NCBI GenBank assembly: GCA_964597815.1
Contig: CAZQZN010000003.1
Span: 8,519-72,518 of the forward strand
Direction: 5' to 3'
From: an uncultured bacterium
GTDB lineage: Bacteria; Margulisbacteria; WOR-1; JAKLHX01
Length of the DNA: 64,000 nt
The notes under the pieces: model-generated
Told to the model about the DNA's origin: nothing
The model's input: only the letters and a program-made list of their open reading frames with translations
Database searches by the model: none
Part shown: piece by piece, positions 1 through 64,000 of the stretch
How positions within the stretch are numbered: the first letter of the stretch is position 1
How the letters are laid out: the number at the start of each line of letters is the position of its first letter
Translations under genes and position numbers: made by a program

Positions 1-393
1 TTTGTATATTTTCAAGTTTTATCAATGCTGTAACTGGTTTGTCTTGGTCGCCAGTTATTTTTATATATCCTTCATATTGTCTTATAAGTGCGTGTTCTGC
101 ATAAAGGTCTTTTAAAACCGGTTCGGATTTTTCATCATATATTTTGCACTTTTTGAGATTATATACTTCAATATCAGATTGGTCTTTGTCTGATTTTATT
201 GCGTCGGCATTTATTTCAAAAAATTTTTTTCCGTTTTTTCTTCCAATAATTGATATTATTTTTGCCTCAACGGTTTTTGTTGGCTGTGTTGCTTTTAGTA
301 GTTGTACGTCTGGAGAAAAAATATACAGATAAGTAAGGGTTGTTATTACGAGTAATGCAATTAGTGCGATTATTATCTTTTGTTTTACCGACA
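1..393 (-). CDS. Partial CDS, N-terminal 131 aa, running off the window start: single N-terminal TM helix then a soluble domain. Possibly LptC-like (LPS export periplasmic component) or OstA-family.
   Basis: Minus-strand ATG at 393 with no stop before position 1. Translation begins MSVKQKIIIALIALLVITTLTYLYIF... (TM anchor) followed by a K/E-rich beta-rich region. Absent from the ORF track because it has no stop codon inside the window. Confidence 0.35.
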
Positions 394-429
394 TTTTCAG
401 AAGGATTATAACACTTTAAATGGATATGT

Positions 430-459
430 TTGACACTTTTTTAAAAACGATGATATAAT
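430..459 (+). promoter_or_regulatory. Sigma70-type promoter for gap-pgk-ndk (TTGACA, 18 nt spacer, TATAAT)
   Basis: ttgaca at 430-435 and tataat at 454-459, about 100 nt upstream of the gap start codon. Confidence 0.5.
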
Positions 460-461
460 AA

Positions 462-1619
<1,158 letters not shown>

Positions 1620-1633
1620 AAGTTTAGAAGAAA

Positions 1634-1660
1634 AGCCCTCGTAATAACGGGGGCTTTTTT
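1634..1660 (+). terminator. Rho-independent terminator-like hairpin after gap (agccctcg...cgggggct plus T6)
   Basis: GC stem with one mismatch followed by tttttt. Probably a partial terminator or attenuator, since pgk follows 30 nt later. Confidence 0.4.
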
Positions 1661-1689
1661 GTCTTTAATAAAAGGAGGCGAAATAACTT

Positions 1690-2886
1690 ATGAAAAAATG
1701 CATCTCCGATTTAAAAAAAGAAGAATTACAGGGGAAAAAGGTTCTGGTCAGAGTAGATTTTAATGTTCCAAGAGACAAAAAAACCGGTGAGATCACTGAT
1801 GATAGAAGAATAAAAGAGGCTATTCCGACAATAAAATATTTAATTGAAAACGGAGCAAAGGTTATTTTGGTTTCTCATCTTGGCAGACCGAATGGTGTTA
1901 CAGAAGATCTTCGGCTGAACAAAGTTGGGGAGCGTCTTAGCCAGCTTCTTGGCAGGCCTGTCCAAAAACTTGATGATTGTCTTGGCGAGGAGGTTGAGAA
2001 AGCAATTTCCCAGATGAGAGATGGAGATGTAACGCTTTTGGAAAATGTAAGGTTTTATAAAGAGGAAGAAGAAAACGACGAATCGTTTTCTAAAAAACTT
2101 GCTTCCCTTGCCGATCTTTATGTAAATGATGCTTTTGGCACAGCGCATAGAGCCCATGCTTCCACTGAAGGCGTTGCAAGAATTATTCCCGGCGTTTGTG
2201 GTTTTCTCATAAAGAAAGAGCTTGAAATTATGGGTAAAGCGCTTACCGATCCAAAAAGGCCGTTTGTTGCAATAATTGGCGGCGCAAAAGTTTCAACAAA
2301 AATATCTGTAATAAAAAATTTAGCGCAAAAGGTTGATGTTTTAGTCATAGGTGGTGGTATGATTTATACTTTTCAAAAAGCTCTTGGTTTTGAAGTTGGC
2401 AAATCATTGGTAGAAGAAAAATTTATTGATGAAGCAAAACTGATTTGGGCTGAATTAAAAGCAATGGATAAATTAAAACTTATAACTCCAGTTGATGATG
2501 TTGTAACAACAGACATTTCTGCTCCTGATGCTCCTGTAAAAATTGTAAAATCTGGACAAATACCAGCAGATATGATGGGAGTAGATATAGGTCCAGAAAC
2601 AATAAAGTTGATAAAAGATGTTGTAAAAAACGCAGGCACGGTTGTGTGGAATGGCCCACTAGGAATTTTTGAAAATCCAAAATTTGCTGTTGGGACAATT
2701 GAAATTGCCAAATCGCTTGCCGAGTCCAAAGCTATAACAATAGTTGGCGGAGGCGATTCTGCAGCTGCAGTAGAAAAAGCTAAAGTTGCTGACAAAATTA
2801 CACATGTTTCAACTGGTGGTGGTGCTTCACTTGAATTTTTGGAAGGTAAAGAATTGCCCGGAATAGCGGTTTTGCAAGACAAATAG
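1690..2886 (+). CDS. pgk: Phosphoglycerate kinase
   Basis: Strong RBS aaaggagg. Motifs RVDFNVP, LENVRFY, GGGASLE, and a 398 aa length typical of PGK. Confidence 0.95.
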
Positions 2887-2915
2887 GTGCTAATTTCGGA
2901 AAGGGAGTTTTCAAA

Positions 2916-3425
2916 ATGCCAACAAGTAAGACTTTAGTTATAATCAAACCAGATGGAATAAAAAAATCTCTTACTGGTAATATTTTGACACGATTATCTG
3001 AAACAAAGCTTAGGATAATTGGAGCTAAAGTTGTTCATGTAACAAGAAGTCTTGCTGAGAAACATTATGCGCACTTGAAGGACAAACCATTTTTTGAAGA
3101 TGTTGTCAAATATATTTGTGGAGAGGTTTATGATGAGCCGTATAGAAGAGTGTTAGCGCTTGTATACAGTGGAGAAAACGCTGTTGAAAAAGTGAGAAAA
3201 CTTGCTGGTGCAACAAATCCTGAGGAAGCAGATGCTGGAACTATAAGAGGGCAGTATGGAAGAATTACTTCTAAAGGAATTTTTGAGAATGTTCTTCACT
3301 GTTCGGCAAATCCTGAAGAAGCTGAAAAAGAAATAAAACTTTGGTTTGAACCTGATGAGATTGTTGAAGAAATTTATCCAACTGAAGAAAAAGAAGTAAA
3401 AATAAAAAAGAAATTTTGGAAATAA
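2916..3425 (+). CDS. ndk: Nucleoside diphosphate kinase with an unusual ~30 aa acidic/lysine-rich C-terminal extension
   Basis: LVIIKPDG..., NVLHCSANPEEAEKEI (active-site His region). 169 aa versus the ~140 aa typical. Confidence 0.9.
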   Translation: MPTSKTLVIIKPDGIKKSLTGNILTRLSETKLRIIGAKVVHVTRSLAEKHYAHLKDKPFFEDVVKYICGEVYDEPYRRVLALVYSGENAVEKVRKLAGATNPEEADAGTIRGQYGRITSKGIFENVLHCSANPEEAEKEIKLWFEPDEIVEEIYPTEEKEVKIKKKFWK

Positions 3426-3480
3426 AAATTTTTAGCACTGCTATATTTTTAGTCATTTCGATTTTTCTTTAAGTGCAATT

Positions 3481-3556
3481 GGGGATGTAGCTCAGATGGT
3501 AGAGCATCGCGTTCGCAACGCGGGGGTCAGGGGTTCAAGTCCCCTCATCTCCACCA
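3481..3556 (+). tRNA. tRNA-Ala (anticodon CGC) with encoded CCA
   Basis: Cloverleaf folded by hand: acceptor GGGGATG/CATCTCC with the G3:U70 alanine identity pair, D-arm GCTCAGATGGTAGAGC, anticodon stem TCGCG/CGCGG with loop TTCGCAA, T-arm GGTTCAAGTCC, 3' ACCA. Confidence 0.85.
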
Positions 3557-3816
3557 GAGCGATTTTGTTTATTCTGATAACGAATTTAAACCTGCTTATT
3601 TAAAGATTTTTGAATACACACTAGATTTTTATCAGTAATTAAGTTTTGAAGGTCGTTTTTAATCTTCTCCGGAAAATTCTAATTCTATCTTTTTTGCTTT
3701 TTTAGGCAAGATAATTTTTTAGATTTAAAGACACATTATTTTCATTTTTTAATTGCAGGAATTTGTAGAAAATTGATTTTCAAAACCTTTAAATTTAAAA
3801 AAACTAATTTTATGTT

Positions 3817-3845
3817 TTGATTTTTTTACCGCAGAGTAATATAAT
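3817..3845 (+). promoter_or_regulatory. Consensus sigma70 promoter (TTGATT, 17 nt spacer, TATAAT) for the pyrophosphatase gene
   Basis: ttgatt at 3817-3822 and tataat at 3840-3845, about 30 nt upstream of the RBS aaggag and GTG 3878. Sits at the end of a 320 nt AT-rich leader after tRNA-Ala. Confidence 0.5.
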
Positions 3846-3877
3846 GTAATTGGATAAAAAAAGAAAGGAGTTTTCAA

Positions 3878-5878
3878 GTGGGTTATATTGGGCTTGTAGT
3901 TCTATTCGGTCTGATCGGTCTTTTGTTTTCGCTTTATTTATACATATTTGTTTTGAGACAGTCTTCTGGAAATGAAAAGATGAGGGCAATTTCTTCTTAT
4001 ATTCAAGAAGGTGCTATGGCATATCTTTTCCGGCAATACAGTGTGCTTGCTATATTCCTTGCTATTGTTTTTGTGGTTCTAACAGTTTTAATAAACATTA
4101 ATGTGGCATTAGCATATCTTTTAGGTGGCGTTTGCTCGATAATTGCAGGGTTTATAGGAATGAACGCTGCTACTAGAGCAAATGTAAGGACAACAACTGC
4201 AGCATTAGATAGTGGACAATCAAAAGCATTAAGTGTTTCTTTCTCTGGCGGAGCAATTATGGGAATGGCGGTTGCATCAATAGGTGTTTTGGGGCTTGGA
4301 ATTTTGTTTTTATTTGTAAAAGGAGCTGCGCTTAAAGCGGCTATGGTTAGCGGTTTTTCTATGGGTGCTTCATCAATTGCTTTGTTTGCTAGGGTTGGTG
4401 GCGGAATTTATACTAAATCTGCTGATGTTGGCGCTGATCTTGTTGGAAAGGTTGAAGCTGGAATTCCTGAAGATGATCCAAGAAATCCGGCTGTTATTGC
4501 AGATAATGTTGGTGACAATGTTGGTGATATTGCTGGAATGGGAGCTGATATTTTTGAGTCTTATGTTGGTTCTGTTGTTGCAACAGTTGCAATTGGAGCT
4601 TTGATGGCGACAAACACTTTTTCTTGGATGATTCTACCGTTGCTCTTGATTGCTACTGGCACAATCACTTCAATAATAGGAATTTTATCAATTAGATTAA
4701 TTCAGGATAAGAATCCTCAACTTGCGTTAAGATATTCAACTTATATTGCTCAAATATTTTTTATTATCGCTTCATTTTATATTACAAAAGTAGTTTTAGG
4801 CAATATAAATATGTTCTGGGCAATTTTGTCTGGAATTATTGCTGGGATGGCGATAGGTTTTATTTCAGAAATTTATACTTCTGGTAAAATTTTAAATCAA
4901 ATAGTTGAAGCTTGTAAAACCGGTCCTGCTACAAATATAATAACAGGTCTTGCTATTGGAATGAAAAGCACAATTTATCCTATGTTGGCGATTTGTGCGG
5001 CAATTTTTGTTTCTTATTATTTCGGCGGGTTATATGGAATAGCGATTTCTGCTGTGGGTATGCTTGGCACAACAGGGATAATAATGTCAGTTGATGCTTA
5101 TGGGCCAATAGCTGATAATGCCGGCGGAATTGCTACAATGTCTGGTTTAAACGAAAATGTAAGGAAAATTACCGATACTTTGGATTCTCTTGGCAATACG
5201 ACTGCTGCTATTGGGAAAGGTTTTGCGATTGGTTCTGCCGCTATAACAGCGCTTGCTTTGTTTTCAGCATATAGCCAAGTGGTTGGATTAAAAATGATAA
5301 ATATTATGCATCCAAATGTTATTATTGGACTCTTTATCGGTGGTTTAGTGCCATTTGCTTTTGTTTCTATGACAATGCAGGCAGTAGGAAGAGCTGCTTT
5401 CAAGATGGTTGAAGAAGTAAGAAGACAATTTAGAGAAATAAAAGGTTTGCTTGAAGGCAAAGCAAAACCTGATATAGCAAAATGTGTTGATATTAGCACT
5501 CAAGCAGCTTTGGGTGAAATGATCTTTCCGGGGATTTCCGCGATTTTAGTGCCTGTTTTAGTTGGAATCTTTTTAGGAGCAGAAGCACTTGGAGGACTTT
5601 TAGGTGGTTCTCTTTGCGTTGGAGTCCCGCTTGCAATTGTTTTGGCAAATTCAGGAGCAGTTTGGGATAATGGTAAAAAAACTATTGAAGAAGGTGCTGC
5701 TGGAGGCAAGGGAACGCCTGTTCATGCAGCAGCTGTTGTGGGAGATACAGTTGGAGATCCATTCAAAGACACAAGCGGTCCATCACTAAATATACTAATA
5801 AAACTAATGTCAATTGTTGCTCTTGTTCTTGGACCTGTGTTGGTTCAGATACATAACACTTTATTTCTTATAAAATAG
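3878..5878 (+). CDS. hppA: Membrane-bound H+/Na+-translocating pyrophosphatase (V-PPase)
   Basis: [50 protein letters not shown]-like and [19 protein letters not shown] motifs. Polytopic membrane protein of 666 aa with a GTG start and RBS aaggag. Confidence 0.95.
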
Positions 5879-5892
5879 TTCATTTGTAGTAC

Positions 5893-5929
5893 AAAAAAAT
5901 GGCGGCTGAGTGTTCCAGCCGCTTTTTTT
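5893..5929. terminator. Bidirectional rho-independent terminator between convergent hppA and mntP
   Basis: Hairpin ggcggctg-agtgttc-cagccgc at 5901-5922, flanked by A7 on the left and T7 on the right. Confidence 0.7.
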
Positions 5930-6499
5930 ATAAAATATGTTCGATTAAAATTTTTAACCCAATAATTATCAAAATTATTCCAGCAACTCTTTCGATTTGA
6001 TTTTTAAACATGCATCCAATTTTTTCTCCAATAAAAAAACCTAACAATGACATAAAAAAAGTTGTTATCCCAATTATTAAAATCGAATAAAAAATTTCAA
6101 TTTTCAATATTCCAAAACTTAGACCAACAGCAAGAGCATCGATACTTGTTGCTATTGATAATCCCATCAGAGTGTTAAAAGAAACAGTGCAAATTTTTTT
6201 CTGTTCTTCCAACATAAACGATTCAATTATCATTTTTATTCCAATTACTAATAAAAGTCCGAATGCAATCCAATGATCGATGCGGCTGAAAAATCCGACA
6301 AGTTTAATTCCAGCAAGCCACCCAATAATCGGCATTGCCATTTGGGAAAAACCAAAACTTGTGCAAAACTTGATAGCATTTAGAAATTTATCTTTAGTGA
6401 TAATTGCTCCATAAGCAATAGAAACCGCTGTTGCGTCAAGTGATAGCCCAAGAGCAATCAGAAAAATAGTTAATATGTCCACAGTCAAATGATAACACA
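5928..6499 (-). CDS. mntP: Manganese efflux pump MntP family
   Basis: Duplicated LSLDATAVSIAYG / DALAVGLSFG half-repeats and six TM segments. Start placed at the internal Met (MCYHL...), because the full track ORF (to 6569) would overlap the divergent cstA start. Confidence 0.7.
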
Positions 6500-6525
6500 T
6501 TGATTGTGTTGTATAATATTTGCGT

Positions 6526-8118
6526 ATGTTTATTGTTTTGTTATTGTTAATTTCCATACTTTTGTTCATAATTGCTTATTTTTTCTATGCGCCATGGATT
6601 GGACAAAAATTTGAAGTTAAGCATTGTACAGAAACTCCAGCAAAAACAAAATGCGATGGCGTTGACTTTGTGCCGACAAACAGATTTGTTCTGCTTGGCC
6701 ATCATTTTGCTTCTATTGCTGGGGTAGGGCCGATAATTGGCCCCATACTTGGAAGCCAATTTGGAATTTTGCCGGTTTTTCTGTGGGTTGTTTTGGGCGG
6801 GATATTTTTTGGTGCTGTTCAGGATTTTACAGCTCTTTTACTTTCAATAAGAAATGAAGGCAAAACAATAGGTGGATTGCTTGAAGGCCTGATTGGTAAA
6901 CTTGGAAAAAATGTTTTTTTGATTTTCACATGGCTGACACTTTTGCTTGTTATTGGCGTTTTTTGCATTGTCATAGCAAACACTTTTATTTCAAGTCCTC
7001 AATCAGGTACATCTTCAATGCTTTTTATTTTGCTTGCTGTTTTATTTGGATATCTTCTTTATGTAAAAAAAATTCCTCTCTTGCCTCTAACTTTCATTTT
7101 TCTGCTTGGGATATTTTTTGCAATATTTTTAGGAACAAAATTTCCTTTAAATCTTCCTTATAACGTTTGGATAATTATATTGTTATTTTATATTTTGTTA
7201 GCATCAACTCTTCCAGTCAACTTACTATTGCAGCCACGTGATTACTTAAATTCTTTTCTTTTGTATTTTTTGCTTGTAATTGGTATTATCGGCCTTTTAT
7301 TTTACAGGCCTGAAATAAAGATGGATCTTTATACATCTTTTTATATGCCAAATATTGGATACCTTTTTCCAATTATTTTTGTTACTGTTGCATGTGGAGC
7401 TATAAGTGGATTTCATTCAATCGTTTCTTCAGGATCTTCTTCAAAGCAGTTAGAAAATGAACTTGATGCTCAATTTGTTGGTTATGGTGGAATGCTGATT
7501 GAATCTCTCTTGGCTCTTGTTGCTCTAGCAACTGCGGCTATATTAACTCCATTACAATTCTTTTCAAATATATCAAATCCATCGCAGATATTTATATCGG
7601 GTTTTTCAACATTTTCCCAAGCACTTCATTTTTCTCCTGAAATCAGTAAAACGTTTGCCGCTTTGGCTTTATCATCATTTGCCCTAACAACATTAGACAC
7701 GGCAACTAGGCTTGGGAGATATACATTGGAAGAGCTTGCTAATGATGCAAACTCTACTCTAAAAAAAATATTTTCAAATAGATATTTTTCAACAATTTTG
7801 ACAGTGATGTTAGCCAGTTTTTTTGTTTTCAACAAAAATGGAACAATGTCTATTTGGACTATGTTTGGCGCGTCAAATCAGATGATTGCGGCGCTGGCTT
7901 TAATAGCTGTTACAATTTTCTTGGCAAAAAAATCAGTATCAAACTGGTTTGTAAAAATCCCAGCATTTTTTATGTTTGTTGTTACTTTTATTGCAATTGC
8001 CTTGCAACTGTATGAAAATATTTCAAAATCCAATTATTTATTGGCGGGGATTGCGTTTTTGCTTTTAGTTACATCTGTTTATATGCCATATACTTATTTC
8101 TTTAAGCGAGCAAAATAA
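6526..8118 (+). CDS. cstA: Carbon starvation protein A family transporter
   Basis: HHFASIAGVGPIIGPILGSQFG signature and polytopic membrane topology. Start codon uncertain (TTG 6520 or ATG 6526). Confidence 0.8.
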   Translation: MFIVLLLLISILLFIIAYFFYAPWIGQKFEVKHCTETPAKTKCDGVDFVPTNRFVLLGHHFASIAGVGPIIGPILGSQFGILPVFLWVVLGGIFFGAVQDFTALLLSIRNEGKTIGGLLEGLIGKLGKNVFLIFTWLTLLLVIGVFCIVIANTFISSPQSGTSSMLFILLAVLFGYLLYVKKIPLLPLTFIFLLGIFFAIFLGTKFPLNLPYNVWIIILLFYILLASTLPVNLLLQPRDYLNSFLLYFLLVIGIIGLLFYRPEIKMDLYTSFYMPNIGYLFPIIFVTVACGAISGFHSIVSSGSSSKQLENELDAQFVGYGGMLIESLLALVALATAAILTPLQFFSNISNPSQIFISGFSTFSQALHFSPEISKTFAALALSSFALTTLDTATRLGRYTLEELANDANSTLKKIFSNRYFSTILTVMLASFFVFNKNGTMSIWTMFGASNQMIAALALIAVTIFLAKKSVSNWFVKIPAFFMFVVTFIAIALQLYENISKSNYLLAGIAFLLLVTSVYMPYTYFFKRAK

Positions 8119-8172
8119 ATTCAAAATCTTTACTCTTTTTAATGGATTTAATACATTAGATTGGATTGCAAT

Positions 8173-9144
8173 TTAATCTGCTATGCTTTCAAAATTAATT
8201 ATTTCAAATGCATTGGCTTTTTGTTGTCCCAAATGGACAAATTTTAAATTGTTTGTATTTCTTACATTGTCCCATTTTTTGAAAAAATCTCTTTGAGATT
8301 TATATTTTGATAAAAGCTTTTCAAGTGTTTCTTCTGCTCTTTTTATTGCATAATTTGCTTTGTTAAGCTCAAATGGCCCAATATCAAACAATCCCGGATT
8401 GACAATCCTTAAAGATATTTTTTTCTTGACAAAGATTTCATCATTGACATATCTGTTTATTTGAGAAAACGATGTTGTAAGCTCAAGGCATTGCATAAAA
8501 ACTTCTATAAAAATTTTTTTGTTAAAATCTCCTTTTGGCTGACCAAAATAACCCAAATCACAGGCAATAATTTTTTTTACAAATGGTATTTTTGCCGCAA
8601 CAGTAACAGGGCAGTTTTCTCTTATCCCTCCATCGGAAAGAGCCAATGTGTTTTTCTCAAAAACAAATTTTTTTGGTCTGAATAAAACTGGAAATGAAAT
8701 TGATGCTTCAATAGCTTCAGATAAGAGTATGTTTTTTATTTGTGCTGGATATTCCGGGCCAAATATTAAAAGTTTACCGCTGTTTAAATCTGTAGAAGTT
8801 ATGAATACAGATTTTTTTAGATCACTGAATTTCTTGTTTTTCAGGCCAAATTCTTTAACTATGAGGTTAACAATTTGCTTTGATGTAAAAATACCAGCTT
8901 TTTGAGTGATGTCAAAGGATAAATACTGCGGCCATAAGTATTTTTTTATAAAAGCAAGGATTTTTTCTTCAGCTATATTGGGATTGTCAAAAGATGCAAG
9001 AGCAACCGCAATTATGGCTCCAATAGATGTCCCGACAAAAATATCAGGGAAAAATCTTTTTTCATATAATTTTTTTGCAAATCCAATATGAGCCGCCCCT
9101 TTAACAAATCCTCCTGATAGAACAAGTGCTAATTTCCCTCTCAT
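8173..9144 (-). CDS. Patatin-like phospholipase
   Basis: Oxyanion hole ALVLSGGFVKGAAHIG, nucleophile elbow GTSIGA (GxSxG), catalytic Asp in LSDGG. Confidence 0.85.
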   Translation of the reverse strand: MRGKLALVLSGGFVKGAAHIGFAKKLYEKRFFPDIFVGTSIGAIIAVALASFDNPNIAEEKILAFIKKYLWPQYLSFDITQKAGIFTSKQIVNLIVKEFGLKNKKFSDLKKSVFITSTDLNSGKLLIFGPEYPAQIKNILLSEAIEASISFPVLFRPKKFVFEKNTLALSDGGIRENCPVTVAAKIPFVKKIIACDLGYFGQPKGDFNKKIFIEVFMQCLELTTSFSQINRYVNDEIFVKKKISLRIVNPGLFDIGPFELNKANYAIKRAEETLEKLLSKYKSQRDFFKKWDNVRNTNNLKFVHLGQQKANAFEIINFESIAD

Positions 9145-9233
9145 AATTAGATTATATTACCAAAATATTTGATCTTTTCAATGATGAAGGAGATGGAAAA
9201 TCTTGGGTTAATTTAAACAAAGGATCCAATAAA

Positions 9234-9259
9234 CAAAAAAAGCCGAGTCCTCCTCGGCT
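9234..9259 (-). terminator. Rho-independent terminator downstream of tRNA-Asn on the minus strand
   Basis: Hairpin agccgag-tcctc-ctcggct (9241-9259) followed on the minus strand by a U-tract (the plus-strand A-run 9234-9240). Confidence 0.6.
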
Positions 9260-9272
9260 TAATTTGTTTTGT

Positions 9273-9348
9273 TGGCTCCCCCGGCTGGACTCGAACCAGC
9301 AACACCCTGGTTAACAGCCAGGTGCTCTACCGATTGAGCTACAGGGGA
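9273..9348 (-). tRNA. tRNA-Asn (anticodon GTT) with encoded CCA
   Basis: Reverse complement folds as acceptor TCCCCTG/CGGGGGA, D-arm GCTCAATCGGTAGAGC, anticodon stem CCTGG/CCAGG with loop CTGTTAA, T-arm GGTTCGAGTCC, 3' GCCA. Confidence 0.85.
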
Positions 9349-9464
9349 ATACAAAATTATTTTAACAGTTAAAAAAAATTTTGTCCACATTGCTGAATCA
9401 AATTACTAAAAGATATATTTTGCGTTATATTAAAAATGGTTTTTATATGCTAAAATTTCAACAA

Positions 9465-10160
9465 ATGGAATTAAAAGATAAAAAAGTATTAATAACAGGC
9501 GCAAGCACGGGAATAGGGCATAGCATTGCATTAGAGTTTTTGAAAAAAGGCGCAAATTTAACAGTTTTTGGAAAAAACAAACCAGATTTTTTTTGCAATT
9601 TTATTAAAGTTGATATTTCAAAAGAAGACGAAATAAAGTCAGCATTAAAATTTGTAGAAAAAATAGATGTATTAGTAAATAACGCCGGCGTCTACAAAGA
9701 AGCGCCAATTACAGAAACCTCAACAGATGTATTGAATGAATTAATTGATGTAAATTTTAAAGGACTTTTTTGGATGACAAAGCATTCTATACCCAAAATT
9801 GCAAATGGTGGTTGTATCATAAATATCGGATCAATTGCTGGAATAAAAAATTTTCAAAACCTATCGATTTATTCAGCTACAAAAGCAGCTGTAAAAAGTT
9901 TAACCGAAACACTTGCTCTTGAGCTATCAAGTAGAAAAATAAGAGTAAACTGTATTGCTCCGGGGATTGTGGATACGCCGCTTTGGGAAAAATCTTTTGG
10001 CTATGAATCTAAAAAAATTATTTCAGAAATGATAGATTTTGTTCCTCTAAAGTTAATTGGGAAACCAAAAGAAATTGCAGATGCAGTCATTTTTGTCTGT
10101 GAAAATAATTTTATTACTGGTTCAACTATAATCATTGATGGTGGGGAAGCAATTAGATAA
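9465..10160 (+). CDS. Short-chain dehydrogenase/reductase (classical SDR)
   Basis: VLITGASTGIGHSIA (TGxxxGxG), NNAG, catalytic YSATKAA (YxxxK), PGIVDTP. Start chosen at MELKDKK...; the track ORF from 9381 probably reads through the promoter region. Confidence 0.8.
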   Translation: MELKDKKVLITGASTGIGHSIALEFLKKGANLTVFGKNKPDFFCNFIKVDISKEDEIKSALKFVEKIDVLVNNAGVYKEAPITETSTDVLNELIDVNFKGLFWMTKHSIPKIANGGCIINIGSIAGIKNFQNLSIYSATKAAVKSLTETLALELSSRKIRVNCIAPGIVDTPLWEKSFGYESKKIISEMIDFVPLKLIGKPKEIADAVIFVCENNFITGSTIIIDGGEAIR

Positions 10161-10188
10161 TTTACAAATTTGTGCATAAAAAAAGTGC

Positions 10189-10217
10189 TTGAAATTTGCA
10201 AGATTTTGTTGTAATAT
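10189..10217 (+). promoter_or_regulatory. Sigma70-like promoter (TTGAAA, 17 nt spacer, TAATAT) with no ORF downstream
   Basis: ttgaaa at 10189-10194 and taatat at 10212-10217. The next element downstream is only a terminator hairpin at 10308-10338. Confidence 0.35.
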
Positions 10218-10223
10218 ATCGAT

Positions 10224-10338
10224 TAAAGTTTAAAGCGGTGATTTATAGGTGAATTGCTCCGCTATATAAATGTGCTAAAGAGCCGGGGCAGGGTAAAACC
10301 TGAGCCAAGCCAACCTCAAGGGTTGGCTTAATTTTTTT
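10224..10338 (+). ncRNA. Candidate small RNA of ~110 nt, bounded by a promoter and a rho-independent terminator
   Basis: No ORF on the plus strand. Internal hairpin agcgg...ccgct. Terminator stem agccaacc-tcaag-ggttggct followed by T7. Confidence 0.25.
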
Positions 10339-11119
10339 ATACGCTATCGCTTTTGTCAAATAAGTAAGAAGCTAGAAGCACCATAAAAATTGCAAAAAGA
10401 ATACAAATGGCAAGATTGTTTATCGTTGGAAACATAGAGCTTCCGATCAAAACAGACCTAATTCCATCGATTGCATAAGTTAATGGATCAATGTAGGATA
10501 AAAATCTTATAAAAATTGGCAGATTATCAATAGGAGTTATGGCACCAGATAAAAAGAATAATGGAAATATTACAAAATTCATTATCAGCTGAAATCCTTC
10601 AGCATCTCTCATATTTGAAGCAAAGGCCAATCCAAGAGATATAAAGATTAATGCGATCAAAACCATAAACACGAGCATTGCGCAAATTCGTAAAATAAAT
10701 AAATGAATAGGAAATATGAGCGGAGAAAATCCAAACACAAAGGAAATAATGAATAACATAATGCCTTGTATTAGTCCGGTTGTTGCTCCTCCGGCTATTC
10801 TGCCGAGAGCGATTGATACTCTGCTTACTGGTGCAACCATTATTTCTTTAAGAAAACCAAATTCTCTATCCCATAATACAGACAGCCCTCCAAACATTGA
10901 ACTAAATAGCATATTCATTCCAATTATTCCCGGCACTAAAAAGTTTATGTAAGTAATATTTTTGCTGATACCAGGGACAGATGCTCTGCTAAAACCCATT
11001 CCCAAAAATGCAAGAAACATAAGCGGCATTGCGATAGATCCAATTATTCGCTCTTTTGATCTTGAAAACTTTATCATTTCCCTCAACCACAAAATATAAA
11101 TTGCTCTAATCTCAATCAT
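10337..11119 (-). CDS. ABC-2 type transporter permease
   Basis: Six TM segments, ABC-2 family architecture, and a 4 nt gap to the upstream ATPase. Confidence 0.8.
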   Translation of the reverse strand: MIEIRAIYILWLREMIKFSRSKERIIGSIAMPLMFLAFLGMGFSRASVPGISKNITYINFLVPGIIGMNMLFSSMFGGLSVLWDREFGFLKEIMVAPVSRVSIALGRIAGGATTGLIQGIMLFIISFVFGFSPLIFPIHLFILRICAMLVFMVLIALIFISLGLAFASNMRDAEGFQLIMNFVIFPLFFLSGAITPIDNLPIFIRFLSYIDPLTYAIDGIRSVLIGSSMFPTINNLAICILFAIFMVLLASYLFDKSDSV

Positions 11120-11126
11120 ATTTCTA

Positions 11127-11891
11127 TTACCATATTTTTTCTTTTTCTTCGATATTTCTTATAGTTGAACCTGTATATTTTATAAAGACATCTTCCAATG
11201 TTGCGTTTTCGCCGCATTTGGATTTCAAATTTGAAGGAGTATCATTGACAAGAATCTTACCGTGATCAATTATTGCGATTTTGTCACATAAGTAATCAGC
11301 TTCTTCCATGTAATGTGTTGTAAGAAGAAGAGTAATTTTGTATTCAGTATTTAACTTTTTTATATAATCCCAAATTAATCTTCTTGTTTGAGTGTCAAGC
11401 CCAAGCGTTGGCTCATCTAAAAACAAAACCTTTGGTTCGTGTATAAGGCCTCTTGCAATTTCCAGCCTTCTTTTCATCCCCCCGGAGTAATTTCTAACAA
11501 GCACATTTTCTTTTTCTTTTAATTCAACTAGCTCCAAAAGGTAATCTATTTTTTTTGTATAGATTTCTCTTGGTATTCCATACATCATTGAATGAAACTC
11601 AAGATTTTCTCTTCCGGTCAATTTTGAGTCAAGAGCCGGTTCCTGAAAAACAATCCCAATATTTTTTCTCACCTCATTTTTTTGTGTTAAAACATTGTAT
11701 CCTGCAACAAGCGCTAAACCATCAGTTGGAGTTAAAAGCGTTGATAAAATATTGATTGTAGTTGTTTTACCAGCTCCATTTGGGCCCAGCAGTGCAAAAC
11801 ATATTCCTTTTTCGATTTCAAAGGATATATTATTAATTGCGATTGTATCTTTAAATTTTTTTACCAAATTTTTTACTTCAATTGAAAGCAT
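11127..11891 (-). CDS. ABC transporter ATP-binding protein
   Basis: Walker A GPNGAGKTT, signature LSGGMKRRLEIA, Walker B LFLDEPTLGLD, H-loop TTHYM. Confidence 0.9.
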   Translation of the reverse strand: MLSIEVKNLVKKFKDTIAINNISFEIEKGICFALLGPNGAGKTTTINILSTLLTPTDGLALVAGYNVLTQKNEVRKNIGIVFQEPALDSKLTGRENLEFHSMMYGIPREIYTKKIDYLLELVELKEKENVLVRNYSGGMKRRLEIARGLIHEPKVLFLDEPTLGLDTQTRRLIWDYIKKLNTEYKITLLLTTHYMEEADYLCDKIAIIDHGKILVNDTPSNLKSKCGENATLEDVFIKYTGSTIRNIEEKEKIW

Positions 11892-11950
11892 ATACTCAAT
11901 TTTAACACTTATAATTTCAATTTTTGGAATGGATTTGCTATAATGCAGAC

Positions 11951-12427
11951 ATGAATAAAAAATCTTTCAAAAATTTGTTTGTTTCAATTTTTGTTTGTTT
12001 CTTATCTGGGATAATAGGTTCGGTTTTTACATATCCATCAATACAAACTTGGTATGTAACAATTAGAAAGCCTTTTTTTACTCCTCCAAATTGGATTTTT
12101 GGGCCCGTTTGGACTTTGTTGTATTTAATGATGGCAGTTTCACTTTTTCTTTTTATTGAATCAAGCGTTAAAACCAAAGAATTCAGAAAAGGGATAGTTG
12201 TTTTTTCGCTTCAGCTTTTGCTAAATGTTATTTGGTCTATAACCTTTTTTGGATTAAAAGATATTTTTGCAGCATTGCTTGTGATACTAGTGTTGCTGAT
12301 GGCAATATTATTGACTTTCATAGAGTTTTACAAACATGACAGAAATTCTGCTCTCTTATTGCTTCCATATTTATTTTGGGTAAGTTTTGCCACTATATTA
12401 AATTTGTCTTTGTGGCTATTAAATTAG
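11951..12427 (+). CDS. tspO: TspO/MBR family tryptophan-rich sensory protein
   Basis: WYVTIRKPFFTPPNWIFGPVWTLLY and five TM helices. ATG at 11951 chosen (MNKKSF...). Confidence 0.8.
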   Translation: MNKKSFKNLFVSIFVCFLSGIIGSVFTYPSIQTWYVTIRKPFFTPPNWIFGPVWTLLYLMMAVSLFLFIESSVKTKEFRKGIVVFSLQLLLNVIWSITFFGLKDIFAALLVILVLLMAILLTFIEFYKHDRNSALLLLPYLFWVSFATILNLSLWLLN

Positions 12428-12430
12428 ATT

Positions 12431-12844
12431 TTAAAAATTTTTTCTTGCGCTAAATCCACAATTTTGTAAAAATACCGGTTCATTAAAATAATCCAATAAT
12501 GGATAATTTCTGCATATATTTGGTCTTAATTTATAAACGCCACAAGTCCCATCACTTTTAAGATTTTTACATTTGAATACAAAATAGCAATCTTTATAAT
12601 CTATTTCCAAAAGGCTGAATTGAAACAACCACTCAATCCATTTTATATATATTTTTTTAAAAAAATCACTTTTTAGCTGAGTGTTTGTTGCTTTTATGTA
12701 TATTTTTTTGCAGCAATTTCCACACTTTTTGCAACTGCCAACGATGCTATATTTTGTCTTAAATAATGCGCGTTTTATTTTTATGTTGATAAAATTGTCG
12801 ATCAGCGTGATTAAAATCACTATTTTTCTTAAGAGTTCTGTCAT
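12431..12844 (-). CDS. YkgJ-family zinc/iron-chelating domain protein (CxxCxxCC)
   Basis: CKKCGNCCKK near the N-terminus plus additional C-terminal Cys residues (CGVYKLRPNICRNYP). Confidence 0.6.
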   Translation of the reverse strand: MTELLRKIVILITLIDNFINIKIKRALFKTKYSIVGSCKKCGNCCKKIYIKATNTQLKSDFFKKIYIKWIEWLFQFSLLEIDYKDCYFVFKCKNLKSDGTCGVYKLRPNICRNYPLLDYFNEPVFLQNCGFSARKNF

Positions 12845-12931
12845 TGTTCAATCTTGATTATATAACATTTTGACTTCTATAACTTTTTCGTAAGTGATAT
12901 AATAAAAGAAATATTTTTTAGGTGAAAAAAT

Positions 12932-13624
12932 ATGCGATATTTTTTTTGTTTTTTGTTTTGTTTCATTGCTTTAATACAATTTTCATTTAGTGAAACGCTA
13001 AAAACCTATTATCCAAGCGGGAAAATAAAAGCCATTATCAATTTGAAAGATGGAGTCAAATATGGTGAAGAAAAAGAGTATTATGAAAATGGCAAACTCA
13101 AATCTATTACGAATTATCGTGCTGGTGCAAGGCATGGAGTTAGAAAAGTCTATTATCCCGATGGTACTCTTATGTCTGAAACAACATATTACTTTAATGC
13201 TCAAAATGGTCCAGCAAAACAATATTATCCAAATGGGAAATTGCGTTCAATAGTAAATTATAAAATTGACAAAAAAGATGGTGAGGCCATAGCTTATTAT
13301 GAAAACGGAAATATTTGGTCTGAATTCTATTATGCAAATGATTTAAGAAATGGGCTTTGTAAGACATATTATGAAAATGGGAAATTGATGTCCGAGATAA
13401 ATTATGTCAATGATTTAAGAGAAGGGCCTGCAAAAGAATATTACGAAAACGGGAATTTAATGACAGAAGCAAATTATGTCAATGATTTAAAAGATGGAGT
13501 TGCAAAAGAATATTATGAAAATGGCAAGATTATGAATGAATACATATACGATATGGGAATTCCTGTAAAGGAAATAAAAAGATACGATAAAAACGGTAAT
13601 TTAATCAAGATTGAACAACTATAA
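12932..13624 (+). CDS. Secreted MORN-variant (YwqK-like) repeat protein
   Basis: Signal peptide followed by about eight tandem ~23 aa repeats of consensus YYENGKLxSExNYxNDxKDGxxK. Confidence 0.75.
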   Translation: MRYFFCFLFCFIALIQFSFSETLKTYYPSGKIKAIINLKDGVKYGEEKEYYENGKLKSITNYRAGARHGVRKVYYPDGTLMSETTYYFNAQNGPAKQYYPNGKLRSIVNYKIDKKDGEAIAYYENGNIWSEFYYANDLRNGLCKTYYENGKLMSEINYVNDLREGPAKEYYENGNLMTEANYVNDLKDGVAKEYYENGKIMNEYIYDMGIPVKEIKRYDKNGNLIKIEQL

Positions 13625-13625
13625 T

Positions 13626-14984
13626 CTATTTTCTTTTTTCCAGAGGAATATATTTTTTTTGGGGAGAAACATTTTTGTAAGCCGGCCTAATTATCCTTTT
13701 TGAGACCATCAATTCTTCAATCCTGTGGGCCATCCAACCGCCAATTCTTGCCATTGCAAATAGGGGAGTAAACAATGATTCATCTATTCCAAGGCACTCA
13801 TATACAAATCCTGAGAAGAAATCCACATTTGGAGCAATTATTTTCCCTAATCCTTTTAAGTCGTAAAATGCTTGTGGAACTATTTCTTCAAGGTTAAGAT
13901 AAAGAGATAATTCTTTTTCTCTATTTTTTTCGCTGGCGAGTTTGATTGCGTAATCTTTAAGTATCAAGGCTCTTGGATCGGATTTTGTATAGACTGCATG
14001 TCCAAACCCATAAATTTTACCGCTTTTATCACCCGCTTCTTGGTTTAATAGTTTGTAAACATAATTTCTTATTTCTTCTTTATTGTCCCAATTTTTTACA
14101 TTTTTTTTGATATCATTCATCATATCCATCACACTTTTATTCGCACCGCCATGTAATGGCCCTTTAAGTGATGCAATTGCAGCGGATATGGCTGAATATG
14201 AATCCGTTCCGCTTGAAGAAGTAACTCTTGTGGCGAATGTTGAGTTGTTGCCACCTCCGTGGTCAGCATGAAGAATTAATAAAACGTCAAGAACTTGGGC
14301 TTCAGTTTTTGTGTATGAATGATCTTTTCTTAACATATAGAAAAAATTTTCAGCTGTAAACAAGGAATCGTTTGGAGGCTGAATAAAAAGCGTAGAATTA
14401 TAAAATTTTGCTCTCATAGCGTGATATGCGTGAACAATGATAACAGGAAATTTCGCAATAAGAGATATAGCCTGTTTTATCTGGTTGTCAATAGAAAGAT
14501 CATCTGCGTTTTGATCTGAACTATAAAGTGCAAGAACAGCTCTGGCTAAACTATTCATTATATTTTTTGAGCGGAAGTTTAAAATTATATCTCTTGTAAA
14601 ATTTTCTGGCAAGTGCCTTTCTGCGGCAAAAATTTCCAAAAAATCCTTGTATTCTTTTTTCTTTGGGAGGTCTCCAAACAATAGAAGATACACAACCTCT
14701 TCGAATCAAAATCTGTCTTCTTGTCTAATACCTTCAATAATATCTTTTATGTTTCTGCCTCTATATTCCAATCTACCTTCAACCGGAACCAAATCTTCAT
14801 CGACTTTTTCATAACCGATTACAGAGGATATTCTTGTAAGGCCAACTAAGACACCGCTACCATCTTCGTTTCTAAGCCCTCTCTTAACATTATATTTTTT
14901 GAAGAGATCAGGGCTAATAAAGTTGTTTTGAGAACACTTTTCTTTTAATTTTTTTATAATTTCTTCTTTTTTTGTTTCATCCAT
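13626..14984 (-). pseudogene. Citrate synthase interrupted by an in-frame TGA
   Basis: N-terminal 92 aa ORF (14706-14984) and C-terminal 355 aa ORF (13626-14693) lie in the same frame, separated only by TGA at 14706-14708 (...EDRF*FEEVVYLLLFGDLP...). The C-terminal part carries the GFGHAVYTKSDPRA and HGGAN citrate synthase signatures. Combined length 447 aa. Confidence 0.8.
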
Positions 14985-15097
14985 TATGAATTTATATTAT
15001 CATACATGAATAATGGCGTGCAATATACAGGTTATTTTGAATATCAAACCACTGTTATGAATAAAGTTTGTGTGGAAAAATTATTAGTTTAAAATTT

Positions 15098-15400
15098 TTA
15101 ATCCAATTCGTTTCCACTAATTTCTTTAACTACTTCATCCACTGTTTTAACTTTATCTAGTTTAAAGAGTTTCATCATAAATTTCCAACTTTGGTCAACT
15201 ATTTTTTTGTTAAAGTCAAGAATTGTTTTTGTGTATTCTTCTTTTGACACTTTACCATCGCTATCTTTATCAAATAAAGACATATCTTCATAAGGGAATC
15301 CTTCCTCAAACTCTGCTTGTGTTAAGTATCCATCATCGTCAATATCCGCATTAACAAATGCTTGTTCTTGTTTTGCGCTGATTGCAGTAGTGCTTACCAT
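15098..15400 (-). CDS. EF-hand calcium-binding protein (two EF-hand loops)
   Basis: Canonical 12-residue loops DIDDDGYLTQAEFEE and DKDSDGKVSKEEY. RBS aggagga. No signal peptide. Confidence 0.7.
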   Translation of the reverse strand: MVSTTAISAKQEQAFVNADIDDDGYLTQAEFEEGFPYEDMSLFDKDSDGKVSKEEYTKTILDFNKKIVDQSWKFMMKLFKLDKVKTVDEVVKEISGNELD

Positions 15401-15465
15401 AATTTTATCCTCCTAAATATTCGAAATTTTCTATATATTAATCGTTTTTTGGTGTCAGATTCTTG

Positions 15466-15496
15466 CAAAAAAAATCCCCCTCAAAATGAGGGGGAT
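15466..15496 (-). terminator. Rho-independent terminator after the 15524-16408 gene (minus strand)
   Basis: Perfect 10 bp stem atccccctca-aaa-tgagggggat (15474-15496), with the plus-strand A8 run 15467-15474 giving the U-tract on the minus strand. Confidence 0.75.
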
Positions 15497-15523
15497 AAAG
15501 CAGAATTCCCAAAAACTGTTTAT

Positions 15524-16408
15524 TTAGTACTCACCAAGTTTGCTTATCCAACTAGCGCCTATGGCTATAGCTCCGATGATTGAATCAACAATTAAACCTA
15601 TCACAGGTACTAAACCAATTAGAGTTAGAATAACAATCCCCCAAACTATTTCGCTTACCATCGGTTGGTTATATCTTTTCATGCTGGCAAGCAATTGTTT
15701 CCCAATTATTTGGGCTATTGCCAAACAACCTAAAATAAGAGCTATTCCATATATTCCAACTTGGATTATTATTAAGGGGATTCCAACAATGCTTATTAAA
15801 AGGAAAAATGTGATCGGAACAAATAAGATTATCCAAAGTATACCCCAAAGAAATGCTTTCAAGGCATCTCTCTCAATGGCAGCTGCGGTCCAGCCAACTC
15901 TTTTTGGGAACAAAACACCTACAGCAATTCCTAAAGCTAGTATTCCCAAAAAAGCTAGTAGATTTGCGAAAATCTGAATCAATGAACTTGCATATAACAT
16001 AGAACCATTAAATGAATTTATATTTGCTGGTAGCATATTAACCTCCTTTGTTATTCCGGCTATTTTTGCCTCAGGTGATTTTTTTATGTTCCCCCCGATG
16101 GAAACAACATTACCCAAAACTCGTGCTTTTGGACCAAGCACGACTGATCCGCCAATAGCGATTGCGTTATTTATAACTTCACCGGCTATACCAATTGATC
16201 CACCAATTGTTATTGCTGAATCAATAACTGTGTTTTCGGGAATAATAACATTATTGCCGATTTTAACAATTGTCTTGTGAAATATTTTCGAATCAAGTGT
16301 TTCACCGGCGAAACTTGGCGAAAAGATTGCAAGCGCAATTATTAGCGGTAATATAAAAGTTTTTTTGAGATTCACACGATCCTCCTTTCTTTTATATTTG
16401 CCCAACAA
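15524..16408 (-). CDS. Secreted/membrane protein with an N-terminal bactofilin-like beta-helical repeat domain and a C-terminal 4-TM region
   Basis: Signal peptide (KKTFILPLIIALAIFSPSFAGE), Gly/Ile/Val-rich beta-helix repeats (IGGSIGIAGEVINNAIAIGGSVVLG...), then four hydrophobic helices. Confidence 0.55.
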   Translation of the reverse strand: MLGKYKRKEDRVNLKKTFILPLIIALAIFSPSFAGETLDSKIFHKTIVKIGNNVIIPENTVIDSAITIGGSIGIAGEVINNAIAIGGSVVLGPKARVLGNVVSIGGNIKKSPEAKIAGITKEVNMLPANINSFNGSMLYASSLIQIFANLLAFLGILALGIAVGVLFPKRVGWTAAAIERDALKAFLWGILWIILFVPITFFLLISIVGIPLIIIQVGIYGIALILGCLAIAQIIGKQLLASMKRYNQPMVSEIVWGIVILTLIGLVPVIGLIVDSIIGAIAIGASWISKLGEY

Positions 16409-16443
16409 AACCTGTTTGTAATTTTACAATATTGCTGTTTTAT

Positions 16444-16472
16444 TTGCAAGCTCAAAATTATTATGATAAAAT
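16444..16472 (+). promoter_or_regulatory. Sigma70 promoter (TTGCAA, 17 nt spacer, TAAAAT) for the EF-G paralogue
   Basis: ttgcaa at 16444-16449 and taaaat at 16467-16472. RBS aggagag and ATG 16502 lie downstream. Confidence 0.45.
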
Positions 16473-16501
16473 TTGCATTAAAAATAAATAGGAGAGGTTC
16501 T

Positions 16502-18580
16502 ATGAAGCAATATACATCTAATAGAATCAAAAATATTGTTTTGCTTGGACATTCTGGTTCTGGCAAAACTTCGCTTGCAGAAGCAATGTTGTTCAATGCT
16601 GGAGTAATCAACAGAATAGGCTCAATTGCAGAGGGGAATACTGTTTCTGATTTCGATCCGGAAGAAATAAAAAGGCAAATAAGTGTTAGAACCTCAATCC
16701 TTACTTTTGAGTATATGGATTACAAAGTTAATTTGATAGATGTTCCCGGTTTTTCAGATTTCATCGGAGAGTCAATCTCTGGGATAACATCGGCTGATTG
16801 TGCTGTTTTTACAGTTTGTGCGGTCAATGGATTAGGAGTTGGCAGTCAGGAGATGTGGAAAATTGCTAGTGAGTATAATTTGCCGAGAATAATTTTTATA
16901 AACAGAATGGACAAGGAAAGAGCTGATTATTTTGCGGTTTTAGAGTTGTTGAGAGAAACCTTTGGAAAAGATGTTATTCCGGTCCATATTCCAATCGGCA
17001 AAGAAAATGATTTTTCGGGCATCATAGATGTGCTCAAAAAGAAAGCGTACAAATTTGAGAATAATCGGATGATTGAGATCCCTATTCCAGATAATCAGAA
17101 AGAAGATATGGAAAAATGCAGAAATATGCTTATGGAAGAAGTTGTTGAAATTGATGAAAATCTTTTAGCCAAATTTATGAACAACGAGGAAATCACCGAT
17201 GAAGAGGTCGAAAATGCATTTCAAAAATCTGTTGACCACAATCAAATTTATCCTGTTCTGTGTGGTAGTGCAACAAAAAATATTGGTGTTTCAACTCTTG
17301 AATATGCTATGGAGCATTGGCTGCCCAGTGCTGACGAAAAGGTGTTAAGAGGTATCGATGGGCAAGAGAGAAAATCAGTCGAAAACGAGCCGTTTTCCGG
17401 ATATGTTTTTATGACAACAGTTGAGCCGCATGTTGGTGAGTTGTCCTTTGTGAGGATTTTTTCTGGAAAGTTGAATCATTCAAGCAATGTCTTAAATTCT
17501 TCAAGAAATTCCACAGAGCGTGTTGGTCAGATATTTTTAATGAGGGGAAAAAACCGCGAAGAGATACAAACTGCAATTGCAGGAGATATTGTAGCGCTTC
17601 CTAAATTAAAATCAACATCAACAGGGGATACGCTTTGTGAGCCAAACAAGCCAATTGTTTATCCAAAAGCAAAATATCCAGAACCTGTATATTCAATTTC
17701 TGTTAAACCAAAATCAAAAGCTGACCAAGAAAAAATGGGGATTGCTCTTAATGCATTGATGCATGAAGATCCAACTTTTTTTGTTTTGCATAATGTTGAA
17801 ACAAAAGAGACCATTATTTCTGGAATGGGAGATTCATCTTGATGTGATGCTTGAGAGACAAAAGAGAAGATTTGGTGTTGAAATAGAAGTCGGCCCTCCA
17901 AGAATTGCTTATCGAGAAACTATAAAGGGGAGAGCAAAGGCGCAAGGTAAATACAAGAAGCAGTCAGGAGGCAGAGGCCAATATGGCGACTGCTGGTTGG
18001 AGTTGGAGCCATTACCAAGAGGAAAAGGATTTCAGTTTATTGATAAAATCGTTGGTGGAGTTATACCTAAAATATTCCTGCTGTGGAAAAAGGAATCAGA
18101 GAAGCAATGGCAGGTGGAGTTGTTGCCGGATATCCGGTAATGGATGTAAAAGTAACTTTGGTTGACGGTTCATATCACGAAGTTGATTCATCAGATCTAG
18201 CTTTTAAAATTGCTGGATCAATGGGATTTAAAAAAGCTTTTTCTGAAGCAAAGCCCGTAATTTTGGAGCCAATTATGACTATGGATATAAGTGTTCCTGA
18301 TGATTGTGTGGGTGATGTTGTATCTGATTTAAACAGAAAAAGAGGAAAAATTTTGGGGATGGAGCCCTCAGCAAACAAATTTCAAATAATAAAAGCGCTT
18401 GTTCCGGCCGCTGAGTGCGCAAAATATGCTTCTGATCTAAGATCTATAAGCAGGGGGAGGGGGCATTTTACATCAAGATTTTCGCACTACGAAGAAGCGC
18501 CTGCTAAAACACAAGCGGATTTAATTGCAAAATATGACGCCCTCAAAGCTGCCGGCCAATTACAGGATAGGACATCTTAA
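16502..18580 (+). pseudogene. Elongation factor G-like GTPase (EF-G paralogue) disrupted by two compensating frameshifts
   Basis: Complete G domain (GHSGSGKTSLAEAML, DVPG, NRMD). The reading frame changes at ~17828 (GMG|EIHLDV) and returns at ~18085 (VIPK|..[12 protein letters not shown]). Three consecutive track ORFs (16463-17842, 17763-18140, 18083-18580) cover EF-G domains I to V. Confidence 0.8.
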
Positions 18581-18582
18581 AA

Positions 18583-20451
18583 ATGAGTTTGAAAAGTAAA
18601 TCATTGATCTTTTTGTCAATTTTCTTTTTGACAATCTTATTATTGGCTGGCTGTGGAGAAGAAGGTCCATCTCAAACTGCCAATGTTATTGGAAGTGTTG
18701 CTGATATTTCTTTAAATCCTATATCAGGTGCAACGGTGGTTATTGGTTCCTCGTCAACAACAACTTCTTATGATGGTTCTTTTTCCCTTGATAGAGTCCA
18801 GAGCGGAAATGTTACACTTTCTGTTTCGGCTCCCGGTTATATTTCTGTTACAAAAATCATAAATGTTAAACCAATGACAACTAATTATATTGAGAAAGTC
18901 ATATTACAAACAAGAGACAGCAAATCAACAGATGTAGGATCTGATGGAGGAATAGTTTCAAGCACTGATGGGTTGATTTCTGTTTCCATTCCATCCGGTG
19001 CTTTGTCATCTTCAACATCAATTGTAGTAACAAATTGTTCTCTTTTATCTTTGCCTTATCCTTTGCCTGATGGTTATAAATTGATCTATCTTGCTTATAT
19101 AAGCCCTTCGGATTTAAGTTTGACAACTCCTGCAACTCTTTATATCCCTTTGCAAAGTGAATTACCTGTGTATTTTTTTAGTTTTGGAGGAACTTCTTGG
19201 AATGAGTTAGGGCAGGGAAGTGAATCATCTGACAAAATTTCTATATCGATTACAAAATTTGGATGGATTGCCGCTGCTGTAAAGATGTCTGCTTATGGTT
19301 CAGTTACCGGAAAAGTTTTGTCAAGCGCAGGAGGTGCAATTGCAGGAGCGGATATTTTAACAAGTTATAAAATTGCGATAACAGATTCTTCTGGTAATTA
19401 CACGATCACAAATTTGCCCCCGGGTTCATTGACAATTACTGCCTCTAAAACAAGTTATTCAAGCAACAGCGTAAATGTTATCGTTAAGAGTTCGGAAACT
19501 GTTGCTGCATCAGATATAGTTCTTTCCCCGGCATCGACAACCGGGACAATTAATGGAAAAGTATTATCATTAAATTCTTCAGAGCCGATTCAAAATGCTA
19601 GAATTGTTGCAGGCGCCAAAACTGTTTACACTGATTCGTTAGGCAATTATTCAATTTCTGGTCTTGGTATTGGCACTGTTAAAGTTGATGTCTATGCTTA
19701 TGGATACCTAAATGAGACAGATCTTATTACAATTCCATCTTCTGGAATTGCCACAAAAACTTTTCGTTTGCAGCAAGTTTCTGTGAGTGAATTTTATGAT
19801 GACTTTGAAACTGATAAAAGCTGGACAACAACTGGTTTGTGGCAAAGAGTTAACAACTCGACTTTAGTAAAAAACACTTTAAGCCCAACTTATGTTCTTT
19901 TTCCAGCTGGCGATGATGGGAGTTTGCCAAGCGCAAAAAGCGGAAGCTATACTTATTGGTTTGGCAAAAGTGATACGGGAAGCTATATCAACGAACAATC
20001 TCCAAGCGATACTTCTCTTTCGGGTGGTACTTCTACATTCCCTTATGTAAGAGGTGATTTGATTTCACCGCAGATAAGTTTGGTCGGATTTTCCACTGTT
20101 ACTCTATCATTTTGGACATGGTGGGAGATTGAAGGCAGAGATCCAAAATTGTTTGACAAGATGGATCTTAAGATATCGGAAGATAATGGGGCTACTTGGA
20201 CAACGATTTTATCTTTGAATCCTGATTATTCAAAAACGACTGATGTTGAAAAAGGGTATTCTTCTTCTGGATTTTTTTCTATACCGGTATGGACTAAAAA
20301 TGTTGTTGATTTGACAAATTATGCTGGCAAAAATATTAGATTGTGTTTTTCATTTGATCCGGGAGATGTTAATTCAAATGGTTTTAGGGGATGGTTTATT
20401 GATGATGTTTCTATTTCTAAAGATGCTATTCTTCCTTCCTCTAAAAAATAA
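18583..20451 (+). CDS. Surface lipoprotein with four carboxypeptidase-regulatory-like (Ig/transthyretin-like) domains and a ~230 aa C-terminal beta-rich domain of unknown function
   Basis: Lipobox LLAGCGEEG. Repeated SG(N)xTxxxxxxGY modules (e.g. GSFSLDRVQSGNVTLSVSAPGY). C-terminal FSTVTLSFWTWWEIEG...GWFIDDVSI. Start is 2 nt after the EF-G paralogue stop. Confidence 0.65.
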   Translation: MSLKSKSLIFLSIFFLTILLLAGCGEEGPSQTANVIGSVADISLNPISGATVVIGSSSTTTSYDGSFSLDRVQSGNVTLSVSAPGYISVTKIINVKPMTTNYIEKVILQTRDSKSTDVGSDGGIVSSTDGLISVSIPSGALSSSTSIVVTNCSLLSLPYPLPDGYKLIYLAYISPSDLSLTTPATLYIPLQSELPVYFFSFGGTSWNELGQGSESSDKISISITKFGWIAAAVKMSAYGSVTGKVLSSAGGAIAGADILTSYKIAITDSSGNYTITNLPPGSLTITASKTSYSSNSVNVIVKSSETVAASDIVLSPASTTGTINGKVLSLNSSEPIQNARIVAGAKTVYTDSLGNYSISGLGIGTVKVDVYAYGYLNETDLITIPSSGIATKTFRLQQVSVSEFYDDFETDKSWTTTGLWQRVNNSTLVKNTLSPTYVLFPAGDDGSLPSAKSGSYTYWFGKSDTGSYINEQSPSDTSLSGGTSTFPYVRGDLISPQISLVGFSTVTLSFWTWWEIEGRDPKLFDKMDLKISEDNGATWTTILSLNPDYSKTTDVEKGYSSSGFFSIPVWTKNVVDLTNYAGKNIRLCFSFDPGDVNSNGFRGWFIDDVSISKDAILPSSKK

Positions 20452-20488
20452 TATTCTATCGTGTTATAATCTTTGTGGAGGAAATTAA

Positions 20489-21754
20489 ATGCACCCTAGG
20501 ATAGATGATGTAAGGATTGTTGATCCGGAAATTGCAAATGCTATTGATCAGGAATTAAACAGGCAGAAAAATAAACTTGAAATGATTGCATCTGAAAATT
20601 TTACTTCGCCGGCTGTGATGGAAGCGATGGGATCGGTTTTGACAAACAAATATGCAGAAGGTTATCCGGGCAAACGATACTATGGCGGATGCGAATATGT
20701 GGATATAGTCGAACAATTAGCGATTGAACGGGCAAAAAAACTTTTTAATTGCCAGCATGCAAATGTTCAACCTCATTCTGGTTCTCAGGCAAATATGGCA
20801 GCTTATCTTGCTTTTTTAAAGCCGGGTGATACTGTATTGGGATTAAACCTTTCTCATGGTGGCCATCTTACTCATGGAAGCCCGGTAAACATCTCGGGGA
20901 TGTATTTTAACTTTATTCCTTATGGAGTAAGAAAAGAAGATGAGACAATAGATTATGAACAATTAAAAGAATTGACTAAAAAACACAAACCTAAAATGAT
21001 TGTTGCCGGAGCAACGGCTTATCCAAGAGAAATAGATTTTCAGAAAATGAGAAAGATTGCAGATGAAGCAGGCGCTTATTTGATGGTGGATATTGCGCAT
21101 ATTGCTGGGTTGGTGATTGCTTCTTTGCATCAGTCGCCTATTCCTTATGCTCATGTAACTACTTCAACAACTCATAAAACTTTAAGAGGTCCTAGAGGAG
21201 GGCTTATTTTAACCAGTGAACAATTTGCAAAACAAGTTGACAAATCTGTTTTTCCGGGTTCGCAGGGAGGTCCTTTGATGCATGTTATTGCTGGTAAAGC
21301 GGTGGCGTTTTATGAAGCATTGCAACCAAGTTTTAAAAAATATCAGGAACAAATCGTTAAAAATGCTAAAGCCCTTGCGAAAGCGATGATAAAGAATGGA
21401 TTTAGGCTTGTTTCAGGCGGCACGGATACACACCTGATTCTTGTTGATTTGATGTCAAAAGGATTAACAGGAAAAATTGCGGAAAAGGTTTTAGATGAAG
21501 TCGGTATAACAGTCAATAAAAATACAATTCCATTTGACACTCAATCTCCTTTTGTTACAAGCGGGATTAGGATAGGTACTCCTGCATTGACAACAAGAGG
21601 ATTTAAAGAAGAACAAATGGAAGAAATTGCGGATATAATTGCAAAAGTTTTATCAAATCCTGAAAATGATCTTGTTAAGAGTGAAGCAAAAGAAAGGGTG
21701 TCAAAATTAGCTCAGCTATTTCCTTTATATGAGCAAGGATCTGTAAAGCCGTGA
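20489..21754 (+). CDS. glyA: Serine hydroxymethyltransferase
   Basis: PLP-Lys region [33 protein letters not shown]. Ends with TGA, overlapping the ftsE start. Confidence 0.95.
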
Positions 21755-22437
21755 TCGTTCTTAGAAATGTATCAAAAGTATATCCAAACGGGATAGAAGC
21801 TTTAAGCAACATAGATTTGTGCATAGGGAAAGAGGAGTTTGTTTTTATTGTAGGTCCAACTGGATCTGGGAAATCCACTTTGTTAAAACTTTTATACAGG
21901 GAAGAAATAGCTACAAGCGGCCAAGTCATTTTAGACAGAGTCAACCTCTCAGAAATAAAGCAAAATCAAATTCCATATTTAAGGCGAAATATTGGTGTGG
22001 TTTTTCAGGATTATAAGCTTTTGATGAATAGAACTATCTATGAAAATGTAGCTTTCGCATTAGAAGTTATGGGAGCTTCAAGAAGTTTTATTAGAAGACA
22101 TACTGCTCAGGCACTTGAATTAGTTGGCTTATCAAAAAGGGCAAATTGTTTCCCAAGCGAATTATCTGGTGGTGAACAGCAAAGAGCTTGCATTGCCAGA
22201 GCGATTGTTAACAATCCTCCGCTTGTCTTGGCTGATGAGCCGACGGGCAATCTTGACCCATCAACTTCATGGGAAATAATTCATCTTTTAGATAAAATCA
22301 ATAAAAGAAATACTACTGTAATTGTTACAACGCATAACAAGTCTATCGTTGATGGAATGCGGAAAAGAGTTATAGCTTTGGAGTCGGGCAGAATTGTAAG
22401 AGATCAGCAACTTGGAGTTTATAGCAATGTCCTTTGA
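21751..22437 (+). CDS. ftsE: Cell division ATP-binding protein FtsE
   Basis: Walker [10 protein letters not shown], signature [14 protein letters not shown], Walker [13 protein letters not shown]. Followed by ftsX. Confidence 0.9.
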
Positions 22438-23305
22438 GTTTTTTATAAGAGAATCTTGGACTGGTTTTAGAAGAAGCGGCATAATGAGTTTTGTTTCACT
22501 TGTTACAATAACTGTCTCTTTGAGTGTTTTTGGTGCATTTTTGCTTGCTGTTGCTAATATGGCTAATATTGCTTCAATTTTAGGTTCAAAGATGGAAGTT
22601 GTTGCTTATGTTGACAAGGACATTGATGATTCAACCGCTGGTGCTATAAGCCTAAAAATTCAGACATTAGATGGTGTCGAGAGTGTAAAATTTATATCAA
22701 AGCAAGAAGCATGGAACAACTTTAAATCTGATTATGAAGGGAGACTCTCTCTTGGAGAGATAATCAAAGATAATCCACTGCCAAATACTTTTGTTGTAAA
22801 GGTAAAAACACCGCAAAATATTTCTCCTGTAGCAAAACAGATTTCAAATTTTCCTGAAATTGATGAGGTTAGATATAGCGGAAATTTAGCAGATAGATTT
22901 CAATCAGTTTTGGATTTGGTCAGAATTAGCGGTTTTGTTGTTGTTGGCCTTTTAATTATTGCAACTTTATTGATTGTCATAAACACTATAAAACTGACAA
23001 TTATAGCGCGTCAGACTGATATCTACATAATGAAATTGGTAGGAGCGACAAATTCTTTTATCAAATGGCCTTGTATCGTGGAAGGATTTTTGCTTGGACT
23101 AATTGGGTCGTCTTTGTCGATCATAATACTTAAATTTTCATATGATTTAGTTGTTAAAGAACTAAAATCTTTCATGCCATTTTTGCCTTTGATGACATCC
23201 TTAAACAAATTGTTTTGGATATATTTTTCTGTTGGTGCTATTGGTGTTGTTTTGGGAATGTTAGGTGCCTATATTTCATTAAATTCTTTGTTGAAAGGAG
23301 AATGA
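22427..23305 (+). CDS. ftsX: Cell division permease FtsX
   Basis: Four-TM topology with a large periplasmic loop, immediately downstream of and overlapping ftsE. Confidence 0.85.
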   Translation: MSFEFFIRESWTGFRRSGIMSFVSLVTITVSLSVFGAFLLAVANMANIASILGSKMEVVAYVDKDIDDSTAGAISLKIQTLDGVESVKFISKQEAWNNFKSDYEGRLSLGEIIKDNPLPNTFVVKVKTPQNISPVAKQISNFPEIDEVRYSGNLADRFQSVLDLVRISGFVVVGLLIIATLLIVINTIKLTIIARQTDIYIMKLVGATNSFIKWPCIVEGFLLGLIGSSLSIIILKFSYDLVVKELKSFMPFLPLMTSLNKLFWIYFSVGAIGVVLGMLGAYISLNSLLKGE

Positions 23306-24699
23306 ATTTGTTATCTTTTATAAGGAAAAACGCGAAAAATATTCTTATCGTTGTCTCTGTGGTTTTTATTTTGAGCATGTTTTATGGAATAGGGCAGGTC
23401 GGCTTTCAAAATCCTTTTTCTTCTCAGCGGAAAAAATACGGGCTTGCAAAAGTAAATGGCAAAGAAGTTGATGCTTTCAGATATAATCAATTTCTTGGAA
23501 AATTGCTGTCAGAACAAAAAACTATGTTATCGCCTTATAGCCTTTTATATTATCAATATTTGGCTTTATCCCAATTGATCGATTTTACAATAATTGAGCA
23601 AGAATCAGCAAAGCATTTTGATGCAAAGCCAGAGGAAATAAAAAGAGCGGTAGACGAAATAATGTCTGCAAATAAAATTCCAGATGAAAAAATATTTAAT
23701 CAAATTTTAAAACGACAAGGTTTTTCTTTGGATAATTTGCGACGCATGATAAAAGAAGAAATAATTGTCAACAAAATGAACAACAAAATTGCTTCTGAGG
23801 TTTCAATAACACCAGATGATTTAAGGGAAATTCGTGTTCAACATATTCTTTTTAGAACTATTTCTACTTCAGAATCACAGCAAAAGGAAATTAAAAAACA
23901 GGCTGAAGAAGTTTTAAAAATGGCAAAAAGCGGAGCAGATTTTTCTGCTCTTGCTGAAAAATATTCACAAGATCCCGGATCTGCAGAAAAAGGGGGAGAT
24001 TTGGGTTTTTTTGGCAAAGGGAAAATGGTAAAAGAATTTGAGGATGCAGCTTTTTCGTTAAAACCGGGTGAAATTTCTGATCTTATTAAAACTGATTTTG
24101 GTTATCACATAATAAAAATGTTGGAATCAAGGCCGATAGAGAATATAAATAAAGCGGAGATTTTAAAACAAAAACAGGCAAGAGTTTTTGATGATTGGTA
24201 TTCCAAACTCAGGAAAAAAGCAAAAATTGAAATAGAAAATCCAATGTTAAAGGCTTTTGAGGCGATTCAAACAGGAGATCTTAATAAGGCCTCTCAAGAG
24301 TTTTCTTTAGTTGCAAAACAAGAACCGCAAAATCCTTACCCGCATTATTTTTTAGCTCAGCTATATGAAAGGCAAGGTGATTTTTCTTCTGCTGTAAAGG
24401 AGTATGAAGTATCATCTTCTCTTTCACAGAATGATCCATTGTTGAGTTTGTATATTGGGCAAGGTTATTTGAATATTTCTTCAAACGTTTCAAAAGAATC
24501 GGCGAATATTTACAAGGATTATGCTGAAAAAGAATTTTCAAGAGCTTCGGCGCTTGCAGCTGATAATTTGGAATTAAGAGAGTTTTTATATAAGTTTTTT
24601 ATTGCCAATAAACTTTCTAATTTGGCAAATTTAGAAAAAGAAAAAATGCAACAGATTGAAAAAAGGAAAAACCTTGAAGAACAATTAAAAAATAAATAA
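23302..24699 (+). CDS. Parvulin-type peptidyl-prolyl isomerase (SurA/PrsA-like) with N-terminal TM anchor and C-terminal TPR-like region
   Basis: PpiC domain VQHILF...GGDLGFFGKGKMVKEFEDAAFSLKPGEISDLIKTDFGYHIIK. ATGA overlap with the ftsX stop. Confidence 0.8.
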   Translation: MNLLSFIRKNAKNILIVVSVVFILSMFYGIGQVGFQNPFSSQRKKYGLAKVNGKEVDAFRYNQFLGKLLSEQKTMLSPYSLLYYQYLALSQLIDFTIIEQESAKHFDAKPEEIKRAVDEIMSANKIPDEKIFNQILKRQGFSLDNLRRMIKEEIIVNKMNNKIASEVSITPDDLREIRVQHILFRTISTSESQQKEIKKQAEEVLKMAKSGADFSALAEKYSQDPGSAEKGGDLGFFGKGKMVKEFEDAAFSLKPGEISDLIKTDFGYHIIKMLESRPIENINKAEILKQKQARVFDDWYSKLRKKAKIEIENPMLKAFEAIQTGDLNKASQEFSLVAKQEPQNPYPHYFLAQLYERQGDFSSAVKEYEVSSSLSQNDPLLSLYIGQGYLNISSNVSKESANIYKDYAEKEFSRASALAADNLELREFLYKFFIANKLSNLANLEKEKMQQIEKRKNLEEQLKNK

Positions 24700-24809
24700 T
24701 GCTTTTGTATTTTTGTTGATAGTCTATTATATCCTGCCAAAACTAAAAATAAAATTGAAAAAATCTTATGTGAAGTTTGCCGTTAAGCTAAAATTTTTAA
24801 TAATCACCT

Positions 24810-26186
24810 TTAATTGTTTTCGATAAATTTTTTGCCGTCGTCCAGAAGTTTTGCAACTTTTACTGGTGATGTTGATTCACAATATATTCTTAAAAGCGGT
24901 TCGGTTCCAGATAATCTGAAAAGTATCCAACTGTTATCTTCTAAAATAAATTTGTATCCATCGAGTGCTTTGACTTCTTTTACTTTTAGATCTCCGAAAA
25001 ATTTTGGTTGTTCATTTGCGAGGATTTTCTTAATTCTGTCTTTTTGGATAAAATCTATTTTTAAGTCAATTCTGTCATAGTAAAACCTTTTAAATTGTTT
25101 AGATATATCATCTAAAATAAACTCAACGGATTTGTTTTCAAAAGCCATAAGTTCTATTATCAAAAGGCCAGCCAGCAAACTATCTCTCTCGGGAAGATGT
25201 TTTTTTATTCCTATGCCTCCGCTTTCTTCGCCTCCCATCAAAATATCTTTTTCTCTCATAAGATTGCAAATATATTTAAAACCAATTGGTGTTTCGAACA
25301 ATTTTAAGTTATATTTATCTGCCATCATATCAATCAATTGGCTTATATTAAATGTTTTTACAACTTCGCCTTCCCATTTTTTGTTTTTAACAAGATGGTA
25401 TAAGATAAGGGCAAAAATTTGATGTGTGTTTATGTAATTGCCGTCTGAACCTACGAGGCCAATTCTGTCAGCATCTCCATCTAATACAATACCTACGCTT
25501 TTTTCTTTTTTGCAAATAGACATAAACTCTTTTAGGTTTTGAGGAATAGGTTCGGGATTTACTCCTCCAAAGTAACAATCTCTATAATTATTTATTTCTT
25601 TGATTTCCATCTTTCTGTCTAATGCTTTTGAAAAGTAATTGCTTCCACTTCCATACATAGGATTTACTATTATATTTTGTTTTAGCGAACTTATTTTTTT
25701 TAAATCAACCAAATGTGTCGTTTTTTCGATGTAATCCTCTGTTGGATCAAAGGTGATGATTTTCCCAAGAGCAGGATTATCTTTTACTGTTGATTTGCCT
25801 ATTTTTTCTTCGATACTTTTTGTAATTGTTTCATCTGCTGAGCCACCATAAGGGCCTTTTACTTTAAAACCATTCCATATTGGAGGATTGTGGCTGGCAG
25901 ATATCATAATTCCTGCTGCTGCTTTTTTGTTTTTGACATGAAAAGAAACAGCAGGAGTTGGACAAGCCGATCTCGTTAAATAAACTGTAAAACCATTTGC
26001 TGCGACAACATTTGCAGCTGAAAGAGCAAAATCTTCGGATCTAAATCTATTGTCGTATCCAACGATAATCGGGCCTTCAAAGTTTGCAAAATGATCTGAA
26101 AAAGCTTGTGCAACTTTTTTAACGTTGTCTATTGTAAATTCTCCCGCTATTTCAGCTCTCCAACCGTCAGTTCCAAATTTAATCAT
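24810..26186 (-). CDS. Phosphoglucomutase/phosphomannomutase family protein
   Basis: Active-site SASHNP, N-terminal GTDGWR, sugar-binding GEESGG. Confidence 0.9.
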   Translation of the reverse strand: MIKFGTDGWRAEIAGEFTIDNVKKVAQAFSDHFANFEGPIIVGYDNRFRSEDFALSAANVVAANGFTVYLTRSACPTPAVSFHVKNKKAAAGIMISASHNPPIWNGFKVKGPYGGSADETITKSIEEKIGKSTVKDNPALGKIITFDPTEDYIEKTTHLVDLKKISSLKQNIIVNPMYGSGSNYFSKALDRKMEIKEINNYRDCYFGGVNPEPIPQNLKEFMSICKKEKSVGIVLDGDADRIGLVGSDGNYINTHQIFALILYHLVKNKKWEGEVVKTFNISQLIDMMADKYNLKLFETPIGFKYICNLMREKDILMGGEESGGIGIKKHLPERDSLLAGLLIIELMAFENKSVEFILDDISKQFKRFYYDRIDLKIDFIQKDRIKKILANEQPKFFGDLKVKEVKALDGYKFILEDNSWILFRLSGTEPLLRIYCESTSPVKVAKLLDDGKKFIENN

Positions 26187-26187
26187 A

Positions 26188-28269
26188 CTAAAATGTCTCC
26201 TTTTTATATTCTTGGTTTTCTGAAGTAGGTGAGTTTTCCTCTATTGTAACAGGTGGAGTTTCTTTTTGTTCCTCTGCTTTTGGCAGGTGATATTGACAAG
26301 TTTTTGTTGGGGCTTTGTCAGCCCAGAAATAACCCTTGACAATTCTTTTCTTTGGGCAATACTGGCTTGGTTTAAGTCCTGAATCAAGGCAAATGTCCAT
26401 TACAACATAATTTTGTGGTTTTGGGAAATCTTCGACAGGAATGTTAATAAGCACTTGACTCATAAAGTTTTTCCAAATTCTTGGACAGACACCAACTTCT
26501 GCTACACCTCTCATAGGGGTATTGTTGTCATTGCCAACCCAGACTCCAGTTACAATTTGAGGCACAAAACCGATAAACCACGCATCTTTGAAATTATCTG
26601 AAGTTCCTGTTTTTGCAGCTGCGGGTCTAGAAAGTTTTGCTTTAACTCCAGTTCCAGATTGTATAACTCCTTCCATCATTAAAACTGTCATTGCTATTGT
26701 ATCTGGATCAACTACTTGTGAAATGTTGGGTTTGTTTTCTTCGAGAATTTTACCGTTTTTATCAGTGACTTTTGTTATAGAGATTATGTCGGCTTTTTTG
26801 CCCTCATTAGCAAAAGTTTGAAAAGCTGAAACCATTTCTAAAAGAGAAACATCGCTTGTTCCAAGAGCCAGTGAAAGTGTTGGGCTTAAATCTGAAACAA
26901 TACCCATTCTTCTTGCCATGTTTATCACATTTTCTACTCCAACTCTTTGTAATAGTTTTATTGCTGGAATATTTAAAGAATTTTCAAGAGCGTATTTCAA
27001 AGTTACATTGCCCCTAAATTTTCTGTCGAAGTTTTTTGGACTCCATTTCCCATTTGGATGATCTTTTGAAGGAAATACATCAAAAGTAATAGGACTGTCT
27101 TTAATTATTTCTCCGGGAGAAATTCTTTGTTCCATTGCTGTGCAATAGATAAATGGCTTAAAAGAGGATCCGGGAGATCTCTTTGCTTGAACGGCACGGT
27201 TAAACTCGCTTTTGTCAAAATCAAAGCCGCCAACCATTGCCAAAACAAAACCTGTTTTTGGATCCATACCAACAAGCGCTGCTTGTGAAAAGTTATATTT
27301 TTTGCCTTCCTCTGAAATATATTTTGTAATGACGGTTTCGGCGATTTTTTGGTAAGGCATTAAGAGAGTTGTGTACACTCTCAATCCTCCTTTGTATACA
27401 ACGTCACGGCCATATTTTTGAACAAGCTGATTAATTATGTAATTTGTGAAATACGGAGCGTTAAATTTATATTTATTTACTTTTGTCATTGTGATTGATA
27501 TTTTCTCTTTTTTTGCATCCAAGGCTTGTTTTTCATTGTTTTTTCCGAGTTTTAGCATTTTGTCAATTACAATGTCTCTTCTTGTTGCTGCTAGAGAAAA
27601 GTCTTTGTACGGAGAATAAATTTCAGGAGCGCCTAATATTCCAGCCATCATTGCTGCTTGAGAAAGAGTTAAATCTTTTGCATGTTTGCCAAAGTATAGC
27701 TGGCTTGCTGCGTCTGCGCCGTAGGTATTGTGTCCCCAATAAACTTGATTCAGATACATTTCAAGGATTTCTTCTTTTGTATATTTTCTTTCAAGTTCAA
27801 GTGCGTAATAAGCTTCTGTCAATTTTCTTCTCAAGCTTTTTTCTGTGGACAAGAAAAGTGTTCGCGCAAGTTGTTGAGTTATAGTGCTTCCGCCTTGCAC
27901 AACTTTTCCTTTTGTAATGTTTACAAGAGTAGCTCTTGCCAAAGATTTTAGAGAGATTCCTTTATGGTTAAAGAAATCATTATCTTCTGAAGCGATAACA
28001 GCTTTTATAAGATAAGGAGATATTTGTGATAGCGGCACTGAAATTCTTTTTTCGCCGGCGTGAATTATTCCAAGAATTGTTCCATCAGCTGAATAAATAA
28101 TTGTTGATTCGGTAAGAGGTGAAGAAGCTCTCTCAATAATATCTGAACTTTCCAATATTTGTGCCAAAATTCCGAAAAGTGAGACACTGATTACAATTAG
28201 GAAAAAAATCCAGAAGAAAAATGTTTTTATTAAGTTTTGGTCTCCATTTTTAGAGGAGGATTTGATCAT
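26188..28269 (-). CDS. Penicillin-binding protein 1A (bifunctional transglycosylase/transpeptidase)
   Basis: GT51 motifs [11 protein letters not shown] and [10 protein letters not shown], transpeptidase STFKP/SxN/KTG motifs, N-terminal TM. Confidence 0.9.
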
Positions 28270-28348
28270 AACACTAAATTATTATAACATTTTAATGTAT
28301 CATTTACTTATGATACAATCAGAAAAATATCTTCAAAAGGAGAAAAAT

Positions 28349-28777
28349 ATGAAAAATATATTGGTTATTCACGGGCCAAATTTAAATCTTTTGGGCGATA
28401 GAGAAAAAGACATTTATGGTTCATATCCCCTTTCAAAAATTAACGAAGAAATCTTAGATTTGGCAAAACAATTAAATGTTAAGGTTGATTTTTTTCAAAG
28501 CAACATTGAGGGAGAAATAGTTAACGAGATACAAAAGGCAAAAGGGCTTTATGATGTAATAATAATCAATCCAGCTGGTTATACTCATTATAGTGTTGCT
28601 ATTAGAGATGCTATAAGTGCTGTTCAAATTCCAACAATAGAAGTTCATCTGTCAAATATTCATTCAAGAGAAGAGTTCAGGCAAAAATCAGTTATTGCTC
28701 CAGTTTGCAAAGGACAGATATTAGGCTTTGGCAAAGACAGTTATCTTTTGGCTTTAAGAGCTGCGGTTTTGCTTTGA
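28349..28777 (+). CDS. aroQ: 3-dehydroquinate dehydratase, type II
   Basis: [33 protein letters not shown]. Start at ATG 28349; the track ORF begins further upstream. Confidence 0.9.
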
Positions 28778-28778
28778 A

Positions 28779-29465
28779 ATGCTTTCTAAAAAACAAATTT
28801 CAAAAATAAAAATTGCTGCCAAGATTGCATCTTGTTTAATTGAAGATGCCAGAAAATTTCTAAAACCCGGCATAAGAGAAAAGGATGTTGCGGATTACTT
28901 AAAAAAAATGATGAAAACTTACAAAACACAGGGGCCCTCGTTCAAAATAATAGTGGCTTCTGGAAGACGCACCGCAATTCCTCATGGTTATGCAACAAAA
29001 AAAATTATTGGGGAAAATGATATTGTTATGATTGATTTGGGAGTAAAATATTCTGGTGTTTGTTCAGATATAACAAGGATGTTCTTTTTTGTGAATGGAA
29101 AACTAAGATCCGTACCGAAAGATGAAAAAACCAAAAGAATTTTTCAGATTGTCAAAAAAGCCCAATTACAAGCGATCTCTATGCTAAAAAACAATGTCAA
29201 TGTGAAAGATATTGATTTGGCTGTCAGAAATATTTTTAAAAAGCACAAAATCGAGAAATTCTTTTTGCATTCAACTGGACATGGAATTGGGATAAGAGTT
29301 CATGAGCCTCCGAGGATTTCTTATAAAAGCGATGAAGTTTTAAAAAATGGAATGGTAGTTACTATTGAACCGGGAATTTATTTAAAAAATCAAAAAAAGC
29401 CTTTTGGGATAAGAGTTGAAGATATGGTTTTAGTTGCCAAAAATTCTTTTGAGATTTTAACATAG
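28779..29465 (+). CDS. map: Methionine aminopeptidase-like M24 metallopeptidase
   Basis: Metal ligands in DLGVKYSGVCSDITRMF and HGIGIRVHEPP. Confidence 0.7.
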   Translation: MLSKKQISKIKIAAKIASCLIEDARKFLKPGIREKDVADYLKKMMKTYKTQGPSFKIIVASGRRTAIPHGYATKKIIGENDIVMIDLGVKYSGVCSDITRMFFFVNGKLRSVPKDEKTKRIFQIVKKAQLQAISMLKNNVNVKDIDLAVRNIFKKHKIEKFFLHSTGHGIGIRVHEPPRISYKSDEVLKNGMVVTIEPGIYLKNQKKPFGIRVEDMVLVAKNSFEILT

Positions 29466-29488
29466 AGTAGTTGAGTTATAATTAAAGC

Positions 29489-30175
29489 ATGAAAACTTCC
29501 GCAATAATAGCCGCTGGTGGCAGTGGCCTTAGGATGAAATCAAAAGAAAACAAACTTTTTTTGCAAATAGGGAAAATTCCTATTCTTACAAGGACTATTT
29601 CTGTGTTTGAAAAGACTTCTTTAATAGATGAGATAGTTTTGGTTGTCCCGGGAAATGAAATTCAAAGAGTGGAAATACTTGTAAAATCAAACGATTTTAA
29701 AAAAATAAAATCAATTGTTGAAGGTGGTTTGCAAAGGCAGGATTCTGTTTATAACGGCTTAAAATTTCTATCAAGCGATTCAAAATTAGTTGCTATTCAC
29801 GATGGGGCAAGGCCTTTTTTGAGCATAGACATTTTAGAAAGAGTAATTAATAAAGCAAAAGAATGCGGGGCCGCAATTGTCGCTGTTAAAGCCAAAGATA
29901 CTATAAAACTGGTAGACACAAATTTTTCTATAACTGAAACATTAGACAGAAACTTATTGTGGCATGCTCAAACACCGCAAGTATTTGACACAAAATTAAT
30001 AAAGCAGGTTTATGAATGGGCAAAAAAGAATAATATTGAGGCAACCGATGATGCGTCTCTAGTTGAAAAATTTGGAGCCAGTGTTTATGTTGTAGAAGGA
30101 TCTTATGATAACTTGAAAATAACTACAAAGGAAGATATTTTGATAGGGGAGGCAATATTATCATCGCAGAAATAG
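29489..30175 (+). CDS. ispD: 2-C-methyl-D-erythritol 4-phosphate cytidylyltransferase
   Basis: AIIAAGGSGLRM with a typical IspD length and layout. Confidence 0.85.
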   Translation: MKTSAIIAAGGSGLRMKSKENKLFLQIGKIPILTRTISVFEKTSLIDEIVLVVPGNEIQRVEILVKSNDFKKIKSIVEGGLQRQDSVYNGLKFLSSDSKLVAIHDGARPFLSIDILERVINKAKECGAAIVAVKAKDTIKLVDTNFSITETLDRNLLWHAQTPQVFDTKLIKQVYEWAKKNNIEATDDASLVEKFGASVYVVEGSYDNLKITTKEDILIGEAILSSQK

Positions 30176-30183
30176 CAATTGGA

Positions 30184-30504
30184 TTGTTTGCAGGTTTGGT
30201 AAGCGGTTTAGTCGGCCTTGGAGGCGGGATTGTTCTTGTTCCGGCAATGGTTTTTTTATTGGGGATGACGCAGCATAAATCACAAGGGACATCATTGGCC
30301 GTAATTGTTCCAACGGCAATTGTTGGTTCTATTGTTTATTTCAATGGTGGCCATATTGATTTGAATATCGTTTTATGGGTTGCTTTGGGAGGAGTTTTTG
30401 GTGGATATATCGGTAGTTTTTTGGCGGGGCTTTTTTCAGAGAAAACCTTAAAGATTATTTATGGAATTTTTTTGGTGTTTGTTGCTGTAAAAATGTTTTT
30501 ATAA
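30184..30504 (+). CDS. TSUP (TauE/SafE, DUF81) family half-transporter, 4 TM
   Basis: GLGGGIVLVPAMVFLLGM...QGTSLAVIVPTA. Only 106 aa, half the length of a canonical TSUP protein. Confidence 0.65.
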   Translation: MFAGLVSGLVGLGGGIVLVPAMVFLLGMTQHKSQGTSLAVIVPTAIVGSIVYFNGGHIDLNIVLWVALGGVFGGYIGSFLAGLFSEKTLKIIYGIFLVFVAVKMFL

Positions 30505-30523
30505 ACTTAAAATCTCGGGGGAT

Positions 30524-30904
30524 ATGATAGTGAATATGATTATTTCCTTAATACTGGTTGGCTTTATTGCAGGAGTTTTAAGTGGTTTAATGGGAGTTGG
30601 AGGTGGCACAATCACTATCCCTGCTCTTGTTTTTATTATGGGCCTTTCTCAGCATTCTGCACAAGGAATATCTTTGGCTATTATTATACCAACTGCGATG
30701 ATTGGCGCGTATGGATATTATTTGCGAAACAATATTGATTTAAAACGTGCAATTTATTTGTCAATAGGTTCTATTTTTGGAGCATATTTTGGCTCTAATT
30801 TGGCTTGCAATGTTTCTTCATTGTATTTAAAAAGAATTTTTGGAATTTTTGTTTTTATTATCGCAATAAAGGTTTTTATAGATGTATTTTCCAAAAAAAA
30901 GTGA
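30524..30904 (+). CDS. TSUP (TauE/SafE, DUF81) family half-transporter, 4 TM, paralogue of the preceding gene
   Basis: GVGGGTITIPALVFIMGL...QGISLAIIIPTA. 126 aa. Confidence 0.65.
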   Translation: MIVNMIISLILVGFIAGVLSGLMGVGGGTITIPALVFIMGLSQHSAQGISLAIIIPTAMIGAYGYYLRNNIDLKRAIYLSIGSIFGAYFGSNLACNVSSLYLKRIFGIFVFIIAIKVFIDVFSKKK

Positions 30905-32324
30905 ATTTATTCGTTTCTCAAGAAAAGGCAATCTGATTCCTGTTTACAGGGAGATTCTTGCTGATAGCGAAACTCCTGTCTCAGCATATTCAAAAATTGC
31001 AGGTGCAAATACTTTTCTGCTTGAAAGTGTTGAAAAGGGCGAAAAAATTGGCAGATATTCTTTTATTGGTTGTGATAATTCTCTTCTTTTCCATTCAAAA
31101 AGCAAAGAAGTTTTCATCAATGGCAAAAAATCTGGTTATGACATTTTACAGGAGCTGAAAAAAAACTTAAAAAGATATAAAGCTGTTAAAATAAACAATT
31201 TGCCTATTTTTCATGGGGGTGCTGTTGGATATATTGGTTATGATTTTGTCCGTCAAATTGAAAATTTGCCAAATGAAAAACCTGATGATTTGGATATTCC
31301 TGATTCCAGCTTTTTGTTGACAGATACTTTTCTTGTTTTTGACCATCTAAAACATAAAATACTGATTGTTTCAAATGCGATTGTTGAAAACGATCCTTCA
31401 GATTCTTATGATTTAGCGATAGAGAAAATTGAAAATGTTGTAAAAAAACTCCAAAAACCTGCCAAATTGAATCCAATCGAATTAAAAGAAGGCACAAAAA
31501 AATTGAAAGTTGAACAAAACATAGCCAAAAATTCTTTTATTAAATCGATTAAAAAAGCAAAAGAATATATTAAAGATGGCGATATTATTCAAGTTGTTTT
31601 ATCACAAAGATTTAAAGTAAAGACCAATGCTTCGCCTTTTGATGTTTATAGAATATTGCGAGCAATAAATCCATCTCCTTATATGTATTATTTTTCCTTT
31701 AATGATTTTACTATTGTTGGAACTTCACCTGAAACTCTTGTTAGGCTTGAAAATGGTATTGCTTTTATCAGGCCAATCGCTGGCACAAGAGGCAAAGACA
31801 ACCTTGAAGACAAGAAAAATGAAATTTCTTTGCTTCAGGATGAAAAAGAGAAAGCCGAGCATATTATGTTGGTTGATTTGGCAAGAAATGATTTGGGAAG
31901 AGTTTGTGAGATTGGTTCAGTGAAGGTAGATGAGTTTATGAAAGTTGAGAGATACTCTCATGTCATGCACATAGTTTCAAGTGTTGTTGGCAAATTGCGC
32001 AAAAAAAATGATGCTTTTGATCTTTTAAAAGCAAGTTTTCCAGCAGGTACAGTTTCTGGTGCTCCAAAAATCAGGGCTATGCAGATAATTGATGAACTTG
32101 AAAAAACAAAAAGGGGTCCTTATGCTGGTGCTGTAGGGTATTTTGATTTTGCAGGCAATATGGATACCTGCATAACAATAAGAACAATCTTTTTTAAAGA
32201 CGGCTATGCATATATTCAATCAGGTGCAGGTATTGTTGCTGATTCAAAACCTCAAAACGAATATAAAGAAACCATCAATAAAGCGATGGCAATGTTAAAA
32301 TCTTTGGAAATGGCACAAAAATGA
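30882..32324 (+). CDS. Chorismate-utilising enzyme, anthranilate synthase component I family (TrpE/PabB-like)
   Basis: [25 protein letters not shown]-terminal [11 protein letters not shown]...GPYAGAVGY. No trpG or trpD nearby. Confidence 0.75.
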
Positions 32325-33580
32325 TAAATTTTAGAATGCTGAAAAAATCAGATATTCCTCTTTGGATATGCGTTGGAATACTGATATTGTTTGGTTTTGC
32401 TTTTATTTATTCTTCCACTTTTGCAATGCTTTCTAGAAAGGCTGTGTTGGCTACAAACCGATTTATAGATCCTTATATTTATTTAAAAAGACATTTTTTT
32501 TCATTTTTGATTGGTTTATTTTTTATGGGATTGTTCTCATATACTGATTATAAAAACCTAAAAAATTTATCTTATCCGCTTTATTTGCTAATGATACTTA
32601 TGCTTTTATTGGTATTGGTAATTGGTTATGAGTCCTACGGCGCGCAGAGATGGTTAGGAATCGGATTTTTTAGTTTTCAGCCGTCAGAAATTTCAAAATT
32701 GATTTTGATAATTGTTCTTGCAAAATATTTTTCTGACTTGGGCAAAGTTGAGCGTATTTCACAATTAATTCCTGTAGCAATTCTTGTTGCAATTCCGTTT
32801 TTTTTGGTTTTTAAGCAACCTGATTTAGGAACATCATTGGTTTTTATTGCAATTGCTTTTGGCATGATTATTTGGTCTCAAGATAATGTTGTAATTGTAT
32901 TGTTGATGCTTCTTCCTGTTGTTAGCGCTTTTTTAAGTTTTCATTTTTCTTTTTGGCTTATTCTATTTACTCTTTCTGTTGTTTTGCTTTTTATCTTTAA
33001 GGCAAAAATTTCGGAATGGATTTCTGTTTTAGGTGCAAATGTTTTTGTTCTTTTTGCAGTGCCTGTTTTTTGGAATATGTTAAGAGATTATCAAAAACAG
33101 AGATTGTTGACTTTTTTGGATCCTTATAAAGATCCATTTGGAGCTGGTTATCATACGATACAATCTTTAATTGCTATTGGTTCTGGTGGCATCTTTGGAA
33201 GAGGGTTTTTAAAAGGAACACAGACGCAACTTCAATTTATTCCGCAGCAATGGACAGATTTTATTTTTTCAGCTATTGGTGAGGAACTAGGCTTTATTGG
33301 TTCAGTATTTATTATATTGATCTTTGCAATTTTGGTTTGGAGAGCATTTTATATTGCATCAAATTCAAGGGATTTTTATGGGAGTATTTTGGCTTCCGGA
33401 ATAGGGATAATGTTTTTGTTTCACTTTTTTGTCAATGTTGCCATGACTCTTGGGATTGCTCCTGTTGTCGGCATACCACTTCCTTTTATAAGTTTTGGTG
33501 GCACCTCGCTTATCATAAGCATGAGTTGTATTGGGATTTTACAAAGCATATCAATGCGGCGAGAGAAGCTGTTTTTTTGA
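32321..33580 (+). CDS. SEDS-family peptidoglycan glycosyltransferase (RodA/FtsW)
   Basis: Ten TM segments, QPSEISKL, and C-terminal PLPFISFGGTSL. Confidence 0.85.
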   Translation: MINFRMLKKSDIPLWICVGILILFGFAFIYSSTFAMLSRKAVLATNRFIDPYIYLKRHFFSFLIGLFFMGLFSYTDYKNLKNLSYPLYLLMILMLLLVLVIGYESYGAQRWLGIGFFSFQPSEISKLILIIVLAKYFSDLGKVERISQLIPVAILVAIPFFLVFKQPDLGTSLVFIAIAFGMIIWSQDNVVIVLLMLLPVVSAFLSFHFSFWLILFTLSVVLLFIFKAKISEWISVLGANVFVLFAVPVFWNMLRDYQKQRLLTFLDPYKDPFGAGYHTIQSLIAIGSGGIFGRGFLKGTQTQLQFIPQQWTDFIFSAIGEELGFIGSVFIILIFAILVWRAFYIASNSRDFYGSILASGIGIMFLFHFFVNVAMTLGIAPVVGIPLPFISFGGTSLIISMSCIGILQSISMRREKLFF

Positions 33581-33605
33581 AAAAATTTGAAGGGGAGCAT
33601 AATAT

Positions 33606-33836
33606 ATGAAAAGTAAAATTGACGGTGTGATAGACAGGTTTGAGGGTGATTATGCGGTGATATTAGTTGGGCCAGATCAAGAAGAAACAATAGATTTTCC
33701 AAAATCGCTTTTGCCAAAAGATGTTTCAGAAAGTGATTTGGTTTCTATTTCTGTTTCTATTAAAAAAAACAAGACCGAAAGAGCGAAAAAAGAAGTTATG
33801 AAGATGATTGACGAGTTAAAAAAGAAAAATGTTTGA
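33606..33836 (+). CDS. Small DUF3006-like protein
   Basis: GVIDRFEGDYAVIL... pattern, 76 aa. Confidence 0.4.
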   Translation: MKSKIDGVIDRFEGDYAVILVGPDQEETIDFPKSLLPKDVSESDLVSISVSIKKNKTERAKKEVMKMIDELKKKNV

Positions 33837-33878
33837 TATACAAAAATTTCTTTTGTTATTATATTTCCGGAGGAATAA

Positions 33879-34826
33879 ATGAAGTATTTTATTTTGGGCG
33901 GTGCGGGATTCATAGGAAGCAATCTTTTAGCGAGATTATTTGAGGAAGAAAAAGATTTTGAAGCTATTGTCTTTGACAATTTGTCTTCCGGGAAAATGGA
34001 ATATATTTCTGATTTCATAAACACTAAAAATTGCCGTTTTATCAACGATGATATTAAAAACTTGGAATCATTGATTAATTCAATGAAGGGAGTTGATATC
34101 GTTTATCATTTTGCATCAAATCCTGATATCTCAAAAGCAGTAAAACAGCCTGATATTGATTTTTGGGAAGGGACTTATTTGACAAATAATATTCTGGAAG
34201 CGATGAGGACAAATGGAGTCAAAAAGCTCCTTTATGCATCTGGAAGCGGCGTATATGGTGAAGTTGGAATGAATAAAGTAAAAGAAGATTATTCTCCTAT
34301 GCTTCCTATATCTACCTACGGTGCTAGCAAATTGGGTTGTGAAGCTCTGATATGTTCATATTCTTATATGTTTGGTATTGATGCTGTTGCTTTTAGATTC
34401 GCAAATGTTGTAGGGCCAAATCAAACACACGGTGTTGCTTATGATTTTATCAGAAAGTTAAAACAAACTTCTTCTCAGCTTGAGATATTGGGCGATGGCA
34501 CTCAAGACAAATCCTATATTTATGTTTCAGATGTTATTGATGCAATGCGATTGGTAGAAAAAAAATATTTAAATGATTTTAATTATTTCAATGTGGCAAC
34601 CGAGGATTCAATTACAGTAAAACAAATTGCGGATATTGTTGTGAATTTAATGGGATTAAAAGATGTAAAATATATTTATAGCGGTGGCAGCCGAGGTTGG
34701 AAGGGCGATGTTCCAAAAATTTATTTGGATTCAACAAAGATCAGAAAGCTCGGCTGGAAAAATAAATTTAACTCTCATGAGGCGATAATGAGATCTGTAA
34801 GAGAAATGCTTGAAAAATCTGCTTGA
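33879..34826 (+). CDS. NAD-dependent epimerase/dehydratase (extended SDR)
   Basis: GGAGFIGSNL Rossmann motif and YGASK (YxxxK). 315 aa. Confidence 0.8.
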   Translation: MKYFILGGAGFIGSNLLARLFEEEKDFEAIVFDNLSSGKMEYISDFINTKNCRFINDDIKNLESLINSMKGVDIVYHFASNPDISKAVKQPDIDFWEGTYLTNNILEAMRTNGVKKLLYASGSGVYGEVGMNKVKEDYSPMLPISTYGASKLGCEALICSYSYMFGIDAVAFRFANVVGPNQTHGVAYDFIRKLKQTSSQLEILGDGTQDKSYIYVSDVIDAMRLVEKKYLNDFNYFNVATEDSITVKQIADIVVNLMGLKDVKYIYSGGSRGWKGDVPKIYLDSTKIRKLGWKNKFNSHEAIMRSVREMLEKSA

Positions 34827-35635
34827 AAGTGGTGTGGTTTGGATTTATGGGATTATTAGATTTATTTGCAAAAAAACAATCTCCCTTGGAAGTCCCTGAT
34901 GAAAATTTGCCTCAGGTTAAAACATGTGTTTATGCAACATGTTTCAATGAATCAGCTATCTTGCCTTTTTTTCTTGAATATTATCTTTCGTTTTGTGATG
35001 AAGTTGTTATATATGACAATTCCTCAACAGATAATTCGGTTGCAATAGTAAATTCTTATCCGCGAACAAGGGTTGTAAGTTATGACACTGGTGAGAATAG
35101 AGATGACATACTTTTAATTATGAAAAACAATATGTGGAAAGAAGCAAGGCCAAGATTTGATTTTGTTATAGTTGTAGATCCTGATGAATTTGTTTATTAT
35201 CCCAATATAAAAAAACTTTTGCGTTATTGCAAAAAGGAAAATATAACTATATTGCACCCAAAAGGATTTAATATGGTAAGCGAAAATTTTCCGCAAAAAG
35301 GCATTTCAATTATTGATCAGATAAAAAATGGTGTGCCAGAGTGGCATTACAGCAAAAAATGCGTATTCAACCCCAATAAAATTAGGGAAATAAATTATAC
35401 TGTTGGTGCTCATAAAGCTGTACCAAGAGGCAAAGTTAAATATTTTTCTTCTCCCGATTTAAAACTTTTGCATTATAGATACATTGGCCTTGAATATTAT
35501 TTGAGCAAAATAAAAAACGCAAGGCAATCCGAAGTCAACCGAAAAAATAATTGGGGGGCTTATTTGGATTATCCGCAAGAATATCATGTGAACAAGTTTA
35601 ATGAAATATTATCAAAAGCCCAAAAGGTAATATAA
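34823..35635 (+). CDS. Glycosyltransferase family 2-like (Glyco_tranf_2_4 type)
   Basis: CFNESAILPFFLEYY...VIYDNSSTDNS and a DPDEF acidic motif. Confidence 0.55.
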   Translation: MKVVWFGFMGLLDLFAKKQSPLEVPDENLPQVKTCVYATCFNESAILPFFLEYYLSFCDEVVIYDNSSTDNSVAIVNSYPRTRVVSYDTGENRDDILLIMKNNMWKEARPRFDFVIVVDPDEFVYYPNIKKLLRYCKKENITILHPKGFNMVSENFPQKGISIIDQIKNGVPEWHYSKKCVFNPNKIREINYTVGAHKAVPRGKVKYFSSPDLKLLHYRYIGLEYYLSKIKNARQSEVNRKNNWGAYLDYPQEYHVNKFNEILSKAQKVI

Positions 35636-35636
35636 A

Positions 35637-36617
35637 GTGATAATAACAAGAAGTCCTTTAAGAATTTCTCTCGGCGGTGGAGGTACTGATTTGCCTTCTT
35701 ATTACAGCCAATATGGTGGTTTTTTGATCGCCGCGGCAATTGATAAATATGTTTATATTACCTTATACAAAATGTTTAATCCCGGTTATTTATTAAAATA
35801 CTCCCAGCTTGAAAGAGTTGAAAAAATAGATGAAATAAAACATCCAATAATAAGAGAATCTCTTAAAATGCTGAATTTTGAAAATGATCATTTGGAAATA
35901 ACAAGCATGGCTGATATTCCTGCAGGTACAGGGCTTGGATCTTCTGGAAGTTTTACCACGGCCCTGTTAAAAGCACTTCATATTTTCAAAAGAAATTTGG
36001 TGCATCCAAAAGAATTGGCTGAGCAGGCATGCGAAATAGAGATAAACAGATTGCAAGAACCAATTGGTAAACAAGATCAATATATTGCCGCTTATGGCGG
36101 GCTTACGTGTTTTACTTTTGAGAGAAACGGGAATGTGCTGGCTGAACCACTAAAAATTTCAAAAGAAACTTTGTTTGATTTGGAAGATAATCTCTTGCTT
36201 TTTTTTACAGGATATTCAAGATCAGCTTCATCAATTTTGAAAGAACAAGATCAGAAAAGTAAAAATAATTCAAAAGAAATGGTTGATAATTTGCACTTTA
36301 TCAAAGAGCTTGGACTAAAAAGCAAAGCTGCACTTGAAAATGGAAATATGCAGGAATTTGGCGATTTGATGAATATCCATTGGGAATATAAGAAAAAAAG
36401 ATCTTCCTCTATGACTAATCCAAAAATAAACGAATGGTATGAAACAGCTTTGAAAAACGGAGCAATTGGCGGGAAACTTATAGGCGCCGGTGGCGGAGGA
36501 TTTTTGATGTTTTATGCTTCTGACAAATCTAAATTAAGGCATGCAATGATGGCTCAAGGTTTGGAAGAGATTAGATTTAGATTTGATTTTGAAGGCACAA
36601 AGGCGGTTGTTCAGTGA
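35637..36617 (+). CDS. hddA: GHMP kinase, probable D-glycero-alpha-D-manno-heptose 7-phosphate kinase
   Basis: GHMP ATP-binding motif PAGTGLGSSGS. Sits alongside hddC, gmhA and gmhB. Confidence 0.7.
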   Translation: MIITRSPLRISLGGGGTDLPSYYSQYGGFLIAAAIDKYVYITLYKMFNPGYLLKYSQLERVEKIDEIKHPIIRESLKMLNFENDHLEITSMADIPAGTGLGSSGSFTTALLKALHIFKRNLVHPKELAEQACEIEINRLQEPIGKQDQYIAAYGGLTCFTFERNGNVLAEPLKISKETLFDLEDNLLLFFTGYSRSASSILKEQDQKSKNNSKEMVDNLHFIKELGLKSKAALENGNMQEFGDLMNIHWEYKKKRSSSMTNPKINEWYETALKNGAIGGKLIGAGGGGFLMFYASDKSKLRHAMMAQGLEEIRFRFDFEGTKAVVQ

Positions 36618-37318
36618 TGCTGCCAAAAGTTGCAATTCTTGCCGGCGGTCTTTCGACTCGCCTTTATCCAGTAACCAAAACAATTCCGAAATCATTGGTG
36701 GAAGTTGATGGGAAACCATTTATTGATTATCAATTAAGAATGTTGGCAGCAAAAAGCATAAAAAGCGTAGTTTTATGTGTTGGTTATTTGGGTGAAATGA
36801 TAGAAGAATATGTTAAAGATGGGGGAAAATATAACCTTCAAGTGGATTATTCTTTTGATGGAGAAAAACTGCTTGGCACTGGTGGTGCGTTAAAAAAAGC
36901 ACTGCCAAAACTATCAGATGATTTTTTTGTGATGTACGGAGATTCTTTTATTGAACCCGAATTTGATAAAATTTATCAGCACTATTTAAATGTTGGCAAA
37001 AAAGCGATTGTTGTTGTTTACAAAAATTTTGATAGGTGGGACAAAAGCAATATCATATATAAAAACGGAATAATTCTCGAATATGATAAGAAGAATAAAT
37101 TGCCCGAAATGGATTACATTGATTGGGGATTATCTTTGTTGAATAAAAAACATTTTGAAAGTATTGAGGAAGGAAAAGAAACTGATCTTTCTGAAATTTT
37201 AAAATCTCTTGCAGATAAGAAGGAACTCTATGGCTATGAGGTTTTTGAAAGATTTTATGAAATTGGTTCATTTAATGGACTAAACGAAGTTAGAAAAAAG
37301 ATAGGAGAGAGAAAATGA
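36614..37318 (+). CDS. hddC: Sugar-1-phosphate nucleotidyltransferase, probable D-glycero-alpha-D-manno-heptose 1-phosphate guanylyltransferase
   Basis: VAILAGGLSTRLYPVTKTIPKSLVEV N-terminal NTP-transferase motif. 234 aa. Confidence 0.7.
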   Translation: MMLPKVAILAGGLSTRLYPVTKTIPKSLVEVDGKPFIDYQLRMLAAKSIKSVVLCVGYLGEMIEEYVKDGGKYNLQVDYSFDGEKLLGTGGALKKALPKLSDDFFVMYGDSFIEPEFDKIYQHYLNVGKKAIVVVYKNFDRWDKSNIIYKNGIILEYDKKNKLPEMDYIDWGLSLLNKKHFESIEEGKETDLSEILKSLADKKELYGYEVFERFYEIGSFNGLNEVRKKIGERK

Positions 37319-37910
37319 AATATATTGATAAGTACTTTGATGCTGCAAACAATTGCTTGATAAAATTGACAAAAAAGATATCAAAAAAATACTTGAAATA
37401 CTTGTAAAAGTCAAAGAAAAAAATGCCCGCCTTTTTATCATAGGTGTTGGGGGCGGTGCGGGCAATGCCGGACATGCAGTAAATGATTTTAGAAAAATTG
37501 CTGGTATAGAGACTTATGCACCTACTGACAATGTTTCAGAATTGACTGCTCGTGCAAATGATGATGGCTGGGACAGCGTTTTTGTAAGCTGGCTAAAAAC
37601 AAGCAAGTTGTCAAAGGATGATTGTGTTTTTGTTTTTTCTGTTGGCGGGGGAGATGCTCAAAGAAAAATAAGCAACAATATAGTTGAAGCACTTAAATAT
37701 GCAAAAGATGTTGGCTCAAAAATTATTGGTATTGTTGGCAGAAATGGCGGTTTTACTGCAGAAGTTGCTGATGCTATTGTTTTAATACCCGTTGTAAATG
37801 AAGACTTGACAACACCATTAACAGAATCTTTTCAAGCGGTTGTTTGGCATCTTTTGGTCTCACATCCTCTTTTAAAATCAAATGAAATGAAATGGGAATC
37901 AATTAAATAA
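37315..37910 (+). CDS. gmhA: Phosphoheptose (sedoheptulose 7-phosphate) isomerase, SIS domain. An apparent 1-nt frameshift separates the first 15 codons from the rest.
   Basis: SIS motif IIGVGGGAGNAGHAVNDF, SVGGGDAQ. The ATG at ~37315 overlaps the hddC stop (ATGA) and encodes MKYIDKYFDAANNCL in the +1 frame relative to the main ORF, which starts at TTG 37353. Confidence 0.75.
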
Positions 37911-37911
37911 A

Positions 37912-38490
37912 ATGAATAAGGCAGTTTTTCTTGACAGAGATGGAGTAATAAATCAGCTTATCGTAAATCCATTGACACAAGAGGTTGAATCTCCGAATAA
38001 TCCCTCTGAATTAGTAATATTACCCGGTGTGATTGAAGCTTTAAAAAAAATCTTAAAGGCTGATTATTTGCTTTTTATTATCTCTAATCAACCAAGTTAT
38101 GCAAAAGGCAAAACCTCTTTGGAAAATCTTTTTGCTGTTCATGATAAGTTGCATTCAGTTTTTGTTGAAAATGGGATACTTTTTTCGGAGTATTATTACT
38201 GTTATCACCATCCTGAAGGGATTATCCCAGAATATTCAATAAAGTGTGATTGCCGAAAACCCGGTCAAAAAAATGTTATTGATGCCATAAAAAAATATAA
38301 TCTTGATGTTAATAAATCTTGGTTTGTTGGCGATCAGGATATGGATATTGAGTGTGGGAAAATTGCTGGCATAAAAACGATTTTAATTGAAAATGAATTG
38401 TCAATTTCAAAAAGAGGCAAAACTAATCCTGATTATTTTGCAAAAAATCTGCCACAAGCAGTTGATATAATATTAAAAAATGAAAGTTAA
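37912..38490 (+). CDS. gmhB: D,D-heptose 1,7-bisphosphate phosphatase (HAD-IIIA)
   Basis: AVFLDRDGVIN, GDQDMD. 192 aa. Confidence 0.8.
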   Translation: MNKAVFLDRDGVINQLIVNPLTQEVESPNNPSELVILPGVIEALKKILKADYLLFIISNQPSYAKGKTSLENLFAVHDKLHSVFVENGILFSEYYYCYHHPEGIIPEYSIKCDCRKPGQKNVIDAIKKYNLDVNKSWFVGDQDMDIECGKIAGIKTILIENELSISKRGKTNPDYFAKNLPQAVDIILKNES

Positions 38491-38501
38491 GGATTAAAAC
38501 A

Positions 38502-39221
38502 ATGAAATTGTTAAAAGATCTGAAAGTAAAAATATTTTCTGATGGTGCAGATATAGATCAAATGAAAGCAGCATATAAGGAAGGCATAATCAAAGGATTT
38601 ACGACCAATCCAACTCTAATGAGAAAGGCCAATGTTTTGGATTATGAAAAATTTGCCAAAGAGCTTTTATCCGAAATAAAAGATCTTCCAATTTCTTTTG
38701 AGGTTTTTTCAGATGATTTTTCTGAAATGGAAAAAGAAGCGCTAAAAATTGCAGGCTGGGGCAAAAATGTCAACATAAAAATTCCAATTACAAATACAAA
38801 AGGGCACTCCTCAATTCCTTTGATAAAAAAACTTTCTGAAAGAGGATTGTTTCTTAATATAACAGCAATTTTGACAATAGAACAAGTAAAGCAAGTTTCT
38901 CAAGCCATTTCCCCAAGTTCCAAAACTATTGTTTCTGTTTTTGCTGGAAGGATAGCGGACACTGGCAGGGATCCCAAGCCGATAATGAAAGAGGCAAAAA
39001 AAATTCTTTCCACCAATGAAAATGCATATCTTTTGTGGGCAAGTTCAAGAGAATTGCTAAATATCTTTGAGGCAGAAGAGTGTGGCTGCGATATAATTAC
39101 GGTAACAAGTGATATTTTGAAAAAACTTCATTTGATCGGCAAAGATTTGTCTGAACTCTCTTTAGATACTGTAAAAATGTTTTATGATGATGCAATGAAG
39201 GCTGGGTACAAAATTTTGTAA
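38502..39221 (+). CDS. Transaldolase / fructose-6-phosphate aldolase family (short TalC/MipB type)
   Basis: FSDGADIDQ, FTTNPTLM, Schiff-base Lys region NVNIKIP. 239 aa. Confidence 0.8.
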   Translation: MKLLKDLKVKIFSDGADIDQMKAAYKEGIIKGFTTNPTLMRKANVLDYEKFAKELLSEIKDLPISFEVFSDDFSEMEKEALKIAGWGKNVNIKIPITNTKGHSSIPLIKKLSERGLFLNITAILTIEQVKQVSQAISPSSKTIVSVFAGRIADTGRDPKPIMKEAKKILSTNENAYLLWASSRELLNIFEAEECGCDIITVTSDILKKLHLIGKDLSELSLDTVKMFYDDAMKAGYKIL

Positions 39222-39267
39222 TTTTGCTATTTCAGAATATGGCTGTTTTATAAATCGGAGACATTTA

Positions 39268-40371
39268 TTGGAAAAAATTGATTTTGCTATTATTGGTGCT
39301 GGGGTTATAGGGCTGTCGATCGCATATAATCTTTCAAAAAACAAATCAGCTGAGATAGTTGTATTTGAAAAAAATGATTCTTTTGGGCAGGGAATATCAA
39401 GCAGAAACAGCGAAGTGATCCACGCTGGAATATATTATCCAATAAATTCATTGAAAAGCCGCCTTTGCATTAATGGCAATAAATTGCTTTATGAGTTTTG
39501 TCAAGAACACAGTATTCCGTTTAATAAATGCGGGAAAATTATCGTTGCTACTAATGGTTCCGAATTAAAACTGTTGGATAAAATTTTTGACAATGCTGTT
39601 GATTGCGGTGCCTCAGGCTTAAAAAAACTTACAGAAAAAGAAATAAAAAACATTGAGCCGGAAGTTTTTGCTGTTGGGGGGATATATTCATCGGAAAGCG
39701 GAATATTAAATACTCATTCCCTCATGCAAAAATTATTTGACTTATCAAAAGATAACGGTGTTATGTATTCTTTTAAGAGTGAAGTTGTTGATATAAAAAG
39801 AAAAGACGATGGTTATTATATAAAATCTCAAAAAGAAGAAATACTTACAAAATTTGTGATAAATTGTGCCGGGTTGCAAAGTGATAAAATAGCAAAGATT
39901 GCTGGATTTGATATTGAAAAACTCGGGTATAAAATTTATTATTGCAAAGGTGATTATTTTGCTGTTTCTTCTTCAAAGGATAAATTGAAACATCTTGTTT
40001 ATCCAGTTCCTCATGAAAAAGGTTATGGTTTGGGAGTACATGCAACTATAGATTTGTCCGGCAGAATAAGGTTAGGCCCGGATGCAAATTATGTTGATTT
40101 AGAAAATTATGAAGTTGATTCAAACAAATTAGATGATTTTTATCAATCTGCCAAAAAATATCTTCCATGGCTAAAAAAAGAATATCTTATGCCCGACACT
40201 TCTGGCATAAGGCCAAAGATTCAAGGTCCTGATGATTCAATTAAGGATTTTATCATAAATGAGGAAAGCGAGAATGGTTTTCCTAATTTTATTAATTTAA
40301 TTGGAATTGAATCTCCGGGATTGACAAGCTGTTTAGCTATTGCCGATCTCGTTGATGAAATTATTGACTGA
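39268..40371 (+). CDS. FAD-dependent oxidoreductase (DAO / L-2-hydroxyglutarate oxidase-like)
   Basis: FAD motif IIGAGVIGLSIAY. TTG start. 367 aa. Confidence 0.7.
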   Translation: MEKIDFAIIGAGVIGLSIAYNLSKNKSAEIVVFEKNDSFGQGISSRNSEVIHAGIYYPINSLKSRLCINGNKLLYEFCQEHSIPFNKCGKIIVATNGSELKLLDKIFDNAVDCGASGLKKLTEKEIKNIEPEVFAVGGIYSSESGILNTHSLMQKLFDLSKDNGVMYSFKSEVVDIKRKDDGYYIKSQKEEILTKFVINCAGLQSDKIAKIAGFDIEKLGYKIYYCKGDYFAVSSSKDKLKHLVYPVPHEKGYGLGVHATIDLSGRIRLGPDANYVDLENYEVDSNKLDDFYQSAKKYLPWLKKEYLMPDTSGIRPKIQGPDDSIKDFIINEESENGFPNFINLIGIESPGLTSCLAIADLVDEIID

Positions 40372-40469
40372 TTATTTAAAAATTTTTAGATTGATTTTGA
40401 TGTGGTAATTGATAATTTTTTATTTGCTTAAATTTTCATAGCGGTGCATATGCCAAACTTATTGTGCGA

Positions 40470-40498
40470 TTGACAACAAATTGCTATATTGCTATAAT
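40470..40498 (+). promoter_or_regulatory. Perfect-consensus sigma70 promoter (TTGACA, 17 nt spacer, TATAAT) at the head of the nonulosonate sub-operon
   Basis: ttgaca at 40470-40475 and tataat at 40493-40498, inside a 175 nt intergenic gap and ~45 nt upstream of the Fe-ADH start. Confidence 0.55.
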
Positions 40499-40546
40499 GT
40501 TCAAAAATTGAACGGTTGTATTTAAATTACTTGGGGTGTTTTTATT

Positions 40547-41704
40547 GTGAGGGATTTTAGATTTTTTTTGTCAACAGATTTGAGGTTTGGTAATAATCAA
40601 TGCTTAAAATTGCCTGATTATATAAAAGATTTAGGTCATTCTAAAATTGCTTTGATTATCGATAATGGAGTCGTAAATAACCAACAGGTCATTAAATGTA
40701 TTAATTCACTAAAAGATAATAATATTTCCTTTGATATTTATGTAAACGAATCTGTTGAGCCAACTTATGATTATCTTGAAGATTTTAGAAAAAGATTCAT
40801 TGGCAAAAGTTATGATTGTTTGGTAGGAATAGGTGGCGGAAGCACTCTCGATCTTACAAAGGGTATTGCCACACTTTTAACTAATGATGGAGAAGCTATA
40901 TCATTTAGAGGATTCCCAAAATTAAAGAACAAACCTCTTCCAATTATTGCAATTCCAACAACTGCTGGGACGGGAAGCGAAGTTACCTATAATGCTGTAT
41001 TTACGGATTCAAAAGAAAAGAAAAAACTCGGAATTAATTCCACATTAAATTTTCCATCTTTAGCTATTATTGATCCTTTGATCTATATTGGAATGCCTGA
41101 AAAAGCTGCAATTTCTTCTGGATGCGATGCTCTTGTCCATACATTAGAAAGTTATGTTCATAAAAACAATACTCCAATTTCAAGAATTTTTTCTAAAGAA
41201 GCATTCCGATTGTTATTCAATAATCTAAACAGGTTATTGGAAGATTTTAACAATACTGATATTTGGGGAGCGCTTTCATTAGGCGCTTATTTAGCAGGTA
41301 TTGCGCTTATAAATGCGGGATCTGGGCCTTCTGGCGCATTTTCTTATCCGCTTGGGGCCGTTTATAAAGTGCCACATGGATACGCTGGCGCAGTTTTTAT
41401 TTCCAAAATTACAAAAATAAATGTTGAAAAAGGATATACTGATTATGCGGATCTTTACGATTTGATAGAAGGAGCTGATAAAACTATTTCAAACGAAGAT
41501 AAAAATTTAAAGTTTGCTGTTGAGTTACAAAATTTAATGGATAAGTTAAAAGTCCCAAGAAATTTAAGGGATTTTGGTTTAAAAAAGCCTGATATTGAAT
41601 TTTTGCTGTCACAATATGATATTTTAAAAGGGGCAATTGATCAAAACCCTATTGAAATAACTAAAGAAGATTGCAAAAAAATGTTTCAAGAATTATTTGA
41701 ATAA
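40547..41704 (+). CDS. Iron-containing (group III) alcohol dehydrogenase family protein
   Basis: GGGSTLDLTKGIA and AIPTTAGTGSEVT, the metal-binding His region. GTG start. Confidence 0.75.
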   Translation: MRDFRFFLSTDLRFGNNQCLKLPDYIKDLGHSKIALIIDNGVVNNQQVIKCINSLKDNNISFDIYVNESVEPTYDYLEDFRKRFIGKSYDCLVGIGGGSTLDLTKGIATLLTNDGEAISFRGFPKLKNKPLPIIAIPTTAGTGSEVTYNAVFTDSKEKKKLGINSTLNFPSLAIIDPLIYIGMPEKAAISSGCDALVHTLESYVHKNNTPISRIFSKEAFRLLFNNLNRLLEDFNNTDIWGALSLGAYLAGIALINAGSGPSGAFSYPLGAVYKVPHGYAGAVFISKITKINVEKGYTDYADLYDLIEGADKTISNEDKNLKFAVELQNLMDKLKVPRNLRDFGLKKPDIEFLLSQYDILKGAIDQNPIEITKEDCKKMFQELFE

Positions 41705-41717
41705 AAGGAGAAAACTT

Positions 41718-42890
41718 ATGCCTGGTTGGGAACTTATAGGGAAAGAAGAAAGAGATGCTGTAAATGAAATATTTGACAATGGGGGAGTTTTATATAGATA
41801 TGGGCTAAATGATAAAAGAAAAAACATTTTTCGTGTGGATATGTTTGAAAATCAGGTTGCAGAAAAAGTTGGCACCAAACATTGTTTATGTGTAAATACT
41901 GGGACAGCGGCTGTAAAGCTAGGATTAATTGGACTTGGTGTTAAAGCCGGCGATGAAGTTATCACTCAGTCTTTTACTTTTATTGCAACAGTTGAAGCAA
42001 TTCTTGAATTGGGAGCAAAGCCAGTAATATGCGAGATTGATAAGACACTTAATATGGATCCAATTGATCTTGAAAGGAAGATTACCAAAAAGACAAAAGC
42101 AATAATTCCAGTACATATGGCTGGAGTTGCAGCAAAAATGGAGGAAATTGTAGAAATTTCAAAGAAGAATGGAATCCCAATATTAGAAGATAGTTGTCAG
42201 GCAATGGGAGGTATGTATAAAGGCAAATATTTAGGAGCCATAGGCGATGCCGGGACATATAGCCTTGATATTGGAAAAGCAATTACAACTGGTGAGGGTG
42301 GGCTTTTGGTAACAAACAATTTTGAGATATTTCGAAAGGCAAAGGAATATTCTGATCATGGACATGAAAACAACCCATCATTGCCGCGTGGAGAAGATAC
42401 AAGAACCACATGGGGATTTAATTATAAAGCTACAGAGTTTGTTGGTGCTGTTGGCATGGCACAGCTGAAAAAACTTGATTACATTATCTCTAAACAAAGA
42501 GAAAATAAAAGAAAAATTAAAGATTCTCTTAAAGATATTAAGAAAATTGAATTTAGAGAGCTTCCTGATGAAAAAGGAGATGCTGGTGATACATTGATAT
42601 TTTTTGTTGAAAACAGAGATAAAGCTTCATTATTCGCAAGAAAACTTATTTCAAAAGGCATAGGCACAAAAAATCTTCCAGACGCTATAAATTGGCATTA
42701 TGCCGGCACTTGGACTCAGGTGTTTTATGATTTTGATGAATACAAAGGTAAGGACTTGGAAAAGGTTTGGTCTCAGTCAACAGATTATTTAAGAAGAGCC
42801 ATTGCTCTTCCAATAATGGTAAATATGAGTGATGAAAGAATTGAACAGGTAATAAATATTGTAAAGGAAATCGCTAATGAGGTTTTGTAA
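41718..42890 (+). CDS. DegT/DnrJ/EryC1/StrS family PLP-dependent sugar aminotransferase
   Basis: PLP-Lys context YSLDIGKAITTGEGG. RBS aaggag. Confidence 0.8.
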   Translation: MPGWELIGKEERDAVNEIFDNGGVLYRYGLNDKRKNIFRVDMFENQVAEKVGTKHCLCVNTGTAAVKLGLIGLGVKAGDEVITQSFTFIATVEAILELGAKPVICEIDKTLNMDPIDLERKITKKTKAIIPVHMAGVAAKMEEIVEISKKNGIPILEDSCQAMGGMYKGKYLGAIGDAGTYSLDIGKAITTGEGGLLVTNNFEIFRKAKEYSDHGHENNPSLPRGEDTRTTWGFNYKATEFVGAVGMAQLKKLDYIISKQRENKRKIKDSLKDIKKIEFRELPDEKGDAGDTLIFFVENRDKASLFARKLISKGIGTKNLPDAINWHYAGTWTQVFYDFDEYKGKDLEKVWSQSTDYLRRAIALPIMVNMSDERIEQVINIVKEIANEVL

Positions 42891-43532
42891 ATGAACAAAT
42901 TGAGTTTTCTTGGTGTTATCCCAGCACGAGGCGGAAGCAAGGGGATACCAAAGAAAAATATTAAAATAATAGCGGGGAAACCTCTTATTGCATGGACAAT
43001 AGAATCAGCAAAAAAATCAAAACTGTTGGATCATTTTGTTGTTTCTACTGAGGATGCTGAGATTGCTCAAATTTCTAGAAGCTATGGTGCGGAAGTGATT
43101 GACAGGCCATTTGAACTTGCAACCGATGAAGCAACAACCATTTCTGTGCTTCAACATGTTCTTACAAAGATTGAATCTGAAAACATTGTTCTGCTTCAGC
43201 CCACTTCTCCTGTTAGAGATATTGATTTGATTGATCAATGCATCAAAAAATTTGACTTTACAAAAGCCGACAATCTTGCAACTGGATTTGTTTGCAAATT
43301 GTTTGAATATGGGGCATATACTCAAAGGAGACAGGACTTAAATGGTTTTTTTCATGATGATGGCAATGTTTATGTAGTAAAATCAGATCTTATCAAAAAA
43401 GGAACTTTGTATGGAGAAAATGTTGAACGCCTTGAAATTTCAAAAGAGCAAAATTTTGAAATTGATGATGAATTTGATTTTTGGTTGAACGAACAAATAC
43501 TGCTAAAAAGGATAAGCGAGGGTAGGCAATAG
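42891..43532 (+). CDS. Acylneuraminate cytidylyltransferase family (CMP-nonulosonate synthetase, NeuA/LegF-like)
   Basis: GVIPARGGSKGIPKKNIKIIAGKPLIAWTIESA. 213 aa. Confidence 0.8.
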   Translation: MNKLSFLGVIPARGGSKGIPKKNIKIIAGKPLIAWTIESAKKSKLLDHFVVSTEDAEIAQISRSYGAEVIDRPFELATDEATTISVLQHVLTKIESENIVLLQPTSPVRDIDLIDQCIKKFDFTKADNLATGFVCKLFEYGAYTQRRQDLNGFFHDDGNVYVVKSDLIKKGTLYGENVERLEISKEQNFEIDDEFDFWLNEQILLKRISEGRQ

Positions 43533-43611
43533 TTGAAAAAATATTTTGGTATCGAGAATGAGGTTGTATGGAATAACGATTGTATTTTTATTTTAGTAGG
43601 AAGAAGTAAGT

Positions 43612-44652
43612 ATGGAAATTAAGATAAACAATAAAAAAATCGGCAAATACAACCCCGTTTTTATCATCGCTGAAGCTGGTGTGAACCATAATGGCAGCTT
43701 AAAATTGGCAATGAAAATGGCTGATGCTGCCAAAGATGCCGGTGCAGATGCGATTAAGTTTCAAACATTTAAAACGGAAGAACTCGTAACCCAAATGGCT
43801 CCAAAAGCGAATTACCAAAAAAAAACTGTACCGGGCAAATCACAATTTGAGATGCTTAAGAACCTTGAATTATCACAAAATGATTTTAAGAAATTATTTG
43901 AGTACTGCAATAGAAAAAAAATTATTTTTTTGTCAACTCCGTTTGATTTTGAAAGTGCTGAATTTTTGAATAAATTAGATGTACCAGCTTTCAAAATTAG
44001 CTCTGGAGATTTAACTAATATTCCTCTCTTATTACAAATAGCAAAATACAAAAAACCAATAATTTTATCAACAGGAATGTCGACGCTTACTGAAATAACA
44101 GATGCTGTCAAAATAATTTATTCTACTGGCAATAAAAAATTGGTTTTGCTTCACTGTACTTCAAACTATCCAACTAAATTTGAAGATGTTAATTTGCGAG
44201 CAATGGATACCATAAGAAAAAATTTCAATACACTAGTTGGATATTCAGATCATACTGAAGGAATTGAGATAGCAATTGCGGCTGTGGCCATGGGGGCAAG
44301 TTTATTGGAAAAACATTTTACTTTGGACAAAACTTTGCCGGGGCCGGATCATAAAGCATCTTTGGAACCACAAGAGTTTATGAAAATGGTTAAAGCCATA
44401 AGGAATGTTGAAATATCTTTTGGAAACGGGATAAAGAAACCGGAAAGGTCTGAAATGGAAATTAGAAGGATAGCTCGCAAAAGTATAGTAGCGGCAGTAA
44501 ATATTCCAAAAGGAACAAGATTAACAAAAAATATGCTTGCCATAAAACGGCCGGGGGCGGGGATTGAGCCAAAGTATTTAGAGCAATTAATCAACCGAAA
44601 AGCTAAGATCAATATTAAGAAAGATCAAGTTTTGACTTGGGATTTGTTATGA
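43612..44652 (+). CDS. Nonulosonic acid synthase (NeuB/LegI/PseI family) with C-terminal SAF domain
   Basis: FIIAEAGVNHNG, HCTSNYP, SAF domain at the C-terminus. Confidence 0.85.
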   Translation: MEIKINNKKIGKYNPVFIIAEAGVNHNGSLKLAMKMADAAKDAGADAIKFQTFKTEELVTQMAPKANYQKKTVPGKSQFEMLKNLELSQNDFKKLFEYCNRKKIIFLSTPFDFESAEFLNKLDVPAFKISSGDLTNIPLLLQIAKYKKPIILSTGMSTLTEITDAVKIIYSTGNKKLVLLHCTSNYPTKFEDVNLRAMDTIRKNFNTLVGYSDHTEGIEIAIAAVAMGASLLEKHFTLDKTLPGPDHKASLEPQEFMKMVKAIRNVEISFGNGIKKPERSEMEIRRIARKSIVAAVNIPKGTRLTKNMLAIKRPGAGIEPKYLEQLINRKAKINIKKDQVLTWDLL

Positions 44653-45797
44653 AACGAAAAGTATGTGTTATTACTGGAACTAGGGCAGATTATGGAATCC
44701 TTAATCCTGTAATGCATGCTATAAGGAATAGTAAAAATTTAAGTTTATACATTATAGCAACATGTATGCATCTTATGAGGGAATTTGGTTTTACGATTAG
44801 AGAAATTGAAAGAGATGGATTTAATATTTATGAAGGAGTAGATATTTCTTATAAGGAAGATAGCGGAGAAGCAATGGCTTATTCTATCGGTAAAGCAACC
44901 TGTGCCTTTTCTAGAAGTCTTGCTAGGCTTAAGCCAGATATTGTAATTGTTTTGGGTGATCGAGGAGAAATGCTTGCTGTTGCAATTGCGTCAAATTATC
45001 TTGGCATTCCTGTTGCTCATATTCATGGGGGCGAGCAATCTGGGCATGTCGATGGGATTTTGCGCCACGCTATTACTAAATTAGCACACATTCATTTTCC
45101 AGCGACAGAAAGCGCAAAAAAAAGAATAATTAGGCTTGGTGAAGATCCTAAAAAAATTTTTACTGTTGGGGCACCTTCATTAGACAGAATTTTAAATGAG
45201 AATTTGCCTAACGAGAAAAATCTTGTGAAAAAATATGGCATTAATAACAAAAAGCCTTTAGCTTTACTTGTTCAGCATCCTGTTCTAACAGAGAGCGAAA
45301 ATGCTGAAAGACAAATGAGAATTTCTTTAGAAGCCATTAAAGGTCTCAAACTACAAACCTTAGTGATTTATCCTAATGCAGATGCTGGTGGAAGACAAAT
45401 GATAAAAGTTATCAAACAATACAACAATTTTTCTTTTATAAGGTCGATTGAAAATATTCCTCACAAAGATTATTTAGGTTTAATGAGAATTGCTTCTGTT
45501 CTTGTTGGTAATTCCAGCAGTGGAATAATTGAAGCTCCTTCTTTTAAGTTGCCTGTGGTAAATATTGGAATAAGGCAAGAAGGCAGAGAGCGAAGCACAA
45601 ATGTTCTTGATGTTCCTCATGATAAAAACGCAATTGTAAGAGCCATCAAGAAAGCACTATATGATAAAAAGTTTAGAGAAAAAGTTAAAAGATGTAAAAA
45701 TCCTTATGGTGATGGGCATGCTGCGGAAAGGATTGTAAAAGTGTTAAGCACTATAAAGTTAGATAAAAATCTTTTACAAAAGCAGATTACATATTAG
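44649..45797 (+). CDS. UDP/GDP-N-acetylglucosamine 2-epimerase, hydrolysing (NeuC/LegG-like)
   Basis: VCVITGTRADYGILNPV, HIHGGE. ATGA overlap with the upstream gene. Confidence 0.8.
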   Translation: MKRKVCVITGTRADYGILNPVMHAIRNSKNLSLYIIATCMHLMREFGFTIREIERDGFNIYEGVDISYKEDSGEAMAYSIGKATCAFSRSLARLKPDIVIVLGDRGEMLAVAIASNYLGIPVAHIHGGEQSGHVDGILRHAITKLAHIHFPATESAKKRIIRLGEDPKKIFTVGAPSLDRILNENLPNEKNLVKKYGINNKKPLALLVQHPVLTESENAERQMRISLEAIKGLKLQTLVIYPNADAGGRQMIKVIKQYNNFSFIRSIENIPHKDYLGLMRIASVLVGNSSSGIIEAPSFKLPVVNIGIRQEGRERSTNVLDVPHDKNAIVRAIKKALYDKKFREKVKRCKNPYGDGHAAERIVKVLSTIKLDKNLLQKQITY

Positions 45798-45807
45798 GAG
45801 TTTAGAA

Positions 45808-46437
45808 ATGTCCAAAATTTTGATTTTTGGAGCGGGAGGGCATGGCAAGGTTGTTTTAGATATTTTGCTTGAATCAGGAGCAGATGTTTTGGGGTTTCTT
45901 GATGATGATATTTCTAAGATTGGTTCTGTTGTTAACGGCAAAAAAATTATTGGAAATTTAGAATATCTAAAAACAAATCGAAATATTGGTTTGGCATTGG
46001 GGTTGGGAAACAATAAAATTAGAGAAAAAGTTTTTAATTTTGCAAGAGAATTAGGAGTTGAAGTTGTAAATGCGATACATCCAAAAGCTGTTGTGTCAAG
46101 AAATGTAAAACTATCAAAAGGTATAGTGATTATGCCCGGTGCAGTAGTGAATACCAATGCTTTTATTGAGGATGGAGTTTGTGTTAATACTTGTGCATCT
46201 GTCGATCATGATTGTTATTTGAAAAAATTTTGTCAGATTTGGCCGGGAGCCAATTTAGCTGGTTCAGTTCAAGTGGGGGGATATTCGTATGTTGGGACCG
46301 GCGCTTCAATTATTCAAAATGTAAAAATTGGCAATAATGTTATTATTGGCGCTGGCGCGGTAGTAATTTCAGATATTCCTGATGGTGTAACAGCTGTTGG
46401 AGTTCCAGCAAGGATAATAAAGGAAAATAATATATGA
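45808..46437 (+). CDS. Hexapeptide-repeat sugar N-acetyltransferase (PglD/NeuD/LegH-like)
   Basis: N-terminal Rossmann-like ILIFGAGGHGKVVLDIL, C-terminal left-handed beta-helix repeats. Confidence 0.8.
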   Translation: MSKILIFGAGGHGKVVLDILLESGADVLGFLDDDISKIGSVVNGKKIIGNLEYLKTNRNIGLALGLGNNKIREKVFNFARELGVEVVNAIHPKAVVSRNVKLSKGIVIMPGAVVNTNAFIEDGVCVNTCASVDHDCYLKKFCQIWPGANLAGSVQVGGYSYVGTGASIIQNVKIGNNVIIGAGAVVISDIPDGVTAVGVPARIIKENNI

Positions 46438-47810
46438 GTAAAAAAAGCATTAAGGAAGCATTAGCAAAAGAGAATTCTTCAATCAAAGAAGTGATGAGGT
46501 TGATTGATCACTCAGGTCTTAGAGTTGCATTTGTTGTTGATAAGCATAATAAACTTTTGGGTGCTGTTAGCGATAGTGAAATCAGAAAAGCAATTCTCAA
46601 GGGTAAGGATGTAAAGGAACCTGTGAAAGGTATTTTAAACCCTAACCCAATTGTATTGATGGAAAAAGATTTGTCGAATGACTATCTTGTTAAAAAAACT
46701 GTTCGAAAATTACTAGAGCGTATGCCCGATAGCAGATTTATTTTAGTTTTGGACGAAAAATGTAGACCAAAGAAGTTGTTGCCTTTGTCTGAATCTCTTT
46801 ATGGCAAGAAAAAAAAGTTAATAAATAATAAAAGTGTGCTTGTAGTAGGTGGAGCTGGATATTTAGGTTCGGTATTAGCAAGAAAACTTCTTGAGAGAGG
46901 ATTTAAAGTTAAAGTTTTGGATATTCTTATGTTTGGGTCTGAATCAATAAAAGAGCTTTTGGGAAAAGAAAACTTTTCTTTAATTGAAGGTGATATGCGA
47001 AATATTTCAACCCTTACTCAAGCATTAATTGATGTTGATGCGGTTGTAAATCTTGCGGCAATTGTTGGAGATCCCGCCTGCAAAGTAACTCCTGAAGCGG
47101 CAATCGAAACCAATTATTTGGCCAACAAAACTTTGGCTGAGGCATGTAAGTATCACCAAATCAATCGATTTGTTTATGCGTCTACGTGTAGCGTTTATGG
47201 ACAAATGGATGGTGATAATGAGCTTACCGAAGAATCTCCATTAAATCCTGTGTCTTTATATGCCAGATCAAAGATTCAATCTGAAGAAGGGATATTAAGT
47301 TTGGTTGATGATAATTTTTCTCCGACAATTTTGAGGATGAGCACTTTGTACGGATATTCTCCAAGGATGCGTTTTGATTTAGTAGTTAACACAATGACCA
47401 AAACTGCGGTAATAGATAAAAGAATATATGTACACGGTGGCGGAAAACAATGGAGGCCACTTTTAAATGTGAAAGATGCGGCAAATGCTTTTATCAAATG
47501 TTTAGAAGCACCAATAAACGAAATAAGGGGGGAAGTATTCAATGTTGGTTCAAGCGCTCAAAATTATCAAATAATTGAAATTGCCAACATTGTAAAAAAA
47601 TGTATTCCCTATGCAGAAATTATCAAGGAAGGAGAATCAACAGATCCTAGAAATTACTTTGTTTCATTTTCTAAAATTGAGAAAAAACTTAACTATAAAG
47701 TTGAAAGAGGATTGGAAGAATCAATTTTGGAAATTAAAAACGCAATTGAACAAGGCATAATAAGTAATGTAAACGACTCAAAATATTACAATGTGGAGTA
47801 TAACCAATGA
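46434..47810 (+). CDS. CBS-domain-fused NAD-dependent sugar-nucleotide dehydratase/epimerase (LegB/PseB-like catalytic domain)
   Basis: N-terminal ~115 aa CBS pair, then SDR Rossmann VLVVGGAGYLGS and catalytic YARSK. Confidence 0.75.
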   Translation: MSKKSIKEALAKENSSIKEVMRLIDHSGLRVAFVVDKHNKLLGAVSDSEIRKAILKGKDVKEPVKGILNPNPIVLMEKDLSNDYLVKKTVRKLLERMPDSRFILVLDEKCRPKKLLPLSESLYGKKKKLINNKSVLVVGGAGYLGSVLARKLLERGFKVKVLDILMFGSESIKELLGKENFSLIEGDMRNISTLTQALIDVDAVVNLAAIVGDPACKVTPEAAIETNYLANKTLAEACKYHQINRFVYASTCSVYGQMDGDNELTEESPLNPVSLYARSKIQSEEGILSLVDDNFSPTILRMSTLYGYSPRMRFDLVVNTMTKTAVIDKRIYVHGGGKQWRPLLNVKDAANAFIKCLEAPINEIRGEVFNVGSSAQNYQIIEIANIVKKCIPYAEIIKEGESTDPRNYFVSFSKIEKKLNYKVERGLEESILEIKNAIEQGIISNVNDSKYYNVEYNQ

Positions 47811-49003
47811 AAAAATATTTAAGAAATAAAGACAGAATTCCAGCAATATTTGGTGGCACATCTTTTTTTAACAAAGTCATTCCTATAACTGAACCAACTA
47901 TTTCATCTATTTCTGCTTTAAAGAAGAAATATGAAGAGGTTTTAAGGAGCCGGATGATAACTAATTCTAAATATGTAAAAGAGTTTGAAAAAAATGTTGC
48001 AGAATATCTTGGTGTTAAATACGCAGTAGCAGTAAGCAGCTGTACAAGCGGGTTGATGCTTATAATAAAATCTTTAGAGTTAAAAGGCGAAGTTATACTT
48101 CCAAGTTTTACTTTTCATGCTACTGCTCATTCTGTTGTTTGGAATGGATTAAAACCTATTTTTGTTGATTGTGATCCAAAAACTTATAACATTGATCCAA
48201 AAGAAGTAGAAAAAGCTATAACAAAAAAAACGTCAGCAATTTTAGCAGTTCACCTTTTTGGAAATCCAGCAAATACTGAAGATTTGGAAAGGATCGCTAA
48301 AAAACACAATTTGAAACTTATTTTTGATGCTGCACATGCTTTTGGAGCAAAAAGGAGAGGGAAAAATGTTGGAGGTTTTGGTGACGCGGAATCTTTTAGT
48401 CTTAGCCCAACAAAACTTTTAACATCTGGAGAAGGAGGTATTATTGCAACAAATAATAAGGATTTGGCTGAAAAGTTAAAAGTTGCAAGAAATTATGGTG
48501 ATTCTGGGAATTATGACTGCGAATTTACTGGATTTAACGCAAGGATGAGTGAGTTTAACGCTATTTTGGGAATTGAGACATTAAGAATGTTAGAAAAAAA
48601 CGTAAATAGAAGGAACAAAATTGCAAATATTTATAAAAGCGAATTGTCAAAAATTCCCGGTATTTCTTTCCAATACATTTCACCAAGTGACAGAAGCACA
48701 TTTAAGGATTTTTCGATTTATATTGATGAGAATAAATTTGGAATGACGAGAGATGAATTGTATGATGCGGTTTTAAAGGAGAACATAGTTGTGAAGAAGT
48801 ATTTTTATCCTCCAGTACATTTGCAAAAGGCATATAAAAATATTAAAACATTACATAAATTGGACAATACCGAAAATATAACTAGCAGAGTTTTTAGTTT
48901 GCCTCTATATTCTCATATTGATGAAAAAACAGTAAGAAACATTTGTTTTGTTATCAAAAACATTTACGAATACAACTTGAATATAAAACGACTCAGAAAA
49001 TGA
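47807..49003 (+). CDS. DegT/DnrJ/EryC1/StrS family aminotransferase (LegC/PseC-like)
   Basis: FSLSPTKLLTSGEGG PLP-Lys motif. Confidence 0.8.
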   Translation: MKKYLRNKDRIPAIFGGTSFFNKVIPITEPTISSISALKKKYEEVLRSRMITNSKYVKEFEKNVAEYLGVKYAVAVSSCTSGLMLIIKSLELKGEVILPSFTFHATAHSVVWNGLKPIFVDCDPKTYNIDPKEVEKAITKKTSAILAVHLFGNPANTEDLERIAKKHNLKLIFDAAHAFGAKRRGKNVGGFGDAESFSLSPTKLLTSGEGGIIATNNKDLAEKLKVARNYGDSGNYDCEFTGFNARMSEFNAILGIETLRMLEKNVNRRNKIANIYKSELSKIPGISFQYISPSDRSTFKDFSIYIDENKFGMTRDELYDAVLKENIVVKKYFYPPVHLQKAYKNIKTLHKLDNTENITSRVFSLPLYSHIDEKTVRNICFVIKNIYEYNLNIKRLRK

Positions 49004-50181
49004 ATACTTTTGCTTTTATTATCCAAACTCCTTTTACAAATCGTGATTATAAAAGATTTGGTGTTGATCTGCTATTAAATAGAGGCATATCTGTTGATGT
49101 TTTAGATCTTACCAAATTAATCAATCCAAAATATCTTGATTTGTATAAAGTTGAAGATAAATCACTTTATAAAAACATTTACCAAATTTCATCCGTTGAA
49201 CAATTTGAATCTTATGTAAAAAACAACTCTGAAGTTATTTATATAAATTTTATACATGGCAATCCAAAAACATATTTCGTCTATAGAATTTATAAAAAAT
49301 ACAATTCTGTTTATGCAAGTTTTACAGCAAATGCATTACCTGCCTTTACTAAAATTATCAAAGAGCCGAAGTTAAAAAAAATATCTAAAATTTTTAATTT
49401 TCAAATTCTTAAAGAAATTATTTCCAGCAGATTATTTAAACTTGCTGACAAATTGGAGATTATTCAAAAACCCGCTTTTGTTTTGGCGGGTGGAGATGCA
49501 AAAACTAATTACCTGCCCACTCCCACAAAGAAGAGTAAAATAATCTATGCTCATACACTTGATTACGATCTATATTTGGAATATTTAAGAAAAAATAATT
49601 CAAAAGATAGTTCTCCAAAATATGCTGTATTTCTTGATGAATATCTGCCATTGCATCCGGATTTTATTGTTATTGGGGATAGGTTTAAGCCTTATAAAAA
49701 CAATCCCGAATTATATTTTAATGAGATGCGTTATATATTTGATGCTATTGAAAAAGAAATAAAGATGCCGATTGTTATCGCTGCTCATCCAAGAGCGAAA
49801 TACAAAGATACAGATAAATTTTACGGCGAAAGAGAAATTGTAAATGGGAGAACAATTGAATTGGTTGCAGGTTCGAACATTGTCTTGTTGCATTGTAGTA
49901 CATCAATCAATTTTTCGGTCTTATTCAAAAAACCTATGGTTTTTATTTTGCCAAAAGGGCTTAAAGGCGGTTTTTATGATGATCAAATCAGTGGCTTTTC
50001 CAGATTGTTTGGAGTCAATCCTTATTCTGGCAATAATAGTCCGGAGATTTCAAATTACATTGCTCGCTTTGGAAAAGCGTATGAGGAATACAAGCAAAAA
50101 TATATCAAAACCAAAAATTCTCCAGATAAGTATTTTTGGGAAATTGTAAGCGATGAGATTATTTTGAGAGATAAAAAATGA
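49000..50181 (+). CDS. Hypothetical protein. Possible GT-B-like sialyl/ulosonyl transferase, based only on conserved HP motifs.
   Basis: No recognisable family. LHPDF and AAHPRAKYKD motifs. ATGA-coupled to the preceding aminotransferase. Confidence 0.3.
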   Translation: MNTFAFIIQTPFTNRDYKRFGVDLLLNRGISVDVLDLTKLINPKYLDLYKVEDKSLYKNIYQISSVEQFESYVKNNSEVIYINFIHGNPKTYFVYRIYKKYNSVYASFTANALPAFTKIIKEPKLKKISKIFNFQILKEIISSRLFKLADKLEIIQKPAFVLAGGDAKTNYLPTPTKKSKIIYAHTLDYDLYLEYLRKNNSKDSSPKYAVFLDEYLPLHPDFIVIGDRFKPYKNNPELYFNEMRYIFDAIEKEIKMPIVIAAHPRAKYKDTDKFYGEREIVNGRTIELVAGSNIVLLHCSTSINFSVLFKKPMVFILPKGLKGGFYDDQISGFSRLFGVNPYSGNNSPEISNYIARFGKAYEEYKQKYIKTKNSPDKYFWEIVSDEIILRDKK

Positions 50182-50325
50182 GAAATGTAATTGTTTTTGA
50201 ATATGTTGATTTTTTAAATTTGTCGTTATTGTTTATTTTTGTGATTATAATAACTTTCAAAATTGCCAAGATAGTTTTTAGCTGTTTACTTTTGTATTGT
50301 TTAAAAAATATAAAAGGGGTTTTAA

Positions 50326-51867
50326 ATGCTTAAAAAGGAAGATTCCTTAAAGAAAAGATATTTTTACAAACTTATTACCAATTTTGGTGGTATGCTAATG
50401 GGTTTGATAACTGCGGGAATTACTCCTCGCGCTTTAGGCCCTGTTTCTTATGGCAACTATAGCTATTTAACAAATTTCTTCAATCAAGTTGTTAGTTTCT
50501 TAGAAATGGGAACATCTATCGGCTTTTATTCTAAATTATCGAAAAGGCAGAAAGAATCAGGATTGGTAACGTTCTACATCTATTTTTCTACCATTATCTC
50601 CATTTTAATCATACTATTTGTTTTTATTGCATACAAAACTCGAGTACATAATTTATTTTGGCCTAACCAAAATATGATTTTTGTTATTTTGGCTGCAGTC
50701 TTTGGCCTTCTAACTTGGTTTACCCAGATCCTTAACAAAATAACTGATGCTTATGGGCTAACGGTACATGCAGAAGTTATAAAACTTATTCAGCGCGCTT
50801 TGTCAGTGATGATTTTGTTGTTTTTATATTTTTGGGGGATGTTAAATCTTAGAAACTACTTTTATTTTCAGATATTTATATCGTTACTTTTAATTATAGC
50901 TTTATGGCTATTAAGCAAGCAAAAACATAGTACTATAAATTGGAAACTGAATTTTGCGCAAGTTGTTAATTATATAAAGGAATTTTATGAATATAGCCAT
51001 CCTTTGTTTGTATATGCTTTGATTGGATTAATTGTTGGTATTGTGGATCGTTGGATGCTTCAATATTTTAGCGGCAGTGAACAACAGGGTTTTTATGGAT
51101 TATCTTATACAATTGGATCTTTTTGTTTTCTCTTTACCAGTGCAATGCAACCGCTTTTAATGAGGGAATTTTCTATTTCTCATGGCAATAATGATATATT
51201 AAAAATGAGAATTCTTTTTCGAAAATATATACCGTTGCTTTATTCTATAGCTGCATATTTTTCTTGTTTTATTGCTATTCAGGCAAAAAATGTAATATAT
51301 ATTTTTGGAGGCAATAAATATGCTTCGGCTGTTTTGCCAGTTGCAATAATGGCCTTTTATCCAATTCATCAAACTTATGGCCAACTAAGCGGATCGGTGT
51401 TTTATGCCACTGAACAAACAAGGATATATAGAAACATTGGCACTTTCACTATGGTCATCGGATTAATTGTGAGTTATTTTTTGTTGGCTCCCAAAAATAT
51501 GTTTGGTCTTGAAGCTGGCGCATTTGGTCTTGCGCTAAAAATGGTGATAGTGCAATTCATAGGAGTTAACATTCAGTTGTTTTTTAATGCGAAATATTTA
51601 AACATTTCTTTTTCTAAGTATTTTTTCCATCAGATATTGTCTTTGGTGTTGCTATCATCCATTTCTTTTTTTTCATATTTCTTGATAGAATTTACCAAAC
51701 TTAACTTTTTCAATGTTTTGATAAAGTTTATTTTGTCTGGCATGATATATACAGGAATTGTAATTACGTTTGTGTTTTTTTTGCCAGAAGTGTTTGGGTT
51801 AAATAGAGCTGATGTTGGCTATATATTTGATTTGGTGATAAAAAGAAAGAAAGGAGAAAATAATTAA
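50326..51867 (+). CDS. Polysaccharide/oligosaccharide flippase (Wzx, MOP superfamily)
   Basis: 513 aa, ~12-14 TM helices, typical Wzx hydropathy. Confidence 0.75.
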   Translation: MLKKEDSLKKRYFYKLITNFGGMLMGLITAGITPRALGPVSYGNYSYLTNFFNQVVSFLEMGTSIGFYSKLSKRQKESGLVTFYIYFSTIISILIILFVFIAYKTRVHNLFWPNQNMIFVILAAVFGLLTWFTQILNKITDAYGLTVHAEVIKLIQRALSVMILLFLYFWGMLNLRNYFYFQIFISLLLIIALWLLSKQKHSTINWKLNFAQVVNYIKEFYEYSHPLFVYALIGLIVGIVDRWMLQYFSGSEQQGFYGLSYTIGSFCFLFTSAMQPLLMREFSISHGNNDILKMRILFRKYIPLLYSIAAYFSCFIAIQAKNVIYIFGGNKYASAVLPVAIMAFYPIHQTYGQLSGSVFYATEQTRIYRNIGTFTMVIGLIVSYFLLAPKNMFGLEAGAFGLALKMVIVQFIGVNIQLFFNAKYLNISFSKYFFHQILSLVLLSSISFFSYFLIEFTKLNFFNVLIKFILSGMIYTGIVITFVFFLPEVFGLNRADVGYIFDLVIKRKKGENN

Positions 51868-52625
51868 TGAACAAAATTAAATTGTTTGGTAAGAATTCTA
51901 TTGGAAGCTGGCTACAGATGCCTAACAGATATTCTGCTGAGATTATGGCAAAATCAGGATTTGACTGGCTTGCTATTGATATGGAACATGGATTAATTGA
52001 TGTGCAAAAAGCATTTGAATTGATTCAGGTAGTTGAACTTGCTGGTTCTATTCCTCTTGTGCGATTGAACGAAAATAATCCAAGCTTAATTCGCAGAGTA
52101 ATGGATGCTGGTGCAAAGGGTGTAATAGTGCCGATGGTCAATACAGCTGAAGATGCTCAAAAAGCAGTTGACGCAGTTAAATATCCTCCGGATGGGAAAA
52201 GAAGTTATGGCTTGGGACGTGCCCATGAATTTGGTAAAAATTTTTCTGAATATATCAAAACTATTAATACAGAAAGTATCGTAGTTGTTCAAATAGAACA
52301 TATCAATGCATTTTTAAATCTAGATTCAATATTAGGGGTTAAATCTATTGATGCGATAATCATTGGCCCTTATGACCTTTCGGGCTCTATGGGTATTGCT
52401 GGAAAATTTGATGATGATAAGTTTCAAGAGGCGGTCAATAAAATTATTGAAAAAGTTAAAAAACATAATATTGCTTTGGGGATACATATTGTTCACCCAA
52501 GTCTGGATGATTTAAAACAAAGAGTATCTCAAGGATTTTCTTTTATAGGATTTGGAATGGATACTATATTTTTATCAGATGGGTGTGCAAAAGCAATAAA
52601 AGAATGTAGGAAGATAATAAAATGA
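51867..52625 (+). CDS. HpcH/HpaI family class II (pyruvate/2-oxoacid) aldolase
   Basis: TIM-barrel aldolase family pattern (IGSWLQMP...AEIMAKSGFDWLAIDMEHG, GPYDLS). Confidence 0.7.
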   Translation: MNKIKLFGKNSIGSWLQMPNRYSAEIMAKSGFDWLAIDMEHGLIDVQKAFELIQVVELAGSIPLVRLNENNPSLIRRVMDAGAKGVIVPMVNTAEDAQKAVDAVKYPPDGKRSYGLGRAHEFGKNFSEYIKTINTESIVVVQIEHINAFLNLDSILGVKSIDAIIIGPYDLSGSMGIAGKFDDDKFQEAVNKIIEKVKKHNIALGIHIVHPSLDDLKQRVSQGFSFIGFGMDTIFLSDGCAKAIKECRKIIK

Positions 52626-53611
52626 AAATTTATGACCTAATGAGCCCGAAAGAAGAATATTATAAAGTTCTTAAACAAAGAGAAATAGATGGTATTGCTT
52701 TTTATGAGAAATACCATAAAGATTTTGTTTTAACAAATTGTCCCGCCTGTGGTGAAGGTGGCATTAATTCATTCGAAAAGTATGGTTTTGAACATAAAAC
52801 ATGCAAAAATTGCAAGACTCTATTTGTTTCGCCAAGACCAACAGATGAAATACTTTCCATTTATTACAATGAATATTCTGCACCTAAAATGTGGACTGAA
52901 TTATTGTTAAAAACCGATGTGCAAAGGAAAGCAATGCAATATTTGCCCAGAGTAGAAATGATAATTAATAGGATTAGAAATCTTGGAATTAATAAAATGG
53001 AAAGAGTTGTTGATCTTGGTGCTGGTTCGGGCGCTTTTTCAATCTGCTTGCAAAAATCAGGTTTTTTTGATGAAGTAATTGCTATTGATCTTTCTGAAGA
53101 GTGTGTTAAGGCTTGTCAATCCCAAGGATTAAAAACAATCCTTGGCTCTGTGGAAAATATTGAAGATGAATCGATAGATTTAATTTGCATGAATGATTTA
53201 TTTGAACATCTTTTTGATTGTTCCAAAATGCTTAGTGGGTGTTTTCGTGCGCTTAAAAAAAATGGGTTTATTTCAATTGCAACTCCAAATGGGGAGGGTT
53301 TTGATTTCAAAATAATGAAAAAGAATACAGTTAATATTACTCCACCAGAACATTTAAACTATTTTAATCCTATTTCAATGGAGATTTCTCTATCTAAAGC
53401 AGGATTTATGCCAATTTTGGTTGAAACCCCCGGCAAACTTGATGTTGAAATTGTATTGAGAGAGAAATTTTCTGGTTTTTCTTTATCGGAAAGAAACGAA
53501 TATATAAATTATCTATTAGAACAAGAAGAGCAAGTCATAAACAATTTTCAAGAATTTCTTTCTAAAAACAAACTTTCAAGCCATATGTTTGCAATGGCTC
53601 AAAAGAAATGA
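52622..53611 (+). CDS. Class I SAM-dependent methyltransferase with N-terminal Cys4 zinc ribbon (paralogue A)
   Basis: CPACGEG...CKNCKTLFVSPRP, SAM motif VVDLGAGSGAF, C-terminal SSHMFAMAQKK. Confidence 0.65.
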   Translation: MKIYDLMSPKEEYYKVLKQREIDGIAFYEKYHKDFVLTNCPACGEGGINSFEKYGFEHKTCKNCKTLFVSPRPTDEILSIYYNEYSAPKMWTELLLKTDVQRKAMQYLPRVEMIINRIRNLGINKMERVVDLGAGSGAFSICLQKSGFFDEVIAIDLSEECVKACQSQGLKTILGSVENIEDESIDLICMNDLFEHLFDCSKMLSGCFRALKKNGFISIATPNGEGFDFKIMKKNTVNITPPEHLNYFNPISMEISLSKAGFMPILVETPGKLDVEIVLREKFSGFSLSERNEYINYLLEQEEQVINNFQEFLSKNKLSSHMFAMAQKK

Positions 53612-53627
53612 AAAGAGGAGAAGAAAA

Positions 53628-54404
53628 ATGAAAATAATCGGTATTATTCCTGCGCGTATGGCTTCAAGTAGATTTCCGGGGAAACCATTAGCAAAGATAT
53701 TTGGAATACCTATGATCGGCCATGTTTATTTTAGAAGCAAAATGTGCAAGTTGCTAGATGAAGTATATATTGCAACCTGCGATAAAGAAATTGTTGAATA
53801 CTGTAATTTTATTGGTGCAAAATCTGTAATGACCAAGGACACTCATGAGAGGGCATCTGATAGGACTGCTGAAGCAATGCTAATTATAGAAAAAGAAATT
53901 GGGGAAAAAATAGATATAGTGGTTATGATTCAAGGTGATGAACCTTTGATCTATCCCGAAATGATTAGTGAAGCAGTTAGACCGCTAATTAAAGATGTAC
54001 AAGTCTTGGTCTCAAATCTAATGGCTCCTATAACAAAGGAGGAACAGGACGACCCTAATGAGGTAAAAGTGGTATTTGACAGAAATGATTATGCCCTATA
54101 TTTTTCAAGGGAACCGATACCTTCATGGAAAAAAGGTGCGAAAGAAGTCCCAATGTATAAACAAATTTGCATTATTCCTTTTAGGAGGGATTTTCTTTTG
54201 AAATTTAATGAGCTTATGCCTACTCCGCTTGAAATAGTAGAATCTATCGATATGCTTAGGATATTAGAACATGGTTATAAAGTAAAACTTGTTAGGACCA
54301 ATTTTCTAACTTACAGTGTGGATACTTTACAGGATTTGATGGATGTTGAAGAATTGATGAAAAATGATAATCTTTTTGAAAAATATAAAGGCCAAAACAA
54401 ATGA
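53628..54404 (+). CDS. CMP-ulosonate synthetase of the KdsB (CMP-Kdo synthetase) family
   Basis: MKIIGIIPARMASSRFPGKPLAKIFGIPMI and the QGDEPL motif. RBS agaggag. Confidence 0.75.
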   Translation: MKIIGIIPARMASSRFPGKPLAKIFGIPMIGHVYFRSKMCKLLDEVYIATCDKEIVEYCNFIGAKSVMTKDTHERASDRTAEAMLIIEKEIGEKIDIVVMIQGDEPLIYPEMISEAVRPLIKDVQVLVSNLMAPITKEEQDDPNEVKVVFDRNDYALYFSREPIPSWKKGAKEVPMYKQICIIPFRRDFLLKFNELMPTPLEIVESIDMLRILEHGYKVKLVRTNFLTYSVDTLQDLMDVEELMKNDNLFEKYKGQNK

Positions 54405-55384
54405 AAGAAGAAGAAATAAGAAAGCGCAAAATATTTAACAAATATCTTGAACTAGTTAAAGAAGACATTGATATGCTTTTTAAAGAAAAGAGCTTATTTG
54501 AAGAAATATCATGTCCAGCATGTGAGTCAAAAGAATATTTATTTCAATTTGAAAAATATGGGTTTAAATATGTGCTTTGCAATAAATGTGGTACTTTGTT
54601 TGTTAATCCAAGACCTACATTAAAATCCCTTACAGATTTTTATTCTTCTTCAAAATCAGGAGATTTTTGGGTGAAAGAATTTTTTCTTCCTGTGATAGAT
54701 GTGCGCAGGGAAAAAATATTTAAACCTAGAGCTGAATTAGTTTGTAATAAACTAAAAGAACCTAGTGGTTATGTGTGTGATGTTGGAGCAGGATTTGGAA
54801 TATTTCTTGAAGAGATTTCAAAATTATGGACAAACGCAAAAATGGTGGCAATTGAACCATCCATCCAAATGGCCGAAATATGCAGAGAAAAAGGTTTTGA
54901 AGTAATACCAAAAGCAGTTGAAGATGTTATAGGTTTGGATGGCAAATTTTCAATAATAACAGCGTTTGAACTTTTTGAACATCTTCAAAATCCAAGTGTA
55001 TTTCTTGAAAAGATATATTCTCTGCTTTCTAAAGATGGTAGTTTGATTATATCAACACTTAATGGAGAAGGTTTTGATATACAAATACTTTGGGAAAGCT
55101 CAAAAAGTGTGTTCCCTCCTCATCATCTAAATTTTTTAAACCCAGATTCCATTAGAATATTACTAGAGAGAAAAGGTTTTGTTGTAGAATCAATAACAAC
55201 TCCTGGACAACTTGATTGGGATATTGTAGAAGGTGCTTATCAAAAGGACGGAATTGATCCGGGAAGATTATGGAAATTAGTATCAAAAAAGGGAAGCAAA
55301 CAGGCAAAAGAAAAACTTCAAGAATGGATATCTCAAAATAATTTTAGTTCACATATGATGATATTTGCAAGAAAGGGAATATAG
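54401..55384 (+). CDS. Class I SAM-dependent methyltransferase with N-terminal Cys4 zinc ribbon (paralogue B)
   Basis: CPACESKEY...CNKCGTLFVNPRP, SAM motif VCDVGAGFGIF, C-terminal SSHMMIFARKG. Confidence 0.65.
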   Translation: MKEEEIRKRKIFNKYLELVKEDIDMLFKEKSLFEEISCPACESKEYLFQFEKYGFKYVLCNKCGTLFVNPRPTLKSLTDFYSSSKSGDFWVKEFFLPVIDVRREKIFKPRAELVCNKLKEPSGYVCDVGAGFGIFLEEISKLWTNAKMVAIEPSIQMAEICREKGFEVIPKAVEDVIGLDGKFSIITAFELFEHLQNPSVFLEKIYSLLSKDGSLIISTLNGEGFDIQILWESSKSVFPPHHLNFLNPDSIRILLERKGFVVESITTPGQLDWDIVEGAYQKDGIDPGRLWKLVSKKGSKQAKEKLQEWISQNNFSSHMMIFARKGI

Positions 55385-55385
55385 A

Positions 55386-56288
55386 ATGAAAGTTTTTATT
55401 TCTACAACTACATTTGCACAATATGATGAATTGCCATTGCAATTATTGATGGAAAAAGGGATCGAGTATCAAATAAATCCTTTACACAAAAAACTTACAA
55501 AAGAAGAATTATTATCTTTTGCAGCTAATGTGGAAGGACTCATTGCTGGCACTGAATCTCTATCTTATGATGTTTTGAAAGAATTAAAAAACTTAAAAGT
55601 CATTTCAAGATGTGGCACGGGGCTTGACAATGTTGATCTTAAAAGTGCTGATAAACTTGGTATTAAAGTTTTTAACACACCAGATGCGCCCACAGATGCA
55701 GTTGCGGAATTAACATTAGGATTAATGCTTGATTGCTTGCGTTTTATATCGAAAGCAGATCGCAACATTAGATCTGGTGCATGGGTTAAGCCAATGGGGA
55801 ATCTGCTGAAAGATAAAATAGTTGGTATAATTGGATATGGAAGGATAGGTAAAGCAGTTGCAAAATTGGTGCAATCTTTTGGTGCCAAGATAATAGTGTT
55901 TGATATAGCAAAAAATTCTGATGGTAAACTATTTGTTTCTTTTGACCAACTATTGAAAAGTTCTGATATTATAACGTTGCATATTCCAGCAATTGATAAA
56001 AAAATACTTATTGATGATAATGCTATTTCAAATATGAAACAAGGTTCTTTTTTGATCAATACTTCGAGAGGAGGCCTCGTTGACGAAGATGCGCTTTATA
56101 ATGCACTTAAAACAGGTAAATTGGCAGGAGCAGGAATAGATACTTTTAACCAAGAACCTTATAAGGGAAAACTTGTTGAAATTGAAAATGTGGTTTTGAC
56201 ATCACATATTGGTTCTTATGCAAAGGAGTCAAGAATAGAAATGGAAAAACAAGCGGTTAAAAATTTGCTTAAAGGATTGGGGGTATAA
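55386..56288 (+). CDS. D-isomer-specific 2-hydroxyacid dehydrogenase (PGDH/GDH-like)
   Basis: NAD motif GIIGYGRIGKAV, catalytic R...E...H region. Confidence 0.8.
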   Translation: MKVFISTTTFAQYDELPLQLLMEKGIEYQINPLHKKLTKEELLSFAANVEGLIAGTESLSYDVLKELKNLKVISRCGTGLDNVDLKSADKLGIKVFNTPDAPTDAVAELTLGLMLDCLRFISKADRNIRSGAWVKPMGNLLKDKIVGIIGYGRIGKAVAKLVQSFGAKIIVFDIAKNSDGKLFVSFDQLLKSSDIITLHIPAIDKKILIDDNAISNMKQGSFLINTSRGGLVDEDALYNALKTGKLAGAGIDTFNQEPYKGKLVEIENVVLTSHIGSYAKESRIEMEKQAVKNLLKGLGV

Positions 56289-56291
56289 AAA

Positions 56292-57158
56292 ATGAATATA
56301 ATTGTTTTTGGTGGAGCTGGATTTTTGGGTAGTCATGTAGCAGATGCATTGTCAGAAAAAGGTCATAATGTTACAGTTTTTGACCTTGTAAAATCCCCTT
56401 ATTTAAAAAGCAATCAATCCTGTATTATTGGAGATATAACAGATTTTGATTTTGTCAGAAAAGCGATTAATGGGCAAGACATAGTATATAACTTTGCGGG
56501 AATTGCGGATATGGATGTTGCCAAATCAAATCCTCTTAACACAGTCAAAACTAATATTTATGGGAATGCAGTTCTTCTTGAAGCCAGCAGATTGGCGAAA
56601 ATCAAACGTTTTATATTTGCGAGTACTCTTTATGTTTATAGCAAAGCGGGCTCTTTTTATCGCAGTAGCAAACAGGCAAGCGAATTGTTGATTGAAAATT
56701 ATCATGATGTTTATAATCTTGATTTTACAATATTAAGATATGGTTCTCTTTATGGGCCAAGAGCTAACGAAAGCAATTGGATTTATAAAGTAATAAAACA
56801 GGCATTGAATGAACGTAAAATAATAAGACATGGCGATGGAGAAGAATTGCGTGAATATATTCATGTCTTAGATGCTGCAAGATTAAGTGTGGATATTTTA
56901 TCTGAAGAATATAAAAACCAATATGTTGTGATATCTGGACACCAACAAATGAAAATAAAGGATTTAATGATTATGATAAAAGAAATACTTAACAATAAAA
57001 TCGAATTAGAATTTCTACCCGTAGATTCAAATGAACATTATGAAATTACTCCTTATGTTTTTTGTCCGAAGATTGCAAAGAAAATACAAAGCAATAATTT
57101 TATTGATTTAGGGCAGGGGATGCTTGATCTAATTACACAAATATATCACGAAAAATGA
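56292..57158 (+). CDS. NAD-dependent epimerase/dehydratase (SDR)
   Basis: FGGAGFLGSH and YRSSK (YxxxK). Confidence 0.8.
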   Translation: MNIIVFGGAGFLGSHVADALSEKGHNVTVFDLVKSPYLKSNQSCIIGDITDFDFVRKAINGQDIVYNFAGIADMDVAKSNPLNTVKTNIYGNAVLLEASRLAKIKRFIFASTLYVYSKAGSFYRSSKQASELLIENYHDVYNLDFTILRYGSLYGPRANESNWIYKVIKQALNERKIIRHGDGEELREYIHVLDAARLSVDILSEEYKNQYVVISGHQQMKIKDLMIMIKEILNNKIELEFLPVDSNEHYEITPYVFCPKIAKKIQSNNFIDLGQGMLDLITQIYHEK

Positions 57159-57805
57159 AAAAAACTAAAGCAATTATATTTGATTTTGATGGTGTTATTG
57201 CTGAATCAATGGATATTAAAGCAAAAGGCTTTGCCTTTTTATTCAAGGATTATCCTGAATATGTTGATGAAATCGTAAAATTTCATCTTGCTCATGGAGG
57301 AATGGGGCGAATCTCAAAATTTGAATACATTTATGCAAATTTTTTAAACAAACCACTTTCTGAAGAAGAAAAAGTAAAACTCAGTGAGCAATTTAGTGAT
57401 TTTGTTTTTAATGAGATTCTCAAATGTCCGCTTGTAAAAGGTGCAAAAGAATTTTTAGAAAAATACTATAAGGATTTTGATATGTTTGTGGTATCAGGCA
57501 CTCCGGATGAAGAAATAAAAAAAATTGTTTTAGAAAGAGGTCTTGAAAAATATTTTGTTGGAATATTTGGTTCCCCAAAGAAAAAAGAACAAATCAACAG
57601 GGAATTGCTCGATAAATATGGTTATTTGCCTCAGGAAGTTGTTTTCATTGGGGATTCTATAGACGATTACATTGGAGTAAAAGATCTCGGCATTAGGTTT
57701 ATAGGTAGAGTACAAAAGGATGATCCATTTAAGGGACTTGATATTGAGGGAAGAATTAAAGATATAACTGAACTAGAAAGAGTTTTGGGAATAAAAAATG
57801 TTTAA
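57155..57805 (+). CDS. HAD-IA family hydrolase/phosphatase
   Basis: Motif I IIFDFDGVI, motif IV GDSIDD. Confidence 0.75.
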   Translation: MKKTKAIIFDFDGVIAESMDIKAKGFAFLFKDYPEYVDEIVKFHLAHGGMGRISKFEYIYANFLNKPLSEEEKVKLSEQFSDFVFNEILKCPLVKGAKEFLEKYYKDFDMFVVSGTPDEEIKKIVLERGLEKYFVGIFGSPKKKEQINRELLDKYGYLPQEVVFIGDSIDDYIGVKDLGIRFIGRVQKDDPFKGLDIEGRIKDITELERVLGIKNV

Positions 57806-58451
57806 ATTGTTATCATATCCTTTAAGTGAAAAAACGCCTTTATATGGGGAAACAAAATCTGTTATTGTTGAAGCTGAAAAACAAATAAGCAAAGGTGATT
57901 CTTGCAACACATTTTATTTGAAATTTTCAAATCACAGCGGGACACATATTGATTCTCCAAACCATTTTTATGAAAATGGACGGTCACTTTCACAATATAG
58001 CATTGAGGAATTCATTTTCACGAAGCCGTTTTTGCTTGATATTGAGATAGGAGAAGGGCAGCTTATTACGTCAAAATTTTTGAAAAACATTCCAACATGT
58101 GATTTGCTTTTGATTAGAAGCGGCTTTTATAAATATCGTAATTTGGAAAAATACAAATTCAATAATCCGGGTATATCAGTTGAAGCTGCGAAAACTATAA
58201 GAGAAAACTATCCTGATATCAGAGCTATTGGAGTTGATTTTATTTCAATTAGTTCTTATTCTCACAGAGAAGAAGGGCGTCAATCTCATAGGATTTTGCT
58301 TGATCCCTGTTATCATAAAAACAGTCCGATTTTATTAATAGAAGATATGAATTTATCGGATGATCTTGCAGGGTTAAAAAAAGTTTTTGCTGTGCCAATT
58401 TTTTTTGAAGGAGTAGATAGTATGCCTTGCACCGTAATAGGGGAGTTATAA
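57798..58451 (+). CDS. Putative cyclase family protein (kynurenine formamidase-like fold)
   Basis: HSGTHIDSPNHF metal-binding motif. Confidence 0.6.
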   Translation: MFKLLSYPLSEKTPLYGETKSVIVEAEKQISKGDSCNTFYLKFSNHSGTHIDSPNHFYENGRSLSQYSIEEFIFTKPFLLDIEIGEGQLITSKFLKNIPTCDLLLIRSGFYKYRNLEKYKFNNPGISVEAAKTIRENYPDIRAIGVDFISISSYSHREEGRQSHRILLDPCYHKNSPILLIEDMNLSDDLAGLKKVFAVPIFFEGVDSMPCTVIGEL

Positions 58452-60224
58452 ATGAAACTTGTTGTGGATACGCCTGAAAGGATTGTTAATATAGCAGAAA
58501 AATTTTCTGAAAGAGATGATTGGGACTGGTGTTATTTTGGAATTGAAATGGATAGAAAGAATCATTTTTTTTTGAAAATGTCAGCGGGTAAAAAGCACCA
58601 CTATGCAAAAGAACTCAATTCAATAGCGCACAATCTAAAAACACCATTTTTAGATTGGATTTCACGATTGAATATGGGTCGCTGTGAAGATGTAATTTGG
58701 TGGAGCAAACAGTTACCATCAAAATCAGTGTGTCAGACGGATTTCTTCTTATTTGTCTGTTATTTTAATTTGGCAAAGAAATGGTTAACTACAAACCAAT
58801 TCGAAAGAACAAGATTAATTGCCGTTGAAGATCCTTTTCTGCTTAAAATGCTAAAAGATTCATTTGGAGTTTCAGAAAAGAACAGAATAGCTGAGAAAAT
58901 TTTAATAAAAAAATTTGTGATTTCTATATTCAAGTTTTTTTTTATTAGAATTTTGTTTTTATCAAAATATATAACGCTTATTTTTTTTGATAAACTGCGA
59001 AAAATAACCAACTTTAGAAAATATCATGATATGGTTAGATTCAAACCAGACATTTTGATTTATACATGGGTCGAAGAAAGATGTTTTAAAAACAAATCTT
59101 TTCAAGATGTATATTTTAATGATTTGGCGTCTTTATATTCGAGGAATGGATATAAGACCATGCTAGCGGTGCCAGTTTGGTTGTCAGCGCGCTTAAAGAA
59201 GCGCATACTTGATTCAAATGTGCATGTGGTTATATCGAGTTATTTTCTTAGTATTTTAGATTGTTTGAAAACCGTTTTAACTATTCCTCCTACTTATCCT
59301 AATGGTAATAAAAAAATTTTTTTTGGCGATGATTATACTTTATTATTTTCGAGGGAATATTTGCTTGAAATAACTTCAATGGCATTTTTAACAAACTTGT
59401 TGGAATATTATGCTTATTTGAATTATTTTAATAGTGCGAAAAAGATAAAATTACTTATTTACCCTTTTGAAAATCAACCTTGGGAAAAAATGTTGATTTT
59501 ATCATCGAGAAAATCTCGTGCAGTAAAAAAAATAGTTGCTTATCAACACTCCTCAATTCCAAGCTTGCTTTTAAATTATTTTATTGGCAAAGAGGAAGGA
59601 GCGCACATGCCTTTGCCTGATCAAATAATTGCTAATGGTGAATATCATAAAAAACTATTTTTTGCCTCAAATTACGAGGGGGTGGATATAGAAAATGGTG
59701 GTTCGTTAAGATATAAAGAAGTCCTCAAATTTGAGAATAAAAATGTTGTTTTATCTTCTAAAAAGAGAATATTGGTTCTGCTGCCAGGTGTATTATCGCG
59801 GGCAATGGAAATATTATACAGCATCAAAAGATTCAAGCAAAGAGATGATTATGAGATCTTAATTCGTTTACATCCAGACTTGCCTGTGGATAAAATAAAA
59901 CAATTAATTATTGATATTGGCGAAAAAGTAAAGATTGACGAGACAAAAAATCTTTATGAAGTATTGTCTCAGACGTCAGCAGTTGTCCATGCTGGCACGA
60001 CTGCAGCACTGGAAGCATATTATAAGGGATTAAAGGTGTTCAAATTCATGACAGAGCTAATTGATTTAGATATTTTGTCTGATTTGGGACTCGATCAAGA
60101 GGAAATAGAAGATTTTTCAGAAATTAGCTTCGAAAGACAAGTGCTATCTCACAAGGAAATAACCAATATTTTAGTAGAACCCGTAAAGGAAAAAGTATGG
60201 CTTTCATTAATTCAAAAAGAATAA
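58452..60224 (+). CDS. Hypothetical 590 aa protein. Possible GT-B / KpsC-KpsS-like ulosonic-acid transferase, based on an HP motif only.
   Basis: No recognisable family. IRLHPDLP motif in the C-terminal half. Confidence 0.3.
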   Translation: MKLVVDTPERIVNIAEKFSERDDWDWCYFGIEMDRKNHFFLKMSAGKKHHYAKELNSIAHNLKTPFLDWISRLNMGRCEDVIWWSKQLPSKSVCQTDFFLFVCYFNLAKKWLTTNQFERTRLIAVEDPFLLKMLKDSFGVSEKNRIAEKILIKKFVISIFKFFFIRILFLSKYITLIFFDKLRKITNFRKYHDMVRFKPDILIYTWVEERCFKNKSFQDVYFNDLASLYSRNGYKTMLAVPVWLSARLKKRILDSNVHVVISSYFLSILDCLKTVLTIPPTYPNGNKKIFFGDDYTLLFSREYLLEITSMAFLTNLLEYYAYLNYFNSAKKIKLLIYPFENQPWEKMLILSSRKSRAVKKIVAYQHSSIPSLLLNYFIGKEEGAHMPLPDQIIANGEYHKKLFFASNYEGVDIENGGSLRYKEVLKFENKNVVLSSKKRILVLLPGVLSRAMEILYSIKRFKQRDDYEILIRLHPDLPVDKIKQLIIDIGEKVKIDETKNLYEVLSQTSAVVHAGTTAALEAYYKGLKVFKFMTELIDLDILSDLGLDQEEIEDFSEISFERQVLSHKEITNILVEPVKEKVWLSLIQKE

Positions 60225-61522
60225 TTGATGCCTTCAGATACATATTGAGTCCTTATCAATTTGGTTTTGTAGTGGGGCATTATTATCTTGATAAAACCAA
60301 AATTGAAGAAGTAAAAGATATATTGTTTTCTAGTTCGAATGAAAAATTGCGACAAGACTATGAAAGAAAATTGGCTGGGCTTATTGGTGATGGCTATGTT
60401 GTTAGCTTTGCTGCTGGGCGAATGGCATTCTACACTCTGCTCAAAGTTTTGAAAATTGGTTATGGTGATGAGGTACTTATGACCGGTTTTACTTGTTCTG
60501 TTATGGTAAACGCTGTTTTGAGAGTAGGGGCAAAGCCGATATTTGCCGATATTGATCCTGAAAACTTTGGACCAGATCCTTACGATCTGGAAATGAAAAT
60601 AACTCCTCATACCAAGGTTATAGTTGCCCAGCATTCTTTTGGCATACCATGTAACATATTAGCTATTTCAAAATTGGCAAAAGAAAAAAATATTTTTCTT
60701 GTTGAAGACAGCGCAATTACGCTGGATTCCAGTTTTAACGGGGTTAAAACTGGAAATTGGGGTGATGCTGCTATCTTTTCTTCTGATCATTCCAAACCGA
60801 TTAATACATTGATTGGTGGCTATCTCTATACTAGAAATCAACGACTTTATCAAGCAATTTTAAATGCTTCTGTTGATTTGCCTGAATTGGACCATAATCA
60901 TAAAGTTCGGCTTTTTAATAGATTATTATATGAAAAAATTTTTTTTAATCCTAAAAACTATAAATGGGATAAAATATTTGACGTTTACAATTTAATAACT
61001 AGAAAAATTTTTGGACGCAAAAATGAACTTGTTTTTCTCGAGGATGATTATGATCGTCCGATTTCTGCTAATTATCACTATCCTGCTAAATTGCCATCTT
61101 TCTTAGCTAAGGTTGGAATGTTTGAGTTGGATCGTTGGAGTGATGAAAAAAATATACGGAAAAATATTTTGAAAAGATATTTGGAAGTGATAAAGGAGAC
61201 AAAATACGCTGAAACTATTCCGAAGGCTTATTTAGACGCTAATCTTGAAATTACACCTTTACGATTTGTTTTTTGTACTCCTGATGCAAAGGGATTGAGC
61301 AAGCAAATGGCTTCTTTGGTAGATATCAATTGGACATGGTTTAAATACCCGATAATCTGTTGTTCAAAAGGTCCAGAAACTATGGGATATGTTCCCGGAA
61401 GTTGTCCTAATGCTGAAAAGGCTGGGAAAATGATTATTAACTGGCCATGTGTTGTTGCTCGAGGATGGGAAAATAAATTGATTTCTGAGTTTGATAGAAT
61501 AATAAAAGGAGATCATATATGA
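60197..61522 (+). CDS. Divergent DegT/AHBA-synthase-fold PLP enzyme with N-terminal extension
   Basis: FSSDHSKPI PLP-Lys motif, FAAGRMAFY...GDEVLMTGFTC. 441 aa. Confidence 0.6.
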   Translation: MAFINSKRIIDAFRYILSPYQFGFVVGHYYLDKTKIEEVKDILFSSSNEKLRQDYERKLAGLIGDGYVVSFAAGRMAFYTLLKVLKIGYGDEVLMTGFTCSVMVNAVLRVGAKPIFADIDPENFGPDPYDLEMKITPHTKVIVAQHSFGIPCNILAISKLAKEKNIFLVEDSAITLDSSFNGVKTGNWGDAAIFSSDHSKPINTLIGGYLYTRNQRLYQAILNASVDLPELDHNHKVRLFNRLLYEKIFFNPKNYKWDKIFDVYNLITRKIFGRKNELVFLEDDYDRPISANYHYPAKLPSFLAKVGMFELDRWSDEKNIRKNILKRYLEVIKETKYAETIPKAYLDANLEITPLRFVFCTPDAKGLSKQMASLVDINWTWFKYPIICCSKGPETMGYVPGSCPNAEKAGKMIINWPCVVARGWENKLISEFDRIIKGDHI

Positions 61523-62664
61523 TACCAGTATCACGTCCTTCAATTGGAAAAGAGGAATTAATGGCAGTAGAAAAGGTTTTTCAAACCGGTTGGCTTGGAT
61601 TAGGTTCTTTTGTTTTTGATTTTGAAAATATGATCAAGGAATATCTCCCAGCAAAAAATGTCATTGCTGTCAATACAGGGACAACTGCTTTACATATTGC
61701 TCTTGATGCACTTGGAATTGGCCATGGCGATGAGGTGATTGTCCCATCACTTACCTTTGCTGCTTCTGTTCAAGCCATTACTCAAACTGGTGCTTCTCCT
61801 GTATTTTGTGAAGTAAACGAGTTTGATTTGAATATTGATGTATCGGATGTTAAAAAAAGAATTACTAAAAGAACTAAAGCAATATTGCCAGTCCATTACT
61901 GTGGCAAATCTTGTGATATGGATTCATTAATGGAATTAGCTGATAAGAACGGAATAAAAATTGTTGAAGATGCTGCTCATGCATTTGGATCAAGCTATAA
62001 AGGCAAAAAAATAGGGAGTTTTGGTCACATAACCTGTTTTAGTTTTGATCCGATCAAAAATATTACAACAGGGGAAGGTGGTGCGGTTGTAGTGGGTGAT
62101 GACGAATTGGCTGAAAAAATACGAAGAAAAAGGATCCTTGGTATAGATAAGGATACTTGGTACAGATATCAAAACAAGCGGTCTTGGTTTTATGAGGTGC
62201 TGGAACAAGGGTATCGCTATCACATGAGCAATATAAATGCTGCTATTGGTATTGAGCAGTTCAAAAAACTAGATCGATTTATTTTAAGAAAAAGAGAAAT
62301 TACTAAAAGATATGATCAGGCTTTTTCAGAATTAGATGGCGTCAAAATTTTGGAAAATGATTATAATGAAACGGCTCAATTTTGTTACATAATTAGGGTA
62401 CTTAATAACAAAAGAGACCTCTTGATGGATTATCTAAAGGATAAAGGAATAGGTTCAGGAGTGCATTACATACCTAATCATTTACAACCTTTTTTTAAAA
62501 CTTATCATGTAAAACTTCCGATAACAGAAAAAATTTCTGAGGAGATACTGACTTTGCCGTTATATTACGATATGACAGATTATAATGTAGAATCGGTAAT
62601 TAATTCAGTTAGGAGTTTTTTCATTAATAATAGAGATATTAAATACAGAATTATGAATGCTTGA
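61519..62664 (+). CDS. DegT/DnrJ/EryC1/StrS family aminotransferase
   Basis: FSFDPIKNITTGEGG PLP-Lys motif. Confidence 0.8.
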   Translation: MIPVSRPSIGKEELMAVEKVFQTGWLGLGSFVFDFENMIKEYLPAKNVIAVNTGTTALHIALDALGIGHGDEVIVPSLTFAASVQAITQTGASPVFCEVNEFDLNIDVSDVKKRITKRTKAILPVHYCGKSCDMDSLMELADKNGIKIVEDAAHAFGSSYKGKKIGSFGHITCFSFDPIKNITTGEGGAVVVGDDELAEKIRRKRILGIDKDTWYRYQNKRSWFYEVLEQGYRYHMSNINAAIGIEQFKKLDRFILRKREITKRYDQAFSELDGVKILENDYNETAQFCYIIRVLNNKRDLLMDYLKDKGIGSGVHYIPNHLQPFFKTYHVKLPITEKISEEILTLPLYYDMTDYNVESVINSVRSFFINNRDIKYRIMNA

Positions 62665-62797
62665 TGAAGATGAAGAATGAAGATCGATGAATTATAGGGT
62701 TTGAACAGCTTGTTTTATTAGCATATGTCGTGGTGCAACTTGATTAAGTATTCAGTAAATTCTGTCAATAAGCAGTTAATGATAGAGGACCAAATAA

Positions 62798-63766
62798 ATG
62801 TTGCCTAAAGTAAGTGTTAATATTTGTTGTTACAATAGTGAAAAATTTATTAAAGAGACAATACAAAGTGTTTTAGATCAAACTTATAAAGAATTTGAAA
62901 TTATTATTATTGATGATGGATCAAAAGATAAGACTGGAGAGATAGTTAAAAGCATAAAGGACTCTAGGGTTAAATACTATTATCAGGATAATATGGGACT
63001 ATCAGCATCGAGAAATCGTGCGCTTGAGATGTCTAAAGGGGAATACGTTGCCTTGCTTGATCACGATGATATTTGGGAACCAGAAAAGCTTGAAAAACAA
63101 GTTGCTTTGATTGATTCTAATAAAAATCTTGGACTTGTATTTTCAGATTCATACATTATTGATAAAAATGGAAAAATAAAAGGCACTTTTTTTGAATTGA
63201 ATCGTCCTGCAAGGGGACAAGTTACAAAAGAATTGATTAATGCTGATTTTATTCCATGTTTGACCGCTGTTATGCGAAAAAGTTATATGGAAAAGGTAGG
63301 AAATTTTAAGAATGAACTTAAAATAGCTGAAGAATATGATTATTTTCTAAGGCTCTCGCTTATAAGCGATTTTGATTATGTAAATGCGCCATTGGCAAAA
63401 TATAGATTACATCAAGGAAATGCTAGTAAAGATATAATAAGAATGCACATGGAAGAAATAGTTTGTCTTTCAGAAATATCCAAATCAGTAAATGATGCTG
63501 CAATTATGCAAAATATCGAAAAACGAATAAAAAAAACATTTATGATTATAGGGCTTAATATTGCTGTTTGTTCATATAAAGAAAAAATTGAGAGATGGAA
63601 TGATGCAATAAATGTGTTTGTAAATATTGATTCTGTTTTTAACAAGATAGGGTTTCTGTTATTGTTATTATTTCCATCATATTTGAATATTTTTTTAAAG
63701 AAAATGTTTAAATTCATTAAAATTCTGTTCAATATTAAATTTAAAAAGCAAATACAAAATTTATAA
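62798..63766 (+). CDS. Glycosyltransferase family 2
   Basis: VSVNICCYNSEKFI...IIIDDGSKD and the DHDD (DxD) motif. Confidence 0.8.
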   Translation: MLPKVSVNICCYNSEKFIKETIQSVLDQTYKEFEIIIIDDGSKDKTGEIVKSIKDSRVKYYYQDNMGLSASRNRALEMSKGEYVALLDHDDIWEPEKLEKQVALIDSNKNLGLVFSDSYIIDKNGKIKGTFFELNRPARGQVTKELINADFIPCLTAVMRKSYMEKVGNFKNELKIAEEYDYFLRLSLISDFDYVNAPLAKYRLHQGNASKDIIRMHMEEIVCLSEISKSVNDAAIMQNIEKRIKKTFMIIGLNIAVCSYKEKIERWNDAINVFVNIDSVFNKIGFLLLLLFPSYLNIFLKKMFKFIKILFNIKFKKQIQNL

Positions 63767-63782
63767 AAGCGAAGATTTAATA

Positions 63783-64000
63783 ATGCCATTAATGCATTCT
63801 TATTTTGATTTGCATAAGAAAAAATGGAACAAACAAAATATGCCAAGTAAGTTTAATGATCCAAATGTCTGCGGGTTTTATATGGGGCTTGTTAAAGATT
63901 TATCTTCTTCAGATATTTTAGAACTTTCTGTTTTATATCTTAACAATGATATTATTGCGATGCATTATGGATTTGTTTATAACAATAGATATTATTGGTA
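63783..64000 (+). CDS. Partial CDS running off the window end. Possibly a GNAT/FemAB-like acetyltransferase domain.
   Basis: ATG at 63783 with no stop before the window end. ...LYLNNDIIAMHYGFVYNNRYYW resembles the Acetyltransf_6-type core. Confidence 0.25.
   Translation, partial: MPLMHSYFDLHKKKWNKQNMPSKFNDPNVCGFYMGLVKDLSSSDILELSVLYLNNDIIAMHYGFVYNNRYYW

Follow-up and report, generated by a model that had tools for sequence, protein, structure and literature searches.

In this study, we analysed a gene that lies directly downstream of a nonulosonate gene cluster in a 64,000-nucleotide stretch of bacterial DNA, hereafter the window. The gene encodes a protein of 393 amino acids, and we refer to it and its homologues as family A1. 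Upstream of it lie genes of a CMP-nonulosonate pathway, namely NeuB, NeuC, NeuD, a CMP-sugar cytidylyltransferase, a CBS-SDR dehydratase and two DegT aminotransferases, and the window encodes the complete pathway. The features of the locus are as follows.

42891 to 43532, plus strand: CMP-nonulosonate synthetase (CTP_transf_3), the presumed donor maker; Pfam E 3.9e-24, closest NCBIfam model PseF at 135 bits
43612 to 44652, plus strand: NeuB-type nonulosonate synthase; TIGR03569, 490 bits, over the cut-off
44649 to 45797, plus strand: NeuC-type hydrolysing UDP-sugar 2-epimerase; TIGR03568, 462 bits, over the cut-off
45808 to 46437, plus strand: NeuD/PglD-type N-acetyltransferase; TIGR03570, 222 bits, over the cut-off
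46434 to 47810, plus strand: CBS-domain and SDR sugar 4,6-dehydratase-like enzyme; Pfam Epimerase E 1.2e-47 and CBS, LegB model at 99 bits, under the cut-off
47807 to 49003, plus strand: DegT-family sugar aminotransferase, called LegC-like in an earlier note on this DNA; PF01041 E 2.9e-109, DesI, PseC and LegC models all under their cut-offs
49000 to 49003, plus strand: ATGA start/stop overlap of the target gene with the aminotransferase gene, read directly from the sequence
49000 to 50181, plus strand: target gene, family A1; 393 codons plus stop, from the open reading frame and its translation
50326 to 51867, plus strand: Wzx-like MOP flippase; Pfam Polysacc_synt, E 4.8e-13
58452 to 60224: 590-aa protein of the PFTS/TIGR04326 family; NCBIfam

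The target ATG (49000–49002) overlaps the TGA (49001–49003) of the DegT/DnrJ/EryC1 aminotransferase gene, an arrangement that points to translational coupling of the two genes, as the earlier note had proposed. A longer frame beginning with TTG at 48943 could be read, but the homologues start where the target ATG lies. The earlier note had also placed a flippase gene 3′ of the target, and the Polysacc_synt match bears this out; the two genes are separated by a gap of 144 bp in which no terminator-like site was found. Pfam and NCBIfam searches of the window revealed no recognised sialyltransferase, Maf or KpsS-type gene, and apart from the target the glycosyltransferase candidates are limited to two GT2 genes together with the 590-aa PFTS protein. 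A second CMP-activating module, comprising an HpcH aldolase, a second cytidylyltransferase, a 2-hydroxyacid dehydrogenase and others, occupies positions 51867–58451.

The protein had been described as belonging to no recognisable family, and our searches agree: no Pfam or NCBIfam match was obtained at E ≤ 0.1, the single sequence gave no match among PDB sequences, and a 49-sequence profile gave just two chance-level PDB matches, neither of them a sialyltransferase. A word-indexed search found 313 homologues, and a full HMM search with the target profile matched 4,847 cluster representatives (50% identity) from both bacteria and archaea, with E ≤ 1e-30 for 2,841 of these. The fact that thousands of homologous clusters match the profile indicates that the target is a real gene rather than a chance open reading frame. 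Homologues that bear a source name are all called ‘hypothetical’ or ‘uncharacterised’, save one fusion named for its methyltransferase half. A tblastn search of a plasmid collection with the target gave no match, and a literature search with the family identifiers turned up a single passing reference, which places the LIC12162 family downstream of neu genes in Herbaspirillum. Three homologues are fusion proteins, one (P0289) with a Wzx flippase and two with class I methyltransferases. All three are singletons that may be assembly or gene-calling artefacts, and for this reason we down-weighted them as Rosetta-stone evidence.

When 142 homologues were searched individually by hmmscan, weak glycan-related matches recurred. 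GT52 was matched by 6 of the 142 (best E 0.0083), the LIC12162-family transferase model TIGR04331 by five (best E 4.7e-4), the BFO_1060 family model NF046086 by two (best E 2.6e-4, or about 0.04 when corrected for 142 queries), Epimerase_2 (PF02350) by four (best E 0.069), TIGR04326 by four and polysialyltransferase PF07388 by one (E 0.026); the target itself matched none of TIGR04331, NF046086, TIGR04326 and PF07922 (GT52). Neither Capsule_synth (PF05159) nor Glyphos_transf was matched by any of the 142 members. With 142 queries, single matches whose E values lie around 1e-2 to 1e-4 become marginal once multiple testing is corrected for, and the two NF046086 matches fall well short of any trusted score.

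The earlier note had called for a structure prediction. The AlphaFold2 model of the target is confident (pLDDT 92.2, pTM 0.91) and consists of two alpha/beta blocks of alternating strands and helices. Foldseek returned 187 PDB matches at E ≤ 1e-3, and the 50 listed are all GT-B proteins, namely GT1 transferases and UDP-GlcNAc 2-epimerases. The best structural neighbours had E values of 5e-9 to 1e-7 and a probability of 1.0, with TM-scores of 0.40–0.53 and 8–16% identity; the highest TM-scores (0.48–0.53 with either normalisation) belong to the UDP-GlcNAc 2-epimerases. When the C-terminal domain was modelled separately, which removes the effects of domain orientation, the listed matches were, as for the whole model, generic GT1, epimerase and GT9 structures. 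No sialyl-, Kdo- or Pse-transferase structure, nor any other CMP-dependent transferase, was among the 50 matches listed, either for the whole model or for the C-terminal domain. The target is thus predicted from its model to fold as a two-domain GT-B enzyme, and AlphaFold2, Foldseek, Pfam and NCBIfam gave neither of the outcomes that the earlier note had set as refuting, a non-glycosyltransferase fold or a confident match to an unrelated family. The GT-B fold also houses epimerases and hydrolases. Within the N-terminal domain, residues 112–152 form a variable, basic insertion of lower confidence, whose net charge in family A1 has a median of +7. No transmembrane segment was found; both properties would be expected of a peripheral enzyme acting on a lipid-linked acceptor.

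Conservation was scored in the alignment of 142 homologues, a 49-sequence alignment being used as well. Invariant or near-invariant residues of the alignment lie at strand ends and helix starts of both domains of the model, and the conserved elements are as follows.

49000 to 49599, plus strand: N-terminal Rossmann-like domain (about residues 1–200), the putative acceptor side; from model secondary structure and pLDDT
49042 to 49062, plus strand: RDYKRFG (residues 15–21), loop after the first N-domain strand; R15, D16, R19 and G21 in at least 90% of the 142, strand 3–8 and helix 14–19 in the model
49552 to 49569, plus strand: HTLDYD (residues 185–190), end of the last N-domain strand; D188 invariant, H185, Y189 and D190 at least 90%
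49630 to 49662, plus strand: FLDEYLPLHPD (residues 211–221), end of the first C-domain strand and first HP; D213 invariant, H219 and D221 at least 90%
49777 to 49803, plus strand: IAAHPRAKY (residues 260–268), second HP, directly after the second C-domain strand (258–262); P264 invariant, H263, R265 and Y268 at least 90%
49852 to 49911, plus strand: TxEL (residues 285–288) and HxSTS(I)N (residues 298–304), a strand-to-helix turn; T285, L288, H298, S300 and T301 at least 90%

The earlier note had singled out two HP motifs, LHPDF (residues 218–222) and AAHPRAKY (residues 261–268), as being of a catalytic kind found in sialyltransferases. Both are present and conserved. In hhalign alignments the second (AAHPR) falls on HPR(E) of GT52, KPHPK of NeuS and the HP of the PFTS family, whereas LHPDF has no counterpart in the sialyltransferases. 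It is known that the histidine of the sialyltransferase HP motif binds the phosphate of CMP and that in GT38, GT52 and GT80 the HP motif is accompanied by an upstream D/E-D/E-G motif (PMC2169525). In GT52 the corresponding EDG triplet is 95–100% conserved in the consensus, whereas no conserved acidic-acidic-Gly triplet was found in the 49- or 142-sequence alignments of family A1, where the nearest conserved acidic residues are those of HTLDYD and FLDEY. HTLDYD is a candidate general base, and the TxEL/HxSTS(I)N turn resembles, by analogy, the type that binds the donor phosphate in GT-B enzymes. The spacing from the HPR motif onwards matches between family A1 and GT52, HPR being followed after 22 residues by xEL and after a further 15 by S(T)S in family A1, and HPR(E) after 22 by PxE and after a further 16 by FS in GT52. 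The NeuC of the window itself has a QHP at a strand end, so the HP dipeptide is not specific to transferases and its presence is not diagnostic.

Co-occurrence with neuB-like genes, the other analysis called for earlier, was strongly positive. We examined 80 related loci and counted neighbours within 10 kb; 50 loci, all from GTDB species, had flanks of at least 8 kb to either side (full-flank loci). NeuB was present in 44 of the 50 full-flank loci and a CTP_transf_3 cytidylyltransferase likewise in 44, one or the other in 49; six had no NeuB within 10 kb. Counts over all 80 loci were 55 for NeuB, 59 for a NeuA-like synthetase, 40 for NeuC, 14 for HpcH and 11 for PFTS, the last mostly together with the HpcH aldolase module. 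The family A1 gene usually follows the CMP synthetase and precedes Wzx, and in 17 of the 80 loci a Wzx homologue lies no more than 500 bp downstream of it. Five contigs looked up independently carried NeuB and CTP_transf_3 on every one. The hosts of these loci are spread over many phyla of bacteria and several orders of archaea: Omnitrophota, Elusimicrobiota, Margulisiibacteriota, Syntrophia, Desulfovibrionaceae, Magnetospirillum, Syntrophomonas and Capnocytophaga among the bacteria, and Methanolobus, Methanoregula, Methanoperedens, Woesearchaeota and Thermoplasmatales among the archaea. In a Methanolobus genome the family A1 cluster lies about 5 kb from AglB/STT3. Across phyla and the two domains of life, NeuB and the CMP-sugar cytidylyltransferase are the only constant partners, and no NDP-sugar pathway is kept in this way.

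For comparison with known transferases, E. coli references were located via neuB (NeuS, NeuE, KpsS, KpsC, two GT52 genes and two unannotated O-antigen proteins). Neither these nor a 44-sequence GT52 profile scored significantly in hhalign, and this also held when family A1 was represented by a profile of 274 sequences. The values were P 0.0055–0.0087 (probability 5–7%) for the GT52 profile, P 0.07–0.15 for NeuS, P 0.005 over 32–33 residues for KpsS and P 0.6–0.7 for KpsC. A 43-sequence NeuC profile gave P 0.005–0.015 over 35–38 residues, covering a generic SS-helix turn only, and the scores against GT52, NeuS, KpsS and KpsC are no better than those against NeuC. A link to the established transferase families that the earlier note had named for comparison was not obtained at a significant level, whether by profile comparison (GT52, GT38 and GT107) or by PDB sequences (GT80), and Foldseek ranks GT1 enzymes and epimerases first. 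We also considered whether the target itself is NeuC-like and rejected this, given that hhalign was not significant and a bona fide NeuC is already present in the window.

Several known systems nevertheless resemble family A1 in part. GT52, which includes Neisseria Lst/NST and the O-antigen sialyltransferases of E. coli O104 and O131 (PF07922), is a GT-B family whose genes, like those of family A1, lie beside neuDBAC and wzx. Both share HPR(E/S)xxxY with 22 residues to xEL and 15–16 to an S-rich turn, and GT52 is the most recurrent weak Pfam match of family A1, although all these matches fall far under the gathering score. However, family A1 has nothing corresponding to the EDG and TQPLSE motifs that are invariant in GT52, the two families have unrelated N-terminal domains, and members of GT52 are approximately 80 aa shorter. 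Tannerella forsythia Tanf_01245/TFUB4_00887 (BFO_1060 family, NF046086) are genetically proven transferases of Pse or Leg derivatives in a protein O-glycan (PMC5420450). They are predicted to be GT-B/TagB-like, have an HP motif, are encoded with nonulosonate genes and add a terminal nonulosonate to a lipid-linked glycan (PMC5420450), but carry DXD and D/E-D/E-G motifs that are absent from family A1. The GT99, GT107, GT118 and GT140 enzymes (WbbB, KpsC/KpsS, Acinetobacter baumannii KpsS1 and KrkA) are retaining users of CMP-ulosonates with GT-B-derived folds and an HP-type motif; no WbbB, KpsC or KrkA structure was among the listed Foldseek matches and none was matched in the PDB sequence search, and the same holds for GT80 (PmST1-like). 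As recently as 2024–2026, further families of ulosonate transferases (GT118, GT140) were being defined (PMC12887879).

The only statistically meaningful sequence relative of family A1 is the ‘surface carbohydrate biosynthesis protein’ family PFTS_polysacc (PF27878)/TIGR04326 (LIC13510 family)/TIGR04396. Profile comparison by hhalign gave a probability of 84–90% (E 2e-6 to 7.5e-6) for an alignment of about 150 columns, which indicates remote homology limited to the C-terminal domain and brings HP motifs and S/T-rich turn into register, and both families occur in nonulosonate or surface-glycan loci (PMC6679464). The PFTS proteins are about 590 aa long as against 393 for the target, with an unrelated N-terminal half, and are equally uncharacterised. 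As the PFTS profile is equally similar to NeuC (88%), the link is one at the level of the GT-B superfamily. Direct paralogy of the target with the reading frame at 58452–60224 was considered and rejected; BLASTP and profile-versus-single-sequence searches were empty and the C-terminal link appeared only with a 14-sequence PFTS profile.

Taking the fold and the genomic context together, rather than membership of a known family, the suggestion that the target is a novel sialyl- or legionaminyl-type (nonulosonate) transferase is supported and is the best-supported hypothesis. We infer, with a probability of roughly 60%, that family A1 represents a new GT-B family whose members attach a CMP-activated nonulosonate of the legionaminic type to a lipid-linked glycan before flipping.

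Other readings have to be weighed against this. The best listed structural neighbours, GT1 enzymes such as GtfB, OleD, CalG3 and YojK together with UDP-GlcNAc 2-epimerases, share the two-Rossmann GT-B architecture of the target and use UDP- or TDP-sugars; they occur in another genomic context and give no sequence-profile signal to family A1. Family A1 has no significant sequence link to any CMP-dependent transferase family. The target might accordingly use an ordinary NDP-sugar donor and build the residue that receives the nonulosonate, the true transferase being encoded elsewhere, for example by a gene outside the window or by the PFTS gene, a second uncharacterised GT-B in the same locus with its own HP motif. 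We consider this unlikely: the constant partners belong to the CMP-nonulosonate and not to any NDP-sugar pathway, PFTS homologues are found in so few of the loci and there mostly with the HpcH module, and the HPR/xEL/STS layout matches that of GT52. That UDP-GlcNAc 2-epimerases have the top TM-scores, that Epimerase_2 is weakly matched by some members and that NeuC-type enzymes also carry an HP dipeptide would suit a GT-B-fold enzyme that works on a nucleotide sugar during nonulosonate biosynthesis without transferring it, such as a NeuC- or PseG-like hydrolase/epimerase or a CMP-sugar hydrolase. Such a role is distinctly unlikely, given that a bona fide NeuC already exists in the window and in half of the related loci (40/80), that the alignment with NeuC is not significant and limited to a generic turn, and that the gene usually stands after the CMP synthetase and before Wzx, a position after donor activation; the Wzx fusion, if real, would fit a transferase at the membrane face.

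It may also be asked whether the target transfers the product of the second CMP-activating module rather than that of NeuB. The module begins within 1.7 kb downstream in the window and the same order occurs in Methanolobus, Syntrophomonas and several MAGs; HpcH, however, accompanies far fewer family loci than NeuB or the NeuA-like synthetase do (14 versus 55 and 59 of 80), family A1 is largely found where the HpcH module is absent, and the module has a candidate transferase of its own in the PFTS protein, all of which makes this very improbable. A TagF/TagB-like phosphotransferase using a CDP-activated polyol phosphate is scarcely probable. TagF-type enzymes are GT-B-like, use a cytidine nucleotide and have catalytic histidines, and a TagB-like domain has been reported for the Tannerella transferases (PMC5420450), but none of the 142 members matches Glyphos_transf, the window showed no TagD-type synthase for CDP-glycerol or CDP-ribitol, and no TagF structure was among the listed Foldseek matches.

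The gene itself, its conservation, its modelled GT-B fold and its association with NeuB and CMP-synthetase genes are shown by the present data. For nonulosonate transfer by family A1, the donor, acceptor, residue roles and stereochemical outcome are matters of proposal, and we envisage the following scheme. The target would be a soluble, peripherally membrane-associated GT-B glycosyltransferase of a previously unnamed family. Its C-terminal Rossmann domain may bind a CMP-nonulosonate, likeliest a legionaminic-type 5,7-diamino-tetradeoxy-nonulosonate made by the eight genes directly upstream, with the conserved H263-P264-R265, R278, S300-T301 and K311 holding the phosphate of CMP and the carboxylate of the sugar. 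Presentation of the acceptor would fall to the N-terminal domain, by means of the RDYxRFG loop, the HTLDYD motif and the basic insertion, and the acceptor would be an oligosaccharide linked to undecaprenyl phosphate (dolichyl phosphate in archaea) at the cytoplasmic face of the membrane. After addition of the nonulosonate, the finished unit would be flipped by the adjacent Wzx. A wider proposal, for which we hold the chances to be even, is that family A1 constitutes a new CAZy-level glycosyltransferase family and the main nonulosonate (legionaminic-type) transferase of the uncultivated bacterial phyla Omnitrophota, Elusimicrobiota and Margulisiibacteriota, of syntrophs and methanogenic and other archaea, with an HPR/STS donor site and a catalytic base (HTLDYD) unlike that of GT38, GT52 and GT80, capping archaeal N-glycans and bacterial Wzx-dependent glycans.

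The hypothesis is directly testable because family A1 homologues exist in cultured organisms, among them Methanolobus psychrotolerans, Syntrophomonas wolfei subsp. methylbutyratica, Paramagnetospirillum caucaseum, Phaeospirillum tilakii and Capnocytophaga bilenii. For pseudaminic, legionaminic and related nonulosonic acids, the attaching enzymes are known in just a handful of organisms. If the proposal is true, several thousand ‘hypothetical proteins’, corresponding to the clusters matched here, would gain a name and a testable function, and new biocatalysts for the synthesis of legionaminic-acid glycosides would become available. It would also point to the step by which many uncultivated bacteria, and archaea, come to carry sialic-acid-like sugars on their surfaces, a step encoded beside AglB in Methanolobus.

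The target reads without a break through 393 codons to its stop, and its ATG (49000-49002) overlaps the TGA of the upstream gene (49001-49003) by two bases. A longer, TTG-initiated frame opens at 48943; homologues, however, start at the ATG position.

Target gene and its immediate neighbours
47807-49003, + strand: DegT/DnrJ/EryC1 sugar aminotransferase, upstream of the target (PF01041, E = 2.9e-109)
49000-50181, + strand: target ORF
50326-51867, + strand: Wzx-type flippase, next gene after the target (Polysacc_synt, E = 4.8e-13)

The gap between the target and Wzx is 144 bp; no terminator-like site was found in 47700-50500, and promoter-like sites there are not in excess. The ORF, its ATGA coupling to the aminotransferase and the flippase downstream, all described in the earlier note, were borne out by the sequence and Pfam, and both HP motifs singled out there were confirmed (LHPDF, residues 218-222; AAHPRAKY, residues 261-268). 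The statement that the protein has no recognisable family also holds: Pfam and NCBIfam searches returned no match at E <= 0.1, and a PDB sequence search returned none with either the single sequence or a profile.

An AlphaFold2 model of the target (49-sequence alignment; mean pLDDT 92.2, pTM 0.91) consists of two alpha/beta blocks, approximately residues 1-200 and 205-378, and a final helix. A Foldseek search of the PDB yielded 187 matches at E <= 1e-3, and the best 50 of these were all GT-B enzymes, i.e., GT1 transferases (among those listed, GtfB at 5e-9, OleD, CalG3, and plant and bacterial UGTs) and UDP-GlcNAc 2-epimerases, with modest TM-scores of 0.40-0.53. Because an effect of domain orientation had to be excluded, the C-terminal domain was modelled by itself (pLDDT 91), and the matches were once more to C-domains of generic GT-B type (GT1, epimerases, and the heptosyltransferase WaaC). 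A non-GT fold, named earlier as the outcome that would speak against a transferase, was thus not obtained: full model and C-domain alike are predicted to be GT-B. The predicted structure singles out neither the sialyltransferase nor the Kdo-transferase families. As modelled, conserved motifs occupy strand ends or helix starts, the places where GT-B active sites lie.

Positions of conserved motifs in the predicted structure
RDYxRFG: after strand 1 of the N-domain
HTLDYD: after the final N-domain strand
FLDEY: end of C-domain strand 1
AAHPR: immediately following C-domain strand 2
HxSTS: between strand 294-297 and helix 303-308

No hydrophobic segment was found in the target (the 19-residue Kyte-Doolittle mean peaks at 1.22). 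The insertion at residues 112-152 is variable, of lower confidence and strongly basic (family median net charge +7), and may be a membrane-association patch.

A word-indexed search retrieved 313 homologues; none carries a precomputed Pfam domain, and those named by their source are all 'hypothetical' or 'uncharacterised'. When 1.84 billion cluster representatives were searched in full with an HMM, 4,847 fell into the target's family (family A1) at E <= 1e-3, of which 2,841 also passed E <= 1e-30. Scanning GTDB species genomes confirmed 146 relatives, both in bacteria (Omnitrophota, Elusimicrobiota, Margulisiibacteriota, Syntrophia, Desulfovibrionaceae, Bacteroidales, Rhodospirillales [Magnetospirillum, Phaeospirillum], Syntrophomonas wolfei, and Capnocytophaga bilenii) and in archaea, including Methanolobus, Methanoregula, Methanoperedens, Methanomicrobium, Woesearchaeota, and Thermoplasmatales. 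Among cultured hosts are Methanolobus psychrotolerans YSF-03 (locus L033) and Syntrophomonas wolfei JCM 14075 (locus L027). The closest relative (53% identity) is from Margulisiibacteriota, and nearly all top-scoring TrpE homologues with a name come from Margulisiibacteriota/Saganbacteria (WOR-1), so that the window probably originates from a MAG of this lineage. In the scanned GTDB species genomes no relative exceeded 43% identity, so the window's own genome was not one of those matched. Across 142 family sequences, D188, D213, P264, and R278 are invariant, and at least 90% keep R15, D16, R19, G21, H185, Y189, and D190 in the N-domain as well as H219, D221, Y239, H263, R265, Y268, T285, L288, H298, S300, T301, K311, P312, I369, K370, and W380. 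Among the best 150 of the 4,847 representatives, two are fused to an N-terminal class I methyltransferase and one to a C-terminal Wzx domain (P0183, P0261, and P0289). Such partners fit a late, membrane-face step in the building of glycans, but every fusion stands alone in its cluster and could therefore be an artefact. The homologue in the Olavius algarvensis Delta 4 endosymbiont (L048:10001-11164) contains an in-frame stop codon, which means a pseudogene or else an error in sequencing.

When 142 relatives were scanned one by one against Pfam and NCBIfam, several families recurred. Recurrences of SocA antitoxin and DnaD were set aside as unrelated chance matches.

Recurrent matches among 142 relatives (members matched; best E)
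GT52 (PF07922): 6/142; 0.0083
Polysialyltransferase (PF07388): 1/142; 0.026
Epimerase_2 (PF02350): 4/142; 0.069
LIC12162-family transferase (TIGR04331): 5/142; 4.7e-4
TIGR04372 glycosyltransferase: 5/142; 0.062
TIGR04326: 4/142; 0.029
BFO_1060 family (NF046086): 2/142; 2.6e-4

Marginal one by one, these sequence matches nevertheless agree in direction. The BFO_1060 family takes in Tanf_01245 and TFUB4_00887, genetically proven transferases of Pse and Leg derivatives in Tannerella forsythia (PMC5420450), and the neu genes of a Herbaspirillum strain are followed downstream by LIC12162-family and 'surface carbohydrate biosynthesis' genes (PMC6679464). For profile comparison, E. coli references were taken from the K1 locus (NeuS, NeuE, KpsS, and KpsC) and from O104 and O131 (GT52 genes). 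With hhalign (ranges pool 49- and 274-sequence family A1 profiles), neither a 44-sequence GT52 profile (P 0.0055-0.0087; probability 5-7%) nor a 43-sequence NeuC profile (P 0.005-0.015) was significant, GT52 scoring no better than NeuC. NeuS (P 0.07-0.15), KpsS (P 0.005), and KpsC (P 0.6-0.7) were not significant either, as single sequences with little power. As tested, family A1 falls outside GT38, GT52, GT80, and GT107. Significance was reached only with the PFTS/TIGR04326 family, which a 590-aa ORF represents in the window: about 150 columns align at a probability of 84-90% (E 2e-6 to 7.5e-6), and the HP and S/T-turn motifs of the two families fall into line. Members of the PFTS family are likewise uncharacterised, and it scores just as well against NeuC (88%), which puts the relationship at the level of the GT-B superfamily.

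The short GT52 alignment is nonetheless coherent at the motif level: VVIAAHPRSxYE, 22 residues, TxEL, 15 residues, and STS in family A1 correspond to ivIKxHPRExTxY, 22 residues, PxE, 16 residues, and FS in GT52. The HP histidine of sialyltransferases contacts the CMP phosphate, and its mutation increases the Km for CMP-Neu5Ac (PMC2169525). However, the partner D/E-D/E-G motif, which is EDG and 95-100% conserved in GT52, has no equivalent in family A1, whose invariant upstream motif is HTLDYD. The NeuC of the window also carries QHP, so HP is not exclusive to transferases. Two 'hypothetical proteins' in E. coli O-antigen clusters, L088:14531-15787 (O145) and L089:15885-16946 (TCM_B_2), carry KEHPKA and KHPRDDY followed by the S-rich turns PSTLAY and YSSLAY; both lack a Pfam family, their clusters contain neuDBAC and no annotated sialyltransferase, and they are probably unclassified sialyltransferases.

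Eight genes precede the target, encoding an Fe-ADH, a DegT aminotransferase, a CMP-sugar cytidylyltransferase, NeuB (TIGR03569, 490 bits), NeuC (TIGR03568, 462 bits), a NeuD/PglD acetyltransferase (these three exceeding their cut-offs), a CBS-SDR dehydratase, and a second DegT aminotransferase. This set matches the established legionaminic-acid route (dehydratase, aminotransferase, acetyltransferase, hydrolysing 2-epimerase, synthase, and CMP-synthetase), and neither PseG nor PseH is present among the window's pathway genes, so a legionaminic-type 5,7-diamino-nonulosonate is the likely product. Besides the target, GT candidates in the glycan locus (about 33.9-64 kb) are limited to two GT2 genes (34823 and 62798) and the 590-aa ORF (58452), and genes of the GT38/42/52/80, Maf or KpsS type were not found; the locus thus holds a complete CMP-nonulosonate pathway lacking a recognised transferase. 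Phmmer classification of the ORFs of 80 homologous loci with the window proteins found homologues of CMP-synthetase in 59, NeuB in 55, NeuC in 40, and Wzx in 21, in the recurring order NeuB-NeuC-(CBS-SDR)-CMP synthetase-target-Wzx. The co-occurrence with neuB-like genes proposed earlier as a check was found in 44 of the 50 loci whose two flanks each extend 8 kb or more; a CTP_transf_3 cytidylyltransferase was likewise present in 44/50, and either gene in 49/50. Separate look-ups with precomputed Pfam annotation agree. In Methanolobus (a 3.4-Mb contig), about 5 kb separates the cluster from AglB/STT3. NeuB-family genes number at most a few per genome, so that chance co-location within 10 kb would be expected to be about 1%.

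Other groups of genes accompany the pathway. The Fe-dependent ADH and DegT aminotransferase pair (40547-42890, +) recurs beside CMP synthetase and family A1 in eight loci (L012, L015, L021, L022, L024, L033, L038, and L042; Fe-ADH homologues in 15/80 loci, DegT homologues in 10/80) and may make an unusual N-acyl or side-chain change of the nonulosonate. Grouped at 35637-39221 (+), a GHMP kinase, NTP-transferase, SIS isomerase, and HAD phosphatase resemble an NDP-heptose module (GmhA/HddA/HddC/GmhB). Between this group and the nonulosonate genes lie a transaldolase/FSA-family gene and an FAD oxidoreductase (39268-40371). Directly after Wzx lies a second conserved module.

Second module and its members
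51867-60224, + strand: HpcH/HpaI pyruvate aldolase, two zinc-ribbon methyltransferases, second CTP_transf_3 cytidylyltransferase, D-2-hydroxyacid dehydrogenase, SDR, HAD phosphatase, PF04199 cyclase, and the 590-aa protein
58452-60224, + strand: 590-aa ORF, with sub-threshold matches only (TIGR04326, 84 bits; TIGR04396, 33 bits)

The same genes in the same order are found again in Methanolobus, Syntrophomonas wolfei, an uncultured archaeon, and Elusimicrobia. The make-up of the module suggests that it leads to another CMP-activated acidic sugar by way of an aldolase, independently of NeuB, and has a transferase of its own. The 590-aa ORF had no match in the Pfam copy searched; its homologues carry the recent Pfam PF27878 'PFTS_polysacc'. 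With its own RLHPD and HAGTTAALEA motifs, it appears from profile comparison to be a remote GT-B relative of both family A1 and NeuC, and is a second candidate transferase in the locus.

Given the directly supported gene, family, fold and context, we infer a donor, an acceptor and residue roles as follows: family A1 is probably (about 0.6) a new GT-B family that moves a CMP-activated nonulosonate to a lipid-linked glycan on the cytoplasmic side. At this locus the sugar would be a legionaminic-type nonulosonate, and Wzx would then flip the glycan unit; in archaea, AglB-dependent N-glycosylation would come next. That the target is instead an NDP-sugar transferase merely co-located with the pathway is unlikely, for all the GT1 matches of its model.

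Somewhat less likely still is a non-transferase GT-B enzyme of the pathway, to which the epimerase matches and the HP of NeuC would be congenial; the window already encodes a NeuC. It is improbable that the target serves the product of the adjoining HpcH module, which holds a candidate transferase of its own, and a TagF-like phosphotransferase, despite the GT-B fold, is the most improbable reading.

For a nonulosonate transferase, chemistry and fold are of kinds already known; the family is not: it has no relative in Pfam, NCBIfam or the PDB. Few nonulosonate transferases are known (PMC5420450), and a testable function would therefore fill a recognised gap. If the proposal is true, thousands of hypothetical proteins would gain such a function, with nothing overturned, and family A1 would join the ulosonate transferases, a class that continues to gain newly defined GT families (PMC12887879).

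Follow-up and report, generated by a model that had tools for sequence, protein, structure and literature searches.

A Widespread Gene Cassette Proposed to Make and Use a CMP-Activated 2-Ulosonic Acid via a Class II HpcH Aldolase

The gene block at positions 51867–58451 of the window, the 64,000-nucleotide stretch of DNA analyzed here, is interpreted as one copy of a widespread, undescribed cassette for the synthesis and use of a CMP-activated 2-ulosonic acid, with a class II HpcH aldolase as the synthase (probability of about 0.55). The product of the cassette is most likely an acidic keto-sugar that is activated with CMP and added to a cell-surface glycan. If this assignment is correct, CMP-activated ulosonic acids would be reached by a third route, in which an HpcH aldolase replaces KdsA or NeuB. 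The initial annotation knew of no described pathway with these genes, and no published description of the cassette or pathway was found in the literature.

Organization of the Gene Block

The coordinates of the genes are presented in Table 1. All eight domain calls of the initial annotation are upheld, and the open reading frames lie exactly where they had been placed. The block is real, but the functional unit is larger and extends from 50326 to 61522; the genes for a Wzx flippase, a 590-aa protein with a GT-B fold, and a DegT-like enzyme accompany it elsewhere as well, in the cassettes of other organisms. The block genes are co-directional and tightly packed; most overlap by 1–8 bases or lie fewer than 20 bases apart. 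The GC content of the block (0.30–0.33) is the same as that of the remainder of the window, and promoter- and terminator-like sites occur no more often than they do after shuffling of the sequence.

The surroundings constitute a 30-kb surface-glycan cluster that also codes for a legionaminic-type nonulosonic acid and GDP-heptose. A complete set of NeuA/B/C/D-like genes is located at 42891–46437, apart from the cassette. No kdsA, kdsC, kdsD, or lpx genes were found within the window. SurA-like and PBP1 proteins are encoded there, and the host organism may be diderm.

Table 1. Genes of the extended unit with the matches that identify them
Feature	Coordinates	Strand	Evidence
Wzx-type flippase	50326..51867	+	Pfam Polysacc_synt, 49.6 bits; travels with the cassette
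Class II (metal-dependent) HpcH/HpaI-family 2-oxoacid aldolase	51867..52625	+	Pfam HpcH_HpaI, 133 bits
SAM methyltransferase 1, class I, N-terminal zinc ribbon	52622..53611	+	Pfam Methyltransf_11/23/31
KdsB-like cytidylyltransferase, distinct clade	53628..54404 (ORF 53589-54404)	+	Pfam CTP_transf_3, 158 bits
SAM methyltransferase 2, class I, N-terminal zinc ribbon	54401..55384	+	Pfam Methyltransf_23, 78.8 bits
D-2-hydroxyacid dehydrogenase	55365..56288	+	Pfam 2-Hacid_dh and 2-Hacid_dh_C, 171.7 bits
Extended SDR, nucleotide-sugar epimerase/oxidoreductase type	56292..57158	+	Pfam Epimerase, 143 bits
HAD-IA phosphatase	57155..57805	+	Pfam HAD_2, 58 bits
PF04199 "cyclase" (kynurenine-formamidase-like metal hydrolase)	57798..58451	+	Pfam Cyclase, 83.9 bits
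590-aa GT-B-fold protein	58452..60224	+	No Pfam domain; fold from AlphaFold2 and Foldseek
441-aa DegT-like PLP enzyme	60197..61522	+	DegT-family aminotransferase match, N-terminal half only

Distribution and Gene Neighborhood

Relatives of the aldolase were sought in a genome scan, which returned 595 sequences. Among the best 80 of the 595, relatives with 43–69% identity occur in more than 20 phyla, among them archaea, CPR bacteria, Dehalococcoidia, and Syntrophomonas (Firmicutes). None of these four groups is known to have Kdo-containing LPS. Close homologues within the same gene set are found in Methanoregula, Saganbacteria, and Thermodesulfobacteriota.

Neighborhoods were counted in the 37 loci whose aldolase gene is flanked on both sides by 8 kb or more. 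A CTP_transf_3 cytidylyltransferase gene adjoins the aldolase, within glycan clusters, in all 37 (KdsB-like in 31, NeuA-like in 18). The dehydrogenase is present in 31 loci, often contiguous with the aldolase, and a phosphatase in 24, and only 9 have NeuB within 8 kb. These counts argue against a generic catabolic role for the aldolase, a possibility that the initial annotation had raised together with occurrence outside glycan loci. They agree with its proposal that the HpcH aldolase acts as an ulosonic-acid synthase and that a KdsB-type enzyme activates the product with CMP.

The phosphatase is of the HAD type in 19 loci, and an inositol-monophosphatase-family gene is found in 5 others, which belong to a second cassette flavor that adds a SIS-domain isomerase. 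The extended SDR accompanies the HAD gene in 18 of the 37 loci, or about half of the cassettes. A NeuA-like enzyme takes the place of the KdsB-like one in about one third of the cassettes, and one such example is assigned to CTP_transf_3 by Pfam. Compact cassettes with the order NeuA-like, aldolase, dehydrogenase, HAD, SDR exist without any NeuB. NeuA/B/C genes lie within 10 kb of many cassettes; no nonulosonic-acid genes are found within 10 kb of those in Methanoregula, Methanoperedens, Ignavibacteria, and Planctomycetia.

Aldolase and Cytidylyltransferase

The fold, metal ligands, and catalytic Arg and His of the aldolase are common to the catabolic class II enzymes HpaI, GarL, and RhmA/YfaU, and the closest solved structures are HpaI and YfaU (E ~1e-43). 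However, the aldolase falls below every NCBIfam equivalog cutoff and reaches roughly half of each (HpaI, 196 vs 369; GarL, 165 vs 407; RhmA, 162 vs 441). Residues H41, R66, E144, and D170 are invariant among 24 aligned clade members and correspond to the metal Asp/Glu, the Arg, and the His named for the HpcH family (PMC7610986). Donors for this family include pyruvate, hydroxypyruvate, and 2-oxobutyrate, and acceptors include glycolaldehyde, glyceraldehyde, lactaldehyde, erythrose, and ribose (PMC7610986). In contrast to the catabolic enzymes, the genomic context of the cassette aldolase is biosynthetic and the proposed direction is synthesis. It is therefore proposed to be the synthase of the sugar acid.

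The cytidylyltransferase is proposed to activate this acid with CMP. Its recorded start at 53628 gives a protein of 258 aa. The score against the NCBIfam KdsB subfamily model NF009905 is 301.8 (cutoff 255), and the score against the equivalog TIGR00466 falls just short (155.1, cutoff 155.2). The best solved relative is the Escherichia coli K-CKS structure 1GQ9 (E 8e-39). Across phyla, most homologues that adjoin an aldolase show 57–78% identity, and a second group shows 41–54%; plasmid records contain only canonical kdsB, at 41% identity or less. The CTP/Mg motifs are retained throughout the KdsB-like clade. In the C-terminal domain, the canonical H-[VL]-G-I-Y is replaced by KQ-V-C-I-I and E-x-L-E-Q-L-R by E-S-V-D-M-L-R. 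The C-terminal domain of KdsB has been described as responsible for Kdo binding (PMC3149649). The initial annotation had also considered that this gene might be the sole housekeeping kdsB of the organism, with kdsA, kdsC, and kdsD elsewhere. The aldolase neighborhood recurs across phyla, including lineages without LPS, and the gene is thus not regarded as a housekeeping kdsB.

Dehydrogenase, SDR, and Phosphatase

The dehydrogenase probably starts at the ATG at 55386. Among solved structures it lies closest to the short phosphoglycerate dehydrogenase 1WWK (E 8e-56), and it scores 236 against the phosphoglycerate dehydrogenase equivalog (cutoff 454). Its Arg, Glu, and His line up with conserved positions in phosphoglycerate dehydrogenases, in which a VRS motif binds phosphate. 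In the cassette clade this motif is replaced by IAG[TVL]E, which makes a route from 3-phosphoglycerate doubtful.

The dehydrogenase is a core member of the cassette. The initial annotation had assigned it to a side pathway for a substituent, which does not fit so regular a partner of the aldolase. A simple pyruvate-plus-aldose scheme leaves this constancy unexplained. With a dedicated dehydrogenase present so regularly, the aldol donor may be something other than pyruvate, and the product something other than a 3-deoxy acid; the aldolase is retained as the synthase, but the pyruvate-derived 3-deoxy acid first suggested is open to revision. Enzymes of the D-2-hydroxyacid dehydrogenase type work on C2 of a carboxylic acid. 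Reduction of the aldol product would remove the anomeric center and make the KdsB-type reaction impossible, which is a point against the preferred assignment.

The nearest solved relatives of the extended SDR are UDP-sugar 4-epimerases. The GxxGxxG and YxxxK motifs can be read from its sequence and the dehydratase-type acidic pair is absent. The HAD-IA phosphatase contains the DxD motif FDFDG.

Tailoring Enzymes, Flippase, and GT-B Protein

The two methyltransferases are paralogues (33% identity) with CxxC...CxxC zinc ribbons (CPACG...CKNC in the first, CPACE...CNKC in the second; weak Zn_ribbon matches), and no close relative of the first was found among solved structures. The cyclase retains an intact HxGTHxDxPxH metal motif (HSGTHIDSPNH) and scores 49 against the arylformamidase equivalog (cutoff 223). 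Zinc-ribbon methyltransferases occur in 13 of the 37 loci and the cyclase in 12, and they are best read as optional tailoring enzymes. Methylation of the ulosonic acid, as first suggested, is kept as a proposed modification, but not as a constant one. The central idea of the initial annotation came through the gene-neighborhood check that the annotation had proposed, and the role of the dehydrogenase, the constancy of the methyltransferases and cyclase, and the donor are revised.

The stop codon of the flippase gene overlaps the start of the aldolase gene. Flippase homologues (41–54% identity) lie directly upstream of the aldolase in loci L019, L045, L047, L054, L072, L081, and L082. The 441-aa protein has a candidate PLP lysine in SSDHSKP. 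Homologues with 45–46% identity stand at this position in Methanoregula and Prolixibacteraceae cassettes, and a B12-radical-SAM gene is found there in other Methanoregula loci; the DegT-like enzyme is an occasional accessory.

The 590-aa protein is proposed to be the transferase for the CMP-activated sugar. It scores 84 against TIGR04326 (cutoff 250). The AlphaFold2 model has a mean pLDDT of 91, and Foldseek matches it to GT-B glycosyltransferases and 2-epimerases (E ~1e-6); the GT-B fold is common to KpsC/KpsS (GT107) and the HP-motif bacterial sialyltransferases. A profile search returned the β-Kdo transferase KpsC at a marginal E of 0.035 over only ~75 residues. In this alignment, the K-x-H-P-D and E-A-L-x-x-G-x-P-V motifs of KpsC match the C-terminal domain of the 590-aa protein (KpHPD to KVHPD and EAllsGiPV to EALLAGKPV). 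H474 and P475 are invariant in the family, and E521 and G526 are nearly so. Unlike KpsC/KpsS, the protein has ~300 additional N-terminal residues with no detectable relatives, and no QxxxKD-type motif is evident in the alignment consensus. Family members are found in 28 of the retrieved loci, which represent both cassette flavors, and one homologue (P0166) is fused to a HAD domain.

Alternative Explanations

It is rather unlikely that the block makes a hydroxy-acid substituent instead of a sugar donor, in which case a 2-keto-3-deoxy-hexonate from the aldolase would be reduced at C2 by the dehydrogenase, O-methylated by a methyltransferase, and attached as an N-acyl group to the nearby legionaminic or pseudaminic acid. 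The flagellin nonulosonic (pseudaminic) acid of Treponema denticola bears a 2-methoxy-4,5,6-trihydroxy-hexanoyl group (PMC13439194), whose carbon skeleton and 2-O-methyl group would be expected from an aldolase, a 2-oxoacid reductase acting at C2, and a methyltransferase. CMP-linked nonulosonic acids with 2,3-di-O-methylglyceroyl groups reported from Campylobacter jejuni (bioRxiv 10.64898/2026.04.20.719630) are a further precedent. The dehydrogenase would have a natural role, and NeuA/B/C genes lie within 10 kb in the window as in many other loci. However, the T. denticola group is amide-linked and does not need a cytidylyltransferase, and the likeness drawn here is one of acyl-group structure. 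The cytidylyltransferase, the most constant partner of the aldolase, would be left without a role, and the cassette core contains no acyl-activating enzyme, acyl carrier protein, or N-acyltransferase. The scarcity of NeuB, the cassettes that lack neighboring nonulosonic-acid genes, and the absence of methyltransferases from most cassettes also speak against a substituent.

The KdsB-like enzyme could instead link a small acid, such as a derivative of glycerate or of a phospho-hydroxyacid, to CMP or CDP in a non-glycosidic manner, and the 590-aa protein would then transfer it as a phosphodiester substituent. Teichoic-acid-like or phospho-amino-acid decorations served as the model for this scheme. 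In surface tailoring, non-sugar phosphates are commonly activated by cytidylyl transfer, the phosphatase and the phosphoglycerate-dehydrogenase-like enzyme suggest phosphorylated three-carbon acids, and the HAD fusion to a 590-aa homologue would fit. The scheme is nevertheless improbable: the cytidylyltransferase is a member of the KdsB/NeuA family rather than of the LicC, PntC, or TagD types, and a NeuA-like member of that family substitutes for it in other loci. The 590-aa protein matches no glycerophosphotransferase family, its sole sequence-level likeness being to a CMP-Kdo transferase; the dehydrogenase lacks the VRS motif, and the aldolase would have no role. There is very little chance that a housekeeping kdsB for LPS Kdo has come by accident to lie beside a catabolic aldolase gene and genes for unrelated redox enzymes and a phosphatase, even with the KdsB subfamily cutoff exceeded and a possibly diderm host. 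This is contradicted by the recurrence of the gene set in more than 20 phyla, including the groups without LPS, and by the clade-specific C-terminal substitutions, the aldolase scores far under all catabolic cutoffs, the overlap of the genes in a single operon that also encodes a flippase and a transferase, and the lack of other Kdo or lpx genes in the window.

Proposed Pathway and Comparison with Known Routes

For the synthesis of a CMP-activated 2-ulosonic acid, we infer the order of steps, the donor and acceptor, the tailoring roles, and the glycosidic CMP linkage as follows. The dehydrogenase would supply or condition the 2-oxoacid donor, the favored guess being that D-glycerate, or a 2-hydroxyacid like it, is oxidized to hydroxypyruvate; alternatively, the donor could be plain pyruvate, with the dehydrogenase acting elsewhere. 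The HAD phosphatase and extended SDR may convert a sugar phosphate or nucleotide sugar to the aldehyde acceptor, or else trim the product. Condensation by the aldolase would give a 4-hydroxy-2-oxo acid that cyclizes to the hemiketal, and the KdsB-like enzyme would couple the anomeric hydroxyl to CMP. Tailoring specific to this window may involve the two methyltransferases, the PF04199 hydrolase, and the DegT-like enzyme. The CMP-bound sugar would then be passed to an acceptor by the 590-aa protein, and the flippase would export the lipid-linked unit.

The Kdo pathway (KdsD, KdsA, KdsC, KdsB) follows a common logic of a C–C bond-forming synthase, a HAD-type phosphatase, and a CTP_transf_3 cytidylyltransferase, here a clear KdsB homologue; a SIS-domain isomerase is also present in the second cassette flavor. 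The cassette differs in having a metal-dependent 2-oxoacid aldolase in place of the PEP-dependent KdsA, a phosphatase of the HAD-IA rather than the KdsC type, the dehydrogenase as a regular extra member, altered C-terminal motifs in the cytidylyltransferase, and a distribution that includes organisms without LPS. The nonulosonic acid pathways (NeuC/LegG, NeuB/LegI/PseI, NeuA/LegF/PseF) likewise give a CMP-activated acidic keto-sugar for surface glycans, and NeuA-like enzymes serve some cassettes, but the cassette has no NeuB-type synthase. The two gene sets often occur in the same clusters, and the cassette may be linked to nonulosonic acids. With the legionaminic-type genes apart from the cassette in the same cluster, the glycan would bear at least two different CMP-derived acids.

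Gene Content and Surroundings of the Block

The block consists of eight co-directional open reading frames, with short overlaps or gaps of <20 bases between neighbours. Every domain named for it in the initial annotation holds in Pfam and NCBIfam searches. The encoded proteins are an HpcH/HpaI class II aldolase, a CTP_transf_3 cytidylyltransferase, a D-2-hydroxyacid dehydrogenase, an SDR of the extended type, a phosphatase (HAD-IA), a "cyclase" with an intact metal motif (PF04199), and two SAM methyltransferases, which are paralogues of one another and each contain a CxxC...CxxC zinc ribbon. A scan of the block for promoters and terminators returned no such sites above the frequency obtained with shuffled sequence. 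The GC content of the block is similar to that of the remainder of the window.

The block is contained in a co-directional surface-glycan cluster of 30 kb. The cluster opens with an SDR and a GT2-like gene, followed by the GDP-heptose genes HddA, HddC, GmhA, and GmhB with a transaldolase, and then by three genes, which encode an FAD oxidoreductase, an Fe-alcohol dehydrogenase, and an aminotransferase of the DegT type. Next come NeuA-, NeuB-, NeuC-, and NeuD-like genes, accompanied by a CBS-SDR and a further DegT gene, a set that resembles a legionaminic-type pathway. A 412-aa protein and a Wzx flippase precede the block; a 590-aa protein, two DegT-like genes, and a GT2 gene follow it. The first 33 kb of the window encodes housekeeping functions (GAPDH, PGK, NDK, H+-PPase, citrate synthase, SHMT, FtsEX, SurA-like, PBP1, and others). 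No kdsA, kdsC, kdsD, or lpx gene is found among the annotated ORFs of the 64-kb window. The positions of the features are collected in the table.

Coordinates of the features discussed (window positions)
Position	Feature	Content
16463-18580	EF-G-like gene	Three overlapping ORFs
16463-17842	EF-G-like ORF	GTPase domain, domain 2, domain III
17763-18140	EF-G-like ORF	Domain IV, first half
18083-18580	EF-G-like ORF	Remaining domain IV and EFG_C
about 33.9-63.8 kb	Surface-glycan cluster	
38502-40371	Gene pair between GDP-heptose and nonulosonic-acid genes	Transaldolase, FAD oxidoreductase
40547-43532	Gene trio	Fe-alcohol dehydrogenase, DegT aminotransferase, NeuA-like cytidylyltransferase
48943-50181	412-aa protein	
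50326-51867	Wzx flippase	
51867-58451	Block	Eight ORFs
58452-60224	590-aa protein	
60197-61522	441-aa DegT-like protein	First of the DegT pair
60197-62664	Two adjacent DegT-family genes	441-aa and 381-aa proteins

Conservation of the Cassette

Aldolase homologues with 60-69% identity occur in MAGs of Methanoregula, Saganbacteria, Omnitrophota, Margulisiibacteriota, and others. All of the inspected neighbourhoods of these close homologues contain a methyltransferase, CTP_transf_3, 2-Hacid_dh, an extended SDR, a HAD protein, a flippase, and a protein of ~570-660 aa without a Pfam domain, and most contain the cyclase. In some, the 441-aa DegT-like gene is also present, or its place is taken by a B12-radical-SAM gene.

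A genome scan with one genome per species provided 595 aldolase relatives. The best 80 of these share 43-66% identity and are distributed over >20 phyla. The carriers among these 80 include archaea (Methanoregula, Methanoperedens, Thermoplasmatales, Woesearchaeota, and Micrarchaeota), members of the candidate phyla radiation (Saccharibacteria and Moranbacteria), and Dehalococcoidia, Planctomycetota including Brocadiaceae, Desulfobacterota, Nitrospirota, and Ignavibacteria. Syntrophomonas wolfei subsp. methylbutyratica is the sole cultured isolate among them.

All ORFs of the loci fetched around aldolase relatives (designated L0xx) were clustered, and partner genes were scored in those 37 loci that extend 8 kb or more on either side of the aldolase. 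A CTP_transf_3 gene of some kind is present in 37/37 loci, as a KdsB-like protein in 31 and a NeuA-like protein in 18 (one example confirmed with Pfam). The 2-hydroxyacid dehydrogenase is found in 31 of the 37 loci and a phosphatase in 24 (HAD in 19, IMPase family in 5). The extended SDR, methyltransferase, cyclase, and NeuB are present in 18, 13, 12, and 9 loci, respectively. Compact cassettes, for example [cyclase][NeuA-like][aldolase][2HADH][HAD][SDR], occur in loci that lack NeuB altogether.

In a second flavour of the cassette (L024, L027, L060, L075, and others) the aldolase, 2-hydroxyacid dehydrogenase, and CTP_transf_3 genes are retained and the SDR and HAD genes are replaced by SIS_2, GFO/MocA, an IMPase-family gene, a DHQ-synthase-like gene, and a classical SDR, with B12-radical-SAM and FkbM methyltransferases as frequent additions. 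The product of this flavour is probably another sugar of the same class. From the partner counts and the second flavour, the aldolase, 2-hydroxyacid dehydrogenase, and CMP-transferase were identified as the constant core and the remainder as variable. A search of 1.84 billion representatives for fusion proteins returned none that was informative in the close clade; a KdsC-like fusion is just 46% identical, and PRD and CTP_transf_like fusions are also present.

Aldolase and Cytidylyltransferase

The aldolase scores 133.3 bits against Pfam PF03328 (HpcH/HpaI; cut-off of 25). Residues H41, R66, E144, and D170 do not vary among 24 members of the aldolase clade and align with HpaI. They correspond to the metal-binding Glu and Asp and the catalytic Arg and His of HpcH-family enzymes, whose donors include pyruvate, hydroxypyruvate, and 2-oxobutyrate, and whose acceptors are small polyhydroxylated aldehydes up to ribose (PMC7610986). 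The scores against the NCBIfam equivalogs HpaI (196.4 vs 368.8), GarL (164.8 vs 406.75), and RhmA (162 vs 441) are about half of the curated cut-offs. The initial annotation had allowed for a generic metabolic aldolase. That alternative fails on these scores and on genomic context, given that the gene is located in glycan clusters, with a cytidylyltransferase partner in 37/37 well-flanked loci, and not in an operon for aromatic or sugar-acid catabolism.

The cytidylyltransferase exceeds the cut-offs of the KdsB subfamily models NF009905 (301.8 vs 255) and NF003952 (276.3 vs 193), falls 0.1 bit short of the equivalog TIGR00466 (155.1 vs 155.2), and is below the cut-off of NF003948 (182.6 vs 281). 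Among solved structures, E. coli K-CKS is the closest (1GQ9, E 8e-39). Most of the homologues adjacent to an aldolase are 57-78% identical across phyla, and a second group is 41-54% identical. The CTP/Mg2+ motifs IPARxxSxRFPGKPL, QGDEP, YFSRxPIP, and SVDT are conserved throughout the clade. The C-terminal domain of KdsB binds Kdo, as one published study describes (PMC3149649). In all members of the present clade two canonical KdsB motifs of this domain are altered, H-[VL]-G-I-Y to KQ-V-C-I-I and E-x-L-E-Q-L-R to E-S-V-D-M-L-R. The residues at both positions presumably contact Kdo in the E. coli KdsB structures.

The plasmid collection contains only canonical kdsB, with at most 41% identity to the window protein. 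The clade itself is found in archaea, CPR bacteria, Dehalococcoidia, and Syntrophomonas, organisms that lack LPS. Together with the clade-wide substitutions, these observations exclude a housekeeping kdsB, the reading that the initial annotation had named as a refutation.

Genes annotated as kdsB that are 37-39% identical to the window protein are carried by three large Streptomyces plasmids (NZ_CP109451.1, NZ_CP108746.1, and NZ_CP107922.1), which is unexpected for Gram-positive bacteria. These genes may belong to natural-product or glycan clusters.

Dehydrogenase and Cyclase

The nearest relatives of the dehydrogenase are short phosphoglycerate dehydrogenases (1WWK, E 8e-56), and its Arg, Glu, and His residues align with conserved residues of these enzymes. 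The score against the D-3-phosphoglycerate dehydrogenase (SerA) equivalog TIGR01327 is 236, below the cut-off of 454. The VRS motif of phosphoglycerate dehydrogenases binds the phosphate of 3-phosphoglycerate. This motif of 1WWK and human PHGDH aligns with AGT(E) in the window protein and with IAG[TVL]E across the clade. 3-Phosphoglycerate was considered as the substrate because of the nearest relatives, but with VRS replaced it is probably not the substrate.

The cyclase scores 83.9 bits against PF04199, the kynurenine formamidase/cyclase family (cut-off of 23.1), and its HxGTHxDxPxH metal motif is intact as HSGTHIDSPNH. Against the arylformamidase equivalog the protein scores below the cut-off (49 vs 223).

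A Candidate GT-B Transferase

A Pfam domain search with the 590-aa protein returned no match. Against TIGR04326 (surface carbohydrate biosynthesis protein) it scores 84.3 vs 250, over the C-terminal half only, and by this comparison it is a distant relative of that family and not a member. About 100 homologues of roughly 600 aa were obtained, none of which is annotated. An AlphaFold2 model built from 38 sequences has a pLDDT of 91, and in a Foldseek search the model resembles GT-B glycosyltransferases and 2-epimerases. The GT107/GT99 beta-Kdo transferases have a GT-B-derived fold whose nucleotide-binding domain carries an HP motif. One family, KpsC (CMP-beta-Kdo transferase), emerged when PDB sequences were searched with a profile, at a marginal E of 0.035. 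Although statistically marginal, this alignment falls on the invariant positions of the 590-aa family, placing H474-P475 (KpHPD) on KVHPD of KpsC and EAllsGiPV on EALLAGKPV.

Of the fetched loci, 28 contain profile matches to the 590-aa family, and both flavours of the cassette are represented among them. In a metagenomic relative (P0166, 816 aa), a HAD-IA phosphatase domain is naturally fused to the 590-aa GT-B family; this is a hint of coupling between dephosphorylation and transfer, which may act on the same intermediate.

Proposed Pathway and Alternatives

The most economical reading is that the cassette makes a CMP-activated 2-ulosonic acid and that the class II aldolase stands in place of KdsA/NeuB. 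In the full proposal, the dehydrogenase would make a non-pyruvate donor such as hydroxypyruvate, and the HpcH aldolase would join it to a sugar-derived aldehyde to give a 3-hydroxylated or otherwise new keto-sugar acid. This product would be activated by the KdsB/NeuA-type enzyme and transferred by the new, KpsC-related GT-B family. As a third, unrecognised route to CMP-ulosonic acids across Bacteria and Archaea, the proposal is tentative, with a probability of about 0.4. We infer the sugar, donor, acceptor, and linkage of the product alike. The cassette would be accompanied by the dedicated GT-B transferase and the Wzx flippase, and in the window lineage-specific tailoring would fall to both methyltransferases, the PF04199 hydrolase, and the DegT-like enzyme.

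The pairing of an HpcH-type ulosonic-acid synthase with KdsB-type CMP activation, as first suggested from the sequence, is supported by the CTP_transf_3 gene in every well-flanked locus. The dehydrogenase, HAD phosphatase, and SDR had been suggested to build a separate substituent; they are assigned here to the same pathway. Since the dehydrogenase is as constant as the cytidylyltransferase, it would make the donor for the aldol reaction, such as hydroxypyruvate formed from D-glycerate, and this is the weakest part of the model. Reduction of the aldol product is less likely because the anomeric centre required by the KdsB-type reaction would be destroyed.

Alternatively, the cassette could supply the nonulosonic acid encoded nearby with a hydroxy-acid N-acyl group. 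The flagellin glycan of Treponema denticola bears a 2-methoxy-4,5,6-trihydroxy-hexanoyl group (PMC13439194), and an aldolase, a reductase, and a methyltransferase would yield an acyl group of this type. This was the first idea considered. It was demoted, and is now judged unlikely, because the cassette is independent of NeuB, which is often missing, and is always tied to a cytidylyltransferase; moreover, methyltransferases are mostly absent, and enzymes for activating or transferring an acyl group are missing from the cassette. More doubtful still is a phosphodiester substituent linked through CDP or CMP, which is mismatched with both the cytidylyltransferase family and the transferase and leaves the aldolase idle. 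That the genes are juxtaposed by chance with a housekeeping kdsB is contradicted by the conservation data and is hardly credible.

To our knowledge, the ulosonic acids of known biosynthesis (Kdo, Kdn, sialic, legionaminic, and pseudaminic acids) are all made via PEP-dependent KdsA/NeuB synthases. No described pathway with this gene complement was known to the initial annotation, and a literature search likewise returned no description of the cassette gene set. Papers on Tannerella and Leptospira nonulosonic acids make no mention of cassette-type genes, and no protein-cluster member related to the cassette proteins has an informative name. If the CMP-ulosonic-acid reading is true, the conserved aldolase-based cassette is a new entry point to ulosonic acids, most likely to new sugars, and a large family of ~600-aa "hypothetical" proteins gains a function as CMP-sugar transferases. 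The cassette, of the kind of nucleotide-sugar cassettes for ulosonic acids, spans both prokaryotic domains. Its presence in a genome would point to unusual acidic surface glycans in mostly uncultured lineages (methanogens, Patescibacteria, Dehalococcoidia, Brocadiaceae, and Omnitrophota), and a whole class of surface sugars in methanogens, CPR, Dehalococcoidia, anammox bacteria, and others would be as yet unseen by glycan chemistry.

Additional Observations in the Window

The FAD oxidoreductase encoded beside the transaldolase resembles glycerol-3-phosphate oxidase and L-2-hydroxyglutarate oxidase. The adjacent trio is kept in a Thermoplasmatales MAG (L062, 2466-6413) with 43%, 58%, and 65% identity and one inserted methyltransferase-like gene. 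In the KdnB/KdnA logic of Kdo8N, a terminal alcohol is oxidised and then transaminated; by analogy, the trio may add an extra amino group to the nonulosonic acid.

Pfam and NCBIfam give no match for the 412-aa protein. Homologues with 28-36% identity are found in the cassette loci L015, L045, L067, L081, and L082, directly upstream of the flippase in L045, and the protein may be a second transferase. In the DegT pair downstream of the cassette, the family match of the 441-aa protein is confined to its N-terminal half, and the 381-aa protein is a full PseC/ArnB-like aminotransferase with homologues (54-66%) downstream of the cassettes in L038, L054, and L059.

In the housekeeping portion of the window, the EF-G-like gene is broken by two frameshifts and is thus either a pseudogene or a MAG assembly error.
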